DNA of 64,000 nucleotides, taken from Minisyncoccota bacterium. Its GTDB lineage: Bacteria; Patescibacteriota; Microgenomatia; UBA1400; UBA12028. The stretch covers positions 263,472 to 327,471 of the forward strand of contig JACRHV010000004.1 of NCBI GenBank assembly GCA_016211945.1, read 5' to 3'. Positions 1-64,000 of this stretch are shown one piece after another. Made by a program: the position numbers and the translations under genes. Under the pieces are notes generated by a model. The model did not search any database. It had not been told where the DNA came from and was given only the letters and a program-made list of their open reading frames with translations. Position 1 is the first letter of the stretch. Each line of letters starts with the position of its first letter.

Positions 1-300
1 CGCCACCAAGGCTGTCATGAGTTTTGTGAGCGAGGCCGGATAGAGTTGGACATCGGGGTTTTTCTCATACAAAATCGCGCCGGATTCTACATCAATGACA
101 ATTGCCGCCTTTGCGGTAAGTGCTGATTTGCGTGAATTTTTTGGAACAGGAATTGTTGCTTCTGTTGGAATAGCAATGGGCGATTCTTGGTACTGCGGAA
201 CTCCGGGATGCAGTGTGTACTGCTGAATCGTGTTCCAACCCGGTTGAATCGCTAACAACAATGAAAAGAGCGCGAGTGTAACTTTTTGTTTCCGGTCCAT
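1..300 (-). CDS. D-alanyl-D-alanine carboxypeptidase (serine-type, PBP5/6-like). N-terminal portion; the gene continues beyond the window start
   Basis: Reverse-strand translation from the ATG at 298-300 gives MDRKQKVTLALFSLLLAIQPGW...AAIVIDVESGAILYEKNPDVQLYPASLTKLMTALVA. It has a signal-anchor followed by the SxxK active-site motif (SLTK) typical of DD-carboxypeptidases. It is co-directional with aspS immediately upstream. Confidence 0.55.
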   Translation of the reverse strand, partial: MDRKQKVTLALFSLLLAIQPGWNTIQQYTLHPGVPQYQESPIAIPTEATIPVPKNSRKSALTAKAAIVIDVESGAILYEKNPDVQLYPASLTKLMTALVA

Positions 301-304
301 GGGT

Positions 305-1714
305 CTATTTTTTCTCCACTTTCTTTATTTGAAGTGCTAACTCATCCAACTGTTCCTGAGTAACCGGTGCTGGTGCATCCATCACTGCGGTACGACCTGT
401 GGAGGTCATTGGAAATGCAATCGCTTCTCTTAATGAAGTTTCGCCGGCAAGAATCATAACGTGCCGATCAAGTCCGAGCGCAATACCACCATGTGGCGGT
501 GTTCCAACCTCAAAAGCCTCGAGCATATGCCCAATGCTCGCTTGAATCTCAGCATCAGAGTATCCCATGGTGCGCATGGTTGCTCGCAACACCTCGGGTT
601 CATGCGCCCGAATACTTCCGCCGCCAGCCTCGTATCCGTTGCACACTAAGTCATATTGCGTTGTTAAAATTTCCCCGGTATGCTCGCCTTTTAAATGCCA
701 TTCCACATGGTCATCAATCGGGCGACTGAATGGATTGTGCGTAAAGGTCCATCCACTCTTTCCATCACGAACTTCAGCAACATCTCCTTTATCAACTTGT
801 TTGAAAAATGGAAATTTTATAACCCAAGCAAAAGCTAGTGTTCCGTCTTTTTTTTCTTCCTCGGTACGCAGGTCAAATTTATCTGCGCCAAATTTTTTGA
901 CTGCATCAGCGTATTCAAATATCGGAAATGTCTCATCTTTAAGTTTTCCGCCAACTGTTTTTATCGCAGTTTTTACCACATCTTCCACGGTTTTCATCAC
1001 GTCTTCTTGCTTCACAAAACTCATTTCCAAATCAAGCTGGGTGAACTCAAATCCGCGGTCAGCGCGCAAGTCTTCATCGCGCATGCATCGTGCAATTTGA
1101 TAGTATCGCTCAACGCCGGCAGTCATAAGAAGTTGTTTGTATTGCTGTGGGCTTTGCGGAAGTGCGTAGAATTTTCCAGGTTGGAATCGCGATGGCACTA
1201 AGAAGTCACGCGCACCTTCTTTTGTAGCTTTTGTAAGGAGTGGTGTTTCCACCTCAACAAATTCTCTTTTATGGAGTTCTTCGCGAATTGCCTGGAAATA
1301 CTTGGAGCGAAGCCGCATGATCTTCTGCATACGCTCTCTGCGAAGATCGAGGTAGCGGTATCGCAGTCGTACTTCCTCGTTTACTTCAAGCCCATCACCC
1401 TCAACCTGTAATGGAAGTTCCTTCGCTTTGTTCAATACCGTGTATTCCTGAACATCAATCTCAACCATTCCTGTCGCGAGTTTCTCGTTGACCATGTTTG
1501 CAGGCCGCTCTTTGATGAGTCCAACAACTTCGAGAACAGACTCTACTGTCAACTCACCCATTTTTTGAAATCCAACGCACTGCACAAAACCTGATCGATC
1601 GCGTAGATCAATAAACGTCAATTTTCCATGGTCGCGTTTTGTTGCTACCCACCCCTGAAGTTTTACTGATTCACCCACGCGTTTTGGTGCCTCACCGATC
1701 ATTGTTCTTTCCAT
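305..1714 (-). CDS. aspS: aspartyl-tRNA synthetase
   Basis: The ORF 305..1747 carries class II aaRS motifs (FHNPFSRP, QSPQQYKQLLM, GLDRHVMILAGETSLREAIAFP). Start refined to the internal ATG at 1712-1714 (MERTMIGEAP...), which is preceded by AGGAGGAACT. Confidence 0.9.
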   Translation of the reverse strand: MERTMIGEAPKRVGESVKLQGWVATKRDHGKLTFIDLRDRSGFVQCVGFQKMGELTVESVLEVVGLIKERPANMVNEKLATGMVEIDVQEYTVLNKAKELPLQVEGDGLEVNEEVRLRYRYLDLRRERMQKIMRLRSKYFQAIREELHKREFVEVETPLLTKATKEGARDFLVPSRFQPGKFYALPQSPQQYKQLLMTAGVERYYQIARCMRDEDLRADRGFEFTQLDLEMSFVKQEDVMKTVEDVVKTAIKTVGGKLKDETFPIFEYADAVKKFGADKFDLRTEEEKKDGTLAFAWVIKFPFFKQVDKGDVAEVRDGKSGWTFTHNPFSRPIDDHVEWHLKGEHTGEILTTQYDLVCNGYEAGGGSIRAHEPEVLRATMRTMGYSDAEIQASIGHMLEAFEVGTPPHGGIALGLDRHVMILAGETSLREAIAFPMTSTGRTAVMDAPAPVTQEQLDELALQIKKVEKK

Positions 1715-1747
1715 AGTTCCTCCTGTTTTTCCTGCGTATTCGGGCAT

Positions 1748-2060
1748 AAAAAAAGCACGATGCCCTTTATCTGCGAAAGGGTCTTCGTGCCTGAAGACGG
1801 TGCCACCTACTCGTATCTTATTCCAGCTATTTCGGGCTTACCCGATGCGGCTCATCTGGTGTCAACAGCGTCCATACCGCATAACTTCTGAGGAAAGTGT
1901 ACCAAAAATTGGGAGCTTGACAAGACCCAGTTCCAAGGGGTATCCTTCACAAGATCATGAAAAACTGTTGGCATCTCATTACCAATCAATACATTTTTGT
2001 CCTTCGCGGACAGAGAGGTTTGGTGGCGTAGATGCAGTAGATTAGCAGCAGAAACGAAAT
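1748..2060 (-). promoter_or_regulatory. Putative T-box riboswitch leader controlling aspS
   Basis: On the minus strand immediately 5' of the aspS SD: T-box-like core AGUAGGUGGCACCGUC (GGTGG-N-ACCG; the + strand reads cggtgccacc at 1798-1807). It is followed by an intrinsic terminator GCACGAAGACCCUUUCG...AAAGGGCAUCGUGC plus a U7 run (+ coordinates 1748-1790). An alternative antiterminator pairing GUCUUC/GAAGAC overlaps the terminator 5' arm. The UGGC bulge would pair with the GCCA 3' end of tRNA-Asp (discriminator G). Stem I and the specifier were not resolved by eye. Confidence 0.5.
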
Positions 2061-2062
2061 AC

Positions 2063-2093
2063 CAAACCTCCGAAAAGAATCGGAGGTTTTTTT
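2063..2093. terminator. Stable hairpin with flanking A- and T-runs (bidirectional intrinsic-terminator-like)
   Basis: AAACCTCCGAAAAGAATCGGAGGTTTTTTTG has an 8-bp GC-containing stem and a T7 run on the + strand. It sits between the aspS leader region and the first small ORF at 2120. Confidence 0.4.
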
Positions 2094-2119
2094 GTTTCTA
2101 GGGAAAGGAGGAGAAAATA

Positions 2120-2290
2120 CATGGAGAAAAATAGCGGTCGAGTAGAAATGCCAATGCTTCCAGTGTCGCTCGAGGGTTGGCATGAAGAATCGAATACTAT
2201 AGGTACACAACATATGCAGAAGTATGTGAGTTCTGCATTGCGGATGCGTGCGAGTTTAGAGCGAAAAAATATACAAGAAAAAAGAAAATA
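2120..2290 (+). CDS. small hypothetical protein (56 aa)
   Basis: ATG preceded by GGAAAGGAGGAGAAAATAC. Translation MEKNSGRVEMPMLPVSLEGWHEESNTIGTQHMQKYVSSALRMRASLERKNIQEKRK. Below the 60-aa cut-off of the supplied ORF track. First of four consecutive SD-led small ORFs. Confidence 0.35.
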
Positions 2291-2300
2291 AGGAGGAAAG

Positions 2301-2474
2301 ATGAGTAATGAAAAAGACCCCGTACGAGAAGCAGCAATTCAAGCACTAACTTCTCGAGGTATTACACCAGAAGAAATGAGTTCTGACCAATATGAGGCAG
2401 CTGTAAAAAAACAAATGGAAGCAATTAGTATCACAAGTACAGCGGTGAGGTTATTGGCTGGAGCAACAAATTAA
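2301..2474 (+). CDS. small hypothetical protein (57 aa)
   Basis: ATG preceded by AAGGAGGAAAG. Translation MSNEKDPVREAAIQALTSRGITPEEMSSDQYEAAVKKQMEAISITSTAVRLLAGATN. Not in the ORF track (<60 aa). Confidence 0.4.
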   Translation: MSNEKDPVREAAIQALTSRGITPEEMSSDQYEAAVKKQMEAISITSTAVRLLAGATN

Positions 2475-2487
2475 ACAAAGGAGAACT

Positions 2488-2685
2488 ATGCCAAATTTTG
2501 ATACATTACAACCAGAAAAAGTGGCGGCTATTACAAAAGCGATTAAAAATAAAAATACTGCTTATCTAAATGATGGTGATGGTGATTTATTTATTGCCGT
2601 TTTACGTGGAGAAATAGAACTTCCAGATGTTTCTTCTGCGTTCATTACTACTGCGCGTGAGTGGTATCAATCATTGACTTCTTAG
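2488..2685 (+). CDS. small hypothetical protein (65 aa) with a DGDGD acidic motif
   Basis: ORF-track entry. ATG preceded by AAAGGAGAACT. Contains LNDGDGDLFIAVLRGEIELPD. Confidence 0.4.
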   Translation: MPNFDTLQPEKVAAITKAIKNKNTAYLNDGDGDLFIAVLRGEIELPDVSSAFITTAREWYQSLTS

Positions 2686-2696
2686 TCGGAACAAAT

Positions 2697-3053
2697 ATGA
2701 CAGATAAGTTACTCGTTGTTGTTGGCGGTATCCACAATACTGAGGTTCGTAAACTAGGAAATAGTGTATCCGGAAACGTGCTCGTTGACGGAAATTATCG
2801 AGATATTATTCCTAAAATACGAGAAAAAAGACCCCACACCGTTGTCGTTTGCGGTGCATTAATTGCAGTATGTATAGGAAGAATAGCAGAGGCTGCATTA
2901 GAATATGGGTCCAACGTTATTATCGACCTCAAGCACTGTCGTATAGATGAACATGATTCTGGAGATACAAGTAATCTTGACAAAAGACATGCTGAACTCA
3001 ATACCTATTGGCCACATGTTGTTGATGACCAAAATGTACAAATTATTTCCTAA
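2697..3053 (+). CDS. hypothetical protein (118 aa), possible small alpha/beta fold
   Basis: In-frame ATG inside track ORF 2661..3053. Translation MTDKLLVVVGGIHNTEVRKLGN...VVVCGALIAVCIGRIAEAALEYGSNVIIDLKH. Alternating hydrophobic beta-strand-like segments. No recognisable family. Confidence 0.35.
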   Translation: MTDKLLVVVGGIHNTEVRKLGNSVSGNVLVDGNYRDIIPKIREKRPHTVVVCGALIAVCIGRIAEAALEYGSNVIIDLKHCRIDEHDSGDTSNLDKRHAELNTYWPHVVDDQNVQIIS

Positions 3054-3056
3054 TTC

Positions 3057-4820
3057 TTACTCTATATCCTTCCCAATCATCTGAATTTCTGTCCTTCCAT
3101 TCCACACATTAATCTGCAACATCCCAACAATATCCATTGTCTGTCCAATTCGTAGATCCCGCATCATCCCTGCTTTTCCAAAAAATAGTATTGGGAACTG
3201 CATATCATCGCTCCCACGGACGACAACTTTCAGGTGTTGTTTCTCTTTTCCCATCACCTGCGCATCGAGCAACTTCAGACCGCGAACTGCAAAAAATGGA
3301 GTGGGATTTGCCGAACCAAACGGTTCAAATATTTCTAAAGATTTTACTGTTTCTGCTCGAACAAGCTTCACATCAATCTCGCACTCTACCGGCAGTGTTT
3401 TTACTAATAACTCTTTTCCGATAGTTTCCTTCGCCAACTTTCGCAGTTTTTCTGTAAATATTGCAATATTCTCGTTCAACAATGAGAATCCTGCGGCCAT
3501 TGGGTGACCACCAACGTCGATCAGCTCATCTCGTACTTTTCGCAGCAATTCGGTAATATGAATACCGGCAAGTGAGCGTGCGCTTCCCTTTGCAATTTTC
3601 TCTCTTCGAGAAATCACGATTGCAGGTTTTGCAAAATCCTCAACTAACTTTCCAGCAACCAACCCAATAACTCCTTCATGAAACTCAGTGCTTTCCACGA
3701 TAATAATGTGATCGTCCTGCCAACTTTCTTGATGTTTCCGTGCGAACTCGATCATCGAGGTGGTGAGTGTTTGTCGTTCGATATTCGTGTTCTGCACCTT
3801 GCTCGCGTACATGCGTGCAGTCTCGATCTTCTTGCTACAGAGCATCCGCAGTCCATCTTTTGGATCACCAATGCGTCCCATCGCATTGATGCGTGGCGCG
3901 ATCGCGTAATTAATGGCGTATGTATCAATCAATTCTTTTTGGAGTTGCGCAACCTCGATGAGCATGAGGAGGCCGGGGCGAGTTGTTTTCCGCAGCGCCT
4001 CAATACCAAACTTCGCAAAACTCCTGTTTGCACCCAGAAGGGGAACTTGATCCGCGATAGTAGCGATCGCACAGAGATCGAGCATTGACTCGGCTTTTTT
4101 TGGATTGAGTTCACGCGCGAGCATCCAGCCAACCGTGGTGCCGCAAAGATGCGTTGTGTGGATAATCACATCGGCAACCGGAAAAATAGGAGAAGAGGTC
4201 CGACCTCCTTTTTTTCTCTCTGGTTGGTGGTGATCAGTTAAGATCGTATGAACTCCCGCGGCTTTGAGCCGCGCAAATCCCTCGAGGGCAACGATGCCAT
4301 TATCAACGCTGATGAGGAGGTCCGACCTCTTCGGTGTTTTTTGAGAACCCTCGAGCACTTCATCGAGAGCCACCGGGGATAACCCATATCCATGTCGTTT
4401 TCTGTCTGGAATAAACGGCATCGCCTTTATTCCCATCTCGTACAATGTCTCCCATAACACCGAGGTTCCGCAAATTCCATCACAGTCATAGTCACCAAAA
4501 ACCACAACGTTCCAGTTTTCTCTTTTTGCCTGTTCAATCAGGGAAATTGCTTTCTTCATTTCCTTGGGATCGATACCAACGTCTTTGAGCGTGAGAGAAA
4601 GTGGCGAGGGGGGAGATCGGAACAAGGTCCGACCTCTTTCTTTCACAAGGCCGCGGTTTTCAAACAAAACAGCAGTGAGTTCATCCGCATTTTTCGGCAC
4701 AGTTGGAGACTGTATTTTCCATTGCATGGACAGCATCATACCAGATTTCGCCATGATATGATTGAGGTATGAGAGACATAAAATTCGCGCTTCCTCCAGC
4801 AGTGCAAAAAATTCTTTCAA
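3057..4820 (-). CDS. recJ: single-stranded-DNA-specific exonuclease RecJ
   Basis: DHH motif region VVVFGDYDCDGICGTSVL, DHHQP, DHH-associated domain and C-terminal OB-like region. The true start is probably one of the internal Met (around 4727-4754) because cca begins at 4769 on the opposite strand. Confidence 0.85.
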   Translation of the reverse strand: MKEFFALLEEARILCLSYLNHIMAKSGMMLSMQWKIQSPTVPKNADELTAVLFENRGLVKERGRTLFRSPPSPLSLTLKDVGIDPKEMKKAISLIEQAKRENWNVVVFGDYDCDGICGTSVLWETLYEMGIKAMPFIPDRKRHGYGLSPVALDEVLEGSQKTPKRSDLLISVDNGIVALEGFARLKAAGVHTILTDHHQPERKKGGRTSSPIFPVADVIIHTTHLCGTTVGWMLARELNPKKAESMLDLCAIATIADQVPLLGANRSFAKFGIEALRKTTRPGLLMLIEVAQLQKELIDTYAINYAIAPRINAMGRIGDPKDGLRMLCSKKIETARMYASKVQNTNIERQTLTTSMIEFARKHQESWQDDHIIIVESTEFHEGVIGLVAGKLVEDFAKPAIVISRREKIAKGSARSLAGIHITELLRKVRDELIDVGGHPMAAGFSLLNENIAIFTEKLRKLAKETIGKELLVKTLPVECEIDVKLVRAETVKSLEIFEPFGSANPTPFFAVRGLKLLDAQVMGKEKQHLKVVVRGSDDMQFPILFFGKAGMMRDLRIGQTMDIVGMLQINVWNGRTEIQMIGKDIE

Positions 4821-6118
4821 CGCTTCATACCGCGGGATTTGATGGATATATCGTTGGTGGCGCGGTGCGCGATGTTTTGTTGGACAAACCCGTAAAAGAC
4901 TGGGACTTTACGACCAACGCAACGCCGGAACAAATCCAAAAACTTTTCCCTGACAGTTTTTATGATAACCAGTTTGGTACTGTTGGTATCGCCGGCAAAC
5001 ATCTCAATGATAAAGAAAATCCGGAGGCGGTGTACGAAATTACCACCTACCGTAGTGAAGGTCTCTATACAGATCATCGCCGCCCCGACTCCGTAACTTG
5101 GGGAAAAACGGTGGAGGAGGATCTCCAACGCCGTGATTTTACGATCAATGCGATGGCTCTTGGTGAAAACAAAATTATTGACCCCTATCATGGTCAAGAT
5201 GATATTAAAAATCATGTGATTCGAGCGGTTGGCGATCCAAGCATGCGGTTTCAAGAGGATGCGCTTCGTATGATGCGCGCGGTTCGCATTGGCGCACAGT
5301 TGGGATTTGCGGTTGAACAACTCACTATAGCGGCGATCACACAGAATGCTCATCTCCTTGAACACATTAGCTGGGAACGTATTCGTGATGAGTTTTTGAA
5401 AATCCTCGTTTCTGATTATCCGGAAGAAGGAATTCAACTCCTCGCATCCACCAACCTGTTAAAGCATATTTTGCCGGAACTTTTGGAGTGCCGAGGAGTC
5501 CAACAAGCACACCATCATATTTACGATGTGTGGACACATACGCTCAAAGCGGTAAACACCTGTCCCTCAAAAGATCCTATTGTGAGACTTGCTGTTCTTT
5601 TGCATGACATTGCCAAACCACTGACTGCGGACACGAGTTCTGGTACTGTCACGTTTTATAATCACGAAGTTTTGGGTGCGCGCGTTGCGCGGAAAGTCGC
5701 GGAACGATTCCGACTGTCTAAAAAAGATATTCAGCGCGTATTTATGCTCGTGCGATGGCATATGTTCGTCTACGACCCAAAGGTCACTGACGCGTACATC
5801 CGTCGATTTATCCGGCGGGTGGGAGTCGAGTACATTTCGGACATGATTGCGTTACGCGTGGCGGATCGGGTTGGAAGTGGCGCTACGGCTACAAGTTGGC
5901 GGTTGGAGGAGATGCAAAAACGGATTGAGGGACAGCTCCAAAAAACGTTTTCTATGAATGATATGGCGATTGATGGCAATGACTTGATGAAAGAATTTGG
6001 TTTGAGACCGGGGCCAGAAGTTGGAAAACTATTGAAGATGTTGTTTAAGGATGTCGTGGAGCATCCGGAACATAATACAAAAGAATATTTAATGGAGAAG
6101 GCGAAGAAACTTCTATAG
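4769..6118 (+). CDS. cca: CCA-adding tRNA nucleotidyltransferase with HD domain
   Basis: GGAVRD polymerase-beta motif near the N-terminus; HD motif region (HDIAKP, VADRVGSG); length 449 aa. Confidence 0.85.
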   Translation: MRDIKFALPPAVQKILSTLHTAGFDGYIVGGAVRDVLLDKPVKDWDFTTNATPEQIQKLFPDSFYDNQFGTVGIAGKHLNDKENPEAVYEITTYRSEGLYTDHRRPDSVTWGKTVEEDLQRRDFTINAMALGENKIIDPYHGQDDIKNHVIRAVGDPSMRFQEDALRMMRAVRIGAQLGFAVEQLTIAAITQNAHLLEHISWERIRDEFLKILVSDYPEEGIQLLASTNLLKHILPELLECRGVQQAHHHIYDVWTHTLKAVNTCPSKDPIVRLAVLLHDIAKPLTADTSSGTVTFYNHEVLGARVARKVAERFRLSKKDIQRVFMLVRWHMFVYDPKVTDAYIRRFIRRVGVEYISDMIALRVADRVGSGATATSWRLEEMQKRIEGQLQKTFSMNDMAIDGNDLMKEFGLRPGPEVGKLLKMLFKDVVEHPEHNTKEYLMEKAKKLL

Positions 6119-6125
6119 TCCTCAA

Positions 6126-6443
6126 CTATTTCTTCATAAAATAATCTACAAATGCCTTATTAAAATAGCTGAGCATTGCAACCCCCAATTTTGGCAACCT
6201 CAATAGCACTTCATCTAACTCAGCCGCCACTTCAAGAATACTCATTTTGCTTTGAATAAAAATGTTTACCATGCGCAAAGCTGTTCCCGAATCAATTTTA
6301 AATTCTTCAATGAGTAAATTTCGAAATTGATCCCAAGTAAAGCTTTCTAACTTGACATTTACCCTTTGTCTTACTGCTTCAATTCTGTCTGTATGTGAAG
6401 AATATGTGTGTTCGCCCGCCATTTCAATTATCTTGTTTGTCAT
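6126..6443 (-). CDS. hypothetical protein (105 aa)
   Basis: ORF-track entry. Start preceded by TAAGGAGGCAT on the minus strand. 8 nt downstream of the preceding small ORF. No family recognised. Confidence 0.4.
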   Translation of the reverse strand: MTNKIIEMAGEHTYSSHTDRIEAVRQRVNVKLESFTWDQFRNLLIEEFKIDSGTALRMVNIFIQSKMSILEVAAELDEVLLRLPKLGVAMLSYFNKAFVDYFMKK

Positions 6444-6451
6444 ATGCCTCC

Positions 6452-6811
6452 TTAATTTGTCGTCTCTTTTGGATGTATTTTTTCATAATATGCATTGACA
6501 ACTCGAACAAGCGTATTTCTCAACGTTGCATCCCAAGCAACATCATCTTCATTCATTGCAAAGAGATCGACGAGTGAAAACGTTTGCATTTGCATAAACT
6601 GTACAACTGCTCGAATTTCATCATCTGTGAACGTACCATCTAATGTTTGTCTCAGCTCTGTAAAAGCAGTGCGAGCGTGTTTATCTGTAATTTCCGATAA
6701 ATACGCAGTTACTATTGGTTTTTTCGGATGTCCATTAAAAAGAACATAAATCTCCCCTGTATTTCCTGACTGATCTAACGGGAGACCTACCGCTTTTACA
6801 ATATCTTTCAT
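6452..6811 (-). CDS. hypothetical protein (about 119 aa)
   Basis: Track ORF 6452..6826 begins with TTG. An internal ATG (MKDIVKAVGL...) is preceded by GGAGGAGACTCAT, so the start is placed at 6811. Confidence 0.4.
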   Translation of the reverse strand: MKDIVKAVGLPLDQSGNTGEIYVLFNGHPKKPIVTAYLSEITDKHARTAFTELRQTLDGTFTDDEIRAVVQFMQMQTFSLVDLFAMNEDDVAWDATLRNTLVRVVNAYYEKIHPKETTN

Positions 6812-6900
6812 ATGAGTCTCCTCCAATACCGAAATCGAACAAATGCAACAGGAAAAAATGTTCTCACATCAATCCTTTCAGGACAGACAACCGCATTGTA

Positions 6901-7782
6901 TCACTTCCGTCTTTTCCGGACAAACGCATCCCACACGACTAACAACGGTGCCGCAGTAAAGGTTGAGGAGTACGTTCCTGTTACTGTTCCCACCAACAAC
7001 GCGAACACAAACCACTGAATTGTGTTTCCTCCAAACAACCACAGCACAAAAAGCATAAAAATAATGGTCATGGAGTTGTTAATGGATCGTGACATTGTTT
7101 CTGTCACCGCAGTATCAACCAAATCAATATACGGTTTCCCCGTGTTCCTGCGACGAAGTTCGCGGATACGATCGTAGACCACAATCGTATCGTGCACACT
7201 GAACGACAGAATCGTCAAAACTGCCGTGACAAACAAGACATCAACCTCAACATGCATAAAGTGCCCAAGCAAACTGAATACGCCAAACAACACAAGTGAG
7301 TCGTGGAACATTGCTAATACCGCGCACACCCCATACTTCAATTCACTAAAGCGGTAGGCGACATAGAGTGTGATACCGCTTGCAGACAGTAACATCGCGA
7401 TCAATGTTTTCACAAGAAGTTCTCGACCTAAAACTGGCCCCACCGTTTCAAATCTCGTTTCTTTCACCTCAGCGAATGATTGTCTCAATTTCTCCATTGC
7501 GGCATCTTTTTTTGTCGTATCAATGGGTTTTGCTTTCAATAAAATGCTTTTGTCAACAATTCGAATTTCTGAAATATCCAAACTCTCCCCAAAACCCTTT
7601 CGTATCTCATCTTCAGAAACCGCTTGTCCATCTTTTGGTTCTACAAGAACTTGCAACTCCGTTCCACCGGTAAAATCGATACTTGGCCGAAGACCATACA
7701 ACGTTAAAGAAATAAATCCCGGGATAATCACCAATCCAGAAATCAAAAAATAGAGCCATGTAAATCGCATAAATCGAATCAT
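6901..7782 (-). CDS. secF: protein translocase subunit SecF
   Basis: 293 aa, multi-TM, SecD/SecF family signature. Overlaps the secD stop (ATGA-type coupling at 7779-7782). Confidence 0.9.
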   Translation of the reverse strand: MIRFMRFTWLYFLISGLVIIPGFISLTLYGLRPSIDFTGGTELQVLVEPKDGQAVSEDEIRKGFGESLDISEIRIVDKSILLKAKPIDTTKKDAAMEKLRQSFAEVKETRFETVGPVLGRELLVKTLIAMLLSASGITLYVAYRFSELKYGVCAVLAMFHDSLVLFGVFSLLGHFMHVEVDVLFVTAVLTILSFSVHDTIVVYDRIRELRRRNTGKPYIDLVDTAVTETMSRSINNSMTIIFMLFVLWLFGGNTIQWFVFALLVGTVTGTYSSTFTAAPLLVVWDAFVRKRRK

Positions 7783-9167
7783 GTTTTCTCCGTTTGTGTA
7801 GGATCTTTCAAAAAGATACGAAGAAGCGTTCGCGTGACAACAATACCAGTAAATAATCCTACAAGAATTCCCAAGGCTAGGGTAAGTGCGAAACCCCGAA
7901 CCATACCGCTACGATTCAAAAACTCAAACTCAAACGGATTAAAAAGAATGAAACTTGTAAATAGTGTTGCAACGTTTGCGTCTTTAATACTGTCCCACGC
8001 TCGGCCAAATCCCAATCGCATTGCTAGATCGAACGGCTTGCCCAGTCGCAGTTCTTCCTTCATCCGTTCAAAGATTAAAATATTACTGTCCACCACCATC
8101 CCAATAGACAACAAAAGACCGGCAATACCGGGTAATGTTAAGGTAATTGGCATCAATTTATAGATCGCAATCGTGATGAGGGCGTACATCGCAAGTGCGA
8201 GATCGGCCAACATACCTTTCCAGCCGTACAACAGAATCATAAAAAGCGCGACCAACCCAACACCGATAAGTCCAGCACGAGCCGTCTTCTCAACAGCTTC
8301 TTTTCCTAAACTCGCGCCAACCGTTTCCTGCTGCACAACCTGAATTGGGACCGGCAAGGCGCCTGCATTTAACTGCACACTAAGTTGTTTTGCTGACTCA
8401 ACAGTAAACCCGCCACTAATTTCTGCGATCCCACTCAAAATCGCCTCGTTCACACTCGGAAGTGTCACCGGAAAATCATCCAAAAAGATACCCACGCGTT
8501 TTCCAACATTACGTGCGGTGATTTCACCAAACTTTTTCTTCCCTTCATCGCTAAACTCCAAGGTCACAATCGGCTGTGCATTTTTACTACTGAACTGCAC
8601 TCCCGATCGTTTTAAGTCTTTCCCTGTCAACCCCGTGGGGAGAAAGTTCGCAAACGGATCTTGCTGAACTTGTGCTTGAGTCTGAGGTTTTGCCGACTGT
8701 GTAGACTCTTCACGAAAATCAAGTTGCGCCGTCGTACCAATCAATGCAACTGCCTGCGACGCATCGGTTACTCCAGGCAATTCCACAATAATACGATAGG
8801 TATTACCTGAAAACGATGTCTTAATAGTAGACTCACTCACACCATACAAATCAACACGACGAGCAATAATTTCGCGCGCACTTTGAAATGCAGACTCTCT
8901 ATCTGTTTGCGCAATCTTGCTCATATCTGCTTCTAGCACCACACGCGTTCCGCCTTGAATATCCAAACCCATCTTTAACTCCAAATCGCGCTTAAACGGG
9001 ATGTTATACTTTGATAAATCGAGAGCAGGTCGATCAAACTGATTCGAAATATCGATATTTTTCCAATGCAACTCAATAGGTACTTTTGCGGGCAATGCAA
9101 TAACCAAACATACAGCAGCCAAAAGAATAAGAAACACCAGTGTTTTTAATGGCAGTTTGTTTTTCAT
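7779..9167 (-). CDS. secD: protein translocase subunit SecD
   Basis: 462 aa with a periplasmic domain plus a C-terminal 6-TM SecDF-type region (GIAGLLLSIGMVVDSNILIFERM). Confidence 0.9.
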   Translation of the reverse strand: MKNKLPLKTLVFLILLAAVCLVIALPAKVPIELHWKNIDISNQFDRPALDLSKYNIPFKRDLELKMGLDIQGGTRVVLEADMSKIAQTDRESAFQSAREIIARRVDLYGVSESTIKTSFSGNTYRIIVELPGVTDASQAVALIGTTAQLDFREESTQSAKPQTQAQVQQDPFANFLPTGLTGKDLKRSGVQFSSKNAQPIVTLEFSDEGKKKFGEITARNVGKRVGIFLDDFPVTLPSVNEAILSGIAEISGGFTVESAKQLSVQLNAGALPVPIQVVQQETVGASLGKEAVEKTARAGLIGVGLVALFMILLYGWKGMLADLALAMYALITIAIYKLMPITLTLPGIAGLLLSIGMVVDSNILIFERMKEELRLGKPFDLAMRLGFGRAWDSIKDANVATLFTSFILFNPFEFEFLNRSGMVRGFALTLALGILVGLFTGIVVTRTLLRIFLKDPTQTEKT

Positions 9168-9763
9168 GGGAGCGCTGGTTTTCTTGAAAGCATGTCCTCT
9201 TCGTCACCAATCACCATGACGCGTGGAAGTTCAAGGATGCCGATTAAAAACGGATCGCGACGTGTTTTGCGAAACTCAAGTTCTTCCTCGCTCATCACCG
9301 TGTAGTTTATTTCACGCCCACGAGTTTTTTCCTCTTCTCGTACGAGCGCCGCTAGCTCCGGTAAAACAATATCACCGACAACTAAAATATCCACCTCATC
9401 GTGCATACGCTGTTCGTGTTTGGCAAACTTTCCGGTAAACATCACATATTTCACTGTTCCTAATTTTTTCCGATTTTTTTTGATTTCATGTCCCAAACCA
9501 GTGGTTTTTGCAACCAAACGGGTGAGCTCTGAATAAAACTCGTATCCACGATTGAGTGTGTAGTATTTGCGATTTCCACGATCTTCACATCGCACCATGC
9601 CGGCTGTTGTCATACGATCAAGCTCGCGACGAACAGCATTAATCTCCTCGTCAATCTTTCGCGTCATCTCACGCACATACCACATTTCACTGGGATTCTC
9701 GAAGAAAAGTTGGAACAATTTTACGCGGACCTTGGACAAGATAAAATCTGATAACTCTGCCAT
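9164..9763 (-). CDS. winged-helix DNA-binding protein with a C-terminal nucleotidyltransferase-like region; putative regulator
   Basis: N-terminal wHTH-like segment (KVRVKLFQLFFENPSEMWYVREMTRKIDEEINAVRRELDRMTTAGMV). C-terminal D-x-D-containing segment (DEVDILVVGD). Its stop overlaps the secD start (ATGA at 9164-9167). Confidence 0.45.
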   Translation of the reverse strand: MAELSDFILSKVRVKLFQLFFENPSEMWYVREMTRKIDEEINAVRRELDRMTTAGMVRCEDRGNRKYYTLNRGYEFYSELTRLVAKTTGLGHEIKKNRKKLGTVKYVMFTGKFAKHEQRMHDEVDILVVGDIVLPELAALVREEEKTRGREINYTVMSEEELEFRKTRRDPFLIGILELPRVMVIGDEEDMLSRKPALP

Positions 9764-9836
9764 AGTTGGCCCTCACTATACACGATTTTTTTGAAAACGA
9801 AAAGTACTCAAAAACACAACTATTTCGCTCTATATC

Positions 9837-11048
9837 TCAATACGTCGGTTTTATTTCCATGTTCACAACAGAAATCCAGATTGGACCTCGAGCAAACTTC
9901 ACTGGTTTGCCTCCAGCCGAAAACGTCATACGTGATTCACGGTCTTTCTTTGACCATGTCGCTTCTATAGCATTACCGTTCTGGAATATCCATGCTTTCC
10001 CTGTGCCACCAGTCACAATGTAATTGTGTTTGTGCACATCGACCGACGGATATTCTTTGGTCTGAATCACCACCACATTTTTCATCTCAATTTGCGCGTT
10101 CGTATTGAGGTCTAGGTGTGGCTCTCCCCCCATCACGCGCTTGTACATGTTTGTTGCAAGGTTATAGTCCCACTCAACAGTAAAATCTTTATATCCTGTC
10201 CAGAATTCGTAGGCTACCTTGTTTACTGTCCCTCGCGAACCTGAAGCCGCCTCATCCTGGAATAGCCACTTGACGAACTTGTCACGCCAATCTGCTCCCG
10301 GGACTATTTTCCCTCGTACCTTCGTGTCCGGGCTCATGTTTGTGTATTTGCGTTTTTCACCGAGCGCCCACAGCCGTTCTGTGCTGGACTCCATGGTGTG
10401 TTCTGTCGCCAAGTCCTCTTTATCTGGCAAACGATTGTAGTTGCGGACAAATGTTGGATAGCCTATGGAGAACTGGTTGAGATCATTGCGCAGTGTCCAT
10501 CCGTAGTCACTCAAATGTTCCAGTGCGCGGACGCGCGGATCGGTATCATCACCATTTGATCCACCCACGTGCGCATACAACGGCATGTTGTACTCAGAAG
10601 CCATATCCAAGAAAAACTGGCGAGCAGAACGAACCGGTGCGATGATCGTGTCTTTTGCCTGCGCCTCACAGTAAAAGATCGGCATGAATCTGGTGATACC
10701 ACCCTCAACAACCGCTTCATACACAATGTCAGCTCTGCTCAAACCGGATTGAGGCCGCGCTTCCGTGTGATTTTCTATCATGACCGCGAGTGGACGACGA
10801 GTATCCCACGACTCCCGCTCGGTGACGGTGTACATTTTCCCGTTGAGCGGACATTCCTCTGTTTTTGGCGCTTCAGGGGCAACCGCTAATCGGTTGGATG
10901 GATCTGCTGTTGGAACTGCGGTTTGTTCAATTTGTGCTGGATTGATCAGACTTGAAGAAGAGTCCCCACTCACCATACTGAACACGGCAAACGTTCCAGC
11001 GGCTGAGATGAGATAGGCCAATAGTGCGGGAAGAATAACGCGTTTCAT
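9837..11048 (-). CDS. secreted DUF3048-family protein (YerB-like)
   Basis: Signal peptide MKRVILPALLAYLISAAGTFAVFS. Central segment ADIVYEAVVEGGITRFMPIFY resembles DUF3048 proteins of Firmicutes. Confidence 0.5.
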   Translation of the reverse strand: MKRVILPALLAYLISAAGTFAVFSMVSGDSSSSLINPAQIEQTAVPTADPSNRLAVAPEAPKTEECPLNGKMYTVTERESWDTRRPLAVMIENHTEARPQSGLSRADIVYEAVVEGGITRFMPIFYCEAQAKDTIIAPVRSARQFFLDMASEYNMPLYAHVGGSNGDDTDPRVRALEHLSDYGWTLRNDLNQFSIGYPTFVRNYNRLPDKEDLATEHTMESSTERLWALGEKRKYTNMSPDTKVRGKIVPGADWRDKFVKWLFQDEAASGSRGTVNKVAYEFWTGYKDFTVEWDYNLATNMYKRVMGGEPHLDLNTNAQIEMKNVVVIQTKEYPSVDVHKHNYIVTGGTGKAWIFQNGNAIEATWSKKDRESRMTFSAGGKPVKFARGPIWISVVNMEIKPTY

Positions 11049-11518
11049 GAATGTCCTTTCATAGCTTGAGTGATAGCCTCTTGCTCTTCTTTCGAAAAAT
11101 CTTGTTTCTTGCCATTTTTCTGACGGATTTCCTTTGCGTACACTCGCGTCAAATCACGGCTATGCAGTGATGTTAGCACATATCCATCGTTGTCTGCATT
11201 AAGCAAACTCATCGAAAAACTTTGATTTCCACCCGTATCATCGAATGGATTGAATCGAACCATTGCGTATTTTTGAATGTTCTTTTTTGAGAGATCCTGG
11301 TGTTTTTCCAGGTTAAGGCGGAGTGTTTTTATTTCTTCCTGTTGTTTATTGAGTTTACTATCGATCAACTCAAGGATTGTTTTGAGATCTTTTTTACTAA
11401 CACCAGTAGTAAGAAGTTTAAACACTTGTTGTTGTTTTACGTACAGCACAGTGAGAGCTAAATACCAAAATACACTTAATCCTACGACAACGAGAAGCAT
11501 TACTTGTATATCCATCAC
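11045..11518 (-). CDS. membrane-anchored DUF4446-like protein
   Basis: N-terminal TM, coiled-coil segment, C-terminal YAMVRFNPFDDTGGNQSFSMSLLNADNDGYVLTSLHSRDLTRVYAKEI resembling the DUF4446 family. Overlaps the upstream gene by 4 nt. Confidence 0.45.
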   Translation of the reverse strand: MMDIQVMLLVVVGLSVFWYLALTVLYVKQQQVFKLLTTGVSKKDLKTILELIDSKLNKQQEEIKTLRLNLEKHQDLSKKNIQKYAMVRFNPFDDTGGNQSFSMSLLNADNDGYVLTSLHSRDLTRVYAKEIRQKNGKKQDFSKEEQEAITQAMKGHS

Positions 11519-11861
11519 TCCATTGTATGAGTGATATGGTAGACTTGTCCATATGGGACAGCACAGGACGCGCGAGCAAAAAGAGAAGGCTGCGGCAAGG
11601 CGAATTCAGCAACCAACCGTTACCTATTCGTTGGCTGGTTTGACACCAATTGAGAGGCGGGGTGTTGTTTCAGCAAAACAACAGGCGGAACAGAAAGAGT
11701 TTGTGAACTATTTTCGACATGACATGGTAAAAACGTTGGTGGTGTGCTTGGTGATTGCCGGGATCATTGCAGGGTTGTGGTTGAAACTTCGATAGTGATG
11801 GATGTATCAATTTTTCTTTACTTGGTGGTGTACAATATTGGCATAAAGAAAATGGAGGTTT

Positions 11862-12221
11862 ATGCCACCAAGATTAGATAAGTTGACTCGCATAGACAGA
11901 TTGTATTTCGAGGTTGCAACATTGAATGCGGACGGATTCTTTCGAGGTTTTCTTAAAAAATATCCAGAAACCTTTAATTGTGAACATTACCATACTCCAG
12001 AAATGATCCAAAAAAGATTGGCTGAAGCAATCTTCTTATCATCCCTTTTACCAAGGCACTATACGATAACTTTTGTAAAAGCAGTCCCTCCTGTTGGCAA
12101 TGTTAGCCGATCAGAAGTTCATACATTGCGGACAGGAACCGTTACATGGAGTTTGTGGGCAGAATTTGCTGATCAACGGGGAGTGGCATGCTACTTTGCA
12201 AAAACTGAGGCTCAACAATAA
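11862..12221 (+). CDS. hypothetical protein (119 aa)
   Basis: ORF-track entry; ATG preceded by AAATGGAGG. No family recognised. Confidence 0.3.
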   Translation: MPPRLDKLTRIDRLYFEVATLNADGFFRGFLKKYPETFNCEHYHTPEMIQKRLAEAIFLSSLLPRHYTITFVKAVPPVGNVSRSEVHTLRTGTVTWSLWAEFADQRGVACYFAKTEAQQ

Positions 12222-12228
12222 GAAAAAA

Positions 12229-13299
12229 CTACACCACCAACTTCCCCTCTTTCAAAATCGTTTTCCCGTCAGCAATGACAACACTTCCTTTTGAGGTCAT
12301 GTCTTTAATGATGTCCATGTGAATCGCGGATTTGTTGTATCCTTTACACTCCTCATACGCTTCGCCCAACGCCATATGCACGGTTCCCTGCATCTTTTCA
12401 TCAAATAGCACGTTGTACATATAGTTTCGTATTCCAGGATTGGCGCCAACCGCAAACTCACCGAGCCTCCGTGCACCTTCATCCGTATCCAAAATCTTGA
12501 TGAGAAAATCCTGGTTTTCTGATGCTGTCGCCTTCACAACTTTTCCTTTTTCAAAAAAGAGATGAATATCTCGAATCATTTTTCCTTGGCGGAGAAGTGG
12601 GTAGTTAAAGTACACCTCACCTTCTACGGAATCATCGACTGGCGCAGTAAACGCTTCACCATCTGGCATGTTGTACTGTCCAGCGCATGGGATAAACAGA
12701 CGGCCTTTGGCTGAAAGTTTGAGGTTTGTCTTTTCGCCACGCACTTCAATAAGTTTTGCATTTGTCATCATGTCTGCGAGTTTTTTGAGGCGTGCGTATT
12801 CTTTTTTCCAATCTCTATTACAGGCGTTATAGAAAAAGTCACAAAAATCCTCGTATCCCATGTTGGCGTCTTGGGCCATCGCGGGGGTCGGGTAGTAGGT
12901 AAGCACCCACGGCTTTTTAATACTGATATCACGAATAGGTTTGAGAATCTTGGATCGAACAAGCATTTTTTTAGAGTCTGCTTGTGAGAGTTCACGTGTA
13001 TTTTGATCTGCCACAATCGTGATTGACTTGTCCGACCATTCTGCTAAGAATTTTGCAATCTCCGGCTTTGCGGTAAGTTGTTTTTCTTTTGCGTGGTCGA
13101 AGTAATATTTTGTTGTGTTTTCATCGCCGATATCAATGTATGGAAGCGAACCTACATCAATAAGCTTCTTAAACACTTCGCGAGCAAGTGGAAGGCCGAG
13201 AGGAGTTGTTACCTTTACCCATACTTTATCTAACGGCTTTGCCTTAATGGAATAGTTCACAAGAATATCTGCGAGTTTCGTGTTGCGTGAGTCGGACAT
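12229..13299 (-). CDS. aminopeptidase, M29 (AmpS/PepS) family
   Basis: C-terminal half (GEFAVGANPGI...FDEKMQGTVHMALGEAY...SAIHMDII) matches the thermophilic-aminopeptidase M29 signature. Confidence 0.65.
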   Translation of the reverse strand: MSDSRNTKLADILVNYSIKAKPLDKVWVKVTTPLGLPLAREVFKKLIDVGSLPYIDIGDENTTKYYFDHAKEKQLTAKPEIAKFLAEWSDKSITIVADQNTRELSQADSKKMLVRSKILKPIRDISIKKPWVLTYYPTPAMAQDANMGYEDFCDFFYNACNRDWKKEYARLKKLADMMTNAKLIEVRGEKTNLKLSAKGRLFIPCAGQYNMPDGEAFTAPVDDSVEGEVYFNYPLLRQGKMIRDIHLFFEKGKVVKATASENQDFLIKILDTDEGARRLGEFAVGANPGIRNYMYNVLFDEKMQGTVHMALGEAYEECKGYNKSAIHMDIIKDMTSKGSVVIADGKTILKEGKLVV

Positions 13300-13527
13300 G
13301 ATTCGGATATCATATCATACGAGAGTTGCAAAGCTGTTTTTGTTGTGATAGTATTTTCGTTGATGAGTCACGAAGAATTTCATACTGAACAAAATGAATT
13401 TTTCCTCCCTAAAGATTTACTTGGTTAGCACAGACCTCCACATCATCATTATGCGTATGCATACCCTGGGGAACAGCCTGAAGGCATTCGTTCAAGAATT
13501 CGCCAAGGAGTTGGAGGTCCAAAACAT

Positions 13528-13794
13528 TTGGAGATTGATGCAGAAATACATGGTCATATCCACAAAGCAAAAGAGAGTCCACTTCGTATAGGGGAGATTG
13601 TTACTATGACTTTTCTCTATGGTGGGAGAAAAGAAACATGGAAAGTTATAGTTGATACTATCCATCAACAAGGAACTGTTGTTAGGGGAAGTGGTGATAC
13701 TCCCATGATAATCCAAAACGATCCAGAAAATATTGGGTACGAAATTACCGGATTTTGCGTAGAGCTTATTTCAAGTGAAACCATTACTCATTAG
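13528..13794 (+). CDS. hypothetical protein (88 aa, TTG start)
   Basis: ORF-track entry starting at TTG, with GGAGG 11 nt upstream. Ends 4 nt into the rdgB gene on the opposite strand. Weak call. Confidence 0.25.
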   Translation: MEIDAEIHGHIHKAKESPLRIGEIVTMTFLYGGRKETWKVIVDTIHQQGTVVRGSGDTPMIIQNDPENIGYEITGFCVELISSETITH

Positions 13795-14375
13795 TTATAA
13801 TTTTGTAAATATTTCTTCATTTTCCCTAGCGCCTTCGCCCTATGTGAAATTGTATTTTTCACCTCATTCCCCAACTCACCAAATGTTTTCTCGTATCCAT
13901 TCGGAATAAAAATGGGGTCGTATCCAAACCCCCGGGACCCCCGCGGCTCTTCAGCAAGCTTTCCAACCACTTCACCAAAGAAACTGTTGTGCATCTGTGT
14001 AACTGGATCATATATAACAATGCATGACACAAACTTCGCTCCTCGCTTTGTTTGCCCTTCCATCGTCTTCAACAATTTTTGCACTCGCTCTTCATCACTT
14101 TTTGCGAATCGGGAAGAATATACTCCCAACTCCCCAGGAAGCGCCTCAACCTCGATACCAGAATCATCAGCTATCGTAAGAAGTCCAGAAATATCTCCCG
14201 CATGTTTTGCCTTGATCAGCGCATTCTCTTCATAGGTAGTTCCTGTTTCTTCCGGTTCGGGCACAGACAGGCTAATATCATCCAGAGTGAGAACCTCCCA
14301 CCCTATGGAACCGAGAACCTCCGAGATTTCTTTTTTCTTTCCCGCATTGTGCGTTGCAATCAATAATTTCTTCAT
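13791..14375 (-). CDS. rdgB: non-canonical purine NTP pyrophosphatase (RdgB/Ham1, dITP/XTP pyrophosphatase)
   Basis: LIATHNAGKKKEI N-terminus and FGYDPIFIP C-terminal motif; 194 aa. Confidence 0.85.
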   Translation of the reverse strand: MKKLLIATHNAGKKKEISEVLGSIGWEVLTLDDISLSVPEPEETGTTYEENALIKAKHAGDISGLLTIADDSGIEVEALPGELGVYSSRFAKSDEERVQKLLKTMEGQTKRGAKFVSCIVIYDPVTQMHNSFFGEVVGKLAEEPRGSRGFGYDPIFIPNGYEKTFGELGNEVKNTISHRAKALGKMKKYLQNYN

Positions 14376-15043
14376 GGTGTTATCATACGAGCAGTGCTAT
14401 GCAACCGCAATCTTCTCTTCGTCATACATTAGAAATCTTACAAAAAACATACATCTCCCACCCCATGCATGAGGCGTTTCACCACGATCCATTTCAGATG
14501 CTCGTGGCAGTGATTTTGTCCCAACGCGCCACCGATGCAATGACTATTTCCGTTGCCCAAAAATTGTTTGAAGTTACGCCGACACCACAGGCTATTACTG
14601 CCCTCAATATGCAAGTCTTAGAAAAGATTATTCGCCCTATCGGCTTCTTTCACACAAAGGCTCTTGCGTTACAAAAACTATCACGCGTACTCATCGAAAC
14701 ATTTGACGGCAAAGTTCCAACCACAGAATCTGAGTTACTTTCTCTCCCGCAAGTCGGCAGAAAAACCGCGAACATCATGCTGACCTTATTCTTTCACACT
14801 CCACAGATTGCGGTCGATGTCCATGTGCATCGCATCACAAACCGGCTTGGATGGGTCAACACAAAAACAGTTGAGGAAACCGAACTTTCGCTTACAAAAA
14901 TAATTCCAAAAGATTTGATTTATGATGTGAATCGAGTGTTTGTCCGCCATGGACAAGAAATATGTAGACCAATAAGTCCGAAATGTTCAATTTGTCCTGT
15001 GCAAAAATATTGCAAGAAAGTTGGGGTCACACAGTCAAGGTAA
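14354..15043 (+). CDS. nth: endonuclease III (HhH-GPD DNA glycosylase with 4Fe-4S cluster)
   Basis: HhH segment LPQVGRKTANIM and C-terminal CRPISPKCSICPVQKYC iron-sulfur motif. Confidence 0.85.
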   Translation: MQSIISSWCYHTSSAMQPQSSLRHTLEILQKTYISHPMHEAFHHDPFQMLVAVILSQRATDAMTISVAQKLFEVTPTPQAITALNMQVLEKIIRPIGFFHTKALALQKLSRVLIETFDGKVPTTESELLSLPQVGRKTANIMLTLFFHTPQIAVDVHVHRITNRLGWVNTKTVEETELSLTKIIPKDLIYDVNRVFVRHGQEICRPISPKCSICPVQKYCKKVGVTQSR

Positions 15044-15082
15044 AAAGCGGATATAAAGGTGTATACTGTAAAAAAGGAGGAG

Positions 15083-15339
15083 AAGTGGGAGGACTTAATG
15101 CGCTTAAGACTGGGGAAGTAGATGGATATCACGTGCGTTACGTTGCCCACAGTACAGATGGTCGAAGTGAGGAAGATGTTCATGCAGAATGTCGTGCTAT
15201 TTTAGAAAAGATTTCTCAATCAATGGCAACCGGGGAACTTATTCTTATGAGAAACGGAAATTCTTCTCAGGAACTTGTACACAAAAGTCATGTGGGCGAT
15301 CGTATCCAAAAAGGATGGGTTGTTGTTTCATTGAGGTAA
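15083..15339 (+). CDS. small hypothetical protein (about 85 aa, GTG start)
   Basis: AAGGAGGAGAA 3 nt upstream of the GTG at 15083 (an ATG at 15096 is also possible). In frame with track ORF 14983..15339. No family recognised. Confidence 0.3.
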
Positions 15340-15390
15340 ATCCACATCGTCACATTGCCCTCTTTCTCCCCCTTGGTATATAGTATCCCT

Positions 15391-16323
15391 ATGAACATTT
15401 CCTGTTCGTTCAAAGTTGCGATCGTTGGTCTTGGGAAGGTTGGGATGTCGGCGGCCTACGCAATGATGCTCGAAGGCACACCAACCGATATTATTCTCCT
15501 TGCACGTGATAAAGAGAAAGCGATTGGGGAAAAACTTGACCTCGAGCATGCACTTCCGTTTTTAGATTTTGTGAATATTATTGCAACAGATGATTATGCC
15601 GATCTCGCGGGTACCCATCTCGTGATTGTTACTGCGGGCGCCGCGCAAAAGCCTGGGGAAACTCGATTGGATTTGTGTGCAAATAACCGCGCCATCATGG
15701 CAGAGATCTTACCTAAAATTAACGCAGCTGCACCGGATGCAATTATCCTTATGATTGCAAATCCCGTCGATGTGTTGGTGCAGTTTGCCAACAGTATTTT
15801 GCCAAATGCAAAAGGTCGAATCTTTGGATCCGGCACCATGCTCGATACCGCTCGATTCCGTTTCCATCTTGCAGAAACGCTCCATGTGAATCCGAGAAGT
15901 GTCCATGCATACGTTTTGGGTGAACACGGCGACAGTTCTTTCCCCGTCTATGCAAATGCAACAGTTGGCGGACAAAAACTCATGGAGTTCCCCGGTATGA
16001 GCGCAGAAATTATTCAAGATGCGTACAAGAAAGCGCGCGAAGCCGCATATAACATTATCAAAGCAAAAGGTGCAACGTACTACGCGATCGGTGTGGTAGC
16101 AACCAAGATTATGGAGGCAGTGTTCTCTGATGCAAAAACTGTTCTCCCACTTTCTGTTCCACTGGATAATTACTATGGCCTTTCTGGAGTTTCATTGAGT
16201 GTTCCATGTATTTTGGGCGCGCGTGGCATTGAACAAGTGCTTCACCTTGATCTTTCACAAGAAGAGCAGGCAAATTTGAAAAAGTCAGCAGAAACACTTG
16301 CGCAATACAATAAAGAGTTATGA
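15391..16323 (+). CDS. ldh: L-lactate dehydrogenase
   Basis: KVAIVGLGKVGMSAAYAM Rossmann segment, AGAAQKPGETRLDL, IANPVDVL, GSGTMLDTARFRF, VLGEHGDS. Start placed at the ATG at 15391 rather than the upstream TTG. The stop overlaps the next gene (ATGA). Confidence 0.85.
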   Translation: MNISCSFKVAIVGLGKVGMSAAYAMMLEGTPTDIILLARDKEKAIGEKLDLEHALPFLDFVNIIATDDYADLAGTHLVIVTAGAAQKPGETRLDLCANNRAIMAEILPKINAAAPDAIILMIANPVDVLVQFANSILPNAKGRIFGSGTMLDTARFRFHLAETLHVNPRSVHAYVLGEHGDSSFPVYANATVGGQKLMEFPGMSAEIIQDAYKKAREAAYNIIKAKGATYYAIGVVATKIMEAVFSDAKTVLPLSVPLDNYYGLSGVSLSVPCILGARGIEQVLHLDLSQEEQANLKKSAETLAQYNKEL

Positions 16324-17168
16324 ACATTCTCAAAGCAAACGGACAACTCGAGCCTTTTGACGAACACAAGTTCCGCCGATCCTTACGACATGCACACATC
16401 TCAAAAGAGTTCCACGATCAAGTTGTTACATCAGTAACACAGTCACTCTATGAAGGTATTCCGACGCGTGAAATTTACAAACATGTGTATGACTTTTTAA
16501 ACGGAAATTTTCCCATGGGCTCTTGTACATATAATCTTAAGCAGGCGATTATGGAGCTTGGCCCCAGTGGGTATCCATTTGAACGATACGTTGGGAAGTT
16601 ACTGGAGCGGCAGGGATATCAAGTACGGGTTGGGCAGATGATTCGAGGAACATGTGTTGCACACGAGATTGACGTCCTCGCAGAAAAAGACCACGAGCAT
16701 TTTATGGTTGAGTGCAAGTTCCACAACGAACGTGGATTAAAATCTGATGTAAAGGTTGCGCTCTATGTATGGGCGCGATATCAAGATATTTTACAATCTT
16801 GGCTTGCCAAGGAGCCGGAGGAAGAAAAAGAAAAGTTGCACCAAGCTTGGCTGGTAACCAACACAAAGTTCAGCGAGGATGCGCTCCAGTACGGCCAATG
16901 CGTTGGGATGAAGATGGTGGGATGGAGCTATCCAGAAAAGGGAAATTTGCAGGAGTTGATTGAAAAGACCTGCCTTCATCCTATTACGAGTTTATCTTCT
17001 TTGGGTACTTCGCAAAAACAATATCTGTTGTCGCAAGACGTGGTGATTGCGACTGATCTGGAAACACGACAGGACGTTGTGGAAAATCTTCACTTGCCTT
17101 CTGAAACATTGACAGCATTACACAAAGAGCTTGAGATGTTAAAAACGTGTGTGTTGAGGGAAGAATAA
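16320..17168 (+). CDS. ATP-cone domain fused to an Mrr-like PD-(D/E)xK restriction-endonuclease-fold domain
   Basis: N-terminal ILKANGQLEPFDEHKFRRSL...TREIYKHVYDFL matches an ATP-cone. The following region has D...E.K catalytic-like residues (HEIDVLAEKD...FMVECKF). Translationally coupled to ldh. Confidence 0.55.
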   Translation: MNILKANGQLEPFDEHKFRRSLRHAHISKEFHDQVVTSVTQSLYEGIPTREIYKHVYDFLNGNFPMGSCTYNLKQAIMELGPSGYPFERYVGKLLERQGYQVRVGQMIRGTCVAHEIDVLAEKDHEHFMVECKFHNERGLKSDVKVALYVWARYQDILQSWLAKEPEEEKEKLHQAWLVTNTKFSEDALQYGQCVGMKMVGWSYPEKGNLQELIEKTCLHPITSLSSLGTSQKQYLLSQDVVIATDLETRQDVVENLHLPSETLTALHKELEMLKTCVLREE

Positions 17169-17195
17169 GAGAGGTAACTGCTTACCCTACCTCTG
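17166..17195. terminator. Inverted repeat between convergent genes (weak, factor-independent terminator candidate)
   Basis: GAGGTAACTGCTTACCCTACCTC (GAGGTA/TACCTC arms) lies between the stop at 17168 (+) and the stop at 17187 (-). No strong T-run follows. Confidence 0.3.
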
Positions 17196-17420
17196 TCCAC
17201 TCTCGGCGGCCGCTCTAGTTCTTTGTACTTCAGCCAACATTTCTGCAGCTTCTTTAGGATGTATGTCTGCATAAATAGCCCACGCTTCTCGTTTGGTTAT
17301 TGTCTTACCACTCGCAATGATAGGAAAAGCTACTGACTCTATAGCTTTTTGGAAGGAAGATTTTGGAAATTCAAGTTTTCCCCCGTTTCTTCTTGCTTCG
17401 TGAGTTGGACAAAGTGACAT
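17187..17420 (-). CDS. small hypothetical protein (77 aa)
   Basis: ORF-track entry; start preceded by GGGAGGAAAT. Last gene of a co-directional trio with the two genes upstream. Confidence 0.35.
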   Translation of the reverse strand: MSLCPTHEARRNGGKLEFPKSSFQKAIESVAFPIIASGKTITKREAWAIYADIHPKEAAEMLAEVQRTRAAAESGQR

Positions 17421-17432
17421 ATTTCCTCCCGG

Positions 17433-17660
17433 TTATTTTTTTTCTTGCTGATTCGATCGAATAAATACTTCATATGCTGCGGCAACCACAGAATTTTCTG
17501 CCTTGAATTTTTCATATGCTGCTTGTCGTGTAATTCCTTCTGCCGTTGCTTGTGTTTGTATTTGCTCCGTAAGACTCTGAAAAAAAGCATAGGTCATTGG
17601 ACCTTCTCCATTTATCAAATTTATGTGCGTTCCACCTGGTAGTATGTTCCCTGTCCCCAT
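17433..17660 (-). CDS. small hypothetical protein (75 aa)
   Basis: ORF-track entry, 12 nt upstream of the 77-aa ORF. No family recognised. Confidence 0.35.
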   Translation of the reverse strand: MGTGNILPGGTHINLINGEGPMTYAFFQSLTEQIQTQATAEGITRQAAYEKFKAENSVVAAAYEVFIRSNQQEKK

Positions 17661-17701
17661 ATATCCCTCCTTTTCGTATTATTATATACCCACCTTCAAT
17701 C

Positions 17702-18616
17702 CTATACCTTCATTTTTGCCGAATACACCAAGAAATCTTCTCCTCCTAAGTCGTATTTATACCGCTCATTCCCTTGTAAAAAGTTATACTCGCGAAATTC
17801 ATGTTCTATTGCATATTTAATACCTGAAGCCTTTGTGTAAAATCCCACATTTGGATATTTTGCAACATTAACTCCGGAATTGTAGAGGAGAACCGCATCG
17901 CCCACCTCAAAAGATAATGTTGCCGACACATGTTTTCCATCAATCACACAGAATAATAGTTGAACTTCTTTTGAAAAAACGTGTGCGAGTTTGGTAAAAA
18001 ACTTTCGCATGTCTTCGGTGAGAAACATGCGCTTCTTCTCATCCCCTTGCATGAGATGTAAAAACTCTGCTATATCATGCTCCGGCTTCTCGCTTCTTTC
18101 CAGATGGATTCCTGGATATTTTTCTTCGATATTACGCATCTTTCTTCGCAACTCGTGTCTTTTGTGTTTGTCCAGCGATTCGACGTATGCATCCCAACTT
18201 GTTGGTAATTGTACGATTGGTGTCGTGTCCTCTCGAACCATATCCTTCTGAAAAAAGTGGAAGGTTGGGGATGATGCTGGAACATTTCTTAACTCGATCC
18301 TATACCCATGCTGTGAACAAAACGTAAGAATTTCTTCCCACGCCTCATGCTTTTTTGCTGGATCGCCAATGATATCCATATAATCCGAAATCTCAACTCC
18401 GCCGGAAAACATCACGCTGTAACCTTTTTTCACAAATGGGGCAATAATGTTGCCATCAATATTCAAATACAACGGCTCATACTCTGCACCAAAGACCTCA
18501 AACCACGTGGTGTGCCAAACATGTGTACTGAACGGGGACCATAGATCATTTTTTGCAGAACACACCTCCCAAATTTCTTTTGTTTTTGTATCAGAGAGCG
18601 AACAGACAGAAATCAT
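17702..18616 (-). CDS. FemAB/CelD-like GNAT-fold acyltransferase
   Basis: About 300 aa with the alternating pattern typical of FemAB-like (Acetyltransf_6) proteins (…FLQGNERYKYDLGGEDFLVYSAKM). The start is uncertain (TTG at 18646 or ATG at 18616). Confidence 0.45.
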   Translation of the reverse strand: MISVCSLSDTKTKEIWEVCSAKNDLWSPFSTHVWHTTWFEVFGAEYEPLYLNIDGNIIAPFVKKGYSVMFSGGVEISDYMDIIGDPAKKHEAWEEILTFCSQHGYRIELRNVPASSPTFHFFQKDMVREDTTPIVQLPTSWDAYVESLDKHKRHELRRKMRNIEEKYPGIHLERSEKPEHDIAEFLHLMQGDEKKRMFLTEDMRKFFTKLAHVFSKEVQLLFCVIDGKHVSATLSFEVGDAVLLYNSGVNVAKYPNVGFYTKASGIKYAIEHEFREYNFLQGNERYKYDLGGEDFLVYSAKMKV

Positions 18617-18632
18617 GGTATAAGTATACTCG

Positions 18633-18971
18633 ATGACACCGCACAAAATTCACGTGTTATTTGTCTGTTCCAAAAATCAATGGAGAAGTCCAACGGCTGA
18701 ACGTATTTTTTCTCACCATCCAAAGCTACTCGTACGATCGGCCGGAACGCGTGCTTCTGCGAAGCACCAAGTTTCGCTCAAAGATATTGAGTGGGCAGAC
18801 ATTATTTTTTGTATGGAGAATACGCAGAAAGATATGATCAAACAACGCTTTTCAAACATAAAACTCTCACCCCTGCATGTTCTCGATATCGAGGACCATT
18901 ACCATTTTATGGATCCGGAACTTGTCCATCTTCTCCAAATTTCCCTAGAAAAATTTCTTCCTTCTTTATAG
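18633..18971 (+). CDS. low-molecular-weight phosphatase family protein (LMW-PTP/ArsC-like)
   Basis: N-terminal VLFVCSKNQWRSPTAE contains the C-X5-R-S P-loop of LMW phosphotyrosine phosphatases/arsenate reductases. At 112 aa it is shorter than canonical LMW-PTPs. Confidence 0.55.
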   Translation: MTPHKIHVLFVCSKNQWRSPTAERIFSHHPKLLVRSAGTRASAKHQVSLKDIEWADIIFCMENTQKDMIKQRFSNIKLSPLHVLDIEDHYHFMDPELVHLLQISLEKFLPSL

Positions 18972-19038
18972 CTCCTTGCTATTTTCAAGAGATTCATATA
19001 TATCTATGATAGATATTTGTCTATTGTAGGTAGTTTTT

Positions 19039-19722
19039 ATGATCGTCATACGAAAATTACTTGAGTTTTTTGCCACACTTCTCATACTGTGTTGCAGATT
19101 TGTCGGTTACGTATACACACAGGGGTGGTCATTTTTCCACGTGTCTTGGTACGATCATCGGTTTGATTTTTTGAGAGGACCGAGTAATTGGTACTGGACA
19201 GAACGGGGTGTGCTTGGAAATTATCATATCCCTTTTGATGGCGAGGTTCTCGATCTTTGTTGTGGTGATGGAACATTTTCTGGGTTGTTCTACAGTACAC
19301 GGGCAAAGCATGTTGATGCTCTCGACATTGATCCCGAGGCAATACAGACCGCAAAGTCCGTGTATGCAAAACCAAACGTTTCATACCAAGTTCAAGATGT
19401 TTTGCGCGGATCGTACCCCAAGAAATTCTACGACACCATTCTCCTCTTTGTTGCAATTGAACACTTCTCTGTTGAGCATGGGAGAGACTTGCTGAAAAAG
19501 ATAGGGGCTCATTTGCAAAATGATCAAAGCACATTTATTGGTTCAACTGTTCTTTTTGAAAAAAGAGGCGGACATAATTTTGAACACGACAACGAGTTTT
19601 TGTCTGAGAAACAAGTGAAAGATTTTCTTACACCATACTTCAAAGAAGTGAGGTTGTGGATTTCTTCATGGCCAAAAGGAAGACAGGAATGTTATTTTGT
19701 GTGTAGGGGAGCGAAAAAATAG
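19039..19722 (+). CDS. class I SAM-dependent methyltransferase
   Basis: Motif I-like VLDLCCGDGTFSG and an acidic motif II (HVDALDIDPEAI). Confidence 0.6.
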   Translation: MIVIRKLLEFFATLLILCCRFVGYVYTQGWSFFHVSWYDHRFDFLRGPSNWYWTERGVLGNYHIPFDGEVLDLCCGDGTFSGLFYSTRAKHVDALDIDPEAIQTAKSVYAKPNVSYQVQDVLRGSYPKKFYDTILLFVAIEHFSVEHGRDLLKKIGAHLQNDQSTFIGSTVLFEKRGGHNFEHDNEFLSEKQVKDFLTPYFKEVRLWISSWPKGRQECYFVCRGAKK

Positions 19723-19772
19723 TATCTTGGATCCAACTGATATGGATCTAAAAACCCGAGTATACTTTCCTT

Positions 19773-20798
19773 ATGGATAAAAATGAGATCGACAAAATGA
19801 ATCCTGGCGCTCCAGGAATACAAAAACTTCTGGCAATACTAAACAAAGAAATAGCGCTACCAAAGGGTAGAATTCTTACATTCCATGCAGGTGAAAATAT
19901 GGACGATCTTTCTGTTTACAATCCATCCCCCATTGAGGTTGATGGAGAAACATTTCTATTGGCTCGTGTCGAAAAGAAAAGCTCTGAAAATGGATCCATC
20001 GTTTTGCTTTTTGCGAAAAATGAATACGATGAGTGGTACGTTGTTGAAGATGTACCGGCTCTACATAACATACAAGATCCCTTTTACTGCGGAGTCATTG
20101 ATGGCCTTCATGTTATTGGTTGGGTACAAACACACGAAGAGGTTGGATTCTCTCATTTAGCCTACAGAACTGTTTTTTACCGATTCGAAAATTCTATTTC
20201 TGAACTCAATGATGAGGCTTCTCATTCAATACCTCCTTTTGTAGTCGGTCCGGAGAATATGAAAGGTATTAGGCTCATTCAAAGAGCAAATGGTCGAATT
20301 GGAGTATTCACTAGACCCCAAGGAACATTTGGTGGACGAGGAAAAGTTGGTTATTTTGAGATTGAGAATCTTGACCAATTAGAAAAAAGTCTCGTAGAGT
20401 ATGTCAAGATTGCAGATCCTCATACCCTCATCGCTAATCTATTTATGGAGCGGCCTAAAGGCGAAGATGAGTGGGGTGGCGTCAACGAACTACGAAATAG
20501 GCCTGATGGGAGAATTAATGTTTTGGGACATATCGCCGATTTTGAACCTTATGGTATTAAAAAAAGCTACTATCCCATCACATTTATTTTTGATCCGGAA
20601 ACTGGATCGATATGTGATTTAAAAATAATTACCACCGCAGGACAGTTTCCTCTGGTTGAAACAAAAAAACCTGACTTGGGAGAAGTTTTATATAGCGGTG
20701 GGTTGGTATATTTGGGTAATGGTAAGGTTCGCCTCTATGTAGGAATTGGAGACATAGAAACAGGTTCTATAGACATAGAAGATCCCTTTTTGAAATAA
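19773..20798 (+). CDS. hypothetical protein, predicted beta-propeller (DUF1861/GH43-GH130-like fold)
   Basis: 341 aa with repeated blade-like segments (YNPSPIEVDGETFLLARV, DPFYCGVIDGLHVIGWV, GRIGVFTRPQG, GRINVLGHIADF). Assignment by resemblance only. Confidence 0.3.
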   Translation: MDKNEIDKMNPGAPGIQKLLAILNKEIALPKGRILTFHAGENMDDLSVYNPSPIEVDGETFLLARVEKKSSENGSIVLLFAKNEYDEWYVVEDVPALHNIQDPFYCGVIDGLHVIGWVQTHEEVGFSHLAYRTVFYRFENSISELNDEASHSIPPFVVGPENMKGIRLIQRANGRIGVFTRPQGTFGGRGKVGYFEIENLDQLEKSLVEYVKIADPHTLIANLFMERPKGEDEWGGVNELRNRPDGRINVLGHIADFEPYGIKKSYYPITFIFDPETGSICDLKIITTAGQFPLVETKKPDLGEVLYSGGLVYLGNGKVRLYVGIGDIETGSIDIEDPFLK

Positions 20799-20904
20799 AG
20801 AGAAACATCTTCTTCTGTAGCGGATTGCATCAATCGTCTCATAATGAGATAATTGAACATATAAATGAGATGAAAGGAGGCCTTCCAAAGGTTGTAGATA
20901 TTTG

Positions 20905-21075
20905 AGCGTGTGGCCCAACATCTGTTGGGATACGAGGAATGGGTCTTTTACTCTGTAAAAGAAATCGGGCTTTTCTTTAATGAAAAGTATCTGCGGACAC
21001 CCATCGGTTGCTACAGTCGTAAGTTTTGTTTTAAATCTTTTCCGTAAGGAAAAGGACAGAGAACAGAAACACGTA
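20905..21075 (+). ncRNA. Putative glmS ribozyme (GlcN6P-responsive) in the glmS 5' UTR
   Basis: Begins AGCGUG. Conserved core ...GGGAUACGAGGAAUGGGUC (ACGAGGA as in UUGACGAGGA). GCGGACACCCAUCGG corresponds to GGCGGAUGCCUCCCGG, with AUGGGU/ACCCAU replacing GGAGG/CCUCC as a compensatory pair. ACAGUCGUAAG matches ACAGCCGUAAG. It lies 70 nt upstream of the glmS start. Confidence 0.6.
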
Positions 21076-21143
21076 GCCAAACCTTTATTCTTCATTTTTT
21101 TTCTTTTCTTTAACAGTGTTGAGCATTTTCACAAGGAGGTACT

Positions 21144-22910
21144 ATGTGTGGAGTTTTTGGATACATTGGTCATCGATCTAACGCAGCGTTATTGGTGTTT
21201 GAAGGATTAAAACGGTTGGAGTATCGCGGATATGATAGCTGGGGAGTTGTGGTTGTTGGTCGTGGAAAAATTTACGTGAAAAAGAAAACGGGGAAAATAG
21301 GTGGGGCAACAGTTGATGAGCTTCCACCTGGATCATTGGCAATCGGGCACACTCGATGGGCGACGCACGGCGGTGTGACGGAAAAAAACGCGCACCCACA
21401 CCTTGACTGTACACACACCATCGCAGTGATTCATAACGGCATTGTGGAAAATTACGAAAGCATACAAGCAGAATTGGTACACGCCGGACATCGTTTTGTG
21501 TCAGAAACTGATACCGAAATTATTGCTCATTTGTTGGAGTTTTATGCGCATAACATGTCATTTATTGAAGCGTTTGTGAAAACATTTCAGCGATTGGAGG
21601 GGCTCAATGCTATTGTAGCGATACATCATAAAGAAAGAGTTCTCGTCGCTGCAAAAAAGGGTTCTCCTCTTGTCATTGGTTTTGGAAAAAAAGAAAACTT
21701 TATTGCAAGTGATCCTTCCGCGCTTTTACCACATACAAAGGAAGTGTACTTTCTTGAGGATGGGCAGATGGCAGTTCTCCGTGATGCATCTGTTTCAGTG
21801 ATGGAGAGTGCGTCACAAAAGGTTGTGAAGTTTTCTACGCAAATTTTGGACTGGGATGTTTCTCAAACTCATAAAGGTGAGTTCCACCATTTCATGCTGA
21901 AAGAAATATATGAACAACCTCAAGTTGTTTTGGGTATTGCAGGAAGTGGAGGTGAGGAGGTTAAAAGGATTGTATCTTTGATACGGAAAACAAAAGATCT
22001 GTATTTTGTTGGATGCGGCTCAGCGTCTTACGCATGTTTAGCCGGAGCGTATCTTTTTTCAAAAATTGCTCAGAGGCGGGCGCATGCGATTGCTGGGAGT
22101 GAGTTTTTGTATCACCTGGATTTTATCAATACAAAAAGTGTTGTGGTGGCTTTATCCCAATCTGGAGAAACCATTGACACCTTAGAGTCTGTGTCTTATG
22201 CAAAAAGAAAGGGCGCGAAGATTGTGGCTTTGGTTAATGTCCTCGGATCCTCTCTGTATCGAGTAGCAGACGCGAAGATTTTGATAGGCGCTGGACCAGA
22301 AAAAGCGGTTGCATCAACAAAAGCTTTTATTGGCAAAATCGCGCATCTTATTTTGTTGGCGTACGCATTGGATAAACGAGTGAAGGAGGGGCAGGAATTG
22401 TTGCGTAAGTCCGCGGAGGTTATACGAGAGGTGTTGGCGGAAAAAAACAGCGATCGAATAAAGAAATTGGCGCATCGTATTTGCGGAGTGAACCACATTT
22501 TTATTCTTGGCAGAGGTCTTTCATATTCTGCAAGTTTAGAGTGTGCGATGAAGATCAAGGAAATCAGTTATATTCATGCCGAGGGTTTGGCGGCTGGAGA
22601 GCTGAAGCACGGCACCCTCGCCTTGGTTGAAAAGGGGACTCCGTGTATTGTCCTTCTCCCCAACGATGAGACGTATGCCGCAACATTGGCGGGAGCTATG
22701 GAGATCAAAGCGCGAGGCGGATATATCATTGGAATTTCACCAAAAAAAGAAGGTGTTTTTGATGAGTATTTGCCTATTGCCGATGTTGGAGATGCCAGCA
22801 TGATCCCCATGGTTGTTACCGGTCAACTCCTCGCATATTATTTGGCACTGGAACGAGGTCTTGACCCGGATATGCCGAGGAATTTGGCAAAGAGTGTGAC
22901 GGTGAGGTAG
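21144..22910 (+). CDS. glmS: glutamine--fructose-6-phosphate aminotransferase
   Basis: N-terminal MCGVFGYIG (Ntn Cys2), two SIS domains, 588 aa; preceded by AAGGAGGTACT. Confidence 0.9.
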   Translation: MCGVFGYIGHRSNAALLVFEGLKRLEYRGYDSWGVVVVGRGKIYVKKKTGKIGGATVDELPPGSLAIGHTRWATHGGVTEKNAHPHLDCTHTIAVIHNGIVENYESIQAELVHAGHRFVSETDTEIIAHLLEFYAHNMSFIEAFVKTFQRLEGLNAIVAIHHKERVLVAAKKGSPLVIGFGKKENFIASDPSALLPHTKEVYFLEDGQMAVLRDASVSVMESASQKVVKFSTQILDWDVSQTHKGEFHHFMLKEIYEQPQVVLGIAGSGGEEVKRIVSLIRKTKDLYFVGCGSASYACLAGAYLFSKIAQRRAHAIAGSEFLYHLDFINTKSVVVALSQSGETIDTLESVSYAKRKGAKIVALVNVLGSSLYRVADAKILIGAGPEKAVASTKAFIGKIAHLILLAYALDKRVKEGQELLRKSAEVIREVLAEKNSDRIKKLAHRICGVNHIFILGRGLSYSASLECAMKIKEISYIHAEGLAAGELKHGTLALVEKGTPCIVLLPNDETYAATLAGAMEIKARGGYIIGISPKKEGVFDEYLPIADVGDASMIPMVVTGQLLAYYLALERGLDPDMPRNLAKSVTVR

Positions 22911-22925
22911 AAAGAGTTAAAAATT

Positions 22926-23243
22926 TTAACCAATTATAATCATCTTTTCATCAACTGCTTTGTCCAATACATCTCGACCGAATTTTCGGGCAATGAGCAT
23001 TGCATCCCCAGTGAGTACTCTATTTGCTTGGGGGCTTTTTATAACAACACCTTGTTTTGCCTGTTCAAACGCCTCCGAAAAAAGCCTCCAACGATCATTA
23101 AAATTTTCCTTATTGATGGGTAGCACTGGCTCAATTACTCGAGTATCTATTGAATGTCTTATTCTAAGAGTTCCATTTCCAACTTGACCTAGCCCGACTC
23201 CATCAAGTTCGTGGCGTGTACCATCTGCTTCATTAGTTGACAT
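22926..23243 (-). CDS. hypothetical protein (about 105 aa)
   Basis: Track ORF 22926..23276. The internal ATG (MSTNEADG...) is preceded by AAGGAG and preferred. Convergent with glmS. Confidence 0.3.
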   Translation of the reverse strand: MSTNEADGTRHELDGVGLGQVGNGTLRIRHSIDTRVIEPVLPINKENFNDRWRLFSEAFEQAKQGVVIKSPQANRVLTGDAMLIARKFGRDVLDKAVDEKMIIIG

Positions 23244-23320
23244 AGTAAACTCCTTACTTTTTTTAGATGAAGACATTGTATCACCTAAGTGGAATTAAGT
23301 GTGATAAAAAGCGCTTTTTG

Positions 23321-23394
23321 TGACCCCATCCGGATTTGAACCGGAGATCTTCAGGATGAGAACCTGACGTCCTAGGCCGCTAGACGATGGGGCC
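23321..23394 (-). tRNA. tRNA-Glu (anticodon CUC)
   Basis: Hand-folded cloverleaf of 74 nt. Acceptor GGCCCCA/UGGGGUC, D-stem GUCU/GGAC, anticodon stem UCAGG/CCUGA with loop UUCUCAU, T-arm UCCGG-UUCAAAU-CCGGA, discriminator A. CCA not encoded. Confidence 0.85.
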
Positions 23395-23473
23395 AATACC
23401 AAACTTCTCTGGAATTATACACGAAATCTAGTTACTTTCCATCGCTCCACATCAGGAAAATCGCAGTTTGTTT

Positions 23474-23509
23474 TTTGTAAGCTAATTGTAAGATTCGGCT
23501 GATACAGTG
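23474..23509 (+). promoter_or_regulatory. Conserved 36-nt element, copy 1 (TTTGTAAGCTAATTGTAAGATTCG + GCTGATACAGTG)
   Basis: 24/24 nt identical and 8/12 of the next 12 identical to the sequence at 56166-56201. Contains the tandem heptamer TTGTAAG-N4-TTGTAAG and a TAAGAT -10-like hexamer. Ends 6 nt before the ATG at 23515. Lies about 80 nt from the 5' end of the divergent tRNA-Glu. Confidence 0.5.
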
Positions 23510-23514
23510 CTTCT

Positions 23515-24594
23515 ATGAAACTCCTCATTCTTCTTGTATTCTTTTTTGTTTTTCCATCCATAACGCACGCATACTTCACAACATTCGAAACACTACTCAA
23601 CAATACGGTCTCTGTTCTCGACTGGATCCCGCCACAAACATTTCTCTACATTCAATCTCCCACAAACGAACAAAAACACATTGAGGAGCTCATCATAAAC
23701 AACACATTTGATGCTGATCTCACTGGCTGGGAAACGAGTGGACATATTTTTATTCCGGAAAAGGGAGTTGTCCAGCTTGGATCAAAAGATGACACAACCG
23801 AAGGTGTACACACTTTACGTCAAACGATTCCATCTACAGCACAAGCACTCACGTTTTCATATCGCATAGGAACGCAGGAAACACTTGAGGGATTTGATGA
23901 TCCTGCATTTGTTGTAACACTAAACACTACACCAGTGTTTTCTGCATCATGGAAAGATGCATCTGAGAACTGGAGAACCGCCTCTATTAATCTTTCAGAA
24001 TTTTCTGATCCTATACTAATACTCCAATTTTCTGTTCAAAATACCGGAGATGCGCTTAACCCCACTTGGGTTCAACTAAAAAATATCACCACAAACATTG
24101 GACTCGTCAATACGACACAAAAACTTTCTTTTTCAACTTCTGATGCGCATCCAACACAGACCTATACACAAGAATCGTCAGACGCACTTCCACAACTTTA
24201 CCGCAATCCCTTTTCGTTCACACAAACTTTAGAGAAAAATATGCTGCATTTTTGGAGCATTGATCAAGAAAATAATAATGAAATACCACAAGAAAAATCC
24301 ATTTTCTTCAATCAGACCCCACCTCCTCCTTTCACCATCCTCTCTCTTGATCACCAACCGCACGATGAATATGTTTTCACAATAGCAAATGAACAAGGCA
24401 GACCAGGGAATCAAACCGCGTACACACTTCACCTGCCAAATCAAAACATTCATCCGTTTGCCCTGGATTATCCCGACGATCACACCGAGCGATTATTCTT
24501 TCGCTTCCCTCCAAATCACATCCCCACCCAAGCCTCACTTGAATACCGTGATTCATTTGGGAACACAGCACAAAAGGAAAACATTCTCTTATGA
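23515..24594 (+). CDS. secreted protein with an N-terminal CBM-like (jelly-roll) segment
   Basis: Signal peptide MKLLILLVFFFVFPSITHA. NNTFDADLTGWETSGHIF...VQLG resembles the start of CBM4/9/22-type carbohydrate-binding modules. N/T/Q-rich thereafter. The stop overlaps the next ATG (ATGA). Confidence 0.45.
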   Translation: MKLLILLVFFFVFPSITHAYFTTFETLLNNTVSVLDWIPPQTFLYIQSPTNEQKHIEELIINNTFDADLTGWETSGHIFIPEKGVVQLGSKDDTTEGVHTLRQTIPSTAQALTFSYRIGTQETLEGFDDPAFVVTLNTTPVFSASWKDASENWRTASINLSEFSDPILILQFSVQNTGDALNPTWVQLKNITTNIGLVNTTQKLSFSTSDAHPTQTYTQESSDALPQLYRNPFSFTQTLEKNMLHFWSIDQENNNEIPQEKSIFFNQTPPPPFTILSLDHQPHDEYVFTIANEQGRPGNQTAYTLHLPNQNIHPFALDYPDDHTERLFFRFPPNHIPTQASLEYRDSFGNTAQKENILL

Positions 24595-25241
24595 ATGAAA
24601 ACTCATCCCAAACCATCCGACTTAAACACGGTGAAACAAAAGATGTCGCGATTCGCATACATAACACTTTTCAACGAAAAGCAAACGCCGCGGTAGAACT
24701 CGTTTCATACAAAGAATCAACACCTTTTTTATCAAAAAATATTACAATTTCTATTCGCCAGTCGCCGGAATCAGAAGCTCTTATATATGGGCCTGCAACA
24801 TTCGCTGAGTTTGCAAGTCAGGGATATACAGTGTTGGAAACATTGGAACCAGGAGAAATTCGGCAATACATTCTACAAACTTCTCTTAACGCAAACACTC
24901 CAAACACTTTTCAAGATCATTCGCTCACTTACGACTTCCGTTTGGGGACAGAGGAACTTTTACCACCACCATCTCCAACATCTCAAATCGCATTTATTTC
25001 TCCTCCATTTTCATCTCCCATACTTTCGGCAACGGCAAAAATAATACGCCAATCTCCTTCTCCCTCACCAAATCCTGCTTTTTCCCTTCAGGTCCTCGGC
25101 GCCACATCACAATCTACAAGTCTCCGAGCGTCTCCTTATCAAAAACCGTCGTCGTTCCTTTTTATTTTCATTCTTTTTGTTGCTTCGCTTCTTTTCCTTC
25201 TCGTTCTGCGTGACTATGTCCGTCACCGTAAACAGCCGTGA
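24591..25241 (+). CDS. cell-surface protein: no signal peptide, S/P-rich linker, C-terminal TM plus basic tail
   Basis: Ends ...PSSFLFIFILFVASLLFLLVLRDYVRHRKQP (TM + RHRK). The N-terminal 120 aa show a beta-rich pattern with loose resemblance to TasA/camelysin-type domains (QDHSLTYDFRLG). Translationally coupled to the upstream secreted protein. Confidence 0.4.
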   Translation: MNENSSQTIRLKHGETKDVAIRIHNTFQRKANAAVELVSYKESTPFLSKNITISIRQSPESEALIYGPATFAEFASQGYTVLETLEPGEIRQYILQTSLNANTPNTFQDHSLTYDFRLGTEELLPPPSPTSQIAFISPPFSSPILSATAKIIRQSPSPSPNPAFSLQVLGATSQSTSLRASPYQKPSSFLFIFILFVASLLFLLVLRDYVRHRKQP

Positions 25242-25293
25242 TACGCTACAGTAAACCACTTGAGAATCTTTTTGGATCCGCTATCATGAATAC

Positions 25294-26145
25294 ATGATCT
25301 CTGTGCTTGCCCATCTTTTCACACCACAGCACTCCAATCATCAGCGACCCCGAATTCTTCATCCGGAGGGATTTGTCGTTCTCATCGCCATTGCACTCAG
25401 TGCGCAAGTTTTTATTACCAGACTCGTTCCAGTTACTCCTTTTGAAAAAATATTAGGATATTCATCAAGCATTACTGCTTCACAAGTCCTCGAAGAAACA
25501 AACAATAAACGAAAAAACGAAGGACTTCCACCTCTCACATTGAATGAGAAACTCTCAAACGCTGCAGTGGCAAAAGCAACGTACATGTTTGACCACCAAT
25601 ATTGGTCGCACACAGCACCGGATGGCACAACGCCATGGAACTTCATTCAAAAATCTGGGTATTTATACAATATCGCCGGTGAAAATCTTGCACGAGATTT
25701 CGGAGACACTACAAGCATGATTTCAGCATGGATGAACTCTCCAACGCACAGAGCAAACATTCTTCAAAAAAAATACAGTGATATCGGCATCGCCGTTCTT
25801 GACGGAAAACTCCAAGGAATAGAGACAACACTCGTTGTTCAAATGTTTGGCTCACCATCCATCGTTCAAGCAAAAACGAGTGATGAGGGGGCAACACACA
25901 CATTCAGCAATGCGTCTGTTCTCGCGGACGTGAGTACATCACTTCCTATGTATTCCCCGCATGATTTAACACGGGCAGTATCGTTCGCCATCGTTCTGCT
26001 CCTCGTGTACATTCTTGCGTATGATATGGTTGTTGCGCGTCGAAAAAATGTAGTTCGTGTTGTTGGAAAAAACCTCGCACATATTCTTCTTTTTAGCGTG
26101 ATCTTCGGCATTCTTCTCATATCACAGGGGGGGTCGTTGTTATGA
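25294..26145 (+). CDS. CAP/SCP-like extracellular domain protein (YkwD-like) with a C-terminal membrane anchor
   Basis: NKRKNEGLPPLTLNEKLSNAAVAKATYMFDHQYWSHTAPDG...ISAWMNSPTHRANILQKKYSDIGIAV matches a CAP domain. N-terminal TM and a C-terminal hydrophobic segment. Confidence 0.6.
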   Translation: MISVLAHLFTPQHSNHQRPRILHPEGFVVLIAIALSAQVFITRLVPVTPFEKILGYSSSITASQVLEETNNKRKNEGLPPLTLNEKLSNAAVAKATYMFDHQYWSHTAPDGTTPWNFIQKSGYLYNIAGENLARDFGDTTSMISAWMNSPTHRANILQKKYSDIGIAVLDGKLQGIETTLVVQMFGSPSIVQAKTSDEGATHTFSNASVLADVSTSLPMYSPHDLTRAVSFAIVLLLVYILAYDMVVARRKNVVRVVGKNLAHILLFSVIFGILLISQGGSLL

Positions 26146-26402
26146 TCCGTGAGTTCACAAAACATCCTGGAGATTATATTGCCCTATTGTCCGTCTTAGG
26201 TGGATTTGTTTTTGCATACTTTTGGTTAGAGCAAAGTCTCGTGATAAAACAAGGTTTATTTGCGGGATTGGGGTGCGCGTACTTTGCGTGGGGCCTGATG
26301 CATCACAAGCTTCATCACACACTCACGGCTCGTGTTGTGTTAGAATATTTTTTCGTCAGTCTGCTCGCAACAACACTCGTTATGCTTGTTACTGTGCGGT
26401 AG
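26142..26402 (+). CDS. small membrane protein (86 aa)
   Basis: ORF-track entry. Two or three predicted TM helices. ATGA overlap with the CAP gene. Confidence 0.35.
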   Translation: MIREFTKHPGDYIALLSVLGGFVFAYFWLEQSLVIKQGLFAGLGCAYFAWGLMHHKLHHTLTARVVLEYFFVSLLATTLVMLVTVR

Positions 26403-26417
26403 CACAAAGGGAGTTTT

Positions 26418-27137
26418 ATGAGAGGAATTATTCTCGCAGGAGGAGCAGGAACACGATTGTCACCGCTCACGAAGGTGACGAGTAAGCAACTTCTCCCTAT
26501 TTACAATAAACCGATGATTTACTTCCCATTGGAGACGTTGCTCCAGGCGGGTATTCGCGAAATTTTAGTTATTGTTGCACCGGATCATGCTGGAGATTTT
26601 GTGAAACTCCTTGGGAGTGGGAAAGAGTTTGGATGCAAAATCAGCTATGAGGTCCAAGACAAGCCCAACGGACTTGCGGAAGCGTTCATCATCGCAGAAA
26701 ACTTTTTAGACAAGGAAAATGTTGCGCTTATACTCGGTGATAATTTGTTCGAGGATGATTTCATTGAGCCAGTTCGACGATTTAAATCAGGTGCGCTGGT
26801 TTTTGCTTCACGCGTGCCCGACCCAGAGCGTTTTGGCGTCGTTGAGTTTGATCAAAATAAAAAAGTCATTTCCATTATTGAAAAACCAAAAGAGCCGAAA
26901 TCGGACTATGCCGTTACTGGACTCTATGTCTACGACAACGCCGTTGTCCAAAAGGCAAAATCATTGCAACCATCGTCACGTGGTGAACTAGAGATCACTG
27001 ACCTAAATACTCTTTATTTGAGCGAAGGAACGTTAGAGGTTGCATTTGTTCAAGGAAAATGGCTTGATACAGGAACATTTGAGGCGCTGTACCAAGCAAC
27101 AGAGTTTGTTCGAACAAAAGAACTTCAAGAAAAGTAA
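26418..27137 (+). CDS. sugar-1-phosphate nucleotidyltransferase (short RmlA/GlmU-N-like)
   Basis: MRGIILAGGAGTRLSPLT G-rich loop and ALILGDNLF motif. 239 aa. AAGGGAG SD. Confidence 0.7.
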   Translation: MRGIILAGGAGTRLSPLTKVTSKQLLPIYNKPMIYFPLETLLQAGIREILVIVAPDHAGDFVKLLGSGKEFGCKISYEVQDKPNGLAEAFIIAENFLDKENVALILGDNLFEDDFIEPVRRFKSGALVFASRVPDPERFGVVEFDQNKKVISIIEKPKEPKSDYAVTGLYVYDNAVVQKAKSLQPSSRGELEITDLNTLYLSEGTLEVAFVQGKWLDTGTFEALYQATEFVRTKELQEK

Positions 27138-27142
27138 GAGAC

Positions 27143-27949
27143 ATGAAAAAACGCTACATTATCTTTCTCATCATTCTCTTTTATAGTGCTGGATTTCTTC
27201 GTATAACACAGGCACAAACCGAACCGCCGATAGCACCGCCTCAACTCGAAATATCAAAACAGCAGTACATTCAGTCTTTGGATGTCTACAGAGAGAAAGA
27301 ACAAAAATTCCTCATTTCAAGAGAGCAGTATAATCAACTACAAACACTTGCTTCCTTAGAAGAGGTTGTTCGTACATCAAAAGATGTTCAACTTGCACGC
27401 ATGGATACACTCACAGCGTACTTTAATACATTGTTGCTATCAATCCAAAATCTCAAAGGTGCGGAAATAACGAAAAAGGCTAATCAAGGACAGTTACTTC
27501 AAACAGCTCTCGTTGAGATTGAACGACAGCGCAATACGATCCTCACAAGTAATGACAGGGTTACATTAGACAAAACTTCTGCGAATTACGACGATAAACA
27601 AGGCGCGTTTTCATCCATTGCGTATTCTTCACTCGCTTTAATAAAGATTTCAAATATTCAGTCTGCAACTGATCAGCTTGGTGTACTTACAGGAGAGGTG
27701 TACACCTCGATCCAAGAATCATCTCCTTCAGCAACAATTTTTGCGGAAAAACAACGCGGGTATGATGAGTTAGCGAGAACTATTGAAACAATAAAGATGT
27801 CGACAAAAAAAGCAACACAACAGTACGATAATATTTCTGGTAGAGATCTTTTTACACAGGGAGCATACGCCCAAATCGTGGAAACATTGGGGACTGGGTA
27901 TGCAAAATTAAAGCAAGGAGAGAGTTTCATTCAGGAGTTAGCTCAATGA
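27143..27949 (+). CDS. secreted coiled-coil protein
   Basis: Signal peptide MKKRYIIFLIILFYSAGFLRITQA. Q/L-rich heptad-like sequence throughout. Confidence 0.4.
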   Translation: MKKRYIIFLIILFYSAGFLRITQAQTEPPIAPPQLEISKQQYIQSLDVYREKEQKFLISREQYNQLQTLASLEEVVRTSKDVQLARMDTLTAYFNTLLLSIQNLKGAEITKKANQGQLLQTALVEIERQRNTILTSNDRVTLDKTSANYDDKQGAFSSIAYSSLALIKISNIQSATDQLGVLTGEVYTSIQESSPSATIFAEKQRGYDELARTIETIKMSTKKATQQYDNISGRDLFTQGAYAQIVETLGTGYAKLKQGESFIQELAQ

Positions 27950-28323
27950 ACGACAGCGAAAACCAAACACAATTTATCGAAGAACAACCGATGTTGCAGC
28001 AGGAAAAATCTGTTACTGCTATTCCTACTCCGCCAATTGACTCCCTTATTCCAGAAAAAAAACAGTTTCCGATAAAAAAAGTTTTTGTATTCGGCGGTGG
28101 AGTATGTTTGCTTCTTTTTATTCTGGTTCTCATGGTAATGGGCAAAGGGAAAAATAGTCTGAAGATTACCGAGCCATCTCCCTCACCAAAAACTACCCAA
28201 CAACTCAGTGACTTTCAAAAGTCTTTACAGCTTTTCCATACCGATGTGGAACGCGCAGACCCAACAGTGAATGATCTTCCCTATCCACCAGTGAATACCA
28301 ATCTCTATATTATTCAGCGCTAA
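27946..28323 (+). CDS. single-pass membrane protein (125 aa)
   Basis: Central TM (VFVFGGGVCLLLFILVLMVMG). ATGA coupling to the upstream ORF. Confidence 0.35.
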   Translation: MNDSENQTQFIEEQPMLQQEKSVTAIPTPPIDSLIPEKKQFPIKKVFVFGGGVCLLLFILVLMVMGKGKNSLKITEPSPSPKTTQQLSDFQKSLQLFHTDVERADPTVNDLPYPPVNTNLYIIQR

Positions 28324-29363
28324 GACTCAATTTCACCCGGAAGCAAGGGTTCTTTTTCTCGCTCAATACCGATTAATGTTGTTGTTTCTAACTTGTTTCC
28401 GAGTTGTTGTACCGCACCAGTAACATTTGCCATGCTACTATACGCGTGTGTAATGTGCTTGTTCAATGTCCCCAGTTGTTCATTCACCCTTTTGTAGTCT
28501 TGCTGTATTGCGCGAAGCATGCGAAAAACTTCTCTGCTTTTTGTCGCAATTTTCTTACCCTCATGCGAGAGTAAAATAGTTTGCAAATGCATGTATAGTG
28601 TTGTTGGAGATACGATATATACTCTCCTCGTTTTTGCGTAGTCCACCAAAGAAACATCGTTCACGATTTCATAAAATACTGATTCCGAAGGAACATACAT
28701 TAAAGCAAAGTCCATTGTTCCTTCTTCAGGTAAAATATATTTTGTTGAGATTGCATCAATGTGCTTTTTCACATCTCGCACAAAATCTTTTCTCGCAATG
28801 TCCCGATCTTTTTCCTGTTCCAATTTCATCATGCGCTGGAAATTCTCCATCGGGAACTTAGAATCTATAGGCAGAAGACCTGCATCAGTTTGAAGCGCAG
28901 CATCAACGGTATTTCCTGATCTAAACTTGTATTGAATGTGCAAACTTTGTTTTGGGAACATTTGACCAATGAGATCTTTTAAAACCTGTTCACCAATATT
29001 TCCACGTAATTTTGGTGAGCGCAGGAACTCTTGGAGATCTTTCATAGACCGTCCCACTTCGCTAAATGCACCAGCCTCACGCTTCAATTCACCAATAACT
29101 TCCGCCGCTTTTGTCAGTCGCTCATGAATTTCCTTTGTGTGTTGCTGCAATGTTGTGCTAATTCTTTGATCTGATCTGATTGCAGTATCACTGAGGGTTT
29201 GACGGAGTTCCTTTAAATCATGTTGCGTTGATTTCACCCACACCATTAACGAGGTATCTTCTTTCTTGGCCTGCATGGCATCCATCATTGATTTGAGGGA
29301 GAGGAAAAGAACACCTCCCAAGACAAGGAGTAAGACCAATAAGACGACGATCAGAGTCAACAT
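28320..29363 (-). CDS. rmuC: DNA recombination protein RmuC
   Basis: N-terminal TM, long coiled coil, C-terminal RmuC region (DFALMYVPSESVFYEIV...). Start placed at the internal Met (MLTLIVVLL...). Confidence 0.7.
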   Translation of the reverse strand: MLTLIVVLLVLLLVLGGVLFLSLKSMMDAMQAKKEDTSLMVWVKSTQHDLKELRQTLSDTAIRSDQRISTTLQQHTKEIHERLTKAAEVIGELKREAGAFSEVGRSMKDLQEFLRSPKLRGNIGEQVLKDLIGQMFPKQSLHIQYKFRSGNTVDAALQTDAGLLPIDSKFPMENFQRMMKLEQEKDRDIARKDFVRDVKKHIDAISTKYILPEEGTMDFALMYVPSESVFYEIVNDVSLVDYAKTRRVYIVSPTTLYMHLQTILLSHEGKKIATKSREVFRMLRAIQQDYKRVNEQLGTLNKHITHAYSSMANVTGAVQQLGNKLETTTLIGIEREKEPLLPGEIES

Positions 29364-29471
29364 AGAATAATAGTACCAAATATTGGACGAACATGGGGAA
29401 GAAATTCGCCTCCTTCTTTCCCTTGACGAAAAACATCCTGCCTGGTAATGTACGCGTGTCACCCAATCATT

Positions 29472-29840
29472 ATGGCTAAACGATCATCACAATCAGTTGC
29501 ACCGGAGTTAGAGCGTGAGTTATATGCGGCCTTTTTTCAAATGCTCGCTGATATGCGAAACGCGAAAGAGGTTGAGACCTTCTTGAAATATTTTCTTAGC
29601 GAATCTGAATTATCTATTTATACAAAACGATTTGCCGTCGCGGTTATGCTTGAACAGGGGAAGAGTTACGAATACATTCGGGATTCGTTGAAAGTATCGT
29701 CCGCAACAATCTCATCTATAGCGGAACACCTCCGCTCTGACGGTATTTCACTCGCACTTCATAAATTGAAAGTGGAACGATGGGCCGATGTAATGAGTGA
29801 TAAACTTATGCAAATGTTCGGTGGAAATCCAAAAAGATAA
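29472..29840 (+). CDS. TrpR-like YerC/YecD family DNA-binding protein
   Basis: ELSIYTKRFAVAVMLEQGKSYEYIRDSLKVSSATISSIA matches the YerC/YecD Trp-repressor-like helix-turn-helix. Confidence 0.55.
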   Translation: MAKRSSQSVAPELERELYAAFFQMLADMRNAKEVETFLKYFLSESELSIYTKRFAVAVMLEQGKSYEYIRDSLKVSSATISSIAEHLRSDGISLALHKLKVERWADVMSDKLMQMFGGNPKR

Positions 29841-29891
29841 AGGGTGATCGCTACCCTTTTTTTCTCAAGCAAATCAGATTACAATACACAT

Positions 29892-31313
29892 ATGAAATAC
29901 TTTATTACCGCAGCCATTCCGTATGTCAATGCCAAACCGCATATTGGCCACGCTTTGGAGTTTGTTCAAGGAGATGTTATTGCTCGATATCATCGAATAC
30001 TTGGACATGACACGCTCTATTTGTGCGGAGCAGATGAGAATGCATTGAAAATTGTTCAAGCCGCTGAGAAGGCTGGCATGGAGGTTCTTCCTTTTTGTGA
30101 TGCCAACGCAAACCTCTTCCAATCACTCATGAAAAAACTTGATGTTCAACTCGATATATTCGAACGTGCAAGTTCAGAATCGCATCACATTTCAAGTAAA
30201 AAACTTTGGGAGTTATGCGAAAAAAATGGCGACATTTACAAAAAAGCATACCAGGGGTTGTACTGTGTGGGTTGTGAAGCGTTTTACACACAAGAAGAAT
30301 TAAACGAAAATGGTGAATGTTTCGAACATCCTGGAAAGAAACTTGATGTTGTAACCGAGGAAAACTATTTTTTCCGTCTATCACGGTATAAAAACCAGAT
30401 TCTTAAGCTTATTGAGTCAGATGGGGTTCACGTTGTGTCTGAAATACGGAAAAATGAGATGATTGGTTTCCTCAACGGCGATGTTCAAGACATTAGTATT
30501 TCACGGTCAAGAGAGCGCGCAAGAAACTGGGGAGTGGAGGTTCCAAAAGATCCGTCTCAAATGATGTACGTCTGGTTTGATGCGCTCAACGTGTATCAAA
30601 GTGGAGTTGGATTCGGTACAGATGAGAAGCAATACAATACATGGTGGCCGGCAGATGCCCACCTGATTGGAAAAGGAATACTCCGATTTCACGCGGTGTA
30701 CTGGATTGCAATGCTGCTTTCTGCGGGGCTATCGCTTCCGAAAGAAATTTTTGTTCACGGATATATCACAATTGGCGGGCAAAAGATGAGTAAAACACTC
30801 GGAAATGTCATTGATCCTCTCGATCTTATTCAAACATTTGATATTGATCCATTGCGATATTATTTCTTGCGCGAGATGTCCAGTATAGACGACGCGGATT
30901 TTACCATTGAACGAATGAGTGAGGTTTATCAAGCTCATTTAGCAAACGAGCTAGGAAACCTCGTTTCACGCTTGGCGAAACTTTGCGAATCACTTCCACT
31001 TCAAATATTTGAAGTGCCCACGAGTTTTACAAAACAGGTAGCGCAGTACATCGTACAGTTTGCATTGAAAAATGGTATTGATCATATTTGGGATCGCATC
31101 GTATTAATAAACAAAACACTTACCGACACCAAACCGTGGGAAAAAGATGAAAAAGAGAAAATAACACTTCTTGCCCCACTTGTTCAGGAGCTCATTCAAG
31201 TTGGATATGATCTTCAACCATTTCTGCCAAACACCGCTGAAAAAATCATGCGACGATTCGCCGGATCACGTATCACTGCATCCGAACCGTTGTTTCCGAA
31301 ACGAACATCGTAA
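29892..31313 (+). CDS. metG: methionyl-tRNA synthetase (short form)
   Basis: HIGH motif PHIGHALEF; KMSKS motif KMSKTLGNVIDP; zinc-knuckle-like CVGCEAF...C. Confidence 0.9.
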   Translation: MKYFITAAIPYVNAKPHIGHALEFVQGDVIARYHRILGHDTLYLCGADENALKIVQAAEKAGMEVLPFCDANANLFQSLMKKLDVQLDIFERASSESHHISSKKLWELCEKNGDIYKKAYQGLYCVGCEAFYTQEELNENGECFEHPGKKLDVVTEENYFFRLSRYKNQILKLIESDGVHVVSEIRKNEMIGFLNGDVQDISISRSRERARNWGVEVPKDPSQMMYVWFDALNVYQSGVGFGTDEKQYNTWWPADAHLIGKGILRFHAVYWIAMLLSAGLSLPKEIFVHGYITIGGQKMSKTLGNVIDPLDLIQTFDIDPLRYYFLREMSSIDDADFTIERMSEVYQAHLANELGNLVSRLAKLCESLPLQIFEVPTSFTKQVAQYIVQFALKNGIDHIWDRIVLINKTLTDTKPWEKDEKEKITLLAPLVQELIQVGYDLQPFLPNTAEKIMRRFAGSRITASEPLFPKRTS

Positions 31314-31320
31314 TACATTT

Positions 31321-32109
31321 ATGATTATTGACACACATGTTCACTATAACCTTGAACCTCTTTTTCCTGACTGGAAAATACATTGGGAAGAAGCGCAAAA
31401 ACATGACATCAAAAAATCGGTGATTATTGGCACAGACGAAGAAACAAATGCACGTGCAATCGCGATCGCAGAGAGTCAAGAACACCTTTATGCCGCTCTC
31501 GGAATCCACCCCACTGAGCAATTTTCGGAATCAGAGTGTCTGTCTTCTTTCTCAAAATTAGAAAGGCAAATACGTCAATCAAAAAAAATTGTCGCGATTG
31601 GGGAGTGTGGACTCGATTTCTTTCGATTACCGGTGGACAAGAAACAAAAAGAGGAAGAGAAAAAGAGACAGTGTGAGCTTTTTCAAAAACACATAGAGCT
31701 CGCGCATCAACACAAGCTTCCCCTCGTCATTCATTGCAGAGATGCACACCAGGAGCTTATTGAAACACTTTCATCATTTGAAGTGCAGAAATTCGTTTTG
31801 CATTGCATGTCAGGAACTCTCGAATATCTTCAGCAGGCAATTGCACTAGGCGGGTATATCAGTTTTGCAGGAAATATTACATATAAAAATGGCGACCATC
31901 TTCGCGAACTTGTAAAGATAACGCCAAAAAATCGTTTACTTGTTGAAACCGATGCTCCGTATCTCCCTCCGTCGCAATGGAGAGGTCAAATAAATATTCC
32001 CAAATACATTACGGAAACCGTCAATACGCTTACTGCCATACTTGGCATCTCTGTTGATGAATGCAGAACAATCACAACACAAAATGCGGAGCACTTCTTT
32101 CACATATGA
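31321..32109 (+). CDS. tatD: TatD-family metal-dependent DNase/hydrolase
   Basis: MIIDTHVHYN N-terminus, GECGLDF, HCR/HCM histidine motifs. The stop overlaps the next ATG. Confidence 0.85.
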   Translation: MIIDTHVHYNLEPLFPDWKIHWEEAQKHDIKKSVIIGTDEETNARAIAIAESQEHLYAALGIHPTEQFSESECLSSFSKLERQIRQSKKIVAIGECGLDFFRLPVDKKQKEEEKKRQCELFQKHIELAHQHKLPLVIHCRDAHQELIETLSSFEVQKFVLHCMSGTLEYLQQAIALGGYISFAGNITYKNGDHLRELVKITPKNRLLVETDAPYLPPSQWRGQINIPKYITETVNTLTAILGISVDECRTITTQNAEHFFHI

Positions 32110-33596
32110 TAAAACGATGGGTTCGTCGACATCCGGTAAAAACACAACGATTCCTCGAGATACTTCCGGGGGCTAGTTCGTGGTTTCTCATTCTCTTCCC
32201 AGTATGGGGGTCTCTCATCATTCCAGAAATAGTGGCCTATTACATCATTGCGTTTGATGTGTACTGGCTTTATCGTTCGATTACTTTGGCCATTTTGTCT
32301 ATTGTTGCACACCTCAAGATTCAAGCCTCATCGCGATATGATTGGATGAAAGACGTAAAAAAAATATCGGATTGGGAAAAGGTTCACCACATCGTGATCA
32401 TTCCCACATATCGAGAGCCACTCTCAACATTAGAAAGAACGCTCGATACTTTGTCAAAACAAAGTTTTCCACTTTCAAGAATATCTATTATGCTTTCGTT
32501 TGAAGAACGCGAGGGAGATGAAGCAAAAGATAAAGCAAAAAAATTGCTCAACGCCTATGGAAAAACGTTTAAAAATCTCTGGACAACATTCCACCCAGAC
32601 ATAGAGGGAGAGGTAAAAGGAAAATCATCAAATACTGCATGGGGCGCAAAAATTGCGAAACAAAAACTTGTTGACGAACAACACGTTGATATGCAGTACA
32701 TCACAATCACAAGTGAGGACGCTGACGCGCTTTTTCACCCCGAATATTTTGGCGCACTGACCTATCATTTTTTACGCGCCGGACAGAAAAGATATCACAC
32801 TATTTGGCAACCAGCCATCATGTTTTATAACAACATATGGAAAGTGAGAGCCCCTGTGCGCGTTCTTGCTTCCGTCTTTTCTGTCAATCAAATGTTCATC
32901 CTCATGCGTCGAGATAGGCTTGTGAATTTTTCAACCTATTCAATTTCACTTCACCTTGTACATACCATTGGATATTGGGACACCAACGTCATTCCAGAAG
33001 ATTACCGCATGTTCTTCAAGGCATATTTCGCGATGAAAGGAAATCTCGAGGTCGCCCCACTCTTTATCCCTGTGTATGCAGACGCGGCAGAGTCCAATGG
33101 GTTCTGGTCGAGCATGCATAATCAGTACGAGCAAATTAAGCGGTGGGCTTGGGGAGTAAGTGACGATGCGTACATTATTAAACAGTGGATTCTCGCGGAA
33201 AACGTCCCGTTTTGGGATAAGACAATCCGTGTGATCAAGACGATCGAGGATCATTTCCTTTGGCCGGTGAACTGGTTTGCCATTACGTTAGGGGCAATGT
33301 TCCCACCATTATTGAACAAGGAATTTAACAGAACAATCCTTGGAAAAACATTGCCACAGGTTTCTTCTACCATTCTCACAATCTCACTTATCTCCCTTTT
33401 TATCATGTTTATCATTGATGCGCGATCGCGCCCACCTCGACCAAAAACATCACTACTCTCAAGAATACTCCAACCGCTTGAGTTTACGATGTTGCCGTTT
33501 ATAGGATTTTTCTTTTCCGCACTTCCTGGAATCGACGCACACACCAGACTCATGCTTGGGAAATATATTGAGTACAGGGTGACGGAAAAAGTGTAA
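32106..33596 (+). CDS. membrane-embedded family-2-like glycosyltransferase
   Basis: N-terminal TM helices, GT-A-like core (VIIPTYREPLSTLERTLDTLSKQ, ITSEDAD DxD-like), C-terminal TM bundle. Confidence 0.45.
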   Translation: MIKRWVRRHPVKTQRFLEILPGASSWFLILFPVWGSLIIPEIVAYYIIAFDVYWLYRSITLAILSIVAHLKIQASSRYDWMKDVKKISDWEKVHHIVIIPTYREPLSTLERTLDTLSKQSFPLSRISIMLSFEEREGDEAKDKAKKLLNAYGKTFKNLWTTFHPDIEGEVKGKSSNTAWGAKIAKQKLVDEQHVDMQYITITSEDADALFHPEYFGALTYHFLRAGQKRYHTIWQPAIMFYNNIWKVRAPVRVLASVFSVNQMFILMRRDRLVNFSTYSISLHLVHTIGYWDTNVIPEDYRMFFKAYFAMKGNLEVAPLFIPVYADAAESNGFWSSMHNQYEQIKRWAWGVSDDAYIIKQWILAENVPFWDKTIRVIKTIEDHFLWPVNWFAITLGAMFPPLLNKEFNRTILGKTLPQVSSTILTISLISLFIMFIIDARSRPPRPKTSLLSRILQPLEFTMLPFIGFFFSALPGIDAHTRLMLGKYIEYRVTEKV

Positions 33597-33605
33597 TATA
33601 CACGT

Positions 33606-35123
33606 ATGAGAAACATCGTTCATTTCATCCAAAAACACGAGGGAATCGTGTTCATCTTGATTGCAATGTTTCTCCTCCGAGTCCCCAATCTTTATGAACC
33701 ATACTGGTATGGTGATGAGGGTATCTATCTCACGCTCGGGACCGCACTTCGACACGGACTTATTCTCTATCGAGATATCATCGATCATAAGACACCGCTT
33801 ATTTATGTATTTGCGATGTTACCCTCGCAATTTTGGTTTAAGTTTTTCTTTATGGTATGGATGGCGGGAGCCACAACGCTTTTTTACGTTCTCGCCCAAC
33901 GCATATTCAAATCGAGGTGGAGGGCAATCGTAACATCCACCGTTTTTATGTTGCTTACAACATTGCCTGCGTTTGAGGGAAACATTGCGAATGGAGAGTT
34001 GTTCGTTGTGGGGTTTGTTCTCGCAGGTATGGTTATGTTCTCCAACTCATCACTTTTTATGGCATTTCTCCAAAAGAAAACGACCTATCATCATGAATAC
34101 GTTCTTATGATTTTCTCCGGCATATGTTTTTCGCTTGGCACACTTACAAAAGTACCTGCAGTATTTGACATTGCTGGGGTTGTGGCTATCTTCGGCTTTC
34201 TCATGTGTTACACATTTTCCTGGAAAAACATGAGAACATTGCTTCTTTCTGGTATCGCCCTTTGCATTGGTTTTGCCATCCCTATCTTGATAAGTGTTGC
34301 ATACTTTGCATTCCACCAAGCACTATCCGATTATGCGCAGTTCGGACTACTATATAACTTCCGCTACAGTACCTCGTTTCGCGTTCCTGTGTCGCAGGAC
34401 TGGCTCGCTTTTCTCTATACTATGCCTGGAAAGGCGCTCGTTGTTGCTTTTCTAGGTGGAACTACACTTCTTCTCAAGAAATACCTTCGTCCGGTTTTTC
34501 AATTCTCTTTTGCATGGTACGTCTTTACTCTTTTTTCATCGCTGCTTTCTTCTCGACCATATCCACACTATTTTCTTCAACTCTTCGCTCCATTCTCACT
34601 TCTTCTTGGATGCATATTGTACAAAGGCAGAGTAATAGAAAAAATTTTGTTTGGTATTGGTGTTTTTCTTTGCATATTCACCATGATTGTTCTCAACGCC
34701 GGACTATATCCAACACTTTCGTATTATCAAACATTTGGACAGTATGTAACCGGTTCTCTATCAAAAGATACATACCGGAATCAATTCAATCCATTGATGG
34801 CGGATACTTATCTTGTGGCACAGTACATTCAAACAACCACAACTTCCGATGATCGCATGTTTATTTGGGGAACAAACCCCATGCTGTATGCATTAGCCAA
34901 ACGAGTCCCGTCTGGAAGGTTCACCGTTTCATTTCACATTAAAGATTTTCAGGCGAATCCGGAAACTTTTGAGGCTATCCAAAAAACAAAGCCTCCCATT
35001 ATTGTTGTGATGAATGATGAAGACGGATCTTTTCCAGAATTTTATGCATATCTCCAACAGTATTACATTCCGGTACAGTCACACCTCACAATGAAGGTGT
35101 TTAGAAGAGTGATGCTTCCATGA
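33606..35123 (+). CDS. GT-C fold membrane glycosyltransferase (ArnT/PMT-like, GT39/GT83-type)
   Basis: First loop YEPYWYGDEGIYLTLGTALRHG carries the DE acidic motif typical of polyprenyl-phosphate-sugar-dependent GT-C enzymes. 11+ TM helices. Confidence 0.55.
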   Translation: MRNIVHFIQKHEGIVFILIAMFLLRVPNLYEPYWYGDEGIYLTLGTALRHGLILYRDIIDHKTPLIYVFAMLPSQFWFKFFFMVWMAGATTLFYVLAQRIFKSRWRAIVTSTVFMLLTTLPAFEGNIANGELFVVGFVLAGMVMFSNSSLFMAFLQKKTTYHHEYVLMIFSGICFSLGTLTKVPAVFDIAGVVAIFGFLMCYTFSWKNMRTLLLSGIALCIGFAIPILISVAYFAFHQALSDYAQFGLLYNFRYSTSFRVPVSQDWLAFLYTMPGKALVVAFLGGTTLLLKKYLRPVFQFSFAWYVFTLFSSLLSSRPYPHYFLQLFAPFSLLLGCILYKGRVIEKILFGIGVFLCIFTMIVLNAGLYPTLSYYQTFGQYVTGSLSKDTYRNQFNPLMADTYLVAQYIQTTTTSDDRMFIWGTNPMLYALAKRVPSGRFTVSFHIKDFQANPETFEAIQKTKPPIIVVMNDEDGSFPEFYAYLQQYYIPVQSHLTMKVFRRVMLP

Positions 35124-35446
35124 AATTAATACAAACTATTCATACAGTATCCTTCCTTCTCTGCATAACGTCACTTCTTGTTGCGGGATTGGGATTTTTT
35201 TTCTTTCTTCAGCCGGAAATTCCGCTGTGGTACTCACTGTATAGAGCAGAAGATCAAATGACTTCTAAAGCATTCATTTTCACTATACCTGCACTTATGT
35301 TTGGGATATACGGAACATCAAATATCTTCCGTACACTACTAAAAGATGATCATGAATCAGTCCGGCATCTCATCGCCTTTGGATCGTTCTGTTGTATTCT
35401 CATGTTCTTTATTACACTTATTCGCATCATGGTGATCGCGGGATAA
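35120..35446 (+). CDS. small polytopic membrane protein (108 aa), possibly GtrA-like
   Basis: 3-4 predicted TM helices. ATGA coupling to the upstream GT-C gene. Confidence 0.3.
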   Translation: MKLIQTIHTVSFLLCITSLLVAGLGFFFFLQPEIPLWYSLYRAEDQMTSKAFIFTIPALMFGIYGTSNIFRTLLKDDHESVRHLIAFGSFCCILMFFITLIRIMVIAG

Positions 35447-35448
35447 AT

Positions 35449-36534
35449 ATGAATAACGTCATTGTCCCTTTTATTACAAGTTTTGTTATAGCAGTTTGTA
35501 GTGCGCCACTTGTCATCAAGGCATACAAACACATGGGCTGGATCGATGATCCAAAAAAAAATGCACATCCTAAGGTTGTACATAAAAAAGCTATACCACG
35601 TGGTGGTGGTGCGGTTATTTTTATCGCTGTTCTATTTGCCAGTCTTTTTTTCCTTCGTTTTGATAAGCACGTGATTGGTATCTTGCTCTCCGCCTTCTGC
35701 ATTACGCTTCTTGGGGTTTTTGATGATGTGAAGGACCTTAGTCCATATCTGCGACTCCCTCTCCTTTTTCTTGCTGCCGCGGTTGTTGTTGGCTCAGGGG
35801 TGGGTATTGCCTATCTCAGCAATCCTTTTGGTAGTGGAGTGCTATGGCTGAATCAGCCACAACTTGTCTTTGATTTTCTCGGAAGAACGAGGCATCTCTG
35901 GATTCTCGCAGATATTTTTGGTCTCCTGTGGATTGTGTGGAACATGACTATTGTGAACTGGTCAAAAGGGTTGGATGGACAAATGCCTGGATTTGTGGGG
36001 ATCGCATCGTTTGTCATTGCGCTCCTCTCACTTCGATTTAGTGCCGATCCGGCGCAGTGGAACGTGACGCTACTCGCGCTTATTGTTTCCGGCGCTTTCT
36101 TTGGATTTTTGGTGTGGAATATCTATCCACAACGCATGATGGCAGGATACGGAGCCGGATCTTTGGCTGGATTTTTTCTTGCAGTGCTTTCTATTCTCTC
36201 TGGTGCAAAGGTTGCAACGGCACTGCTTGTCCTCGCAATTCCAACAATAGATGCATGTTATGTTATTCTCCGCCGCCTGTTTAAAGGAAAATCGCCGCTC
36301 TGGGGAGACCGAGGGCATCTTCATCACAGACTTATGGATATTGGGTGGGGGAAAAGAAGAATTGCATATTTCTACTGGATCACCACTGCCGTTCTCGGCT
36401 TCATCTCGCTCCAATTGAACAGTCAACAGAAGTTCTATACAATACTAGGTATCGCATTGCTCTTTGGAGGATTTCTCGTATGGATCACACTCTTTTTCTC
36501 ATCCTCAAAACAGCTCGTCCGAGACAATGGATAA
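35449..36534 (+). CDS. polyprenyl-phosphate sugar-1-phosphate transferase (WecA/TagO/MraY superfamily)
   Basis: HKKAIPRGGG matches the (V/I)PRxGG motif of WecA/TagO-type GPTs. 10-11 TM helices. Confidence 0.7.
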   Translation: MNNVIVPFITSFVIAVCSAPLVIKAYKHMGWIDDPKKNAHPKVVHKKAIPRGGGAVIFIAVLFASLFFLRFDKHVIGILLSAFCITLLGVFDDVKDLSPYLRLPLLFLAAAVVVGSGVGIAYLSNPFGSGVLWLNQPQLVFDFLGRTRHLWILADIFGLLWIVWNMTIVNWSKGLDGQMPGFVGIASFVIALLSLRFSADPAQWNVTLLALIVSGAFFGFLVWNIYPQRMMAGYGAGSLAGFFLAVLSILSGAKVATALLVLAIPTIDACYVILRRLFKGKSPLWGDRGHLHHRLMDIGWGKRRIAYFYWITTAVLGFISLQLNSQQKFYTILGIALLFGGFLVWITLFFSSSKQLVRDNG

Positions 36535-37406
36535 AAAATCTTTCTTTGTATGCGGCACTCATGTTTTCCGGGTTTTTGTTTTATCAGTTCCCCTCATATC
36601 TATTGAGTGTTACTCAAGCATTTGTTCTTTTTTCGATCCTGTCCTCGTGCGTTTACATCGTGAATGATGTTATTGATCTCCCACAGGATAAACTTCATCC
36701 ATTCAAAAAATACCGACCTATCGCTTCCGGAGCCTTGCCAATTCCCATTGCACTTTTCGCGGCTGTTGTTGGATTTCTTACTGTCTTTTTCTTTTCATTG
36801 ACATTCTCGCCATTTTTTCTTCTCCTCGCTATGATGTATGCCGCTCTCCATATTCTGTACTCGGTGAAATTGAAGCATGTACCTATCCTTGACGTTATTG
36901 CCATCGCTACGGGATTTGTGATCCGTGTGTATGCGGGAGCAGTTGTCGTAAATCTTCACATGAGTGTGTGGTTTTTGCTTACCGTTATTTCAGCCTCACT
37001 TTTCCTTGCAGTTGGAAAGCGACAAAGCGAACGAACACTCATGCAGGGAAAGGTTGAAACGAGGAAAATTCTCGAACATTACTCACAACGTCTTCTTGAT
37101 ATTTACACTGGTATGTTTGCGAATACGACATGGCTGACCTATGCACTGTACGCCTTCCAGCAAGACGACTTTATCCCACAGGGAACGATGTTGAAACTTT
37201 TCACAGCTCTTCCTCGAACGTTTATAACACAAAAGTGGATGATGATTACTGTTCCTGTTGTTATTTACGGAGTTATGAGATATCTCCAACTCGTGTATGA
37301 AAAAAATAATGGTGAGTCACCGGATAAAGTGTTATTAGAAGATAAGCCGCTCCTTGCTTCTGTGATGTTATGGGGAGTGATGGTGATTGCGATTTTATAT
37401 CTGTAA
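36480..37406 (+). CDS. UbiA-family prenyl-phosphate phosphoribosyltransferase (decaprenyl-phosphate phosphoribosyltransferase-like)
   Basis: ARPRQWIKN...NDVIDLPQDKLHPFKKYRPIASGALP resembles DPPR synthase (mycobacterial UbiA, Rv3806c-like). Start placed at the internal ATG (MDHTLF...). Overlaps the upstream gene end. Confidence 0.6.
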   Translation: MDHTLFLILKTARPRQWIKNLSLYAALMFSGFLFYQFPSYLLSVTQAFVLFSILSSCVYIVNDVIDLPQDKLHPFKKYRPIASGALPIPIALFAAVVGFLTVFFFSLTFSPFFLLLAMMYAALHILYSVKLKHVPILDVIAIATGFVIRVYAGAVVVNLHMSVWFLLTVISASLFLAVGKRQSERTLMQGKVETRKILEHYSQRLLDIYTGMFANTTWLTYALYAFQQDDFIPQGTMLKLFTALPRTFITQKWMMITVPVVIYGVMRYLQLVYEKNNGESPDKVLLEDKPLLASVMLWGVMVIAILYL

Positions 37407-37481
37407 TATTGCGATATGGCGCCACGTTTTCACTTTGTGATATAGTGATGTGCAATATCTTTTCCTTGCCCAAAGAGGAGG

Positions 37482-37739
37482 ATGTTGGTCACAGTCGGAG
37501 AGTGTGTGCGTGGAGTTGTTGTAAAAACGAACAAAACTGATGGGTACTTTGTCGTCTTAACAGCAGATTCTGCAATACTTCAAGTCTTATGTCTCCATCC
37601 CTTGTACTATCCAGGTGGCATATCTTTTTCATATGTCGACTCAAAACCTCAAGAACTTGCCATTTGTGATGTTGAATCTGTCTTTGGACTTCTCGAAAAA
37701 ATAGCCCCAGCGTTAGTCAAAAGCCTGTCTCATCCCTAA
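37482..37739 (+). CDS. hypothetical protein (85 aa, TTG start)
   Basis: GAGGAGGATG precedes the TTG. No family recognised. Confidence 0.25.
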   Translation: MLVTVGECVRGVVVKTNKTDGYFVVLTADSAILQVLCLHPLYYPGGISFSYVDSKPQELAICDVESVFGLLEKIAPALVKSLSHP

Positions 37740-37746
37740 ACGATTT

Positions 37747-38685
37747 TCACTCTTTGTGCACTACTGCATATTGTCCAGAAACCCATCCTTGTTTCCCTGT
37801 TTGATACTCGATTTTTAGCCATCCATTTGTCGCTTGATTAAGGTATGGAACGAGGGAGCCGACATCAAGCTTTGCAAGCTCCTCTGATGTACCATTGGCA
37901 TCCGCCCGAACACGCAACCACCCTGTACCCGTTTCCTTTACCTCAACATAGGGGAGTGGGGGTTTTGTTGTTGTCTTTATTGAACTTGAGCCACTTGCAG
38001 TAGGTGGGGCTATGGGTTTTTGCGTTGGCTTCACCGATGCTTTAGGACTCGGTGAGGGAGTAAGCGCGGGAGTAGGTTCTGGGGTTGCTTCTTCAACACC
38101 TTGTTTCATTACCTCACGCGCAAGTTTTGTAGTTACGGTAAGCCGGTATCCTTTTACTAGTTTTGGATTTGTTGTTCGCTCAATAAACCCAGGAGCAGTC
38201 ATGGTAAGACTGTGTGATCCTTCTACAAGATCATCAAGAACGAGCGGACTAAATCCTTTTGACTGTCCATCAACCTTGACAATGATGTTGTCCGGATTCG
38301 TGACGATGGAAAGTTCACTCTTGTTTCGATTTGACCCTTTTGACAGCTCAAAAATCTCTCCTCCACTTTCCTCAAGTGTTTTTCCAAATGTCCAGTTCAC
38401 AACAGAAATATTTCCTCCTGTTAAGGATACTGTTGTTTCGTATGATGCCTTTGAGGTGTCTTCGGGCACAAGTTTGATCGTTCTCGATCCGGGCTTGAGA
38501 TCCTCTGACTTCAACGGTGTTTGACCCACACTAATGCCATCAACAAAAACGCTTGCTTTTTCTCCAGTCGAGGTGCTAACCTGCAAACCAGCTTTTTTAG
38601 TGGCAAATCCCGGAAAGGTACATCCGGAGAGTAAAACTGCGGCTAACACAAGAACAATGACTTTTTTCATCATGCGACTCATCAT
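37747..38685 (-). CDS. lipoprotein with PEGA-like repeats and a C-terminal SH3b-like domain
   Basis: Lipobox LLSGC; repeated V.VDG..G.TPL segments; P/T/S linker; C-terminal GWLRVRADANGTSEELAKLDVGSLV...GWVSGQYAV. Confidence 0.5.
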   Translation of the reverse strand: MMSRMMKKVIVLVLAAVLLSGCTFPGFATKKAGLQVSTSTGEKASVFVDGISVGQTPLKSEDLKPGSRTIKLVPEDTSKASYETTVSLTGGNISVVNWTFGKTLEESGGEIFELSKGSNRNKSELSIVTNPDNIIVKVDGQSKGFSPLVLDDLVEGSHSLTMTAPGFIERTTNPKLVKGYRLTVTTKLAREVMKQGVEEATPEPTPALTPSPSPKASVKPTQKPIAPPTASGSSSIKTTTKPPLPYVEVKETGTGWLRVRADANGTSEELAKLDVGSLVPYLNQATNGWLKIEYQTGKQGWVSGQYAVVHKE

Positions 38686-38753
38686 ACTATTCGATCACTC
38701 GATTGACAACGCTTCGTTTTTCCCCAAGAACTTGGTACAATAGCCTCGCCTGT

Positions 38754-38828
38754 AAGGCATCGTGGCGCCGTACCAGAGCGGTCTAATGGCGAGGTCTGCA
38801 AAACCTTCGATCCGCCGGTTCAAATCCG
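38754..38828 (+). tRNA. tRNA-Cys (anticodon GCA)
   Basis: 75-nt cloverleaf. Acceptor GGCGCCG/CGGCGCC, anticodon stem GAGGU/ACCUU with loop CUGCAAA, T-arm GCCGG-UUCAAAU-CCGGC, discriminator U73 as expected for tRNA-Cys. Confidence 0.8.
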
Positions 38829-38840
38829 GCCGGCGCCTCA

Positions 38841-40169
38841 ATGAAAAGAGATCATAACACTTCCGAAACTCTGAAAATTGAGTCTGGAGGCCCCTTAAAA
38901 CGAATTTTGCGAAGAGATTTTTTAGCAACTCCCTTTTCATTTCTTCGCGCCACCTCAGCAGAAAAAATGTTAAGCGAGAAAAAAGATCTTGCCTTCATCA
39001 CTGCACTAGAGCTTTACAAAATTCCAAAAAGGCAATTTCTTGCGCTTGCCACTTTAATTTCGGGCGTATTAGGTATGGGTGCTGTGGGAGTTGATCAATT
39101 GGTGTTTGATGGTGCTTTCCAAGACCTTATGCTACAGGCACTTGCTAAACCCGAGTTAAGAGAAAAATTACTAGAAATTGTCGTTGAAGGAAAAGCTCCA
39201 CAAAAATTGCGCGAGGAATTCTATGAAAAAATGACTCCTTATATCCCTGATTATAAGTTGGGAGGGAAAGAAAATCTTGATGAACCAAATTTGGATAAAG
39301 GTTTCTCTTCTTACGAAATTAGGCATGTCGTAAGTGCTGGTAAGGAAAATCCTCAACTCTTACTCATCGCCACGTTAAAGAAAAACGGAGCTGTTGTTGT
39401 AACAGAAAAAACAGAGGATGATCGCTTAAATCTTACAGAAACTCAAAATAAATTTGGGCCATTCTTCGCCATTCCAAGTTCACAACTTTCAAAAAAAGAG
39501 GGTGTAATAGAAATTTCCACATACTCATCCTACATGACAGAGTCCGGAAAATTAATAACATATGGTATGGAGAACAAAAAAATAAGTAGTGGTGCATTAG
39601 TCTTACTTAATGATGGAGAGATTCTTGTTATAGATAAAAGTGAGATTGATCAATATGTCACTGGGAAAAATTGTAAAGCAATTCAAACATTTGTTCTAGC
39701 TATTCAAAGCACAACACTTAGTCATGATATGGCAAGTATTGATTCCGCAATGTTTAGAAGAACCAGTGTGAGTGGCATAGCGGCTGTCCCGTATGAATGT
39801 TTTGTCGCGACATTTTACAAATCAGGTGGAATAAAAGAAACAAAAATAATTTCTGTCTATGAACCACTCATCTCCTCCCCTTCTTCAAACTCGTCTTCGA
39901 CCAATCGTCTGTGGTATGTAGGAATATCGATTGAACAATGTGTGAGTGTATGCAAACAACTTCAAGATGAAGGAGGATTTGATCGATTTACATTTATCGT
40001 CCCAGATCCACATTATATCCACTCAAAGTTAATAGGTCCTTTCGAAGATTCTGAGAAAAAATCACTTCGTGTTTTTGGAAAGGATATGCCAGGTACATAT
40101 ATTGAAAAAGAAAATCGTGGACTTAAGTATTATCCACCAGTATTTTTAGCATTGAAATTGAAGCCTTGA
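38841..40169 (+). CDS. hypothetical protein (up to 442 aa); AT-rich
   Basis: Track ORF begins 10 nt after tRNA-Cys; the start may be the Met at about 38967. No recognisable domain. Visibly lower GC than its neighbours. Confidence 0.35.
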   Translation: MKRDHNTSETLKIESGGPLKRILRRDFLATPFSFLRATSAEKMLSEKKDLAFITALELYKIPKRQFLALATLISGVLGMGAVGVDQLVFDGAFQDLMLQALAKPELREKLLEIVVEGKAPQKLREEFYEKMTPYIPDYKLGGKENLDEPNLDKGFSSYEIRHVVSAGKENPQLLLIATLKKNGAVVVTEKTEDDRLNLTETQNKFGPFFAIPSSQLSKKEGVIEISTYSSYMTESGKLITYGMENKKISSGALVLLNDGEILVIDKSEIDQYVTGKNCKAIQTFVLAIQSTTLSHDMASIDSAMFRRTSVSGIAAVPYECFVATFYKSGGIKETKIISVYEPLISSPSSNSSSTNRLWYVGISIEQCVSVCKQLQDEGGFDRFTFIVPDPHYIHSKLIGPFEDSEKKSLRVFGKDMPGTYIEKENRGLKYYPPVFLALKLKP

Positions 40170-40170
40170 C

Positions 40171-41202
40171 CTACTTTATCGCTTGCTCCACCAACCTATT
40201 ACAATATCCCCACTCATTGTCATACCAAGCGACTACCTTGACCATGTCGCCATCAACAACCTGCGTAAGTGCTAGATCAACAATAGACGATTCGCTCCGT
40301 CCAATAATGTCAGAAGAAACAATAGGATCATGGGTAATCGCTAAAATCCCCTTCCATTTTGCCTGCTGTGATGCCTGCTCCAAAATCTGTTTTACCTCCT
40401 CAACCGAGGTCTTCTTCTCCACAATAAACACTATCTCAGCAATTGAGCCTGTAGATGTTGGAACACGATATGAAATCCCGTCAAACAACCCTTTCAATTC
40501 TGGGATTGTTTCTGCCACAGATTGAGCTGCGCCGGTCGTGGTGGGAACAATATTTTTTGCAGCACTTCGGGCACGGCGAAGATCTTTATGCGAGTTGTCC
40601 TGCAAATTCTGATCATCGGTATAACTGTGAATCGTGCACATCATCGCTTTTTTGACGTGGAGTGCGCCGTGGATAACCGCAGTTACGGGTGCTACACAGT
40701 TCGTTGTGCATGAAGCATTCGACTCAACACCCGCGCCAACCGCCTCATTGACCCCAACCACAAACGTTCCAATCCCATCGCCTTTCGGTGGGGCAGAGAT
40801 GACTACGCGTTTTGCACCCGCAGTCAAATGAGCGGATGTCTTTTCCTTCGTGGTAAACACGCCGGTGGACTCAATGACGGTATCAATTCCTAATCGCAAC
40901 CATGGCAATTTGGACGGATCCTTCTGTGCAAAAACCGCGATTCTTTTACTCCCAATCAAGAGATATCCCAACAAAGGGTCTTGATCAGAAATTTGGTCTT
41001 TTCTCTGATACATTTCAACGGCAATATTGGTCGTCCACACTCCATAGTTGCTGTCGTACTTGAGGAGATATGCCCATCCATCTAGGTCCATTGATCCGGA
41101 AGTATTCACCGCCAAAAGATCGGCTTTGTCTTGATGTTTATCAAACCACACGCGGAAGGAGGTTCGGCCAATTCGACCAAAACCATTAATGGCAAGCTTC
41201 AT
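40171..41202 (-). CDS. gap: glyceraldehyde-3-phosphate dehydrogenase
   Basis: NGFGRIGR NAD-binding motif; SCTTNC active site; WYDNEWGY C-terminus. Confidence 0.9.
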   Translation of the reverse strand: MKLAINGFGRIGRTSFRVWFDKHQDKADLLAVNTSGSMDLDGWAYLLKYDSNYGVWTTNIAVEMYQRKDQISDQDPLLGYLLIGSKRIAVFAQKDPSKLPWLRLGIDTVIESTGVFTTKEKTSAHLTAGAKRVVISAPPKGDGIGTFVVGVNEAVGAGVESNASCTTNCVAPVTAVIHGALHVKKAMMCTIHSYTDDQNLQDNSHKDLRRARSAAKNIVPTTTGAAQSVAETIPELKGLFDGISYRVPTSTGSIAEIVFIVEKKTSVEEVKQILEQASQQAKWKGILAITHDPIVSSDIIGRSESSIVDLALTQVVDGDMVKVVAWYDNEWGYCNRLVEQAIK

Positions 41203-41353
41203 AGAAAACAGTATAGCGCAAAAAATTAGAGAATGAACACACTATGGAACAAGTACGCCATTATCTCGCAATTCTTTGGCAAGGTCTGCCTCAATGATTG
41301 AGTCATCTTTGTAAATAAGTGCAACATTCAATTTTTATTGCTTTAATTCCTGT

Positions 41354-41734
41354 CTAAACAGCTGCCGAAAGTAAGCCTAAACCAGCAAGCTCTTGCAATA
41401 TAGATCGCTGAATTGTACGCATATCTTTTTTAACTAGTTGTAAAGCATACTCAGATACTTCTGCTTTAAATGATGGATCTGTACTGCCCGATACAACTGT
41501 TAAAAATATTCTTGGTACTGATTCCTTTGCTTTATTTGCGAGTGTTCTCAGCTCCTCCTGTGCAATATCAATAAAAACAGCGTATATTGCTGACCCCATA
41601 GACACCTCTGCCTCTTGAAGAGAGGCTGCTTCAACAACATCCAAACCTTGAGATTTACAAATTCCTGCAACAATTGATCTCCATTGTGGATCAGCATCCG
41701 CCACAAGTATTTTCCGTCCTTCTCCGTTAGTCAT
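41354..41734 (-). CDS. stand-alone receiver-domain (CheY-like) response regulator
   Basis: KILVADADPQ..., AVFIDIAQ (phospho-acceptor Asp), TVVSGS, LVKK. Start ATG at 41732-41734 preceded by GGAAAGGAGAAGT. Overlaps the pgk stop by 8 nt. Confidence 0.6.
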   Translation of the reverse strand: MTNGEGRKILVADADPQWRSIVAGICKSQGLDVVEAASLQEAEVSMGSAIYAVFIDIAQEELRTLANKAKESVPRIFLTVVSGSTDPSFKAEVSEYALQLVKKDMRTIQRSILQELAGLGLLSAAV

Positions 41735-42725
41735 ACTTCTCCTTTCCTTGTACCGCCTCAATTCCCGGTAACGTTCCATATGCAACATAATCCAACATCG
41801 CTCCACCACCAGATGAAATAAATGATATTCCTTTTCGCACTTTCAATATTGAAAGTGCCGCTTCCGTGTCGCCACCACCAACCACCGTGTATCCCTTTGT
41901 TCCAGCAAGTAAATTTCCTATTGCACGCGTTCCGGATCGGGAAGCTGCATCCTCGAACTTACCCATAGGACCGTTCCACATAATGGTCTGACCCATTGAG
42001 ATAAATCGGGCGAATTGTTCTACAGTTAACTTAGAAATATCTTTTCCGTCCTTCGTTAACACTCCGACAATCAATTTTCTATTCTCAATGGGATGCTTTA
42101 TTAACTCAACAGCCAACTTTCCACCAACTAAGATGACATCGGCCTTATCCTGCAGTGCCTTAATAATCGGCAATTTTGTTTCGATTTTTGCACCACCAAG
42201 TATCGCAATAAATGGGCGTTTTTGATTCGTAATTAATGGTGCCAACCCTTTCAGTTCCTTCTCGAACTGCAGACCAAAATACGTGGGAAGAATCTGCGGA
42301 ATAAAGGTAATTGAGGTGTGTTTCCTATGTGAAGAGGCGAATGCGTCGTTCACATACATGTCGTGCCCTTTCGCTAATTCCTTTGCGTAGGGAAGTGAGC
42401 CGGACTCTTCTCGTTTATCATATCGAAGATTTTCTAACACACGGAACTCAATTGTTTTTGGAATCTTCACTGTTTTCAGTAATAACTTTTCAACTGGCTT
42501 TAAAGATAGCTTGGAAACTTTTTTTCCTTCTGGGCGCCCACGGTGACCGATCACGGTAATCTTTTTCGCGTCATGATCAATGAGGTACTGAAGTGTTTGT
42601 GCGCCATCGGAAAGGCGTGTTGTATCAAACTTTCCTTTTTCCAACGGGAGATCGAGGTCTAAGCGGACCAAGACGGACTTTCCACGAATATCCACACTAT
42701 GAAGAAAATGGCCCATGGCGGGCAT
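41727..42725 (-). CDS. pgk: phosphoglycerate kinase
   Basis: N-terminal KSVLVRLDLDLPL, hinge and C-terminal GGGDTEAAL region. Short (332 aa) but full-fold. Confidence 0.85.
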   Translation of the reverse strand: MPAMGHFLHSVDIRGKSVLVRLDLDLPLEKGKFDTTRLSDGAQTLQYLIDHDAKKITVIGHRGRPEGKKVSKLSLKPVEKLLLKTVKIPKTIEFRVLENLRYDKREESGSLPYAKELAKGHDMYVNDAFASSHRKHTSITFIPQILPTYFGLQFEKELKGLAPLITNQKRPFIAILGGAKIETKLPIIKALQDKADVILVGGKLAVELIKHPIENRKLIVGVLTKDGKDISKLTVEQFARFISMGQTIMWNGPMGKFEDAASRSGTRAIGNLLAGTKGYTVVGGGDTEAALSILKVRKGISFISSGGGAMLDYVAYGTLPGIEAVQGKEKYD

Positions 42726-42729
42726 TATA

Positions 42730-43767
42730 TCATGTCTTGAGGAATTTTGCCCTGAATCTCAAGAGTTTCCACCGCAATTCCTCGAGGAAACGGTAAATCT
42801 TGTAGTATTGTGGCATAACGAGAAGGTCGTAGGTTCCCATAAACTCGGTTAAAACCCCTCCGTAGCCCTCCTTAAACTTGTGAAAACCGTACCATGGATT
42901 GGTTGGATCAGCATCTGGGCCCAAAGATCCCCACATGTCAAAACTCGTACACCCTTGCTGTTTCCCAAACTGGATGACCTTCCACATCATCATGTTGCTC
43001 GCCATAACCTCACGATTTTCGTTTGAACTTGCGCCGTAGGGATAATAGAGGACATTGTTATGCACAAATACAATCCATGCCACTAACGTTTTCCCCTCAA
43101 GAACTGCGCGAAAAATATGTATCATGCCCGTAGGTTTGAGTGTTTGCCACATGGTGCGAAAATATTCGGGTCCATGTGCGTAAAATTGCTGGCGATTGGT
43201 GGTTTCATGAAGGATGCGAAGATACTCTTCTATTGCCTCATCTGAGTCGTCTTGGACCACCTGCACTCCCCGGCGTTCCGCCAAATGAAGGTTGTATCGT
43301 GTTTTCGGTTTCATATGTTCGAGCAATACTTCTTCTGTGGGCTTCAGATCGAGAACAAAGGTATACTTGGTAAATAAGGGGCGACCAGGAACCGCTCCAT
43401 TCTGTTGAAGAAAGTTTTGGAGTGTTTCATGTGCTTGCGGCTTATCTACGGCCGAGGCGACATTTGGCTCAAGTTTAATAAATAGCGCATTTTTGCGTCG
43501 CCCAAGATCAAATAACGCGTGAAGTTGTTCCTCATCCGGCATCTGTCCTTTTGGAAAATATCCAACAGTGTACGGCGTATGCGGAATAGGATGAAAGGTA
43601 ACCTGCATTCCACCAACCATCATTTGGCCATCAAAAAGGCCAAATCGCTCAACCTCAACACCAGTTTTTCTGCGAAAATCGCCCCATTCCCACGTTTGAA
43701 GTGGATGTTTTACTACGTTGTTATACGCAGTTTTTTCCTTGATATCTAATGGGCGGATGATGATCAT
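42730..43767 (-). CDS. FemAB-family aminoacyl-tRNA-dependent peptidyltransferase-like protein
   Basis: 345 aa. N-terminal HPLQTWEWGDFRRKTG and a FemAB-like twin GNAT-fold pattern. Confidence 0.55.
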   Translation of the reverse strand: MIIIRPLDIKEKTAYNNVVKHPLQTWEWGDFRRKTGVEVERFGLFDGQMMVGGMQVTFHPIPHTPYTVGYFPKGQMPDEEQLHALFDLGRRKNALFIKLEPNVASAVDKPQAHETLQNFLQQNGAVPGRPLFTKYTFVLDLKPTEEVLLEHMKPKTRYNLHLAERRGVQVVQDDSDEAIEEYLRILHETTNRQQFYAHGPEYFRTMWQTLKPTGMIHIFRAVLEGKTLVAWIVFVHNNVLYYPYGASSNENREVMASNMMMWKVIQFGKQQGCTSFDMWGSLGPDADPTNPWYGFHKFKEGYGGVLTEFMGTYDLLVMPQYYKIYRFLEELRWKLLRFRAKFLKT

Positions 43768-43821
43768 GCGGACATGATAACACGCCTAATTAGACTTGTC
43801 GCGGAATAAGAAATGAGTCTA

Positions 43822-45726
43822 CTAGCCGAGCAACGCGTCGACATCAATCTCACCAGTGAGGAACTGTTCGAATGCCTCGTCATTGGGGATAAAGGTTCGG
43901 CCTTTTGGTGTTGGGGTAGGATGTGAAAGAAACGCGCCGCCACGCTTGTCTAACACATGTGATGGAATCTCTGCAATAAATCTGCTCACAATGGATCCCG
44001 TAATGTTTCCATAGAGTAATCGTTTCCGCGTGTAGGTCAGAAATAATTTCTCTTTTGCCCGCGTAATCCCAACGTAACAGAGCCGCCGCTCCTCCTCGAG
44101 TTGATGTTTGTCTAAAAGCGAACGACTGTGGGGGAATAGGCCTTCCTCCATTCCAATCATGAACACAACACCAAACTCTAGTCCTTTTGCCGCATGCATA
44201 CTCATGAGCGTCACCGCGGATTGGTTTGGGTTTTTCGCATTCGCTTTTTCCGAGGCCGCATCGTTTTCTACCAATGCCACCTGTTCCAAAAATTCTGTGA
44301 GTGTAGAAAACTCACTGGCAACAGACCGTAGCTCTTGAATGTTCTCTAAGCGCGACTGATCTTCCTCGATTTTTTCATCATAGAGATCTTTGTACTGCGA
44401 AACCTCGATTACTTTATCTAAAATGTCGAGCGGTGCCGTGGGAAGATGTTTTTCTGTGTTGAGCCAACGGATATACGCATCGAACTTTCTCTTTCCTAAT
44501 TTTTCTAGCCGTCCCACCGCAATTTCGTCTTTGTGATTTGAAAACACGCGGAGATAGGCGAGGACATCCTTAATTTCTTTGCGTGCATAAAAGCGAACAC
44601 CACCAACCAATCGATATGGAATCCCACTACGAATGCAAATGTCTTCAATCACACGGCTTTGCGCGTTTGTTCTGTACAACACCGCAATTTCGGAAAGATT
44701 GTGTGTGCGCATCGCCTCCTGGATATTCTGCGCCACAAACAGCGTTTCTTCTTGATCGCTTTCCGCCTCAAACAGCACGATTTTTTCTTCTGACTGCCGC
44801 TCTGTCCACAACGTAAGAACAGGGTGAGTGGTGTTGTTTAAGATCACCCCCGTTGCGGCATCCAAAATATTCTGAGAGGATCGATAGTTTCTTTCCAGTT
44901 TGTATTCTGCAATTGCGGGGAAATCTTTTTTCAAGAGGAGCATATTGCGATAATCCGCACCGCGAAATGCATAGATGCTCTGGCTAAAGTCCCCAACAAC
45001 CATGAGATGATTTTCTGGTTCTGCAAGCATCTTGCTTAAGAGATACTGCGCCTTGTTGACATCTTGATACTCGTCCACTAATACGTGATCGAACTGATTT
45101 TGATATTTCTCCAACACCTTACGGTATTTTTGGAACAACTCCACTGTTTTGTTGAGCAGATTGTCAAAGTCCACTGCGTGTTGCTCGGTCAATTTCTTCT
45201 CATAGATTTGGTAAACCTTTGCGGTCAATTCCTGATATTTTCCTCGAGCAACATCCCAATACTCGCTTGGCGTAATCATCTCTGTTTTTGCATTTGAGAT
45301 CATGCTCAACACGATGCGAGGATTTGCTTCTTTTGGCGGAATTTTGAGTTGTTTTAAAATCGCTTTTATGAGATCAAGTTGATCATCACCATCAAAAATA
45401 AGAAAGTTTGACGGAATACCGATCCAATGTCCATCCGCCCTGAGAATCTTTGCGCAGAGTTTGTGAAAGGTTCCGGAAAATTGGAGTGTGTGACCAGTCA
45501 TTTTACGCACACGTTCCGTCATTTCATGTGCCGCTTTATTTGTAAAGGTTACCAGTAAAATTGCTGAGGGGGAGATGTGCTTCTCAGCCGTGAGGTATGC
45601 CACGCGTGTGGTAAGTACGCGCGTTTTGCCAGATCCAGCACCAGCCAATACCATGGCTGGACCATCGCCATGCAAAACAGCGGCTTTTTGCTCATCGTTG
45701 AGGCCGAGAAGGAGATCGGAGAACAT
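43822..45726 (-). CDS. pcrA: ATP-dependent DNA helicase, UvrD/PcrA family
   Basis: Walker A AGAGSGKTRVLT, DEYQD, helicase motifs through VI (VGITRAKEKLFLTY). Confidence 0.85.
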   Translation of the reverse strand: MFSDLLLGLNDEQKAAVLHGDGPAMVLAGAGSGKTRVLTTRVAYLTAEKHISPSAILLVTFTNKAAHEMTERVRKMTGHTLQFSGTFHKLCAKILRADGHWIGIPSNFLIFDGDDQLDLIKAILKQLKIPPKEANPRIVLSMISNAKTEMITPSEYWDVARGKYQELTAKVYQIYEKKLTEQHAVDFDNLLNKTVELFQKYRKVLEKYQNQFDHVLVDEYQDVNKAQYLLSKMLAEPENHLMVVGDFSQSIYAFRGADYRNMLLLKKDFPAIAEYKLERNYRSSQNILDAATGVILNNTTHPVLTLWTERQSEEKIVLFEAESDQEETLFVAQNIQEAMRTHNLSEIAVLYRTNAQSRVIEDICIRSGIPYRLVGGVRFYARKEIKDVLAYLRVFSNHKDEIAVGRLEKLGKRKFDAYIRWLNTEKHLPTAPLDILDKVIEVSQYKDLYDEKIEEDQSRLENIQELRSVASEFSTLTEFLEQVALVENDAASEKANAKNPNQSAVTLMSMHAAKGLEFGVVFMIGMEEGLFPHSRSLLDKHQLEEERRLCYVGITRAKEKLFLTYTRKRLLYGNITGSIVSRFIAEIPSHVLDKRGGAFLSHPTPTPKGRTFIPNDEAFEQFLTGEIDVDALLG

Positions 45727-45750
45727 CGCGCTTCATGCTATCATACTTTC

Positions 45751-46449
45751 ATGCAAAACACTGTATTAGACACACAAAAGTTTGTTCTCGCGAATTGGAA
45801 ATCGCACAAAACATTAGAGGAGGCGGTTGGGTGGCTCGCGGAGGTTGGGCCACTCGGGACAAACTCTCCATATGAGGTTATTGTTTGTCCGCCGTTTCCG
45901 TTTTTGTATCCACTTTCTCAAGAAATTCGGGCAAAAAAATATCGTATTTCATTGGGCATACAGGATGTAAGTCCCTTTCCTGCCGGAGCATATACGGGTG
46001 CGGTGTGCGTACGGAATCTCAAAGGCCTTGGGGTAAAGTATGCGCTTGTGGGGCACAGTGAACGCAGAAATTATTTTCATGAAACTGTGCAGGAAATTGC
46101 AAATAAAGTGACACAACTTATTGAGGAAAATATCACACCAATTGTCTGTATTGATCGAGAACATACTATTGCACAGGCCAATGCATTGGAAGGGGGAGAA
46201 AGAAAACGCTGTCTGGTTTTGTATGAAACGGTTGGGCATATTGGAACAGGAGAGGTAGAGGACCTGCCAAGTGTTTTACGATCAGTGGATGAAATTCATC
46301 ACGCGTTTGGATTTCCTATCCCAGTGATCTATGGTGGCAGTGTAAGTGATACATCGCGCGATTTTTTTATGAAACATGAAAAACTCGCTGGGGTTGTCGT
46401 GGGAACAAAGAGTCTAGACCCAAAAGAATTCGCAAAAATTATTCAATGA
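45751..46449 (+). CDS. tpiA: triosephosphate isomerase
   Basis: ANWKSHKT (NWK), GHSERR, IVCIDRE..., GGSV. Start at the internal ATG at 45751. Confidence 0.85.
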   Translation: MQNTVLDTQKFVLANWKSHKTLEEAVGWLAEVGPLGTNSPYEVIVCPPFPFLYPLSQEIRAKKYRISLGIQDVSPFPAGAYTGAVCVRNLKGLGVKYALVGHSERRNYFHETVQEIANKVTQLIEENITPIVCIDREHTIAQANALEGGERKRCLVLYETVGHIGTGEVEDLPSVLRSVDEIHHAFGFPIPVIYGGSVSDTSRDFFMKHEKLAGVVVGTKSLDPKEFAKIIQ

Positions 46450-47542
46450 GTTTTTGTAAAAAATCCTTCACATGTCCTTCCGCCGAACTCACATATTTCT
46501 TTTTTTCTCTTTGGATTTGCGGAAGTAACTTCACCCAAGCTTTATTTTGAAATATCTCATACATTTGCTCAACCGCCTTCTTTGGATCAAGCTCTACCCA
46601 ACCAATGTTTTTCTCTTGAACATATGTCACATTCCCCTCCTCTTGACCGGGGATAAAACTCGTCGCCATGATGGCTTTTTCTAATGCAAGTGATTCAAAA
46701 AGAAAGTTTGGTCCTAACTTTCCACCAACAAAACATGCCCCTCGCATATATTCATCAATCGCATCTGTACTCGGCAAAACCAAAAGATGTTGTGTCTTTT
46801 TCTTTTCTGCATATGCCCGAATTGATTGTTCAAGTGAAACATTACTCCCCGTGTTCACTACACATCCGTACGACTGAAGAAAAGATGGGTGATCGATCAT
46901 TGCTTTCATGAGCTCAAATGTATTTCCAGCTCCTTGTCCTCCACTACCGATAAAGACGTATGGATATCCTGGTTCATATCTGATGTTCTGAGTCAGATCT
47001 AAAAATTGAGGGCGTAAAAACCACCCCACAACTTCACATGATGTTGGCGGAATGCCGTATGTTATCGCAACTTCTTTCGTCTCATCTGTGGGGAGAAGAA
47101 ACATATCTGAATCTGGCGATGAAAACCAAACAGCATGCGGGGTAAATGGGTCAGCAACATGGACGACTACTTTTGTGTGTGGACATGATGCTTTTCGTAA
47201 TACATTACGAAGATCTGCACAAAGCAATGGATGATTTGTAATGACCACATCCGGTTTCATATCGCGAAATGTTTTTTCTAGCAAAGGATATATCATCATT
47301 TTTGTTGGTAACGATGCGAAGAATCGCGTGTATTTTGAGTTCGTCATGTGGAAAAACACGCCATACAGGACTCGAAGTGGTCCACCAAATACTCCATATA
47401 TGTTCTCCATCCAACGAGAAAAATGATTGAATGGTAGAACCTCAATGTTTGAATACTTATTGAGATATTTTGTAAGCGCAAGTGCGAGACTTCGATGTCC
47501 ACCACCGGTCTCTGAGTACAGAATCATAATACGTGTTTTCAT
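46439..47542 (-). CDS. GT28-family glycosyltransferase (MGDG synthase/UgtP/MurG-like)
   Basis: N-terminal ILYSETGGGHRS glycine loop typical of GT28 diacylglycerol glycosyltransferases. Confidence 0.55.
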   Translation of the reverse strand: MKTRIMILYSETGGGHRSLALALTKYLNKYSNIEVLPFNHFSRWMENIYGVFGGPLRVLYGVFFHMTNSKYTRFFASLPTKMMIYPLLEKTFRDMKPDVVITNHPLLCADLRNVLRKASCPHTKVVVHVADPFTPHAVWFSSPDSDMFLLPTDETKEVAITYGIPPTSCEVVGWFLRPQFLDLTQNIRYEPGYPYVFIGSGGQGAGNTFELMKAMIDHPSFLQSYGCVVNTGSNVSLEQSIRAYAEKKKTQHLLVLPSTDAIDEYMRGACFVGGKLGPNFLFESLALEKAIMATSFIPGQEEGNVTYVQEKNIGWVELDPKKAVEQMYEIFQNKAWVKLLPQIQREKKKYVSSAEGHVKDFLQKLIE

Positions 47543-47546
47543 ATGT

Positions 47547-49217
47547 TTATTCTATTTTATAAATCGAGTATCGATTGCTTTCTATGATTTTTTTGTATCG
47601 TTTTTCGTAATACTCCTCATTCCCACCATATTCACCACGCACCTTGTCATCAAACACAACATATGAAACGTGATATTGCTTCAACAAAGCCTCCGTTTCT
47701 ATACTTCCCTTGAACATGGTCATAACATCTTGCTCAATAGGATAATAATCGAATCCGTAGGTCCATAGCCATCCACGAAACCCCATCACCACTTGTCTTC
47801 CGGACAAATTCATCACAGGATTGTTATGTGAATCAGAAGTAAGAAATATGGCATCCCTTGGAGTATATTTTCTGAGATACTCCACCATCACCAAATCGTC
47901 TTTTCCATACATACTCCAGTTATGCTTATTTTTGTCTACTGCACCATATGCATCAAGCATTCCTGAAAATATTGCCGTGATAAATAACAATATACCCAAT
48001 ACTTTTATGCTTCTTTGTTTTTTCATAAGAAGGGCATAGATTACCTGACCCGCTAACCCAGAAATTCCAAGAGATGCCCATACCAGTAATTTTGTATTAT
48101 CCCAAACGTATGGCTGAAAAAGGAAAAGGTTTAAAAGAACAAAAATAAACAAAAAAGGCGCTGTTATGTATTGAATTCTTTTTTGTGATCGCAACCATCC
48201 AATAATGCTAAGCGGGAGCGTTACTCCCCAGTTTACAATCCAAAACACAAACCAACTCATGTCTTTATGTTCTGCGTATCTATTAACAAACCAACCAGGA
48301 TACCACTGGATAAAACTCCCCTGAACTGTTTTGTTCACTGTTGGAATGTACCACACTACAATAACTGGACTTGCTATGAACAGCGTTGCCACTCCAAATA
48401 ACGCCCAACAAAACAGCGCATGAACTCTCGATTCATCATCTTCTTTCCTCATCACTGACCACGTCATCCACCATAACAATACAATGGCCATCATCATAAA
48501 CGAATGCATATGAATGAGAGGCATAAATCCAGCTAAAACTCCCATCACAAAAAATATTCTACTGTTCCACATCTTTCTTTTTTTCTGAATCTGCCTATAT
48601 ATTCCAATAAACACAAGTAGCGCTATTGGAAAACCAAACGTAAACGATCGTTGGGGAACAATCATGCTCGTTATAACACTGATCCATTCGATACCATACT
48701 GTGAGAGATGTGTATACTCTTTTGTAAAACCAAAAAATGTCTGCATGTTTGGGTTGTTCACGACATCTCGGAAATACCAAAGAAATCCAAGTCCTCCATT
48801 GAGAAGAAAAATCATTGAGGACAATATCGCAATACCTCTTGATCTAAACACGATTTTATAGAGAAAGAAAAGAGCAACAACAAAGATTAAACTGTATACA
48901 TAGCTTGGTAGTACGAATGCTGAAAAAAACTCCATACCGTATCGAATGAATACACCGCTGATCCAGTTCACAAGAAATGGATATGAGAACGTTGCACCAT
49001 ACAAAAGCGGGTGATGCGTCAACCACAGTGATCGATATGCAAACGAACTCCCTTGTGTAAAATGCATTGCCCAGTCGCCCCAAACATTTATCCCCCCAAC
49101 ACGAAGATCTTGACCGTCAAAAGCAATCATGTTCCACCATAAAAATGAAAAATACAAAAACCAACCGATGAAGAACAATAAAACAAAAAATCTATTGAGA
49201 TGCGAACGAGAAAACAT
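47547..49217 (-). CDS. large polytopic membrane protein, putative GT-C-type glycosyltransferase with a C-terminal soluble domain
   Basis: 556 aa, about 13 TM helices, then a 130-aa hydrophilic C-terminal domain. No precise family assigned. Confidence 0.35.
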   Translation of the reverse strand: MFSRSHLNRFFVLLFFIGWFLYFSFLWWNMIAFDGQDLRVGGINVWGDWAMHFTQGSSFAYRSLWLTHHPLLYGATFSYPFLVNWISGVFIRYGMEFFSAFVLPSYVYSLIFVVALFFLYKIVFRSRGIAILSSMIFLLNGGLGFLWYFRDVVNNPNMQTFFGFTKEYTHLSQYGIEWISVITSMIVPQRSFTFGFPIALLVFIGIYRQIQKKRKMWNSRIFFVMGVLAGFMPLIHMHSFMMMAIVLLWWMTWSVMRKEDDESRVHALFCWALFGVATLFIASPVIVVWYIPTVNKTVQGSFIQWYPGWFVNRYAEHKDMSWFVFWIVNWGVTLPLSIIGWLRSQKRIQYITAPFLFIFVLLNLFLFQPYVWDNTKLLVWASLGISGLAGQVIYALLMKKQRSIKVLGILLFITAIFSGMLDAYGAVDKNKHNWSMYGKDDLVMVEYLRKYTPRDAIFLTSDSHNNPVMNLSGRQVVMGFRGWLWTYGFDYYPIEQDVMTMFKGSIETEALLKQYHVSYVVFDDKVRGEYGGNEEYYEKRYKKIIESNRYSIYKIE

Positions 49218-49219
49218 AC

Positions 49220-50485
49220 GTGTATTATTTAAGCATGAAATACCTGATCCTTATACTTGTCTTTGCTTTTGCAGTACGCATGTATCATCTGACAACGCCC
49301 CCCACTTACTATTTTGATGAGGTATATCATGCCGTAACCGCGAAACTGTATGCACGCAACGATCCTGCGGGGTATGAGTGGTGGCATCCCGCACCCGAGC
49401 CAGACACTGCTATTGAATGGCTTCATCCTCCCCTCGCAAAACTCACACAGGCAGTTGGAATTGTTTTGTTTGGGGAGAACGCGATGGGATGGAGAATCTC
49501 ATCAGTTGTATTTGGTTTGGGAGTGATCGTACTGACATATGTATTGGCACTTCAAATATTCAAAGTGGAACGTATTGCCCTGCTGTCAGCATTACTTGTA
49601 AGTATTGATGGTCTACTCTTCACACAATCGCGTATCGCAATGAATGATATTCATGTTGTTTTCTTTATCCTTCTTTCACTTATTACGTATCTCAATTGGA
49701 AAGAACAGAAGATTTCACAAAAGAAACTCTTATTGTTGTCAGGTATTGCTGCGGGACTTGCTATCTCAACAAAGTGGAGCGGTATTTTCGTTCTTGGAAT
49801 TTATGGTGTCGATCAACTTCTTACATGGATAAAGGCATGGAAACTCCCAAATTTTCGAGTTATGTTCCACTATACATTCGCTTGGATCATTATTCCATTT
49901 ATTGTCTACATCATTTCGTATACCCAATTTTGGCTACAAGGACACACAATTGATCAGTTTATTGAACTTCATAAACAAACTTGGTATTACCAGACGCATC
50001 TCACGGCAACTCATACATATCAGTCTACACCCCTGCAATGGGTATTTGATCTCAGACCTGTGTGGTTCCACGTACAGTATGAATCTGGGAAAATCGCAAA
50101 TATTTATGATCTCGGCAACCCATTACTGTTATATGGTGGGTTTGTCGCTCTTCTGTATCTTTTTGCACAGAGTATTCACAAGTTTGAGTGGAGAAAATGG
50201 TTTCTTGTTCTCTCGTATTTCGGAGTATGGTTTGTGTGGATGTGGTCACCACGCATCATGTTTTTTTATCATTATGCGCCTGCTATTCCCCTCCTCAGCA
50301 TTGCGTTCGGATGGTGTATACATGATCTCACAAAAAAGAAAACCATTCTTCTTACGACGTTTGGATACCTCCTTATTTCACTGAGCATTGTATGGTTTAT
50401 CGTGTTTTATCCAAACATGGTCGGGCTTTTTGTTCCCATTGAGTTTGCTGAAAAAGTTTATTTTGCAATACCCGGGTGGAGATAA
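49220..50485 (+). CDS. PMT-family (GT39) polyprenyl-phosphate-mannose-dependent protein O-mannosyltransferase-like protein
   Basis: Loop 1 YYFDEVYHAVTAKLYARNDPAGYEWWHPAPE...HPPLAKL with the DE motif characteristic of PMT/GT39. Confidence 0.65.
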   Translation: MYYLSMKYLILILVFAFAVRMYHLTTPPTYYFDEVYHAVTAKLYARNDPAGYEWWHPAPEPDTAIEWLHPPLAKLTQAVGIVLFGENAMGWRISSVVFGLGVIVLTYVLALQIFKVERIALLSALLVSIDGLLFTQSRIAMNDIHVVFFILLSLITYLNWKEQKISQKKLLLLSGIAAGLAISTKWSGIFVLGIYGVDQLLTWIKAWKLPNFRVMFHYTFAWIIIPFIVYIISYTQFWLQGHTIDQFIELHKQTWYYQTHLTATHTYQSTPLQWVFDLRPVWFHVQYESGKIANIYDLGNPLLLYGGFVALLYLFAQSIHKFEWRKWFLVLSYFGVWFVWMWSPRIMFFYHYAPAIPLLSIAFGWCIHDLTKKKTILLTTFGYLLISLSIVWFIVFYPNMVGLFVPIEFAEKVYFAIPGWR

Positions 50486-53400
50486 CTACAATAATTTCAT
50501 TTGCTCAACGACCTGTTGTGGAATACCGTTTGGCCAACAATGGTGATGAAATTCACACTGTTTACATAACGCATAATTATCTGTCTTAGGAAAATGTAAT
50601 GCACGAATTTCTTTCATCACATCTTTAATAATGGTACGGAGTTCATCAACTTCTTCTTTGTTTAATGAAAATTCCTCTCGTCGAAACTTCTTTGTCTGCT
50701 TATCTTGCTCAACAAAATCAAAAATTCCTCGTTCAACCTTCAATGCAAATGTCTGATCCAAGTCTGCGAGGAGTTTGTAAAAAAGAAGCTGGCGTTTGTA
50801 GTCTCCTGTGCTATTCGCAGTTTTCCCTTCAATTTCATTTCTTGTTTTTGGCTGGCCGGTTTTGTAATCCACAACAGCGACCGACTTTTTCTTTGGATCA
50901 ATCCATTCAATTTTATCTATTCTCCCGCCGATGCGAACATCATCAACATAGACACGAGACCAACCATATCCCAAAAATTTCTCCAAAAATACGGGTTTCC
51001 CCAATTGATCTTTATACTCATCATAGTATGCCGATAACACTTTTCTTCCTTGATGAAGACGCGTAAGTTCTTCTTCTGGTGTAAGCACTTCTTTTTTTAG
51101 AGCAGTTTCAAATTGATTGACCATGTATTCTTTTTGAGGAACGTCACCTGTTTCAATAATTTTGCGATACACCATTTCCAATGCTTTATGCACCGCGGTT
51201 CCAAACGCAAGATAGTCTTGTTTTGCCCGAGGAACTTTGACCAGGACATTTAATTTAAACTTATATGCGCACGCTAAATACGTATTCATTGCTGTCGGTG
51301 TCAAGGTAAAGTCTTCAAGGAGTCCACGAAGCCAATCATCTTCCTCAATTCTTGGAACTTTATGTTCCGGTGTTTTCATGAGACGTTGGAGAGAGGCAAC
51401 TGTTTGCGACTCAAGTGGCTTATTCTCAATATCCTGTCGCAAGTTTTCTGGAATTTCTTCTATAAACATCGTTCGCGTATTTTCTTTTGATTTGTTTCCC
51501 ACGATTGTTGTCTGCGCATAGGACACGACAACCTGTTTTTTCGCGCGCGTGAGCGCAACATAGAAGAGACGGCGTTCATCCTCGTTTTCTTCTTTCTTCT
51601 CAAGTTTTGTAAACTTTATCATGCCTTCGGGAAGGGTAATGAGGTCTTTTGTTCGAACATTTCCCCATTTCCCGTCGAGCGCTCGAATAATGAACACATA
51701 CTCCCACTCCATTCCTTTTGCGCTGTGTGCCGTACTCAACTTCACCGCATTGGTACGAATATGAATATCTTCTTCTGTAATTGCAATGTGATGCTCCCGC
51801 ATTGTTTTAATGGTGTCTAAAAATGATTGTAGATTGAGCGCATGATGATGTTTTGCAACATTTTTTACTTCACTGAATAACGATTGCACTGCATTCATTG
51901 CATCCACAACGCTTTCATTATGTAAAGTCCAAGATAAGAATCCACTTTCATTCATCACTGTTTCAAACCATTGCGGAAATGTTGTTTGCGCATCCAGTTG
52001 CGACCATCGAACAATGTTTTCTATGAAAGAAACAATTTTTTTGCCATCCTCCAGTTCTATCCCGCCAAAATGGTCTTGATGAAGAATAGAAAACATTGAC
52101 GTTTTCTTGAGTGCGGCCTGACGTGCTATTTTGAGAATGTCTAGCGCATTGAGGTTTACCCATTCGTAGTTCAGCAGGGTGAAAAGATCAAGATCCTCGT
52201 GATTAGTCCGCACATCACAAATAACCTGAAACAGCACGAGGAGTTGGTGAACAATAGGGGAGTCGAGAATATCGGCCCCGCCACCAACCTCATACGGAAT
52301 TCCCCATTTTGTAAAGGCATCCTCTAGCGCAAGGCTATCTGCATTATTTTTATAGAGAACAGCAATTTCACTTGGCTCCACTCCCTTTTTAATGAGCTTT
52401 TGTACTTCTTCCGCCACGTATATTGTTTCGAGTGGATCAGAGGAACACGACACCACATGGATAGGCGTGTTTGCATGTTTGGTCTGCGTACGCAATGGCG
52501 AAGGATTTATTTTTAGCTTTTTTGATGATGAAGCCAGCGTTGTGTTTGTAAGCCCATTTTTTCGAATCAAATGGTGCGCTGCATCAAGAATGGATTGCGC
52601 TGATCGATAACTGTTTTCCAGCGTTATATATGTGGCGTTTGGATTTTTTTTCATAAATGCAAGACTGTTTTCTATAGAGGCGCCTTGGAATCGGTACAAA
52701 CTTTGATCGCTATCTCCAACAACAAAAATATTTGCCTCATCGCCCCAGTATGAGGTGAGTGCATGTAACACGTTGAGTTGCGCATTGTTCGTGTCCTGAA
52801 ACTCATCAACAAGCACATATTGAAAACGTTCCTGATAGGACTGCAGAAGAACTGGATCATGCGTAAACGCCTCAACCGTAGACGAGATCATGTCCTCAAA
52901 GTCGTATCGATTCATTTCTTTTAATTTTTGTTGATAGAGGATATAGACTTGAAGTAATTCAAGTTGTTTTGCATAGACGCGCTCATGTTTTTTCTTTTCG
53001 GTTTCTTTGAGATCCTCGTTCTGAGACCGCTGCCGATCTTTTTCAATCAATATTCTGAGTGCGTCCTCATTCACACCTTCCCGCTTCATATTTTGGATAG
53101 ACCACAAACAATCTTTCACATAAAAAAGGGGACTGTTTATTGGTTTTATCGCTTCAAATGATTGAGACCGCAAAATGTCTTCTATAATTGTAAATCTTTC
53201 GAGATCAGAGAGCGGTTCAGCATCACGGGAAAAAGGAAAATATTCTGGATTCGACTGAATAATGTCTGAACAAAACGCGTGGAATGTTGAGATATTCACG
53301 TAGTACGCGTCTGCACCAATAATCGAGAGAAGACGATCACGCATTGCCTTGACTGCGGACTCAGTGAAGGTGAGTGCGAGAATGTTGCGTGGAACAGTAT

Positions 53401-53602
53401 CCGTTTTTTTGAGAATTTGTGCGATACGAAGAGCCAATACCTGCGTCTTCCCTGTTCCAGGCCCAGCAATAACCATGACCGGGCCTTCAATGGTGTCCAC
53501 CGCACGCTTTTGTTCCAAGTTGAGTTTGGTGTACTCTTTATCAAAAATCGTCTGAGGTTTTTTGGTTGGAGTTGGGGGGAGATTTTCGTTCTTCCTTGGC
53601 AT
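50486..53602 (-). CDS. UvrD-type helicase fused to a C-terminal RecB-like PD-(D/E)xK nuclease with a Cys cluster (AddA/AddB-like single polypeptide)
   Basis: Walker A AGPGTGKTQVLA, DEFQDTN, helicase motifs. C-terminal VAVVDYKTGQPK (RecB nuclease motif) and CKQCEFHHHCWP cysteine cluster. 1038 aa. Confidence 0.75.
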   Translation of the reverse strand: MPRKNENLPPTPTKKPQTIFDKEYTKLNLEQKRAVDTIEGPVMVIAGPGTGKTQVLALRIAQILKKTDTVPRNILALTFTESAVKAMRDRLLSIIGADAYYVNISTFHAFCSDIIQSNPEYFPFSRDAEPLSDLERFTIIEDILRSQSFEAIKPINSPLFYVKDCLWSIQNMKREGVNEDALRILIEKDRQRSQNEDLKETEKKKHERVYAKQLELLQVYILYQQKLKEMNRYDFEDMISSTVEAFTHDPVLLQSYQERFQYVLVDEFQDTNNAQLNVLHALTSYWGDEANIFVVGDSDQSLYRFQGASIENSLAFMKKNPNATYITLENSYRSAQSILDAAHHLIRKNGLTNTTLASSSKKLKINPSPLRTQTKHANTPIHVVSCSSDPLETIYVAEEVQKLIKKGVEPSEIAVLYKNNADSLALEDAFTKWGIPYEVGGGADILDSPIVHQLLVLFQVICDVRTNHEDLDLFTLLNYEWVNLNALDILKIARQAALKKTSMFSILHQDHFGGIELEDGKKIVSFIENIVRWSQLDAQTTFPQWFETVMNESGFLSWTLHNESVVDAMNAVQSLFSEVKNVAKHHHALNLQSFLDTIKTMREHHIAITEEDIHIRTNAVKLSTAHSAKGMEWEYVFIIRALDGKWGNVRTKDLITLPEGMIKFTKLEKKEENEDERRLFYVALTRAKKQVVVSYAQTTIVGNKSKENTRTMFIEEIPENLRQDIENKPLESQTVASLQRLMKTPEHKVPRIEEDDWLRGLLEDFTLTPTAMNTYLACAYKFKLNVLVKVPRAKQDYLAFGTAVHKALEMVYRKIIETGDVPQKEYMVNQFETALKKEVLTPEEELTRLHQGRKVLSAYYDEYKDQLGKPVFLEKFLGYGWSRVYVDDVRIGGRIDKIEWIDPKKKSVAVVDYKTGQPKTRNEIEGKTANSTGDYKRQLLFYKLLADLDQTFALKVERGIFDFVEQDKQTKKFRREEFSLNKEEVDELRTIIKDVMKEIRALHFPKTDNYALCKQCEFHHHCWPNGIPQQVVEQMKLL

Positions 53603-53672
53603 GAGACTGTTGTACCGTATAAGAAACCGAAAAACAAGCGAAGGAGGAGTATCTGCCGAAGCAAATGAGAAA

Positions 53673-53978
53673 TCAAGATTCTGTGGTATCTTGTTGTTCT
53701 TCCTTCTCTGTCACATCGATCGTATACTGAACCTTCATATCATCAAGCATGAGATAAAAAGCTTTCGTGTACGTTGATGGCCCTTTTAGCGTTAATGTGG
53801 GATTGTCTGATGAATTATCAAAAGACACACTCACTTGTCCCTGTATACCTTGCTGTTTAGCCAAATTAAGCGCAGCGCGGGCCACATCAAACCCTTTCAT
53901 TCCTTCATCATAAGAGGCAAATACTAAACGTATCTCGTCAGGAAAAATAAAAATGATGTTTTTTTCTAAATCAGACAT
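53673..53978 (-). CDS. hypothetical protein (about 101 aa)
   Basis: The track ORF starts at TTG 54020, overlapping the upstream gene. The ATG at 53978 lies 4 nt after the upstream stop. No family recognised. Confidence 0.3.
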   Translation of the reverse strand: MSDLEKNIIFIFPDEIRLVFASYDEGMKGFDVARAALNLAKQQGIQGQVSVSFDNSSDNPTLTLKGPSTYTKAFYLMLDDMKVQYTIDVTEKEEQQDTTES

Positions 53979-53982
53979 ATGT

Positions 53983-55038
53983 TTAAGCCAACTTGTTTTG
54001 TGTTGTATATGCCTCAACAATTTTCATCCATTCAGCTTGAAACTCCATATGTTTCTTCATAGAGTCTCCGCCTGTTGGGTGCTGTAACTCCATACCAACG
54101 GATCCTTTTTTAACCTTCACTTTAAAATCAGCAGATCCGGGGGATGCCTCTTCACCTTCAATTGCAATCACACGCGCCTCCCACAAATAATGTTTCACCA
54201 ATCGCCGAAAATCCTTCTGCAAAGCACTGGGAATAATAAGGGTGTACGGATACATAGGTCCACGTTCTTCATGACCAACGACTTGATCGTACATTGCTTG
54301 TTTATCCTCTTTGTTCCACTTCAAGCCCCCTTCGGTACGTAGCCGCCTCCAAATCCCAACAATCTCCGGACTCGCCTTATCTTGAGCATTTTCAAGATAT
54401 ATAACATCACCCAATGGGGTGATTAAACAATCTTTGTGTGCAATCAAATCTTGGATTTGAGGATCATTGTCATTTGCAAACAGAGATACAAACAAACGAT
54501 TGAGGAAATGGTTGATAACAAAATGAACCATCGCTTCGGTTTGTAATCCTTTTGTGTGTCCCCAAATTGCGTGATCTGCCTTTTCTGAAACACCATCATG
54601 AATTGTTTCATTAGCTTCTGCTAATTCATGTCCCTCTGTCATACGAGTTGTTAGATCTATAATAGCGCGCTGAAATGTTTCAGAGGCAATATCTGAGACT
54701 TTTATGATATTCATCAAAAGTGTTTGTAGTCTCTCTGGACCAAGGGTATCAACAAAAACTTCAGCACCACCTCGAGAAACCTGTTTGGTACTATCGCCTG
54801 CAGTCTCTTGATTTACCCGCTCAATAACAGTGCGTTCTTCGGGTGAAAGCAAAGCGAGATGTCGGATGATCTTGAGGTAATCTATGTACATTCTTACAAT
54901 ATAGCGAAGCGGCTCTTCTCCAAGCTCATCGTTGTAGTTTGTACGAAGAACATCAATTGCATGTTGAAGTTCCGGTAATTTTGATAGTCTCTGGACAACT
55001 TCTTCTATTATTTTTCTTGACTGTTCATGGTAGTTCAT
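53983..55038 (-). CDS. hypothetical protein (351 aa)
   Basis: ORF-track entry. Mostly alpha-helical-looking. No recognisable motifs. Confidence 0.35.
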   Translation of the reverse strand: MNYHEQSRKIIEEVVQRLSKLPELQHAIDVLRTNYNDELGEEPLRYIVRMYIDYLKIIRHLALLSPEERTVIERVNQETAGDSTKQVSRGGAEVFVDTLGPERLQTLLMNIIKVSDIASETFQRAIIDLTTRMTEGHELAEANETIHDGVSEKADHAIWGHTKGLQTEAMVHFVINHFLNRLFVSLFANDNDPQIQDLIAHKDCLITPLGDVIYLENAQDKASPEIVGIWRRLRTEGGLKWNKEDKQAMYDQVVGHEERGPMYPYTLIIPSALQKDFRRLVKHYLWEARVIAIEGEEASPGSADFKVKVKKGSVGMELQHPTGGDSMKKHMEFQAEWMKIVEAYTTQNKLA

Positions 55039-55164
55039 GAGGGAATTATACTACTCGATATTTTCTTGGGGGGAAATTAGCGGAAAAATCGTTATATTGA
55101 AAAATGAAGTTTAGGAAAACGAACCTTCCAGCAATTGGATTATGGTTGCAGAAAAATAATTCTT

Positions 55165-55974
55165 TTACTGCTTTGCACGAATAATATCTTGCAATTTCGC
55201 ATGAATACCGGGGGCACCCATACAAATCGTGAAGTTCTCCTGTGCTCTCTCTAATGGACGTGAATAATTCATTGGTTTGCCCCAAAAATCTGTTACAACC
55301 CCACCGGCTTCCTCAATAATAGGCTGAACTGCAACGTTGTCCCATATCTTCGTTGTTTGATTGAGAAACGCACCATATTTTCCATCGGCGACGTGCGCCA
55401 TATCATATGCACTATTCGTTGTTCTTAAGTTTCGAATACCCAGAATAATCTTTCCCAATATCTCGACTTCCTTTACTGTTCTTTGTGGATCTTCTTGATG
55501 TCCATCGATGCCATATGCGACTAATATAGAAAGTGGATCTGTTTTTTCGGTAACCCGAATTTTCACACCATTACACGTAGTTCCAAAACTCTTTTCTGCA
55601 ATAAACAGTTGAGAAAAGGCTGGAAGAGCAATGCCACCTGCTATGGGGATATCACCATCAAGTAAACCAACCATAATGCCATATGTGGGCAATCCTGCGA
55701 CAAAATTGCTTGTTCCATCAATTGGATCTACTACCCAAGTAAATCGACTTTCACGATCTATAACACCCGCTTCTTCATCAATAATATTGTAGTCAGGAAA
55801 AACTTTTTGAATGCGCTGAATAATTTCTTTCCCTACAGCAAGATCTGTCTCTGTTAATACTTGATTGTTGTCACCTTGTTTTACTGTCTCCGCAACCTTT
55901 CCCCAATTGTCATGTGCAATTCGGGAAACTGCATCTAAAGTTTGAGAGATAAAGTTAAGGTACTTTGGTGACAT
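55165..55974 (-). CDS. suhB: inositol monophosphatase family protein (SuhB/IMPase/FBPase class IV-like)
   Basis: WVVDPIDGTSNF, EEAGG motif. Confidence 0.8.
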   Translation of the reverse strand: MSPKYLNFISQTLDAVSRIAHDNWGKVAETVKQGDNNQVLTETDLAVGKEIIQRIQKVFPDYNIIDEEAGVIDRESRFTWVVDPIDGTSNFVAGLPTYGIMVGLLDGDIPIAGGIALPAFSQLFIAEKSFGTTCNGVKIRVTEKTDPLSILVAYGIDGHQEDPQRTVKEVEILGKIILGIRNLRTTNSAYDMAHVADGKYGAFLNQTTKIWDNVAVQPIIEEAGGVVTDFWGKPMNYSRPLERAQENFTICMGAPGIHAKLQDIIRAKQ

Positions 55975-56017
55975 ACATCAAGATTATCCTAAGTGGGTCG
56001 ATTTATCAATCCTTTTG

Positions 56018-56090
56018 TCGGGGTGGTGAGACTCGAACTCACGACCTCCGCACCCCCAGCGCGGCGCTCTACCAACTAAGCCACACCCCG
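56018..56090 (-). tRNA. tRNA-Pro (anticodon GGG)
   Basis: 73-nt cloverleaf. Acceptor CGGGGUG/CACCCCG (C1:G72 as typical for tRNA-Pro), anticodon stem CCGCG/UGCGG with loop CUGGGGG, T-arm GUGAG-UUCGAGU-CUCAC, discriminator A. Confidence 0.8.
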
Positions 56091-56165
56091 AACTTTTGAC
56101 ATTCTACCACGCCCCTAAATTTTCTGATTATTACGTAGTCTCACTCAAGAAAAACCACTTTCCCT

Positions 56166-56201
56166 TTTGTAAGCTAATTGTAAGATTCGCGTGATATTGT
56201 A
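56166..56201 (+). promoter_or_regulatory. Conserved 36-nt element, copy 2 (TTTGTAAGCTAATTGTAAGATTCG + CGTGATATTGTA)
   Basis: Near-identical to 23474-23509. Ends 8 nt before the ATG at 56210. About 75 nt from the 5' end of the divergent tRNA-Pro. Confidence 0.5.
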
Positions 56202-56209
56202 TCTGCAGA

Positions 56210-56425
56210 ATGAAAATATATTCTGACCATATTCCTCATACTATATTTCAGCCGACGCGAGGAATGACGTTGTATTTTTACGACATAAGTAAACTTTTCT
56301 TCGGTGGATTTTTTCTTACGGGTATTCTTCAGGGGTATTTTTTCTATGCTATGATGGGAATAATCTTATCGATTCTCGTCTTTGTTGTAGCAAAATATTT
56401 GGAGGTTTTATGTGGGAATCCGTGA
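56210..56425 (+). CDS. small membrane protein (71 aa)
   Basis: ORF-track entry. Two hydrophobic helices (LFFGGFFLTGILQGYFFYAMMGIILSILVFVVA). Confidence 0.3.
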   Translation: MKIYSDHIPHTIFQPTRGMTLYFYDISKLFFGGFFLTGILQGYFFYAMMGIILSILVFVVAKYLEVLCGNP

Positions 56426-56544
56426 TAAAAGATTTAACAAGTGTTCCCGTTGTTATGGCATTGGGAATGACGTTTTTCCTCATGGTTTTTGCAAGCATGA
56501 CTACATACGTCGCACACAAGGACCGTGAAAAACTAAAGAAATAA
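56410..56544 (+). CDS. small membrane protein (44 aa)
   Basis: ATG preceded by TTGGAGGTTTT. Translation MWESVIKDLTSVPVVMALGMTFFLMVFASMTTYVAHKDREKLKK. Not in the ORF track. Overlaps the end of the 71-aa ORF by 16 nt. Confidence 0.3.
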   Translation: MWESVIKDLTSVPVVMALGMTFFLMVFASMTTYVAHKDREKLKK

Positions 56545-56574
56545 ACATATCTATTCTGCCCAAGAAGGAGATGT

Positions 56575-57660
56575 ATGCCGCCAACAAAAACAGTAACGCA
56601 AGTAAAACATGACGATTCACCTCAAGTATCGTTGAAGAATCAACGACTCCAGGCTGTTGCTATTGCAATGCAACAGATCGATAAAACGTACGGCAAGGGA
56701 TCAATCATGAAGTTGGGCGAGCGTATGCAAAATCAAGAAGTTATCCCAACAATCTCCACAGGATCTATTGCACTTGACGTTGCGCTCGGCGTTGGAGGTC
56801 TTCCTCGAGGGAGAATTGTTGAGATCTATGGACCGGAGGCCTCGGGAAAAACAACGGTTTGTCTTCATGTTATTGCAGAAGCACAAAAGCATGGTGGCAC
56901 TGTCGCGTTTATCGATGCTGAACATGCGCTCGACCCACAACGTGCGGAAGAAATCGGCGTGAATCTCGATGAACTCCTCATTTCTCAGCCAGACAATGGG
57001 GAACAGGCACTTGAGATCACCGAAACACTTATTCGTTCCGGTGGAGTAGATGTCATTGTTGTGGACTCGGTGGCGGCACTCGTTCCAAAAGCAGAACTTG
57101 AGGGAGATATGGGCGATGCTGTCATGGGCATGCAAGCACGCCTGATGTCCCAAGCACTGCGCAAACTGACCGCCGCCATCAGTAAGTCAAAAACACTGCT
57201 CATCTTCACAAATCAACTCCGCATGAAAATTGGTGTGATGTTTGGCAACCCAGAAACAACAACTGGTGGACAAGCGTTAAAGTTTTACTGCTCTGTTCGC
57301 ATAGATATGAGAAAAATTGGGAATATTCAAGAGGGTGACGTTATTGTGGGAGGGCGGCACAGAGCAAAAATTGTAAAGAATAAAGTAGCTCCTCCATTCC
57401 GCACCGCAGAGTTTGACATCATGAATAAAGGAGGAATATCAAAATCTGGAAGCGTTGTTGATGTTGCCGCAGAGCTTGGGATTCTCGAGAAAGCGGGAAG
57501 TTTCTTCAAATATAAAGGTAATGTGCTCGCTCAGGGTCGTGAAGCACTCAAGCTAGAACTCGAGAAAAACTCAAAACTACTTCTTGAATTAGAAAGCACT
57601 ATTCGTGAAAAAATTAAGCTCGGAAATATGCCTCGAGATGTTAAAGAAAAGATTGATTAA
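56575..57660 (+). CDS. recA: recombinase RecA
   Basis: GPEASGKTT Walker [24 protein letters not shown] loop L2 region, 361 aa. Confidence 0.95.
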
Positions 57661-57677
57661 TAAATCTTTTATATAGA

Positions 57678-57706
57678 TTGACGATGGCCCCTGCGTACAG
57701 TACAAT
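57678..57706 (+). promoter_or_regulatory. sigma-70-like promoter upstream of rny
   Basis: TTGACG-17 nt-TACAAT about 160 nt upstream of the rny start. Confidence 0.45.
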
Positions 57707-57867
57707 GCAGGAGCTTTGAACATAAAGGAATTTGGGTATTATTCGCTTATGATGACGCAAGTAATAGCTTCACCAGCACATAATAAATAAGCGTCCTCGC
57801 CGTATAGTCGGCGTTTTTCCGCATTGTTCCAAGCGCCAAGGAAACGAATATAAAGAAGAGGAGTACT

Positions 57868-59457
57868 ATGTCATTTTTTGGAACAATTTCCGGTTTATTT
57901 GCGCAAAAACAACAAACGGGAGGACAAAAGCAGCAGGTGCAAAAACAACCTGTAAGAAAAATTCCTCAGCCGCAACCACTAAAACCAGTACAGCAAAAAC
58001 CACCGCAACAGCCACAACGTCCTCAACCAATCAAACCGATGGTTATGGATGACACACAAATTCGTGAAGCTCAAGCACGTGCACGTGAGATTATTGTTGA
58101 AGCAAAAGACGAGGCACTCGCAATTCGTGAAAAGGCTGAACGTGATGCACGAGTAATTAGACAGGAAATCAGTGATAAAGAACGGTCGCTCGATCAAAAA
58201 ATAGCAACGCTTGATGCACGATTGAAGGTGCTTGATGAACGCGACGAAGAAACTCAAAAGAGAAAAGCGCAGGTCGATAAGACACAGCTAGAGCTTGAAG
58301 ATCTTCGTCAACAACTACTCAAGAAACTCGAACATGTCGCAGGACTCACTCAGGTACAAGCAAAACAACAAGTCCTTGAGGGAGTTGAGCGAAATCTATC
58401 AAAAGATGTTGCTCAACTCATCCAGGCCGCAGAAAGCAAGGCAAAAGAAGAGGCGGACGACAAAGCCCGTGAAATTATTATTGACGCGATGAAACATGGA
58501 GCAACGGATTACGTTGCCGAGTACACCGTTTCTGTGGTCAAAATTCCAGACGACGAGGTAAAAGGAAAGATCATTGGAAAAGATGGTCGAAACATTCGGT
58601 CGTTTGAACTTGAAACTGGTGTTGATGTTGATCTCGACGATCAACCGGGTCAAGTACGTATCTCATCATTCGATCCAATTCGACGTGAGATTGCACGCAT
58701 TTCGCTTGAAAGACTCGTTAAAGACGGACGTATCCAGCCTACGCGCATTGAAGAAACTGTAAAGAAAGTCGCTTCCGAGATTGAAAAGATTACGTACGAG
58801 GAAGGGAAGAAACTCTGTCATGCGGTTGGCGTATACAATCTGCCCGCAGACCTCATGCAGATTCTCGGCCGCTTTAAGTATCGATTCTCCTACGGGCAAA
58901 ATCTGATTGCACATACGTTAGAAGAAACCAAGATTGGTATTGCGCTGGCACAGGAAGTTGGAGCCAATGTTGAGGTAGTAAAACTTGGATGTCTCCTCCA
59001 TGACATTGGAAAAGTTGTCACGGAAGAAGAGGGAAGTCATGTTGAGGTTGGCGTAAATCTTCTGAAGAAATATCGTATTCCACAGGTTGTTATTGATTGT
59101 GTGGAACAACATCATGAGGACGTCCCCTTTACCTCGAATGAGGCGGTCCTTGTTTATGTTGCGGACGCAATTTCCGGTGCAAGACCAGGAGCGCGATATG
59201 AAAATTATGAGGAATATGTGAAACGTCTTACAAACTTGGAGACTATCGCGAAAAGTTATGATGCGGTAAAAGAGGCCTATGCTATTCAAGCAGGAAGGGA
59301 AGTTCGCGTTATCTTGAATCCACAACATTCAACAGATGATGACACGATCGTACTCTCCCATAAAATTAAGGAGCGCGTTCAAAAGGAAATGACGTACCCG
59401 GGAACTGTAACCGTTACTGTCATTCGAGAAACACGTGGAATCGACATCGCAAAATAA
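57868..59457 (+). CDS. rny: ribonuclease Y
   Basis: KH domain (KGKIIGKDGRNIRSFE) and HD domain (LLHDIGK..., HHED). N-terminal hydrophobic start followed by a Q/P-rich low-complexity stretch and coiled coil. Confidence 0.85.
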   Translation: MSFFGTISGLFAQKQQTGGQKQQVQKQPVRKIPQPQPLKPVQQKPPQQPQRPQPIKPMVMDDTQIREAQARAREIIVEAKDEALAIREKAERDARVIRQEISDKERSLDQKIATLDARLKVLDERDEETQKRKAQVDKTQLELEDLRQQLLKKLEHVAGLTQVQAKQQVLEGVERNLSKDVAQLIQAAESKAKEEADDKAREIIIDAMKHGATDYVAEYTVSVVKIPDDEVKGKIIGKDGRNIRSFELETGVDVDLDDQPGQVRISSFDPIRREIARISLERLVKDGRIQPTRIEETVKKVASEIEKITYEEGKKLCHAVGVYNLPADLMQILGRFKYRFSYGQNLIAHTLEETKIGIALAQEVGANVEVVKLGCLLHDIGKVVTEEEGSHVEVGVNLLKKYRIPQVVIDCVEQHHEDVPFTSNEAVLVYVADAISGARPGARYENYEEYVKRLTNLETIAKSYDAVKEAYAIQAGREVRVILNPQHSTDDDTIVLSHKIKERVQKEMTYPGTVTVTVIRETRGIDIAK

Positions 59458-59526
59458 ATCAAGATAAACAAAGAGCTTGATTTATGCGACAAAAATCGCT
59501 AAGCTGAATAGAGAAGGAGTAATACT

Positions 59527-59802
59527 ATGACAAAATCTGATCTTGTCGATATCGTTGCAAAGAAAGCACATCTCACAAAGAAAGCTGCCACAGATTCTGT
59601 GGAAAGTTTCCTTGAAGAAGTTATGCGTGCATTAAAAAAAGGTGAAAAGGTTGTACTTTCAGGATTTGGCACATTTTACCTTGGCAAAGTAAAGGACAAA
59701 CAAGTTGTCCCATTTGGAAAAGAAGACAAGCGACAAACTATTAAAGGTCATCGCGTTGTAAATTTCCGTGTTGGAAAACCACTGAAAAAGAATGTGTGGT
59801 GA
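59527..59802 (+). CDS. hup: DNA-binding protein HU
   Basis: MTKSDLVDIVAKKAHLTKKAATDSVESFLEEV..., GFGTF, RNPKT-like arm region. 91 aa. GAAGGAG SD. Confidence 0.9.
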   Translation: MTKSDLVDIVAKKAHLTKKAATDSVESFLEEVMRALKKGEKVVLSGFGTFYLGKVKDKQVVPFGKEDKRQTIKGHRVVNFRVGKPLKKNVW

Positions 59803-59827
59803 TCTCACGATCATTGTGAAATATGTG

Positions 59828-59854
59828 AAAACCCTGGGAAACCAGGGTTTTTTG
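59828..59854 (+). terminator. intrinsic terminator after hup
   Basis: AAACCCTGGGAAACCAGGGTTTTTTG has a 6-bp GC stem, GAAA loop and T6 run. Confidence 0.6.
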
Positions 59855-59869
59855 TGATTAAATGACCTC

Positions 59870-60673
59870 ATGAAAAAGTGGATTGCGTTGTTTCGAATAA
59901 CGCTTGTTCAGTCACTTGAATACCGAGCAGAAACATTTTTGTGGATTCTTTTGGATATTTTCCCAACCGTTATCCTCACAATATTATGGACAACTTTATT
60001 CAAAAACACTTCGGTTATTGGAGGACATTCGCTTTCACAATTATTGGTGTATTACATGTCTATTCTTGTCATCATTAATATAGCTGAGGTTCATTTTGAG
60101 GAACGATGGGTTGAGTCAATACGACGTGGAAAAATAGATTTTAATTTTCTTAAACCTCTTTCACTTCCCACACAAATTTTTGTAGAAACACTTGCAAAAA
60201 AAGTAATATCTTTCCTTCTTTTTCTTTTCCCTTTTTCGCTTTTTCTACTCGTTCTTCATTCTGTAGGAGTTATCACTACTCTTGAATTTTCTGGAGAAAA
60301 AACACTTCTCTTTTTTGTTTTTCTCATCTTAGCTTTTTTCTTTAACACTCTTTTAAGTTTTTTTGTTGTACTTGCAGCATTTTGGATGGATGAGGCTGGA
60401 AGTATTGGTCATTTCAAATGGATGATGACAGGAATTTTTGGCGGAACTATGGCTCCGTTACAGTTTTATCCAGAATCTATCCAACGTATAGCGGCGGTGC
60501 TTCCATTTCGTCGAGCCCTATCAACCCCCGCCTCACTCTTTTCTACTCCAACAGTTACACCATATTTTGTCCACGAAGTAGTTATTTTCTTCTTGTATGT
60601 GTGTGCTCTTTTTGTGATTGCGCGATGGGTATGGAAAAAGGCGGTATACACCTATACATCGACAGGCGGCTAA
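59870..60673 (+). CDS. ABC-2 family transporter permease
   Basis: 267 aa, 6 TM helices. The stop overlaps the next ATG (TAATG). Confidence 0.55.
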   Translation: MKKWIALFRITLVQSLEYRAETFLWILLDIFPTVILTILWTTLFKNTSVIGGHSLSQLLVYYMSILVIINIAEVHFEERWVESIRRGKIDFNFLKPLSLPTQIFVETLAKKVISFLLFLFPFSLFLLVLHSVGVITTLEFSGEKTLLFFVFLILAFFFNTLLSFFVVLAAFWMDEAGSIGHFKWMMTGIFGGTMAPLQFYPESIQRIAAVLPFRRALSTPASLFSTPTVTPYFVHEVVIFFLYVCALFVIARWVWKKAVYTYTSTGG

Positions 60674-61452
60674 TGAAAAAATATATTCAAGTACTCTCAC
60701 AATTTTTCCGATTTTCACTGCAACAATTGCTTGAATACCGCGCAGACCTTTTCCTGTGGGGACTCGTGTCTACAGGTTGGACACTTTTTTCTCTTCTCTT
60801 CTACGAAATTTTATTTTTGCAAACAACGAATGTTGCGGGCTGGTCAAAGGAACATATGTATGTTTTCCTTGGAATTTTTATGATTATCGATACCGCAACA
60901 TGGTCATTTTTTTGGAGAAACATGCAGATGTACGCTCGATCAATTTTTGATGGATCACTCGATTTTCTTCTCTTGCAACCCATAGATGTGCAGTTTCGCC
61001 TCTCATTTCGTCACCTTAGCTTCACGAATATGCCAAGACTTTTTATTGGCATGTTTCTTGTGATGACACATCTACGCCCATTTCCAGATTTGTTACATGC
61101 ACTTCTTTTCATTTGCTTACTGACATTCAGCATTTTTCTGATCTATCTCCTCTTCTTTTTTGTGACAACATGCACGTTTTGGGTAGACAAACTCGACAAT
61201 ATCGTAGAGATTGTTCCCGCACTTCGACGCATTTGGTCTATTCCATCTGATATTTATTCAGGTCCTATTTCTGCGTTGCTCACCATAGTCATTCCTCTGG
61301 GACTTATCACAACAGTTCCCACACGCCTCCTTTTGAACACTGATCGCTGGGACCAAACAATAGTACTAATGATTTTTTGTATCATCTTCTTTCTTTTGAC
61401 TCGAGCATTTTTTCATTTTTCTATAAAAAAATATTCTAGTGTTGGATCATAG
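60673..61452 (+). CDS. ABC-2 family transporter permease
   Basis: In-frame ATG within track ORF 60418..61452 (MKKYIQVLSQFF...). 6 TM helices. Confidence 0.55.
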   Translation: MKKYIQVLSQFFRFSLQQLLEYRADLFLWGLVSTGWTLFSLLFYEILFLQTTNVAGWSKEHMYVFLGIFMIIDTATWSFFWRNMQMYARSIFDGSLDFLLLQPIDVQFRLSFRHLSFTNMPRLFIGMFLVMTHLRPFPDLLHALLFICLLTFSIFLIYLLFFFVTTCTFWVDKLDNIVEIVPALRRIWSIPSDIYSGPISALLTIVIPLGLITTVPTRLLLNTDRWDQTIVLMIFCIIFFLLTRAFFHFSIKKYSSVGS

Positions 61453-61480
61453 CGTAGAATACAATAATGCGGGGAGTGCA

Positions 61481-62461
61481 ATGAGCGACATCATACAGAT
61501 CAACAATCTCACGAAGTATTATAAGGTTTATAAAAAAGAACCTGGAGTTTTAGGTTCTTTACGGGCGTTATTTTCCCGGTCATATGAAACTGTGCGCGCC
61601 GTGGAGGACATAAGTTTTTCTATACAACAAGGAGAACTTATCGGATTTATTGGTCCGAATGGTGCAGGAAAAACAACAACTCTGAAAGTCTTATCCGGCC
61701 TTCTCTATCCAACTTCCGGAAAAGTGTCAGTGTTGGGATTTAATCCTTGGGATAGAAAAGAGGCATTTCAGAAACAATTTTCGCTTGTTATGGGACAGAA
61801 AAACCAACTCTGGTGGGACCTTCCCGCTATGGAAAGTTTCTTGTTAAATAAAGCAATCTATGAAATTCCAGATGCACAGTTTCACAAAACGTTGGACACG
61901 CTCGTTGAGCTGCTTGACATAAAAGACGTGTTAAAGATCCAAGTGCGAAAACTTTCTCTTGGTCAGCGCATGAAATGTGAACTTATCGCGGCATTGCTTC
62001 ACAGTCCAAAAGTCCTCTTCTTGGATGAGCCAACGATTGGTCTGGATGTTGTGATGCAGAAAGTCATGCGCGATTTTATCCGAGATTACAATAAAGAATT
62101 TGGCGCAACGATTATCTTGACAAGTCACTACATGGAAGATGTAAAGGAACTGTGCAAACGAGTGATTATTATCGATCATGGGAAAAAATTATTCGACGGT
62201 GAACTCAAAAGTATTATTGATGCGTATGCTGTTAATAAAATTCTTTCTGTCGTTCTTTTCGAAGAAGTGAGTAGAGAAAAGTTGGAGAAGATTGGAAAGA
62301 TTCGATCATATAATCATCCACAAATAACGCTTCTCGTCCCCCGGAAAGAAGCCACAAAACGTGCAGCTACTTTACTTCAAAATTTTCCTGTTGCAGACAT
62401 TACTATCGAGGAACCCCCTATCGAGGCGATTATTCGAGATGTATTTCAGCATGGGAAGTAA
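61481..62461 (+). CDS. ABC transporter ATP-binding protein
   Basis: Walker A GPNGAGKTTTLK, signature LSLGQRMKC, Walker B VLFLDEPTIGLD. Start at the ATG preceded by GGGGAG. Confidence 0.8.
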   Translation: MSDIIQINNLTKYYKVYKKEPGVLGSLRALFSRSYETVRAVEDISFSIQQGELIGFIGPNGAGKTTTLKVLSGLLYPTSGKVSVLGFNPWDRKEAFQKQFSLVMGQKNQLWWDLPAMESFLLNKAIYEIPDAQFHKTLDTLVELLDIKDVLKIQVRKLSLGQRMKCELIAALLHSPKVLFLDEPTIGLDVVMQKVMRDFIRDYNKEFGATIILTSHYMEDVKELCKRVIIIDHGKKLFDGELKSIIDAYAVNKILSVVLFEEVSREKLEKIGKIRSYNHPQITLLVPRKEATKRAATLLQNFPVADITIEEPPIEAIIRDVFQHGK

Positions 62462-63257
62462 CCTAAAAAAATATTGGACTGTTCTTCGTATAAGTTGGAT
62501 GAACGGTTTTGCGTACCCGATAAGCTTCTGGATGTGGCGACTACGACAGATGATAAGTATCGTGATTGCCATCTCCATGTGGGAGGCTATCTTTTCTTCA
62601 ACAGAGCGTATTGCAAGTTACGACAAAGCACAGATGTTGTCATATATTTTTGTGTCTAGTATTGTCAGTTTTATTGTTCTGTCTTCAAGGACAATTGAGG
62701 TGCAAAACGTGATTCATTCTGGTGATTTATCGCTTTACCTTATGAAGCCATTGAACTTTTTCTTTTATTGGTTTACTCGAGATATTGCGGACAAATTTCA
62801 AAATATTGTGTTTGCAATAGGAGAACTTGCTTTTCTTTTTGTTGTTTTTCAACCAAACCTCATCATTCCACAACATTGGATGACTGTTCTTTTTTCTCTT
62901 ACTGCGGTATTTGGAGGATTGTTGCTCTATTTCTTCATTAATCTCATTTTTAGTTTTTTTGTGTTCTGGATTCCAGATGCTTGGGCCCCGCGATTTTTGT
63001 TTTTTATCATTGTGTTTTTTACCGCCGGCAGTAGTTTCCCTTTAGACATTTTTCCAAAACCACTTACTGACTTTTTTATGCAAACACCGTTCCCGTTTTT
63101 ACTATATTTCCAGACAAAATTGTGGTTAGGTCAACTGAATCTTGTTGAAATGTGGTCCGGATTTTTCATGCTTAGCTTCTGGATTTGCATGACTGCGGGA
63201 ATCGCGTATGCGTTATGGAAAAAGGGAGTCTATGGGTATGGTTCTGAGGGGAGATAA
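62451..63257 (+). CDS. ABC-2 family transporter permease
   Basis: In-frame ATG (MGSNLKKYW...) overlapping the ATPase stop. 6 TM helices. Confidence 0.5.
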   Translation: MGSNLKKYWTVLRISWMNGFAYPISFWMWRLRQMISIVIAISMWEAIFSSTERIASYDKAQMLSYIFVSSIVSFIVLSSRTIEVQNVIHSGDLSLYLMKPLNFFFYWFTRDIADKFQNIVFAIGELAFLFVVFQPNLIIPQHWMTVLFSLTAVFGGLLLYFFINLIFSFFVFWIPDAWAPRFLFFIIVFFTAGSSFPLDIFPKPLTDFFMQTPFPFLLYFQTKLWLGQLNLVEMWSGFFMLSFWICMTAGIAYALWKKGVYGYGSEGR

Positions 63258-63260
63258 TTT

Positions 63261-64000
63261 GATCACGAGATATATAAAATTTTGGTTTCTTTTCGCAAAA
63301 TACGAAGTGCTGAAGCAATTTTCTTCGATGTTCTCTGTTGTGTTTTTTTTCTTTGGAAAGAGTGTTCGTTTTTTCTCATTCCTTCTTCTTCTCATTGTCC
63401 TACAACAACACACAAAAGCTATGGCTGGATTTACACTTGAACAAGTGATCATCTTTTTCTTTACATTCAATTACATCGACCTCATTTCACAAATATTCCT
63501 ACGGGGAGTCTACATGTTAAGTGGTAAGGTGCGAAGCGGTGAGTTTGACTTTTATCTGACGCAACCAATGAATCTTCTTTTTCGCACAATGGCGGGAAAT
63601 CCTGATTTTAACGACCTGCTTCTATTTATTCCGCTTGTTCTTTTTTCATTGTGGTACACCTTCACCTTTATCCCAACGATAACGCTGTGGAGTTTTATTC
63701 TCTATCTGATTTTTCTCATACATGGACTTCTCATTTCGTTGAGCTTCCATATCTTTGTTGTCTGTCTTGGTATTGTCACAACGGAGATCGACAACACCAT
63801 TATGGTGTACCGTGATATTTCGCAAATGGGAAGATTCCCACTTGAAATATATCGAGAGCCACTCCGAGGTTTCATGACGTTTGTACTACCCGTTGGGATC
63901 ATGATAAGCGTTCCGTCAAAAGCGTTGATGGGTTTGGCTTCACCAATGTTGCTTCTTTTCTCACTCTTTATTACTTGGTTATTTTTCTTTTTTGCGTTGC
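63261..64000 (+). CDS. ABC-2 family transporter permease (TTG start; 3' end beyond the window)
   Basis: Open frame from the TTG at 63261 (GAGGGGAG 5 nt upstream) to the window end. Translation LITRYIKFWFLFAKYEVLKQ...GKVRSGEFDFYLTQPMNLLF... Multi-TM. Absent from the ORF track because there is no ATG start. Confidence 0.45.

What the first reader, a model, noticed from the sequence alone, without database searches (positions are those of the whole stretch)
1748..2095. T-box riboswitch-like leader on aspS
The T-box consensus is AAUUAGGGUGGNACCGCG. On the minus strand, 110-50 nt upstream of the aspS start codon, the leader reads AGUAGGUGGCACCGUC, which keeps the GGUGG-N-ACCG core and carries a UGGC bulge complementary to the GCCA end of tRNA-Asp. 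A strong intrinsic terminator (GCACGAAGACCCUUUCG / AAAGGGCAUCGUGC + U7) follows immediately. The alternative GUCUUC:GAAGAC helix would sequester the terminator's 5' arm, which is the classical terminator/antiterminator toggle. tRNA-sensing control of aspS in this otherwise minimal genome is notable. The region also carries a long hairpin (2063-2093) whose role is unclear.
Basis: partly seen in the sequence, partly recalled or inferred. Interest (0 to 1): 0.55.

Follow-up and report, generated by a model that had tools for sequence, protein, structure and literature searches.

The report
Minimal T-box riboswitch upstream of aspS
The leader of the aspartyl-tRNA synthetase gene in this tiny-genome (Patescibacteria/CPR) bacterium is most likely a real but unusually stripped-down T-box riboswitch that reads uncharged tRNA-Asp to decide whether transcription continues, and standard RNA-family scans miss it completely.

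Summary
On the minus strand, downstream of a conserved promoter (1923-1896), lie: a 38-nt Stem I (1882-1845) with a K-turn-like base and a 7-nt loop UUGACAC showing the Asp codon GAC plus A; the T-box Stem IIA/B pseudoknot block (1845-1825); an antiterminator whose 7-nt bulge is UGGCACC (1813-1774); and an overlapping intrinsic terminator (1790-1748) just before the aspS RBS. The composite signature occurs once in the window and in 0 of 100 shuffles. Relatives carry the same leader. In short leaders the loop codon matches the downstream synthetase (AUC-ileS, GUC-valS, UGG-trpS, GAC-aspS), and the UGGN base tracks the gene class. Against a 90%-identical relative the elements are 84-96% identical, versus 54% at synonymous sites. 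Unusually, there is no Stem I distal platform, no Stem II/S-turn and no Stem III, yet the output is a terminator: a new variant of a known kind. The hairpin at 2064-2089 is not part of it; it terminates a separate, conserved + strand leader of unknown function.

The parts
1918..1923 (-). -35 box TTGTCA of the aspS/T-box promoter
   Evidence: Promoter scan. CTTGTCAA is conserved in L201, L202, L203 and L133, and as CTTGTAGA in L204. The -35 to -10 stretch is 96% identical between WIN and L201 versus 54% at synonymous sites.
1896..1904 (-). Extended -10 box TGGTACACT; predicted transcription start near 1889
   Evidence: GGTACACT is conserved in most of the close relatives; L203 reads TGTACACT. 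The start site is inferred, not mapped.
1845..1882 (-). Ultrashort Stem I: C-stem AUGCGGU/GCCGCAU, 3-nt bulge AUG, tandem GA/GA (1872-1871 and 1853-1852, K-turn-like), short helix CUG/CAG, 7-nt specifier loop
   Evidence: Sequence. The same topology folds independently in 12 of 12 out-of-clade short leaders. The C-stem covaries across the clade: GCGG/CCGC, CAGC/GCUG, UGGC/GCCA. It ends exactly where Stem IIA begins. It is not significant as an isolated motif.
1860..1863 (-). Specifier codon GAC (1863-1861) plus the conserved purine A (1860), within loop UUGACAC (1865-1859)
   Evidence: The loop is YUGACAC in L201-L204 and CCGACAC in L133, and related in L006, L177, L162, L076 and L145. In short leaders the loop codon matches the downstream synthetase.
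1825..1845 (-). Stem IIA/B pseudoknot element with F-box: UCGGG-UAAG-CCCGA-AAUAGCU
   Evidence: The same block aligns to the Stem IIA hairpin and F-box positions of Rfam RF00230 in canonical hits above gathering (L087 124 bits, L085 100.8 bits). The closing pair is canonical in 100 of 100 leaders with 4 Watson-Crick types.
1814..1824 (-). Purine-rich linker GGAAUAAGAUA; there is no room for a Stem III
   Evidence: 33 non-redundant metagenome leaders have the same short spacing.
1774..1813 (-). Antiterminator: helix A1 CGAG(U)AGG/CCUUUCG, 7-nt T-box bulge UGGCACC (1805-1799), helix A2 GUCUUC/GAAGAC, loop AGGCAC
   Evidence: Constrained fold -10.9 kcal/mol with the same topology as most of the other short leaders folded. 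A2 covaries with 3-5 pair types per position across the class, and WIN pairs at every position.
1748..1790 (-). Intrinsic terminator GCACGA-AGA-CCCUUU...AAAGGG-C-AUCGUGC plus U7; its 5' arm overlaps the loop, the A2 3' strand and the A1 3' strand of the antiterminator
   Evidence: RNAfold -16.6 kcal/mol alone; the terminator state of the platform is -20.4 versus -10.9 for the antiterminator. Conserved in the clade. 95.5% identical between WIN and L201.
305..1724 (-). Regulated gene: RBS AGGAGG (1724-1719) and aspS CDS (1714-305, 469 aa)
   Evidence: Pfam tRNA-synt_2 plus the OB anticodon-binding domain. NCBIfam aspartate--tRNA ligase. 100% identical to a protein of a Candidatus Pacebacteria MAG.
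1991..2095 (+). Separate element, not part of the T-box: a conserved + strand leader with a 5' hairpin (1999-2011), a competitor strand GAGGUUUGGUGG (2015-2026) that pairs with ACCAAACCUC (2061-2070), and a terminator (2064-2093), directly upstream of the RBS and ATG 2121 of small ORFs
   Evidence: Terminator scan. Nascent-RNA folds in 6 genomes. Covariance model R1 hits. 96% identical between WIN and L201. No Rfam family.

Best explanation
This is a transcription-attenuating T-box riboswitch specific for tRNA-Asp, in a strongly reduced form. RNA polymerase starts near 1889 from a conserved promoter. The nascent leader forms a 38-nt Stem I whose 7-nt terminal loop shows the codon GAC followed by A. 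It then forms the Stem IIA/B pseudoknot, and then the expression platform. By default the stronger terminator hairpin (1790-1748, with U7) forms and transcription stops before aspS. When tRNA-Asp is uncharged, its GUC anticodon pairs with GAC, and its free 3' end (expected G73-CCA) pairs with UGGC in the 7-nt bulge. This stabilises the weaker antiterminator (A1 plus A2), which ties up the terminator's 5' arm, so transcription reads through into aspS. An aminoacylated 3' end cannot make that contact, so termination wins. Shown here: the sequence elements, their mutually exclusive folds and energies, their conservation and covariation, the codon-to-gene and UGGN-to-gene correspondences, and purifying selection. 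Inferred from established T-box mechanism: tRNA binding, discrimination of charged from uncharged tRNA, the start site, and termination in vivo.
For: The composite pseudoknot-plus-T-box signature is unique in the window, with 0 of 100 shuffles matching. Rfam's own model aligns the GGGUAAGCCCGUUA block to its Stem IIA/F-box in canonical T-boxes above gathering, including an aspS one (L087 124 bits, L085 100.8 bits). aspS leaders of relatives give significant sub-gathering RF00230 hits (L008 51 bits E 2e-8, L013 47.5 bits, L076 28, L044 27; L145 23 bits). Close relatives (AspRS 78-90% identical) keep the promoter, the YUGACAC loop and an invariant platform. The loop codon matches the NCBIfam-identified downstream gene: AUC-ileS, GUC-valS, UGG-trpS, GAC-aspS. 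The UGGN base tracks the gene class: aspS 22 UGGC to 2 UGGU, ileS 26 UGGU to 1 UGGC, valS 9 of 9 UGGU, trpS 3 of 3 UGGC. A2 and the Stem IIA closing pair covary. Terminator state -20.4 versus antiterminator -10.9 kcal/mol. WIN versus L201 identity: platform 95.5%, pseudoknot plus linker 93.5%, Stem I 84% with every change structure-neutral or pair-gaining and none in the specifier loop or the tandem GA, against 54% at 4-fold degenerate sites and 62-67% in the unstructured flanks.
Against: RF00230 gives no hit in the window at gathering or at E<=10. A sequence-only profile of Stem I built from other leaders does not find the window's Stem I. A K-turn-plus-hairpin descriptor matches as often in random sequence (67 versus 67.8), so Stem I rests on its position, clade conservation and codon logic. 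The helix under the loop has only 3 Watson-Crick pairs, and RNAfold does not choose it for WIN alone. The leader lacks the tRNA-elbow platform, the Stem II S-turn and Stem III. The literature describes these as important or essential for tRNA binding (PMC7583486; PMC11297988 reports no measurable tRNA binding after shortening Stem II in the M. tuberculosis ileS T-box). No tRNA-Asp gene was available to confirm G73 and the GUC anticodon. One aspS leader with GAC has UGGU (L145). There are no expression data.
Confidence: 0.88

Rival explanations
1. A decayed T-box relic. The leader descends from a T-box, but after losing the elbow platform, Stem II and Stem III it no longer binds tRNA usefully, and it now acts as a constitutive partial terminator that just sets a low basal level of aspS.
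For: Three modules reported as important for tRNA binding are missing (PMC7583486, PMC11297988). Rfam sees nothing.
Against: A relic would drift, yet the specifier loop and the UGGCACC bulge are conserved across relatives whose AspRS differs by 10-25%. The leader elements are 84-96% identical where synonymous sites are 54%. Codon-gene and UGGN-gene matching holds across the whole reduced class. 29 of 33 leaders without a Stem III keep a terminator, which indicates a maintained working design.
Confidence: 0.07
2. A chance resemblance. GGUGGCACCG is a chance 10-mer next to an ordinary terminator that ends an upstream transcript, and aspS has its own promoter.
For: The 10-mer alone occurs in 19% of shuffled windows. 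There is no Rfam hit.
Against: The composite signature has 0 of 100 chance matches. Only 23 nt separate the U-run from the RBS, which leaves no room for a promoter. The only conserved promoter lies upstream of the whole leader. The same leader sits upstream of aspS in many genomes.
Confidence: 0.02
3. A T-box that controls translation, as in actinobacterial ileS, by hiding the ribosome-binding site rather than by terminating transcription.
For: Ultrashort Stem I has so far been described mainly for translational T-boxes (PMC7583486, PMC7778990).
Against: The alternative to the antiterminator is a GC-rich hairpin followed by U7, which is a standard intrinsic terminator. The RBS AGGAGG (1724-1719) lies 23 nt beyond the U-run and is not part of either helix. 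No conserved anti-SD sequence was found; the CCUC at the 5' end of the leader is not conserved in L201.
Confidence: 0.03

Closest known systems
Canonical transcriptional (class I) T-box leaders, e.g. B. subtilis tyrS and Firmicute aspS leaders (Rfam RF00230)
   Same: The T-box core with UGGN in a 7-nt bulge between helices A1 and A2, a competing intrinsic terminator, a K-turn-like base of Stem I, a cognate codon followed by a purine, the Stem IIA/B pseudoknot with F-box, and regulation of an aminoacyl-tRNA synthetase gene. The canonical aspS leader L085 (100.8 bits) shares the pseudoknot block and UGGC.
   Different: Stem I is 38 nt instead of about 90 nt. It has no internal specifier loop, no AG bulge and no distal loop, so no tRNA-elbow contact. 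There is no Stem II/S-turn and no Stem III. No RF00230 hit at E<=10.
Ultrashort-Stem-I (class II) ileS T-boxes of Actinobacteria (M. tuberculosis, M. smegmatis, N. farcinica)
   Same: A short Stem I with the codon in a terminal loop and no elbow-binding platform, a retained Stem IIA/B pseudoknot, and the same T-box bulge logic (PMC7583486, PMC11297988).
   Different: Those act on translation through an SD sequestrator, whereas this one has an intrinsic terminator. Those depend on a long Stem II with an S-turn and also have a Stem III, and here both are absent. The phylum differs (Patescibacteria) and so does the amino acid (Asp rather than Ile).
glyQS T-boxes (natural T-boxes without a Stem II domain)
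   Same: A natural precedent for working without the Stem II S-turn. The published rationale is a strong GGC:GCC codon-anticodon duplex (PMC7583486). GAC:GUC here, and UGG:CCA in the other Stem II-less leader L140, each have two G-C pairs.
   Different: glyQS keeps the long Stem I with the elbow platform and keeps Stem III, and it lacks the IIA/B pseudoknot. This leader does the reverse: no platform, no Stem III, pseudoknot retained.
Reduced T-box leaders in environmental contigs found here (L133, L201-L205 aspS; L140 trpS; L086, L096, L121 and others)
   Same: The same reduced plan with a terminator. L201 (aspS) and L140 (trpS) also lack Stem II entirely. 29 of 33 leaders without a Stem III keep a terminator.
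   Different: Most keep at least a short hairpin, usually without an S-turn, between Stem I and the pseudoknot. The Ile, Val and Asn leaders keep an AGUAGA-type S-turn.

Membership tests
T-box riboswitch (tRNA-sensing leader; Rfam RF00230) | T-box sequence (consensus AGGGUGGNACCGCG) forming an antiterminator in which UGGNACC is a 7-nt bulge between helices A1 and A2 | tested here: met
   GGUGGCACCG matches 10 of 10 core positions. The constrained fold gives A1 (7 bp with one bulged U), the bulge UGGCACC and A2 (6 bp), the same topology as most of the other short leaders folded. A2 covaries across the class.
T-box riboswitch (tRNA-sensing leader; Rfam RF00230) | A mutually exclusive terminator (or sequestrator) that shares sequence with the 3' half of the antiterminator | tested here: met
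   Terminator 1790-1748 with U7. Its 5' arm GCACGAAGACCCUUUCG contains the A2 and A1 3' strands. Energies -20.4 versus -10.9 kcal/mol. Conserved in 6 relatives.
T-box riboswitch (tRNA-sensing leader; Rfam RF00230) | Stem I presenting a specifier codon cognate to the regulated gene, followed by a purine | tested here: met
   Loop UUGACAC: GAC (Asp) plus A, upstream of aspS. The loop is conserved in the clade. Codon-gene matches were verified with NCBIfam for ileS, valS, trpS and aspS leaders of the same design. The codon sits in a terminal loop, not an internal one.
T-box riboswitch (tRNA-sensing leader; Rfam RF00230) | K-turn (GA motif) at the base of Stem I | tested here: inconclusive
   The sequence fits: C-stem, 3-nt bulge AUG, GA (1872-1871) opposite GA (1853-1852). 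The C-stem covaries. But the descriptor is no more frequent than in random sequence, and whether a kink actually forms cannot be computed here.
T-box riboswitch (tRNA-sensing leader; Rfam RF00230) | The N of UGGN is complementary to the discriminator base (N73) of the cognate tRNA | tested here: inconclusive
   No tRNA-Asp gene in the window or in about 100 loci scanned. Indirect support: aspS 22 UGGC to 2 UGGU, trpS 3 of 3 UGGC, ileS 26 UGGU to 1 UGGC, valS 9 of 9 UGGU. This fits G73 for tRNA-Asp and tRNA-Trp and A73 for tRNA-Ile and tRNA-Val in bacteria (my own knowledge, not tested here).
T-box riboswitch (tRNA-sensing leader; Rfam RF00230) | Stem IIA/B pseudoknot with F-box (present in most classes, absent in glyQS) | tested here: met
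   UCGGGUAAGCCCGAAAUAGCU at 1845-1825. The same block aligns to Stem IIA/F-box of RF00230 in L087 and L085. The closing pair is canonical in 100 of 100 leaders. A loop G is paired with C after AUAGC in 20 of 21 cases.
T-box riboswitch (tRNA-sensing leader; Rfam RF00230) | Stem I distal platform (AG bulge plus distal loop) that stacks on the tRNA elbow; typical of transcriptional T-boxes | tested here: not met
   Stem I is 38 nt and ends in the specifier loop. The conserved promoter leaves no room upstream. In L204 only about 55 nt separate the divergent ORF from the promoter.
T-box riboswitch (tRNA-sensing leader; Rfam RF00230) | Stem II with an S-turn that reads the codon-anticodon minor groove | tested here: not met
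   The K-turn 3' strand GAGCCGCAU runs directly into Stem IIA with no intervening nucleotides. The same holds in L201 and L140 (3 nt between). Relatives L133 and L202-L204 have only a short hairpin without AGUA.
T-box riboswitch (tRNA-sensing leader; Rfam RF00230) | Stem III preceding the antiterminator | tested here: not met
   Only the 11-nt purine-rich linker GGAAUAAGAUA lies between the pseudoknot and A1.
T-box riboswitch (tRNA-sensing leader; Rfam RF00230) | Score at or above the curated gathering threshold of RF00230 (93 bits) | tested here: not met
   No hit at gathering and none at E<=10 on 1600-2400. Scores fall as the architecture shrinks: 124, 101, 67, 55, 23 bits, then none.
T-box riboswitch (tRNA-sensing leader; Rfam RF00230) | Antitermination dependent on uncharged tRNA | not testable with these tools
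   Needs in vitro transcription or reporter assays.
Class II (ultrashort Stem I, translational) T-box of Actinobacteria | Short Stem I with the specifier in a terminal loop and no elbow platform | tested here: met
Class II (ultrashort Stem I, translational) T-box of Actinobacteria | Shine-Dalgarno sequestrator/antisequestrator as the expression platform, plus an elongated Stem II with an S-turn | tested here: not met
   The expression platform is an intrinsic terminator with U7. The RBS lies 23 nt downstream and is unpaired. There is no Stem II.

The most novel reading that the evidence does not exclude
This leader, together with L201 (aspS) and L140 (trpS), is a working natural minimal T-box. 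About 105 nt (K-turn hairpin with a terminal codon loop, the IIA/B pseudoknot, and the antiterminator bulge) would then be enough for co-transcriptional, charge-sensitive tRNA sensing, without the elbow platform, the Stem II S-turn or Stem III. That would contradict the current view that transcriptional T-boxes need a long Stem I and that Stem II becomes essential once Stem I is truncated. It would also extend T-box regulation to Patescibacteria/CPR, where it may be widespread but hidden from RF00230-based annotation. A weaker version is that an unknown helper factor or unusually slow transcription compensates for the missing parts.
Probability: 0.4. Interest if true: 0.65.

Novelty: new variant of a known kind. 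Interest (0 to 1): 0.5.

Why it matters
T-boxes are the textbook case of an RNA that reads another RNA, and they are being pursued as antibiotic targets and engineering parts. Structural work has assigned essential roles to the Stem I elbow platform, the Stem II S-turn and Stem III. A conserved natural leader under purifying selection that lacks all three, yet still pairs a cognate codon and a UGGN bulge with a terminator, gives a ready-made minimal construct for testing what tRNA sensing really requires. It also shows that tRNA-sensing attenuation exists in reduced CPR genomes, a group absent from the published T-box surveys I could search. And it shows that the curated Rfam threshold misses this class: scores drop from 124 bits to nothing as modules are lost, so riboswitch censuses of CPR genomes probably undercount T-boxes.

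Tried and rejected
(1) Rfam RF00230 at gathering and at E<=10 found no T-box in the window. I traced this to lost modules rather than to absence.

(2) An nhmmer profile of the Stem I module from 12 out-of-clade leaders did not find the window's Stem I; the best hits were elsewhere at E about 1. The full-core profile finds 1883-1774 (E 3e-13), but that hit is dominated by the motifs I used for selection.

(3) An explicit K-turn-plus-hairpin descriptor is not enriched over random sequence (67 versus 67.8; with an Asp codon 8 versus 4.6). Its only weight is that the match ends exactly at Stem IIA (roughly p 0.002-0.004 for a match within 60 nt, my estimate from those counts).

(4) I gave up on a covariance model of the short T-box class because the MAFFT alignments had register shifts in Stem I and in the antiterminator 3' strands. 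I counted pairs per sequence instead.

(5) I looked for a tRNA-Asp gene in the window and about 100 loci and found none.

(6) I considered the first GAC (1872-1870) as the specifier and rejected it. It is the K-turn GA plus C, and it reads GAG or GAA in L202 and L203.

(7) I considered a long Stem I hidden upstream of 1890 and rejected it. The conserved promoter sits there, that region is the + strand promoter, and L204 has no space.

(8) I considered the 2064-2089 hairpin as part of the T-box leader and rejected it.

(9) Within the clade the terminator shows no compensatory changes, because it is too conserved to inform.

(10) The small ORFs downstream of the + strand element have no Pfam or PHROG hits and no tblastn similarity between genomes.

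(11) The literature searches for T-box together with CPR, Patescibacteria or Saccharibacteria returned nothing. The library is incomplete, so this is only weak evidence of novelty.
Full report
CONTEXT. The window comes from a Patescibacteria (CPR) genome. Its AspRS is 100% identical to a protein annotated in a Candidatus Pacebacteria MAG, and all close relatives are Patescibacteria MAGs. aspS runs on the minus strand from ATG 1714 to 305 (469 aa; Pfam; NCBIfam aspartate--tRNA ligase). A strong RBS, AGGAGG, lies at 1724-1719. Small ORFs on the + strand start at 2121. So 1715-2120 is a divergent intergenic region.

OBSERVATION CHECK.
- AGUAGGUGGCACCGUC at 1811-1796.
- The terminator GCACGAAGACCCUUUCG...AAAGGGCAUCGUGC+U7 at 1790-1748.
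- The competing GUCUUC:GAAGAC helix.
- A hairpin at 2064-2089.
The 10-mer GGTGGNACCG is weak evidence on its own (0.19 expected; 19 of 100 shuffles have a match). Rfam's T-box model RF00230 finds nothing at gathering or at E<=10 on 1600-2400.

WHY IT IS STILL A T-BOX.
1. Same core in relatives. Among 80 aspS loci from other Patescibacteria, several have GGUGGCACC followed by an antiterminator/terminator pair upstream of aspS. Four of them give significant sub-gathering RF00230 hits: L008 51 bits (E 2e-8), L013 47.5, L076 28, L044 27.
2. Shared pseudoknot block. The window shares a second block with L002 and L006: (C/U)GGGUA(A/G)GCCC..AUAGC.GGAAU. The hits include canonical long-Stem-I T-boxes that Rfam calls above gathering (L087 124 bits; L085, an aspS leader, 100.8 bits). 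In those alignments the block sits on the model's Stem IIA hairpin and F-box. So the window has the T-box Stem IIA/B pseudoknot at the correct distance from the T-box core. The composite occurs once in the window and in 0 of 100 shuffles.
3. Why Rfam misses it. Rfam scores fall step by step as modules are lost: 124 and 101 bits (canonical), 67 (L089, ultrashort ileS), 55 (L104, valS), 23 (L145, Asp), and nothing for L133, L177, L192 and the window. The miss is a sensitivity limit and does not show absence.

ANATOMY (minus strand; coordinates).
- Promoter: -35 TTGTCA 1923-1918 and extended -10 TGGTACACT 1904-1896, conserved in most of the close relatives.
- Stem I, 1882-1845: C-stem AUGCGGU/GCCGCAU, bulge AUG, tandem GA/GA, short helix CUG/CAG, loop UUGACAC.
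- Specifier: GAC 1863-1861, followed by A 1860.
- Stem IIA/B element, 1845-1825.
- Purine-rich linker, 1824-1814.
- Antiterminator, 1813-1774: A1 CGAG(U)AGG/CCUUUCG, bulge UGGCACC 1805-1799, A2 GUCUUC/GAAGAC.
- Terminator, 1790-1748.
The terminator state of the platform is -20.4 kcal/mol and the antiterminator is -10.9. That is the expected default-off arrangement, in which the antiterminator needs extra stabilisation.

COMPARATIVE SUPPORT.
- Close relatives reached through the protein (L201 90%, L202 84%, L203 and L204 78% AspRS identity; L133 from the metagenome scan) keep the promoter, the YUGACAC loop and an invariant platform.
- The C-stem changes as whole Watson-Crick helices: GCGG/CCGC, CAGC/GCUG, UGGC/GCCA.
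- Across the wider short class, A2 shows 3-5 pair types per position, and the window pairs at every position.
- The Stem IIA closing pair is canonical in 100 of 100 leaders with four Watson-Crick types.
- All 12 out-of-clade Stem I modules fold on their own into C-stem, asymmetric loop and codon hairpin.
- In these short leaders the loop codon matches the downstream gene as identified by NCBIfam: AUC-ileS (L084, L106), GUC-valS (L104, L112), UGG-trpS (L081), GAC-aspS (WIN, L145).
- The variable base of UGGN follows the gene class: aspS 22 UGGC to 2 UGGU, trpS 3 of 3 UGGC, ileS 26 UGGU to 1 UGGC, valS 9 of 9 UGGU. This is as expected from bacterial discriminator bases, which I take from my own knowledge and did not test here.
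- Selection. WIN and L201 are 54% identical at 188 four-fold degenerate sites of aspS. By comparison they are 95.5% identical in antiterminator plus terminator, 93.5% in pseudoknot plus linker, 96% in the promoter and 84% in Stem I. The unstructured 5' leader (62%) and the terminator-to-ATG spacer (67%) are close to neutral. The six Stem I differences are all structure-neutral or pair-gaining (U.G to U-A in the C-stem; G.A to U-A in the helix), and none touches the specifier loop or the tandem GA.

WEAK POINTS.
- Stem I is not significant as an isolated motif. A sequence-only profile misses it, and a structural descriptor matches as often in random sequence. RNAfold does not pick the 3-bp helix for WIN alone. 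Its support is positional (it ends exactly at Stem IIA), phylogenetic, and the codon logic.
- No tRNA-Asp gene was available.
- L145 pairs GAC with UGGU.
- Nothing here is experimental.

WHAT IS UNUSUAL. The leader has no Stem I distal platform, no Stem II/S-turn (the K-turn 3' strand runs straight into Stem IIA) and no Stem III. Yet its output is an intrinsic terminator. [quoted passage not shown] PMC11297988 reports no measurable tRNA binding after shortening Stem II in the M. tuberculosis ileS T-box. The window is not a one-off:
- L201 has the same design, and the trpS leader L140 also lacks Stem II.
- L133 and L202-L204 keep only a short hairpin without an S-turn.
- 33 non-redundant metagenome leaders have no room for a Stem III, and 29 of them keep a terminator.
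- The Ile, Val and Asn leaders of the class keep an AGUAGA-type S-turn, while the Asp, Trp, Arg and Ser ones tend to lose it. This loosely parallels the published explanation for glyQS, but I did not test it statistically.
TBDB searched its ultrashort-class model only in Actinobacteria (PMC7778990). An older phylum table lists no CPR (PMC2494555). I found no paper linking T-boxes with CPR, Patescibacteria or Saccharibacteria, though the library is incomplete.

THE OTHER HALF OF THE FLAGGED INTERVAL. The hairpin at 2064-2089 lies upstream of the T-box promoter and has its U-run on the + strand. It is the terminator of a separate + strand leader, 1991-2095, which sits directly before the RBS and ATG 2121.
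- In six genomes the nascent RNA folds into a 5' hairpin plus a 10-11 bp helix (WIN GAGGUUUGGU / ACCAAACCUC). This helix locks up the terminator's 5' arm before the 3' arm is made (z -3.1 to -4.9).
- The helix covaries: UUUGGU/ACCAAA, UUGGUA/UACCAA, UCGUGUG/CACACGA.
- A covariance model built from four copies finds strong copies in L202 and L204 (81 and 80 bits). It also finds weaker ones, mostly just divergent from aspS, in L058, L069, L011, L035, L009 and L001.
- The element is 96% identical between WIN and L201 and matches no Rfam family.
- The downstream small ORFs are fast-evolving and unannotatable.
Its ligand or partner is unknown. I treat it as a partly followed side-finding.

VERDICT. 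It is a new variant of a known kind: a minimal T-box from a CPR genome that standard annotation does not see.

Noticed in passing
window 1991-2095 (+); also L201 2123-2227 (-), L133 7328-7427 (+), L203 2124-2223 (-), L202 106-207 (-), L204 73-177 (-), and weaker hits in L058, L069, L011, L035, L009, L001: A conserved leader-like RNA of about 100 nt, divergent from aspS. It has a 5' hairpin, a 10-11 bp helix that competes with a downstream intrinsic terminator, and then the RBS of a small ORF. The competing helix covaries. The element is 96% identical between WIN and L201, versus 54% at synonymous sites. It matches no Rfam family. Its ligand or partner is unknown, so it is a candidate new riboregulator of Microgenomates-type CPR.
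   Followed up: partly
window 2121-3053 (+): Four small ORFs (56, 57, 65 and 118 aa) with strong RBSs downstream of the + strand leader. They have no Pfam or PHROG hits. ORF1 is only 67% identical between WIN and L201, where AspRS is 90%. A short SLEGW/Y motif near the N-terminus recurs in L011 and perhaps in L133.
   Followed up: partly
window 20894-21080 (+): A glmS ribozyme called by Rfam above gathering (56.9 bits versus 37), so this reduced genome has at least two classic Gram-positive-type cis-regulatory RNAs.
   Followed up: no
L126 about 8860-8990 (+): A short-Stem-I T-box whose loop shows AAC (Asn) with UGGU, upstream of an AspRS fused to a YbaK-like deacylase domain (617 aa). This suggests tRNA-Asn sensing that controls a probably non-discriminating AspRS.
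   Followed up: partly
L145 (aspS, GAC with UGGU) and L146 (ileS, AUC with UGGC): Two exceptions to the otherwise tight link between UGGN and gene class. Possible causes are atypical tRNA discriminator bases in those lineages or a tolerated mismatch.
   Followed up: no
L089, L104, L145, L133, L177, L192 and the window: The RF00230 gathering threshold (93 bits) excludes the whole reduced class: scores are 67, 55 and 23 bits, or no hit. T-box counts in CPR and environmental genomes based on Rfam are therefore probably underestimates.
   Followed up: partly
window 305-1714 (-): This AspRS is only 469 aa and matches the 590-aa bacterial aspS model in two stretches, so it appears to lack the central insertion domain of bacterial-type AspRS. 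Many relatives have the same length, and some carry a C-terminal YbaK (PF04073) fusion.
   Followed up: no
window 1715-1747 (-): The mechanical ORF list extends aspS to an ATG at 1747 (480 aa), which would overlap the terminator's U-run. The RBS, the homologues and the database protein (469 aa) all support ATG 1714.
   Followed up: yes
window 1917-1923, both strands: CTTGTCAAG reads as a -35-like hexamer on both strands (TTGTCA on minus, TTGACA on plus). The minus-strand reading is the conserved T-box promoter. The plus-strand one has a poor -10 and is probably a by-product of the near-palindrome.
   Followed up: partly

Follow-up and report, generated by a model that had tools for sequence, protein, structure and literature searches.

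A four-ORF cassette of small proteins in the recJ-aspS junction of a Candidatus Pacebacteria genome, with a predicted attenuator leader and a member of a rare alpha/beta protein family

The junction between recJ and aspS in the genome studied here probably holds a genuine four-gene cassette encoding small proteins, found only in this source genome and lodged in a variable slot of the otherwise conserved secD-secF-cca-recJ-aspS block; it would be an accessory cassette that cannot be recognised as a toxin-antitoxin or defence system. The source is a metagenome-assembled genome of an uncultured Candidatus Pacebacteria organism (Microgenomates, CPR), of which a single stretch of 64,000 nucleotides (hereafter 'the window') was analysed. 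The evidence comes from the coding statistics of the four ORFs, from the gene content of the same junction in related genomes, from a rare protein family to which the fourth ORF can be assigned, and from a structured leader that precedes the first ORF.

Results

Four closely spaced ORFs with the statistics of genes

Four consecutive ORFs occupy the plus strand at 2121–3053 (Table 1), with exactly the lengths that the original prediction had given them, and NCBI already annotates all four, with identical boundaries, as hypothetical proteins (MBI5151363-66). All four proteins are singleton clusters at 90% identity among ~15 billion proteins. The close arrangement is as predicted, although the gaps, put at 10–13 nt, measure 9, 13 and 11 nt (ORF1-2, ORF2-3 and ORF3-4). 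The strong Shine-Dalgarno sequences (SDs) that had been placed 5–8 nt before each ORF are present for ORF1, ORF2 and ORF3, at 9, 4 and 4 nt from the ATG, but not for ORF4, which has no SD either upstream of its ATG at 2697 (acttcttagtcggaacaaatATG) or for an alternative GTG at 2661. In the family alignment described below (alignment A1), the N-termini of the ORF4 homologues bear out a start at 2697. The SD of ORF2 overlaps the stop codon of ORF1; these two ORFs lie in the same frame with a single in-frame TAA between them, and ORF4 has this reading frame in common with both. The DGDGD motif reported for the third ORF is present, and the block is indeed convergent with recJ, the stop codons of ORF4 (3051–3053) and recJ (3057–3059) being 3 nt apart with no terminator between the two genes.

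Table 1. Features of the recJ-aspS junction and its flanks, numbered from the first nucleotide of the window.
Feature	Position	Strand	Remarks
aspS (context)	305–1714	-	starts at an SD-led ATG at 1714
aspS leader	about 1715–1890	-	own terminator at 1790–1755
Promoter-like site TTGACA-18 nt-TATCCT	1917–1946	+	consensus match only
Promoter-like site, -35 TTGTCA	1923–1918	-	faces aspS; -35 overlaps the plus-strand -35
Candidate 24-codon leader ORF	1957–2031	+	MKNCWHLITNQYIFVLRGQRGLVA, then stop; ends just after the antiterminator 5' arm; speculative
Leader stem P1 (anti-antiterminator), predicted	1965–2048	+	-29 kcal/mol, z -4.15; sequesters the antiterminator 5' arm
Alternative antiterminator helix (I6), predicted	2015–2070	+	-22.8 kcal/mol, z -5.44
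Intrinsic terminator (I7), predicted	2064–2096	+	hairpin 2064–2089, 10-bp stem, 6-nt loop, T7; -14.9 kcal/mol, z -4.44
ORF1	2121–2291	+	56 aa, basic, pI 9.7; SD AAGGAGG at 2105–2111; HZA34_02190
ORF2	2301–2474	+	57 aa, acidic, pI 4.9; SD AAGGAGG at 2290–2296; HZA34_02195
ORF3	2488–2685	+	65 aa, acidic, pI 4.6; DGDGD motif; SD AAGGAG at 2478–2483; HZA34_02200
ORF4	2697–3053	+	118 aa; no SD; HZA34_02205
recJ (context)	3057–4736	-	convergent with ORF4

Under a codon log-odds model trained on 43 long ORFs of the window, the own-frame scores of ORF1 to ORF4 are 0.141, 0.320, 0.297 and 0.192 bits per codon, in each case the best of six, every other frame being negative. For reference, spurious small ORFs embedded in real genes (n = 160) have a 99th percentile of 0.087, and length-matched segments of real genes average 0.239; ORF1 has the weakest score of the four. 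Of all ATGs in the window, only 1.7% follow an SD match of at least 6 nt. Single-strand ORF coverage of positions 2101–3056 is 95.3%, a value reached in none of 2000 composition-matched simulations (mean 36.7%, maximum 91.6%). Because their own-frame codon scores exceed the 99th percentile of the spurious ORFs, the four ORFs look like translated genes of the source genome, as far as sequence statistics can tell. The original proposal of a deliberately translated small-protein operon fits these scores, and also the three strong SDs, the tight spacing, and the promoter-like site and structured leader upstream.

ORF1, ORF2 and ORF3 gave no significant match to Pfam, NCBIfam, PHROGs or PADLOC and nothing below E 0.1 among PDB sequences (phmmer), and no relatives of them were found in viral contigs, in phage and plasmid records (tblastn) or at the loci of ORF4 homologues (tblastn). 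A likeness between ORF3 and a 69-aa ORF that follows one ORF4 homologue (L093; 'LRGE') was discarded, BLASTP giving no alignment. Within the curated libraries, the PDB, the viral, phage and plasmid collections and the related loci, the three proteins thus appear as orphans, and remote relatives could exist. Their coding status rests on codon and SD statistics rather than on orthologues.

The recJ-aspS junction is variable in related genomes

We compared the junction across 80 loci from related genomes, anchored on aspS (the closest aspS is 73% identical). The order secD-secF-cca-recJ-aspS is retained in at least 11 of the 80, recJ and aspS are co-directional in the relatives, and tblastn with ORF1-4 found no match in any of these loci. 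The recJ-aspS gap is 30–105 nt in five of them (L005, L012, L015, L045 and L052) and elsewhere 224–1950 nt, filled by unrelated genes. These include a RelA/SpoT-like gene (L024 and L033), proteins of ~467 aa encoded on the opposite strand and convergent with recJ (L002 and L010), and opposite-strand ORFs of 69–208 aa (L001, L035, L058, L072 and L075). When every gap gene of the relatives was searched by tblastn against positions 1700–3200, nothing was found below E 0.04. Since the gaps of the relatives differ and hold genes unlike the four-ORF block, the recJ-aspS junction, judged from this sample, is a variable slot inside an otherwise conserved block, and the four-ORF cassette is found in the source genome only.

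The GC content of the four-ORF block is 0.35–0.40 versus 0.45–0.50 in the recJ and aspS flanks, i.e. 5–10 points lower. A mobile element was considered and rejected: neither notable flanking repeats nor an integrase was seen, and the window contains no paralogous DNA. Elsewhere in the window, a second low-GC islet at 6126–6826 consists of two orphan genes between cca and secF, and the secF-cca junction is as variable in relatives as the recJ-aspS junction. The aspS leader was also examined for a T-box, which Rfam confirmed neither in the window nor in six relatives.

A rare family of about 120 residues that includes ORF4

A word-indexed homology search with ORF4 returned only ORF4 itself, and the same kind of search with the family profile returned only known members. 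An exhaustive phmmer search of 1.84 billion representatives recovered eight true relatives of 91–126 aa at 28–40% identity, seven of them of 116–126 aa and the eighth (P0004) a truncated gene call of 91 aa; P0003 and P0010 were rejected as repeat-protein false positives. Three more loci (L093, L094 and L099) came from a scan with a degenerate DNA pattern based on the family's last motif. No close relatives were found in metagenome contigs or viral contigs. The Logan contig of the region breaks at window position 2758.

ORF4 aligns end to end with the full-length members, N-terminus included. Five residues are invariant in alignment A1 (G53, C59, L78, R82 and D87), and the consensus reads VVVG-x-x-DN-x-E ... 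P-D-x-V-x-x-x-GG-x-T-x-x-CVP ... V-x-IDL-x-x-CR-x4-D-x-GD-x-x-NL-x-x-R. The invariant R82 and D87 fall within a motif specific to these proteins, D-L-x-K-C-R-x4-D-x-G-D-x-x-N-L. ORF4 itself has a His (GGIHNTE) where most members have the Asp of the DN motif that follows β1. Within the ORF4 subclade that includes L093, L094 and L099, dN/dS is 0.4–0.5, which indicates coding sequence under moderate constraint. By these alignments, ORF4 is a member of a rare, previously unnamed but conserved family of ~120 aa that has no Pfam model. The original statement that none of the ORFs matches a family holds for the curated libraries but has to be revised for ORF4, which has distant homologues.

A predicted fold related to the isochorismatase-like hydrolases

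AlphaFold2 with alignment A1 predicts a beta-alpha-beta-alpha-beta-alpha-beta-alpha-beta topology for ORF4 (pLDDT 87.7, pTM 0.83), in agreement with the small alpha/beta domain originally proposed; the single-sequence model was poor (pLDDT 62.3). The best Foldseek match of the model is S. aureus PncA (E 1.1e-3, TM 0.55), and a viral fold library gave generic matches only. The predicted three-layer alpha/beta/alpha fold superposes on solved isochorismatase-like members (8bkd, 1im5, 1yac, 3txy, 6xix and others), with ~100 residues aligning at ~3 Å. Similar scores against the same model are also reached by a de novo Rossmann design and by periplasmic binding proteins.

Sequence comparison points to the same superfamily. 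The A1 profile matches many isochorismatase-family sequences in the PDB (best E 0.002), all on the same segment, in which C59 of ORF4 corresponds to the cysteine of the GxxTxxCV motif at the nucleophile elbow in 4l07, 3pl1 and 2h0r. In hhalign, A1 matches M. tuberculosis PncA with 76% probability over 50 columns and C59 falls on C138; the PncA query sequence agrees with the 3pl1 segment in the PDB profile match, the stretch over which the two were compared. We take the Cys of this motif in the three structures, and C138 of PncA, to be the catalytic Cys. The alignments of the ORF4 family to solved members of the superfamily cover the Cys segment only.

The likeness is partial. The isochorismatase-like/cysteine hydrolase superfamily (PF00857; PncA, YcaC, RutB, N-carbamoylsarcosine amidase) resembles ORF4 in the three-layer alpha/beta/alpha fold with its parallel sheet, as predicted for ORF4, and in the sequence G-x-x-T-x-x-C-V, after which come a helix and a hydrophobic strand. 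Its members have 170–220 aa, however, whereas those of the ORF4 family have 116–126 aa and are without the segment that bears the metal-binding and Lys residues. For the catalytic Lys of the Asp-Lys-Cys triad, A1 offers no invariant or near-invariant Lys. Where the superfamily has an Asp at the end of β1, the consensus of the ORF4 family, by sequence alignment, has a Gly directly after β1 and an Asp three residues later, and the family has its own D-L-x-K-C-R motif in addition. Against PF00857 itself, ORF4 scores 13.5 bits (E 0.079), below the gathering cut-off of 27, and only 4/9 members of the family match the model at an E of 1 or less.

Taken with the predicted structure, these comparisons suggest that the ORF4 family is a cut-down, divergent relative of the isochorismatase/nicotinamidase fold that keeps the strand-Cys elbow-helix unit. 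We do not call it a PF00857 member because it has no conserved Lys, appears to have Gly at the β1 end, is ~60 residues shorter and falls below the Pfam threshold. ORF4 would putatively act through Cys59 together with Arg82 and Asp87, most likely as a small thiol-dependent enzyme or a ligand-binding module.

ORF4 homologues stand apart from the other three ORFs

The homologues of ORF4 are found beside a variety of genes. P0006 (L081) lies after three unrelated small ORFs (101, 111 and 67 aa) and before a HAD hydrolase, P0009 (L086) begins 6 nt after a glpX-like gene, P0007 (L084) is isolated and adjoins a GIY-YIG gene, and P0004 (L092) sits in a region of small genes with a BrnT/CopG pair ~4 kb away. 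Among the copies located by the DNA pattern, that of L093 lies between a YbaK-like gene and the 69-aa ORF already mentioned, just downstream of a RelB/RelE-like pair; that of L099 has an excisionase-type HTH gene and a further RelE-like pair beside it; and that of L094 is frameshifted. The HAD, GIY-YIG, BrnT and CopG labels are precomputed Pfam matches, whereas glpX, YbaK, GNAT, RelB/RelE-like and excisionase HTH come from a reading of the ORF translations rather than from a family search. No gene partner recurs beside the ORF4 homologues: glpX, a HAD hydrolase, YbaK and GNAT are found there. Because no relative of ORF1, ORF2 or ORF3 accompanies any of them, the four-gene order, on the loci compared, is not a conserved unit, and the ORF4 family sits in accessory neighbourhoods. 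Conservation of the whole block had been put forward as a check on the original prediction, and the outcome was negative: ORF4 homologues occur alone beside unrelated genes.

A predicted attenuator precedes the cassette

Upstream of ORF1, a promoter-like site on the plus strand (10/12 consensus matches) lies back to back with one on the minus strand (9/12) that faces aspS (Table 1); shuffled sequence is expected to contain as many such sites as the region does. The intervening leader is predicted to be strongly folded, the terminating state of 1940–2125 having an MFE of -58.3 kcal/mol (z -4.84). The hairpin said to precede the block is found where it was expected, followed by seven T residues just upstream of the ORF1 SD, with 8 nt between the end of the terminator and that SD. 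The predicted antiterminator is formed by GAGGTTTGGT (2015–2024) and ACCAAACCTC (2061–2070), which are complementary over 10 nt (100%). ACCAAACCTC overlaps the 5' arm of the terminator, and helices I6 and I7 have 2064–2070 in common, so that in the predicted folds a terminator directly upstream of the first gene is paired with a mutually exclusive antiterminator, the arrangement of an attenuator.

A sensor for such a switch was looked for in the leader. No Rfam family reaches its gathering threshold in the leader, the Trp_leader model scoring 24.7 bits against a gathering threshold of 41 and the Phe leader model also falling below threshold, and neither a known riboswitch nor an SD-led leader peptide with regulatory codons was found. 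The speculative leader ORF at 1957–2031 lacks an SD and shows no repeated regulatory codon. The related loci examined yielded no match to the block, and no leader homologous to this one was found. Compared with the trp and phe leader attenuators (RF00513, RF01859), the leader is alike in its four segments with 1:2, 2:3 and 3:4 pairings, in a U7 terminator immediately before the first gene and in a short ORF ending at segment 2; it differs in that this ORF is without an SD or a regulatory codon run, in that the Rfam matches are below gathering, and in that the genes downstream are not biosynthetic. The best reading of the predicted folds is an attenuator that terminates by default.

Discussion

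The evidence can be assembled into a scheme for the cassette in which each step is conditional on the predictions above. The four genes would be transcribed from a promoter of their own, set back to back with that of aspS, and the transcript would pass through a leader of ~140 nt in which P1 and the terminator bring about termination by default. Read-through would take place only if P1 were kept from forming and the antiterminator formed instead, and expression of the cassette would therefore be conditional. ORF4, lacking an SD, may be translated by coupling to ORF3, and ORF1, ORF2 and ORF3 may be young or fast-evolving accessory small proteins.

Other explanations of the block have to be weighed against a cassette of four genes. 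Only ORF4 might be a gene; ORF1, ORF2 and ORF3 might then be ORFs of a long 5' region that arose by chance or have no function, or else very recent proto-genes without an established function. The three are singletons with no relatives in the informative searches, ORF4 homologues elsewhere stand without them, a single in-frame TAA divides ORF1 from ORF2, and ORF1 has the lowest coding score; but all three lie above the spurious-ORF 99th percentile with their own frame best, three successive SDs of at least 6 nt at the correct spacing are set against 1.7% of ATGs overall, and the stop-free coverage arose in 0/2000 simulations. We consider this explanation unlikely. The original suggestion of an addiction (toxin-antitoxin) or anti-phage module, in which the tiny proteins would be antitoxins or regulators and ORF4 the effector, is one that we regard as very unlikely. 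The size pattern and tight spacing would fit it, as would a low-GC accessory insertion, and toxin-antitoxin genes lie near ORF4-family genes in three loci (L092, L093 and L099). Such proximity is weak evidence, however, since CPR accessory regions often contain toxin-antitoxin pairs, and no ORF has a significant match in PADLOC, Pfam, NCBIfam or PHROGs: searches of these four libraries for a toxin or antitoxin domain in ORF1-4 gave nothing better than E 0.07, and no family among the PADLOC-DB v2 component models reached an E of 1 or less. The block shares with type II toxin-antitoxin modules its small, tightly spaced, co-directional genes and its accessory low-GC site, but it has four genes instead of two, no detected toxin or antitoxin domain, and no pairing conserved with the ORF4 homologues, beside which no partner recurs from genome to genome. 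Finally, the ORFs could be fragments of a larger gene of the recJ-aspS slot that has decayed through stops and frameshifts. In its favour, ORF1, ORF2 and ORF4 lie in one reading frame, the relatives at L002 and L010 have opposite-strand genes of ~467 aa in this slot, and the ORF4-family copy of L094 is clearly frameshifted. Yet the gap genes of the relatives find no counterpart in this interval by tblastn, ORF4 matches full-length members of its family over the whole of its length, and ORF1, ORF2 and ORF3 each have their own SD, and we find such decay scarcely credible.

The leader calls for a separate judgement. Positions 1950–2096 need not belong to the cassette: they could encode an independent sRNA of ~140 nt, or the hairpin could mainly insulate the aspS promoter and leader from minus-strand transcription coming from recJ. 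In favour of such readings, the predicted fold is strong and finishes with a canonical terminator, neither an SD-led leader peptide nor a known riboswitch was found, and the hairpin is also predicted on the minus strand. On that strand, though, its tail (GGTATTTCGT) is a poor U-tract, and only 8 nt separate the end of the terminator from the SD of ORF1. A perfect 10-nt complement of the terminator 5' arm stands 36 nt upstream of it and the antiterminator is the more stable of the two helices, the hallmark of a switch, and because of this we retain the switch reading; a role apart from the cassette is possible, but we doubt it.

A bolder proposal, which we regard as a long shot, is that the ORF4 family constitutes an undescribed minimal cysteine-hydrolase-like domain with a catalytic set of its own (Cys59, Arg82 and Asp87) that serves as the effector of CPR accessory or conflict cassettes. 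The partners of this domain in the source genome would be three small proteins, de novo or fast-evolving, and a new attenuator, dependent on a leader peptide or a factor, would turn it on.

A four-gene accessory cassette of this kind is unremarkable in CPR genomes, where small orphan genes are the norm, and a specialist would find nothing surprising here. Like other lineage-specific small proteins of CPR/Patescibacteria, those of the block are orphans or near-orphans between conserved housekeeping genes, and only the attenuator-like leader and the family assignment of ORF4 set it apart. The practical value is modest. One of four 'hypothetical proteins', ORF4, becomes assignable. With its leader, the cassette provides a candidate switch of the terminator/antiterminator type from a CPR genome; to our knowledge, few regulatory RNAs have been characterised in this group. 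The recJ-aspS and secF-cca junctions appear as slots in which Microgenomates genomes swap lineage-specific genes, and the ORF4 family could show how far the isochorismatase-like fold can be trimmed with its nucleophile elbow kept.

Variable occupancy of the recJ-aspS and secF-cca junctions

The slot between recJ and aspS that holds the four-ORF cassette is filled differently in related genomes. In two of these (loci L002 and L010) it contains a gene for a protein of ~467 aa that, like the cassette here, is convergent with recJ; the two proteins are weakly related to each other (22% identity, E 5e-5). In two others (L024 and L033) the slot is instead occupied by a putative RelA/SpoT-like gene, as read from its translation.

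Coordinates of features in the window and in related loci
Feature	Location	Strand	Remarks
~467-aa protein gene	L002 8059-9465; L010 8514-9917	opposite to recJ and aspS	
Second low-GC islet	window 6126-6826	minus	GC 0.36-0.37
12-mer AGGTCCGACCTC	window 4196-4207, 4318-4329, 4625-4636		inside recJ
111-aa and 67-aa ORFs	L081 489-824 and 987-1190		upstream of ORF4 homologue P0006
ORF4-family copy, split	L094 1064-1446	minus	two ORFs, 53 and 57 aa
aspS leader	window 1715-1890	minus	

Copies of the ORF4 family were also found at other loci. The two ORFs upstream of the homologue in L081 look like mutual paralogues: both contain the motif G-x-QG-[ST]-T-x-Q-x-DP-x-DL and end in a shared C-terminal motif, YRT-x-GK. 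They have no relation to ORF1-3. The split of the L094 copy into two ORFs probably reflects either an assembly error or a frameshift in a pseudogene. With ORF1, ORF2 and ORF3 concatenated as a single query, a word-indexed homology search returned zero matches, even though all three proteins are present in the database as representatives; queries joined in this way should be regarded as unreliable with that search tool.

The same population was also assembled independently: Logan contig SRR12113407_612526 (L102) corresponds to window positions 2758-16443, with 1 mismatch in 13,686 nt. This contig stops within ORF4, at position 2758, which could reflect either strain heterogeneity at the cassette or an ordinary assembly break.

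The genes on either side of the cassette carry features of their own. Within the aspS leader there is a terminator (stem 1790-1755, then U7) ~35 nt 5' of the aspS SD, and just upstream of it lies AGUAGGUGGCACCGUCUUC, which is similar to a T-box motif and whose UGGC would match the G discriminator base of tRNA-Asp. The Rfam T-box model had no match in the window, even at E <=10, nor in the aspS leaders of six relatives. The three copies of AGGTCCGACCTC are confined to recJ (0.13 expected; 0/100 shuffles reached this count) and fall in two of its reading frames, encoding GRT twice and RSDL once.

The second low-GC islet, between cca and secF, contains two orphan small genes (105 and 124 aa), neither of which had a match in any library searched or among the 80 related loci. 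The length of the secF-cca junction in relatives ranges from 2 to about 2800 nt, so that this junction, too, is variable.

Follow-up and report, generated by a model that had tools for sequence, protein, structure and literature searches.

An ATP-cone/PD-(D/E)xK nuclease fusion encoded directly after L-lactate dehydrogenase in a Pacebacterium

The window, a 64-kb stretch of DNA from a Pacebacterium, carries the nuclease gene and the surrounding features listed in Table 1. All of the features that an initial annotation had placed here were recovered, including the minus-strand unit of a GNAT and two small ORFs and, divergent from it, the phosphatase-like, methyltransferase, and DUF1861 genes. 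Upstream, nth, a small ORF, ldh, and the nuclease gene all run in one direction. The ldh gene call begins with the ATG at 15391, the mechanical ORF with a TTG at 15355, and the product scores 333 bits against the NCBIfam L-LDH model TIGR01771 (cut-off 303.55). The TGA stop codon of ldh overlaps the ATG of the nuclease gene, as had been described, and from this overlap it is presumed that in this Pacebacterium the nuclease gene shares a transcript with ldh and is translationally coupled to it. An identical four-nucleotide overlap is found in an 87%-identical relative (L094), and gaps of 3–19 nt separate the two genes in L002, L004, and L095, giving a spacing of −4 to +19 nt over the relatives. 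A scan for promoters and terminators around the two genes returned the same counts as shuffled sequence. The nuclease gene stays directly after ldh in five Pacebacteria lineages (61–87% identity). The order of the housekeeping block, SecDF, DUF3048, DUF4446, M29, Ham1, EndoIII, LDH, and nuclease, is kept at 61–67% identity; the L094 sequence, at 3.2 kb only, covers just the ldh–nuclease part of it. The window contains no second copy of the nuclease gene.

Table 1. Features of the ldh–nuclease locus, in window positions
Feature	Position	Strand	Remarks
ldh, L-lactate dehydrogenase	15391..16323	+	Pfam Ldh_1_N, Ldh_1_C; directly upstream of nuclease gene
ATGA start/stop overlap, ldh/nuclease gene	16320..16323	+	Read from sequence gagTTATGAac
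Nuclease gene, main ORF	16320-17168	+	282-aa ATP-cone / PD-(D/E)xK / AF1548-like_C protein
ATP-cone domain	16320..16559	+	Residues 1-80
PD-(D/E)xK nuclease domain	16566..16934	+	Residues 83-205
AF1548-like C-terminal helical domain	16935..17147	+	Residues 206-276
77-aa ORFan	17187-17420	-	Convergent with nuclease gene; GGAGG Shine-Dalgarno
75-aa ORFan	17433-17660	-	GGAGG Shine-Dalgarno
FemAB/CelD-like GNAT	17702-18646	-	Acetyltransf_6, E 2.6e-13
LMWPc-like 112-aa ORF	18633-18971	+	Matches profile positions 1-46 of 144 only; CX5R loop present
Class I SAM methyltransferase	19039-19722	+	Generic: Methyltransf_25/23/11
DUF1861 gene	19773-20798	+	E 2e-70

The GNAT, small ORFs, phosphatase, methyltransferase, and DUF1861 gene downstream are not conserved partners of the nuclease gene. 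The GNAT, which scores 26.2 bits against FemAB_like, just below the gathering score of 27, has counterparts of 46% identity in L002 and L003 and is missing from L004 and L095; the methyltransferase, the nearest to the nuclease gene, is absent from L002, L004, and L095. Both small ORFs match only themselves among 5.8 billion proteins, and there is no similarity between the two. The 77-aa ORF shares 58% identity with its counterpart in a relative in which the genes on either side are 87–88% identical, and is real but fast-evolving; in place of the 75-aa ORF, the 87% relative has a 66-aa ORF that is unrelated to it. A toxin–antitoxin pair, or membership in a known family, was considered for them and rejected (zero Pfam or PHROG matches, self-matches only). 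They are fast-evolving ORFans outside the nuclease system, with no detectable link to it.

The proposed joining of an ATP-cone to a Mrr-like nuclease is a real fusion, with both Pfam models above threshold: ATP-cone (PF03477) at residues 1–60 with 28 bits (gathering score 25.8; E 3.3e-6) and Mrr_cat (PF04471) at residues 83–193 with 32 bits (gathering score 21; E 1.5e-7). Approximately residues 206–276 form a third domain that had not been described, AF1548-like_C (PF22357). The AlphaFold model of the protein has a pLDDT of 89.8 and a pTM of 0.84. We regard the three-domain architecture with an intact active site as virtually certain.

The ATP-cone is the allosteric switch of ribonucleotide reductases and of NrdR. 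That of the 282-aa protein possesses the β-hairpin lid and four-helix cone fold, and is nearest to NrdR cones both by sequence and by fold. The adenine contacts of E. coli NrdR (Lys53, Glu59, Pro60, Phe61, and Lys65) correspond to K5, E11, P12, F13, and K17, which are the candidate nucleotide contacts here, probably together with Y71 and K74. K5 and K17 are conserved in 144 of 147 cluster representatives, and the F13 position is F or Y in 145. The Pfam score of this cone is only just above threshold; a relative (P0070) scores 29.8 bits against PF03477 over profile positions 2–84 of 88, and a PHROGs search with the nuclease protein returned a weak RNR-cone match and nothing else. The KRDG motif of cones reads KA(N/S)G in the nuclease family, although E. 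coli NrdR likewise deviates (KSND). Whereas NrdR carries a zinc ribbon before its cone, the cone here takes up the protein from residue 1, and neither the sequence nor Pfam shows a zinc ribbon; and whereas the output of NrdR and of the reductases is a zinc-ribbon DNA binder or a reductase, here it is a nuclease.

The nuclease domain combines a restriction-endonuclease-like fold with its Mrr_cat match. Its catalytic residues are E88, D118, E131, and K133 (E-D-ExK), and their retention, on which the initial annotation had made its nuclease reading depend, is borne out by alignment: they are kept in 146–147 of the 147 family representatives and are unchanged in 25/25 aligned sequences. R153, D156, and N181 are likewise invariant. 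Since both the adenine-contact and the catalytic residues are kept, the suggested nuclease gated by (d)ATP is a reasonable mechanism. An obligatory three-cysteine metal site (C112/C132/C194) was rejected because C132 is present in just 102 of the 147 representatives. Among the closest known proteins is AF1548 of Archaeoglobus fulgidus, a structural-genomics hypothetical protein (PDB 1Y88; E 4e-32), which is homologous over the nuclease and AF1548-like_C domains but lacks the ATP-cone, the match beginning at residue 22 of 199 in the 1Y88 chain, and has Q in place of H115. By comparison, the likeness to Mrr, a type IV modification-dependent restriction endonuclease, lies in the Mrr_cat match. 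The Mrr_N winged-helix domain is absent (no Mrr_N match), the N-terminus being the ATP-cone, and the nuclease core is structurally nearer to AF1548, NucS, AspBHI, and Can2, with no restriction-type context. The C-terminal domain was considered as a classical helix-hairpin-helix, but its profile matches AF1548 alone in the PDB; DNA binding by this domain is therefore something we infer.

The protein is an unexceptional member of a family that is catalogued but uncharacterised, occurs widely, and is strongly conserved, with at least 591 species and 634 clusters at 50% identity. At about 280 aa the length is uniform (median 281 aa), and the motifs of all three domains are near-invariant at cross-phylum identities of 33–50%. 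In the literature on ATP-cone nucleases and AF1548, a search turned up a prediction in the GOS paper as the sole relevant item and no functional study. Neighbouring genes were compared, using naive ORF calls and single-linkage clusters, in the 80 loci most similar to the query, which are not phylogenetically independent; the sample comprised 83 loci before de-duplication and 79 non-redundant loci, from different species, after it. Metal, nucleotide, energy, or universal stress protein (USP) partner genes occur in 58 of the 79 loci. A P-type ATPase lies near the nuclease in 41 of the 83 loci before de-duplication, and a β-CASP gene in 24 of the 79, in 18 of which it follows the nuclease directly, in the same orientation and at a distance of −59 to +81 nt. 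AMP/thymidine-phosphorylase-family (TP-family) genes and PRPP-synthetase-like (PRPPS-like) genes are each found in 11 loci, type II GAPDH in nine, D-2-hydroxyacid dehydrogenase in seven, and PPK2 in six; USPs also recur. Same-strand runs of at least five genes are seen in 57/79 loci, often with the nuclease first.

From these comparisons a four-gene cassette emerges in many phyla, consisting of the nuclease, a β-CASP hydrolase, an AMP/thymidine-phosphorylase-family enzyme, and a PRPP-synthetase-like enzyme. Both of the plasmid carriers hold it: in Pontibacter it sits after a 2-hydroxyacid dehydrogenase, and in Criblamydia amid CusCBA, a P-type ATPase, phosphoketolase, GlgP, and acetate kinase. 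With carriers numbering two among 72,556 plasmids, the nuclease was rejected as a typical plasmid gene. In a Nitrososphaera genome the nuclease gene comes right after an AMP phosphorylase equivalog (595 bits; cut-off 535). The lactate-type dehydrogenase directly upstream is L-LDH here but D-2-hydroxyacid dehydrogenase in Bacteroidota, two enzymes that are not homologous. Patescibacteria contexts are varied and of a housekeeping nature (e.g., MltG, MnmA, nuclease, MgtC, AlaRS). Two published data sets concern the neighbour families, not the ATP-cone nuclease itself. In Bradyrhizobium, growth at 0.5% O2 raises both the protein and the mRNA of bll3115–3117 (MBL hydrolase, PRPP synthetase, TP family; PMC6515984). 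In Burkholderia, the use of ribose, deoxyribose, thymidine, and nucleosides is impaired by deletion of the low-oxygen lxa locus, which holds a metal-dependent RNase, a P-type ATPase, and USPs (PMC3721108).

Of the anti-phage reading first given to this gene, the fusion and its catalytic and adenine-binding residues stand; the defence framing drew no support from PADLOC, phage sequences, or neighbours. As a defence effector, the protein would sense through its cone a nucleotide pool disturbed by infection and so free a non-specific nuclease against phages or plasmids, in the manner of abortive infection and in parallel with CARF-nucleases such as Can2 and Card1. The patchy occurrence of the family across phyla, its presence on two plasmids, and a type ISP/IIG R-M gene about 3.5 kb away in one Balneola locus are consistent with this. 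However, unlike Can2 and Card1, which are ancillary nucleases of type III CRISPR systems, the 282-aa protein has neither a CARF domain nor a source of cyclic oligoadenylate, no CRISPR-related neighbour cluster occurs in the 83 loci, and the recurrent neighbours are metabolic and stress genes. PADLOC-DB 2.0, applied to the protein and six neighbours, yielded no full-length model: the protein gave partial matches to CARF_PDDEXK (E 2.9e-5, residues 83–139) and PDC-S02 (E 0.0027), and the neighbours one generic methyltransferase-domain match and no other defence match. Homologues are absent from 50,697 phage records (tblastn) and from 2.9 million viral contigs (pattern scan), and neither a known defence gene nor a DNA methyltransferase recurs beside the nuclease in 79 loci. 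The adjacent conserved cognate DNA methyltransferase of a restriction-modification system was not found, nor do methyltransferase clusters recur in the 83 loci. Uniform length and near-invariant motifs are unlike fast-diversifying defence nucleases, and the base composition at the locus is normal. The gene is moreover fixed after ldh, with which it is apparently coupled, in the housekeeping block of relatives at 61–87% identity, largely the situation that the initial annotation had named as pointing to a housekeeping role. A conserved family set among fermentation, low-oxygen, and metal-stress genes is therefore probably not a phage-defence system; a physiological role is considerably more credible, and a defence effector is very unlikely.

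Ham1 and EndoIII, which act on the nucleotide pool and in base excision, lie just upstream and are retained in the syntenic block, and some family members are labelled Holliday junction resolvase-like by JGI. Together with the high conservation of the family and its retention in reduced Patescibacteria genomes, as befits core maintenance, these are consistent with a repair or recombination nuclease, an endonuclease specific for structures or lesions (NucS-, Hjc-, or YraN-like) that would be licensed by ATP or dATP and recruited elsewhere to metal or low-oxygen DNA-damage stress islands. Yet repair genes do not recur as neighbours outside Pacebacteria, the tight operonic tie is to β-CASP hydrolase and nucleotide-phosphorylase genes rather than to recombination or repair, and the likeness to NucS and Hjc is confined to the generic PD-(D/E)xK core, so that such an enzyme appears unlikely. 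An NrdR-like regulator, in which the nuclease fold and C-terminal domain would mainly bind DNA and the ATP- or dATP-loaded cone would control operators of adjacent operons, accords with the kinship of the cone to NrdR and with the frequent leading position of the gene in long co-directional arrays. Here the gene is last, after ldh, neither leading nor divergent; ArsR, CsoR, and two-component systems already adjoin the nuclease in many loci; the protein has no zinc ribbon or helix-turn-helix domain; and a tetrad intact in at least 146/147 representatives argues for catalysis. We consider a regulator of this kind highly improbable.

The reading we prefer is that of a nuclease gated by energy status. 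The NrdR-type cone would bind an adenine nucleotide, its occupancy altering the oligomeric state as in ribonucleotide reductases and NrdR; this change would turn the nuclease on or off, so that cleavage of nucleic acid at the E-D-ExK metal site, with the C-terminal domain probably helping to hold the substrate, would track the adenylate or dATP status of the cell. The protein may thus serve nucleic-acid turnover or processing in energy, low-oxygen, or metal stress, and the four-gene cassette could feed nucleotides into ribose-phosphate and fermentation. In this specific form the energy-gated turnover model is put forward tentatively. None of the recurrent neighbour clusters (β-CASP, TP-family, PRPPS-like, P-type ATPase, and others) is found in the 64-kb window by tblastn, which tells against turnover and salvage here, as do the varied housekeeping contexts in Patescibacteria; the salvage model is thus borrowed from other phyla, and it does not account for metal efflux, statistically the strongest partner. 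More speculatively, and in our view doubtful as a whole, the nuclease might be the entry enzyme, gated by energy charge, of a module that is widespread, moves horizontally, and has archaeal-like components, by which a drop in ATP during hypoxia or starvation would cause the cell's own or scavenged nucleic acids to be digested to ribose-phosphate and ATP, wired directly to lactate fermentation in Pacebacteria. The module would comprise the four genes of the cassette, the third of them read as an NMP/AMP-phosphorylase-family enzyme, and its frequent companions are type II GAPDH, a lactate-type dehydrogenase, PPK2, universal stress proteins, and P-type ATPases.

A conserved family in which an ATP-cone controls a nuclease would widen the reach of this allosteric switch to the cutting of nucleic acids. 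Should the proposed link to low oxygen and energy limitation prove true, a protein that many reduced Patescibacteria genomes retain would gain an enzymatic function, and the first step would be known for a four-gene cassette that recurs but is uncharacterised, and some of whose genes are induced by microoxia in Bradyrhizobium.

The gene upstream of the nuclease is ldh, for L-lactate dehydrogenase; its product matches Ldh_1_N/C and scores 333 bits with TIGR01771 (cut-off 303.55). The ATGA overlap between the two genes that the initial annotation had described can be read directly in the sequence (GAGTTATGAAC), where the ldh TGA is overlapped by the nuclease ATG. GC content per kb is even across the window (0.38-0.50), with no anomaly at the nuclease locus, and an identical protein is on database record from a 331-kb contig of a Candidatus Pacebacteria MAG under the label "restriction endonuclease." The GNAT, the two small ORFs, and the LMW-PTP-like and methyltransferase genes previously placed downstream are all there, the propeller gene being that for a DUF1861 protein.

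Features of the nuclease locus and its surroundings (window positions)
Feature	Position	Strand	Evidence or remark
118-aa ORF	14983-15339	+	between EndoIII and ldh; without family match
Nuclease gene	16320-17168	+	282-aa ORF
FemAB-like GNAT	downstream of nuclease	-	Acetyltransf_6, E 2.6e-13
ORFs of 75 and 77 aa	after GNAT	-	GGAGG ribosome-binding site before each
LMW-PTP-like protein, 112 aa	18633-18971	+, divergent from GNAT	partial Pfam match
Class I SAM methyltransferase	divergent from GNAT	+	
DUF1861 protein	divergent from GNAT	+	
glmS ribozyme/riboswitch	20894-21080	+	Rfam RF00234, 56.9 bits vs gathering score 37, full-length model

The Pfam match of the LMW-PTP-like protein is confined to the N-terminal P-loop part (profile positions 1-46 of 144; CX5R motif VCSKNQWRS) and its ORF and that of the divergent GNAT overlap at the start of the former. 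The protein represents either a fragment or a short variant of the phosphatase/ArsC-like kind. The glmS ribozyme/riboswitch lies directly 5′ of the glmS gene (21144-22910). The 118-aa ORF has a counterpart in the 87%-identical relative L094 (38% identity, E 4e-16), and in the Pacebacteria loci L002 and L095 the EndoIII-ldh position is taken by small ORFs (83-93 aa).

Both Pfam domains of the proposed ATP-cone/Mrr-like fusion exceed their gathering scores: residues 1-60 match the ATP-cone with 28 bits (gathering score 25.8), and residues 83-193 match Mrr_cat with 32 bits (gathering score 21). The last ~75 residues constitute a further, third domain, AF1548-like_C (PF22357); it is above threshold in the relative P0070, and the sole match to a profile of this region is the C-terminus of 1Y88 (E 6.6e-12). 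The closest solved relative of the nuclease is AF1548 (PDB 1Y88; E 4.2e-32, residues 89-226), after which come the PD-(D/E)xK enzymes NucS (11.4), AspBHI (11.4), Can2 (10.3), VC1899 (9.9), MspJI (9.7), and Card1 (8.5). Residues E88, D118, E131, and K133 are invariant across 25 relatives, and among 147 representatives of 50%-identity clusters, which share 33-48% identity with the query, D118 is kept in all and each of the other three in 146; the loss of catalytic residues that had been raised as a possibility is not seen. This conserved acidic/lysine set is equivalent to the predicted catalytic residues D38/E51/K53 of AF1548 (GOS paper, PMC1821046). The profile of residues 1-84 has E. coli NrdR as its top match (E 0.002), with RNR cones after it, and the alignment pairs K5, E11, P12, F13, and K17 with NrdR Lys53, Glu59, Pro60, Phe61, and Lys65, which cover or recognise adenine (structural study, bioRxiv 10.1101/2025.03.28.645925). 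K5 and K17 are found in 144/147 representatives, while position 13 is F or Y in 145/147. Given the conservation of both the cone and the catalytic residues, sensor and nuclease are under strong purifying selection. Beyond the four catalytic residues, R153, D156, and N181 are invariant in all 147 representatives, and a C112/C194 pair occurs in 140, with C132 in just 102; the pair and the three invariant residues (window 16653-16901) may form a disulphide or metal pair, bind substrate, or take part in communication between cone and nuclease.

The nuclease is an unexceptional representative of a family that is catalogued but uncharacterised, whose proteins are named "ATP cone domain-containing protein" or "restriction endonuclease" in databases and for which no functional study was found in the literature. 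A word-indexed search yielded more than 3000 proteins at E ≤ 1e-3; when 1.84 billion representatives were searched exhaustively by HMM, 634 50%-identity clusters matched at E ≤ 1e-30, nearly all of them 270-295 aa long and matching end to end. Relatives occur in at least 591 species genomes, the carriers including Patescibacteria (Pace-, Davies-, Gottesman-, Chisholm-, Yonath-, and Jorgensenbacteria, and Saccharimonadia), many Bacteroidota, Balneolales, some Gammaproteobacteria, Parachlamydiales, Chlorobiota, and one Nitrososphaera archaeon.

Five Pacebacteria lineages were compared, namely the window and relatives at 87%, 67%, 66%, and 61% identity. The nuclease gene directly follows ldh in all five (spacing -4, -4, +7, +19, and +3 nt), within a conserved block of SecD/F, DUF3048, DUF4446, peptidase M29, Ham1, EndoIII, a small ORF, LDH, and the nuclease, of which the 87% relative covers the ldh-nuclease part only. 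The downstream side is variable, a GNAT (46% identity) being kept in one lineage and absent from others. The 75- and 77-aa ORFs gave self-hits only among 5.8 billion proteins and no Pfam or PHROG match; in the 87% relative, the counterpart of the 77-aa ORF is 58% identical, against 87-88% for the flanking genes, and an unrelated 66-aa ORF takes the place of the 75-aa ORF. Since the small ORFs are ORFans or replaced and the GNAT is inconstant, the downstream neighborhood is a variable slot, outside any system with the nuclease. The nuclease-GNAT slot is hypervariable (window 17169-17700; L094 2534-3050), and the two ORFans nonetheless possess strong ribosome-binding sites.

For family-wide context, ORFs were called in 87 loci, the proteins clustered, and representatives named by Pfam and NCBIfam. 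Counting neighbors in the 80 loci that most resemble the query (79 non-redundant loci for the main counts, 83 before duplicate removal), with simple ORF calls and loci that are not phylogenetically independent, at least one recurrent partner is found in 58/79 loci: metal-homeostasis genes (P-type ATPases, CusA, multicopper oxidase, CsoR, ArsR, YHS) in 44, a nucleotide cassette gene in 27, energy-metabolism genes (type II GAPDH equivalog, D-2-hydroxyacid dehydrogenase, L-LDH, PEP synthase, PPK2) in 21, and universal stress proteins (USPs) in 12. In 57/79, five or more genes in a row, the nuclease gene among them, lie on one strand. P-type ATPases, present in 41 of the 83 loci before de-duplication, have motifs of the CPH type in 21 loci, CPC in two, and PEGL in 12. 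The small proteins DUF5676 (2TM), YHS, and SHOCT, together with a membrane protein of the Lycopene_cyc-like type (PF18916) and one that is SRPBCC-like, recur near family members in L006, L088, L090, and other loci, within copper/metal-homeostasis clusters of both Patescibacteria and Balneolales; their recurrence suggests a shared stress island, possibly horizontally transferred.

A beta-CASP/RMMBL hydrolase gene is found immediately downstream of the nuclease on the same strand (-59 to +81 nt) in 18 loci, usually followed by a thymidine/AMP-phosphorylase-family gene and then a PRPP-synthetase-like gene. This four-gene cassette is apparently an operon (L092 1972-6597; L093 12001-16608; many of L015-L082), occurring in Bacteroidota and on two plasmids. 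The latter are the only two of 72,556 plasmids with a family member, and both bear exactly the cassette: on the Pontibacter plasmid a 2-hydroxyacid dehydrogenase gene stands ahead of it, and on the Criblamydia plasmid it lies amid CusCBA, a P-type ATPase, phosphoketolase, glycogen phosphorylase, and acetate kinase, with gene boundaries that overlap or abut. In Nitrososphaera, the nuclease gene directly follows AMP phosphorylase (TIGR03327, 595 bits, cut-off 535). Archaeal-type enzymes among the cassette associates comprise the type II GAPDH equivalog, an aCPSF1-like beta-CASP hydrolase, and an archaeal-type phosphorylase. Taken with the Pacebacteria ldh, the plasmid and family contexts place two non-homologous lactate-type dehydrogenases directly upstream of the nuclease, L-LDH in Pacebacteria and D-2-hydroxyacid dehydrogenase in Bacteroidota.

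Published data concern the neighbor families rather than the ATP-cone nuclease. Three adjacent genes of Bradyrhizobium diazoefficiens, bll3115 for an MBL hydrolase, bll3116 for a PRPP synthetase, and bll3117 of the thymidine-phosphorylase family, are upregulated at 0.5% O2 (protein log2 fold changes 2.9, 4.4, and 2.1; mRNA fold changes 15.4, 7.7, and 5.1), together with USPs, phosphoketolase, a copper P-type ATPase, and CusA (PMC6515984). In Burkholderia cenocepacia, low oxygen activates the lxa locus, in which a metal-dependent RNase (30-fold up), a cation P-type ATPase, and USPs are encoded; deletion of the locus leads to poorer use of ribose, deoxyribose, thymidine, and nucleosides (PMC3721108).

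Of the (d)ATP-gated nuclease with anti-phage logic that the initial annotation had proposed, the gating is plausible, the cone and active-site residues being kept, whereas the defence role found no support in the PADLOC, virus, and neighbor searches. The pairing of sensor and nuclease does parallel Can2 and Card1, and the distribution across phyla is patchy; yet PADLOC returned only a partial CARF_PDDEXK match for the nuclease (E 2.9e-5, residues 83-139) and, for its neighbors, no defence match beyond a generic methyltransferase domain. No homologues were found in phage genomes or IMG/VR contigs, and neither a DNA methyltransferase nor a defence cluster is a recurrent neighbor in the family loci compared. 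The stable position in a housekeeping block across the five Pacebacteria lineages and a sequence unusually uniform for a defence nuclease likewise argue against a defence effector, which we consider improbable. A repair or recombination nuclease is an unlikely, though somewhat better, candidate, and an NrdR-like regulator is likewise improbable.

The occupancy of RNR and NrdR cones by adenine nucleotides alters their oligomeric state. By analogy, the nuclease cone would bind an adenine nucleotide and shift the oligomeric state of the protein, a change that would presumably switch the PD-(D/E)xK site on or off. An energy-status-gated nuclease is the best specific model because the gene associations are with energy limitation, low oxygen, metal stress, and a nucleotide-phosphorolysis cassette; it leaves the metal-efflux link, though prominent, unexplained, and no cassette partners lie within the 64-kb window. 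The link of the family to the beta-CASP/phosphorylase/PRPPS-like cassette and to lactate-type dehydrogenases is undescribed as far as literature searches show. As a tentative reading, which we hold at rather less than an even chance, the energy-status-gated nuclease would initiate nucleic-acid turnover or processing and, in this fermentative Pacebacterium, would be co-expressed with LDH.
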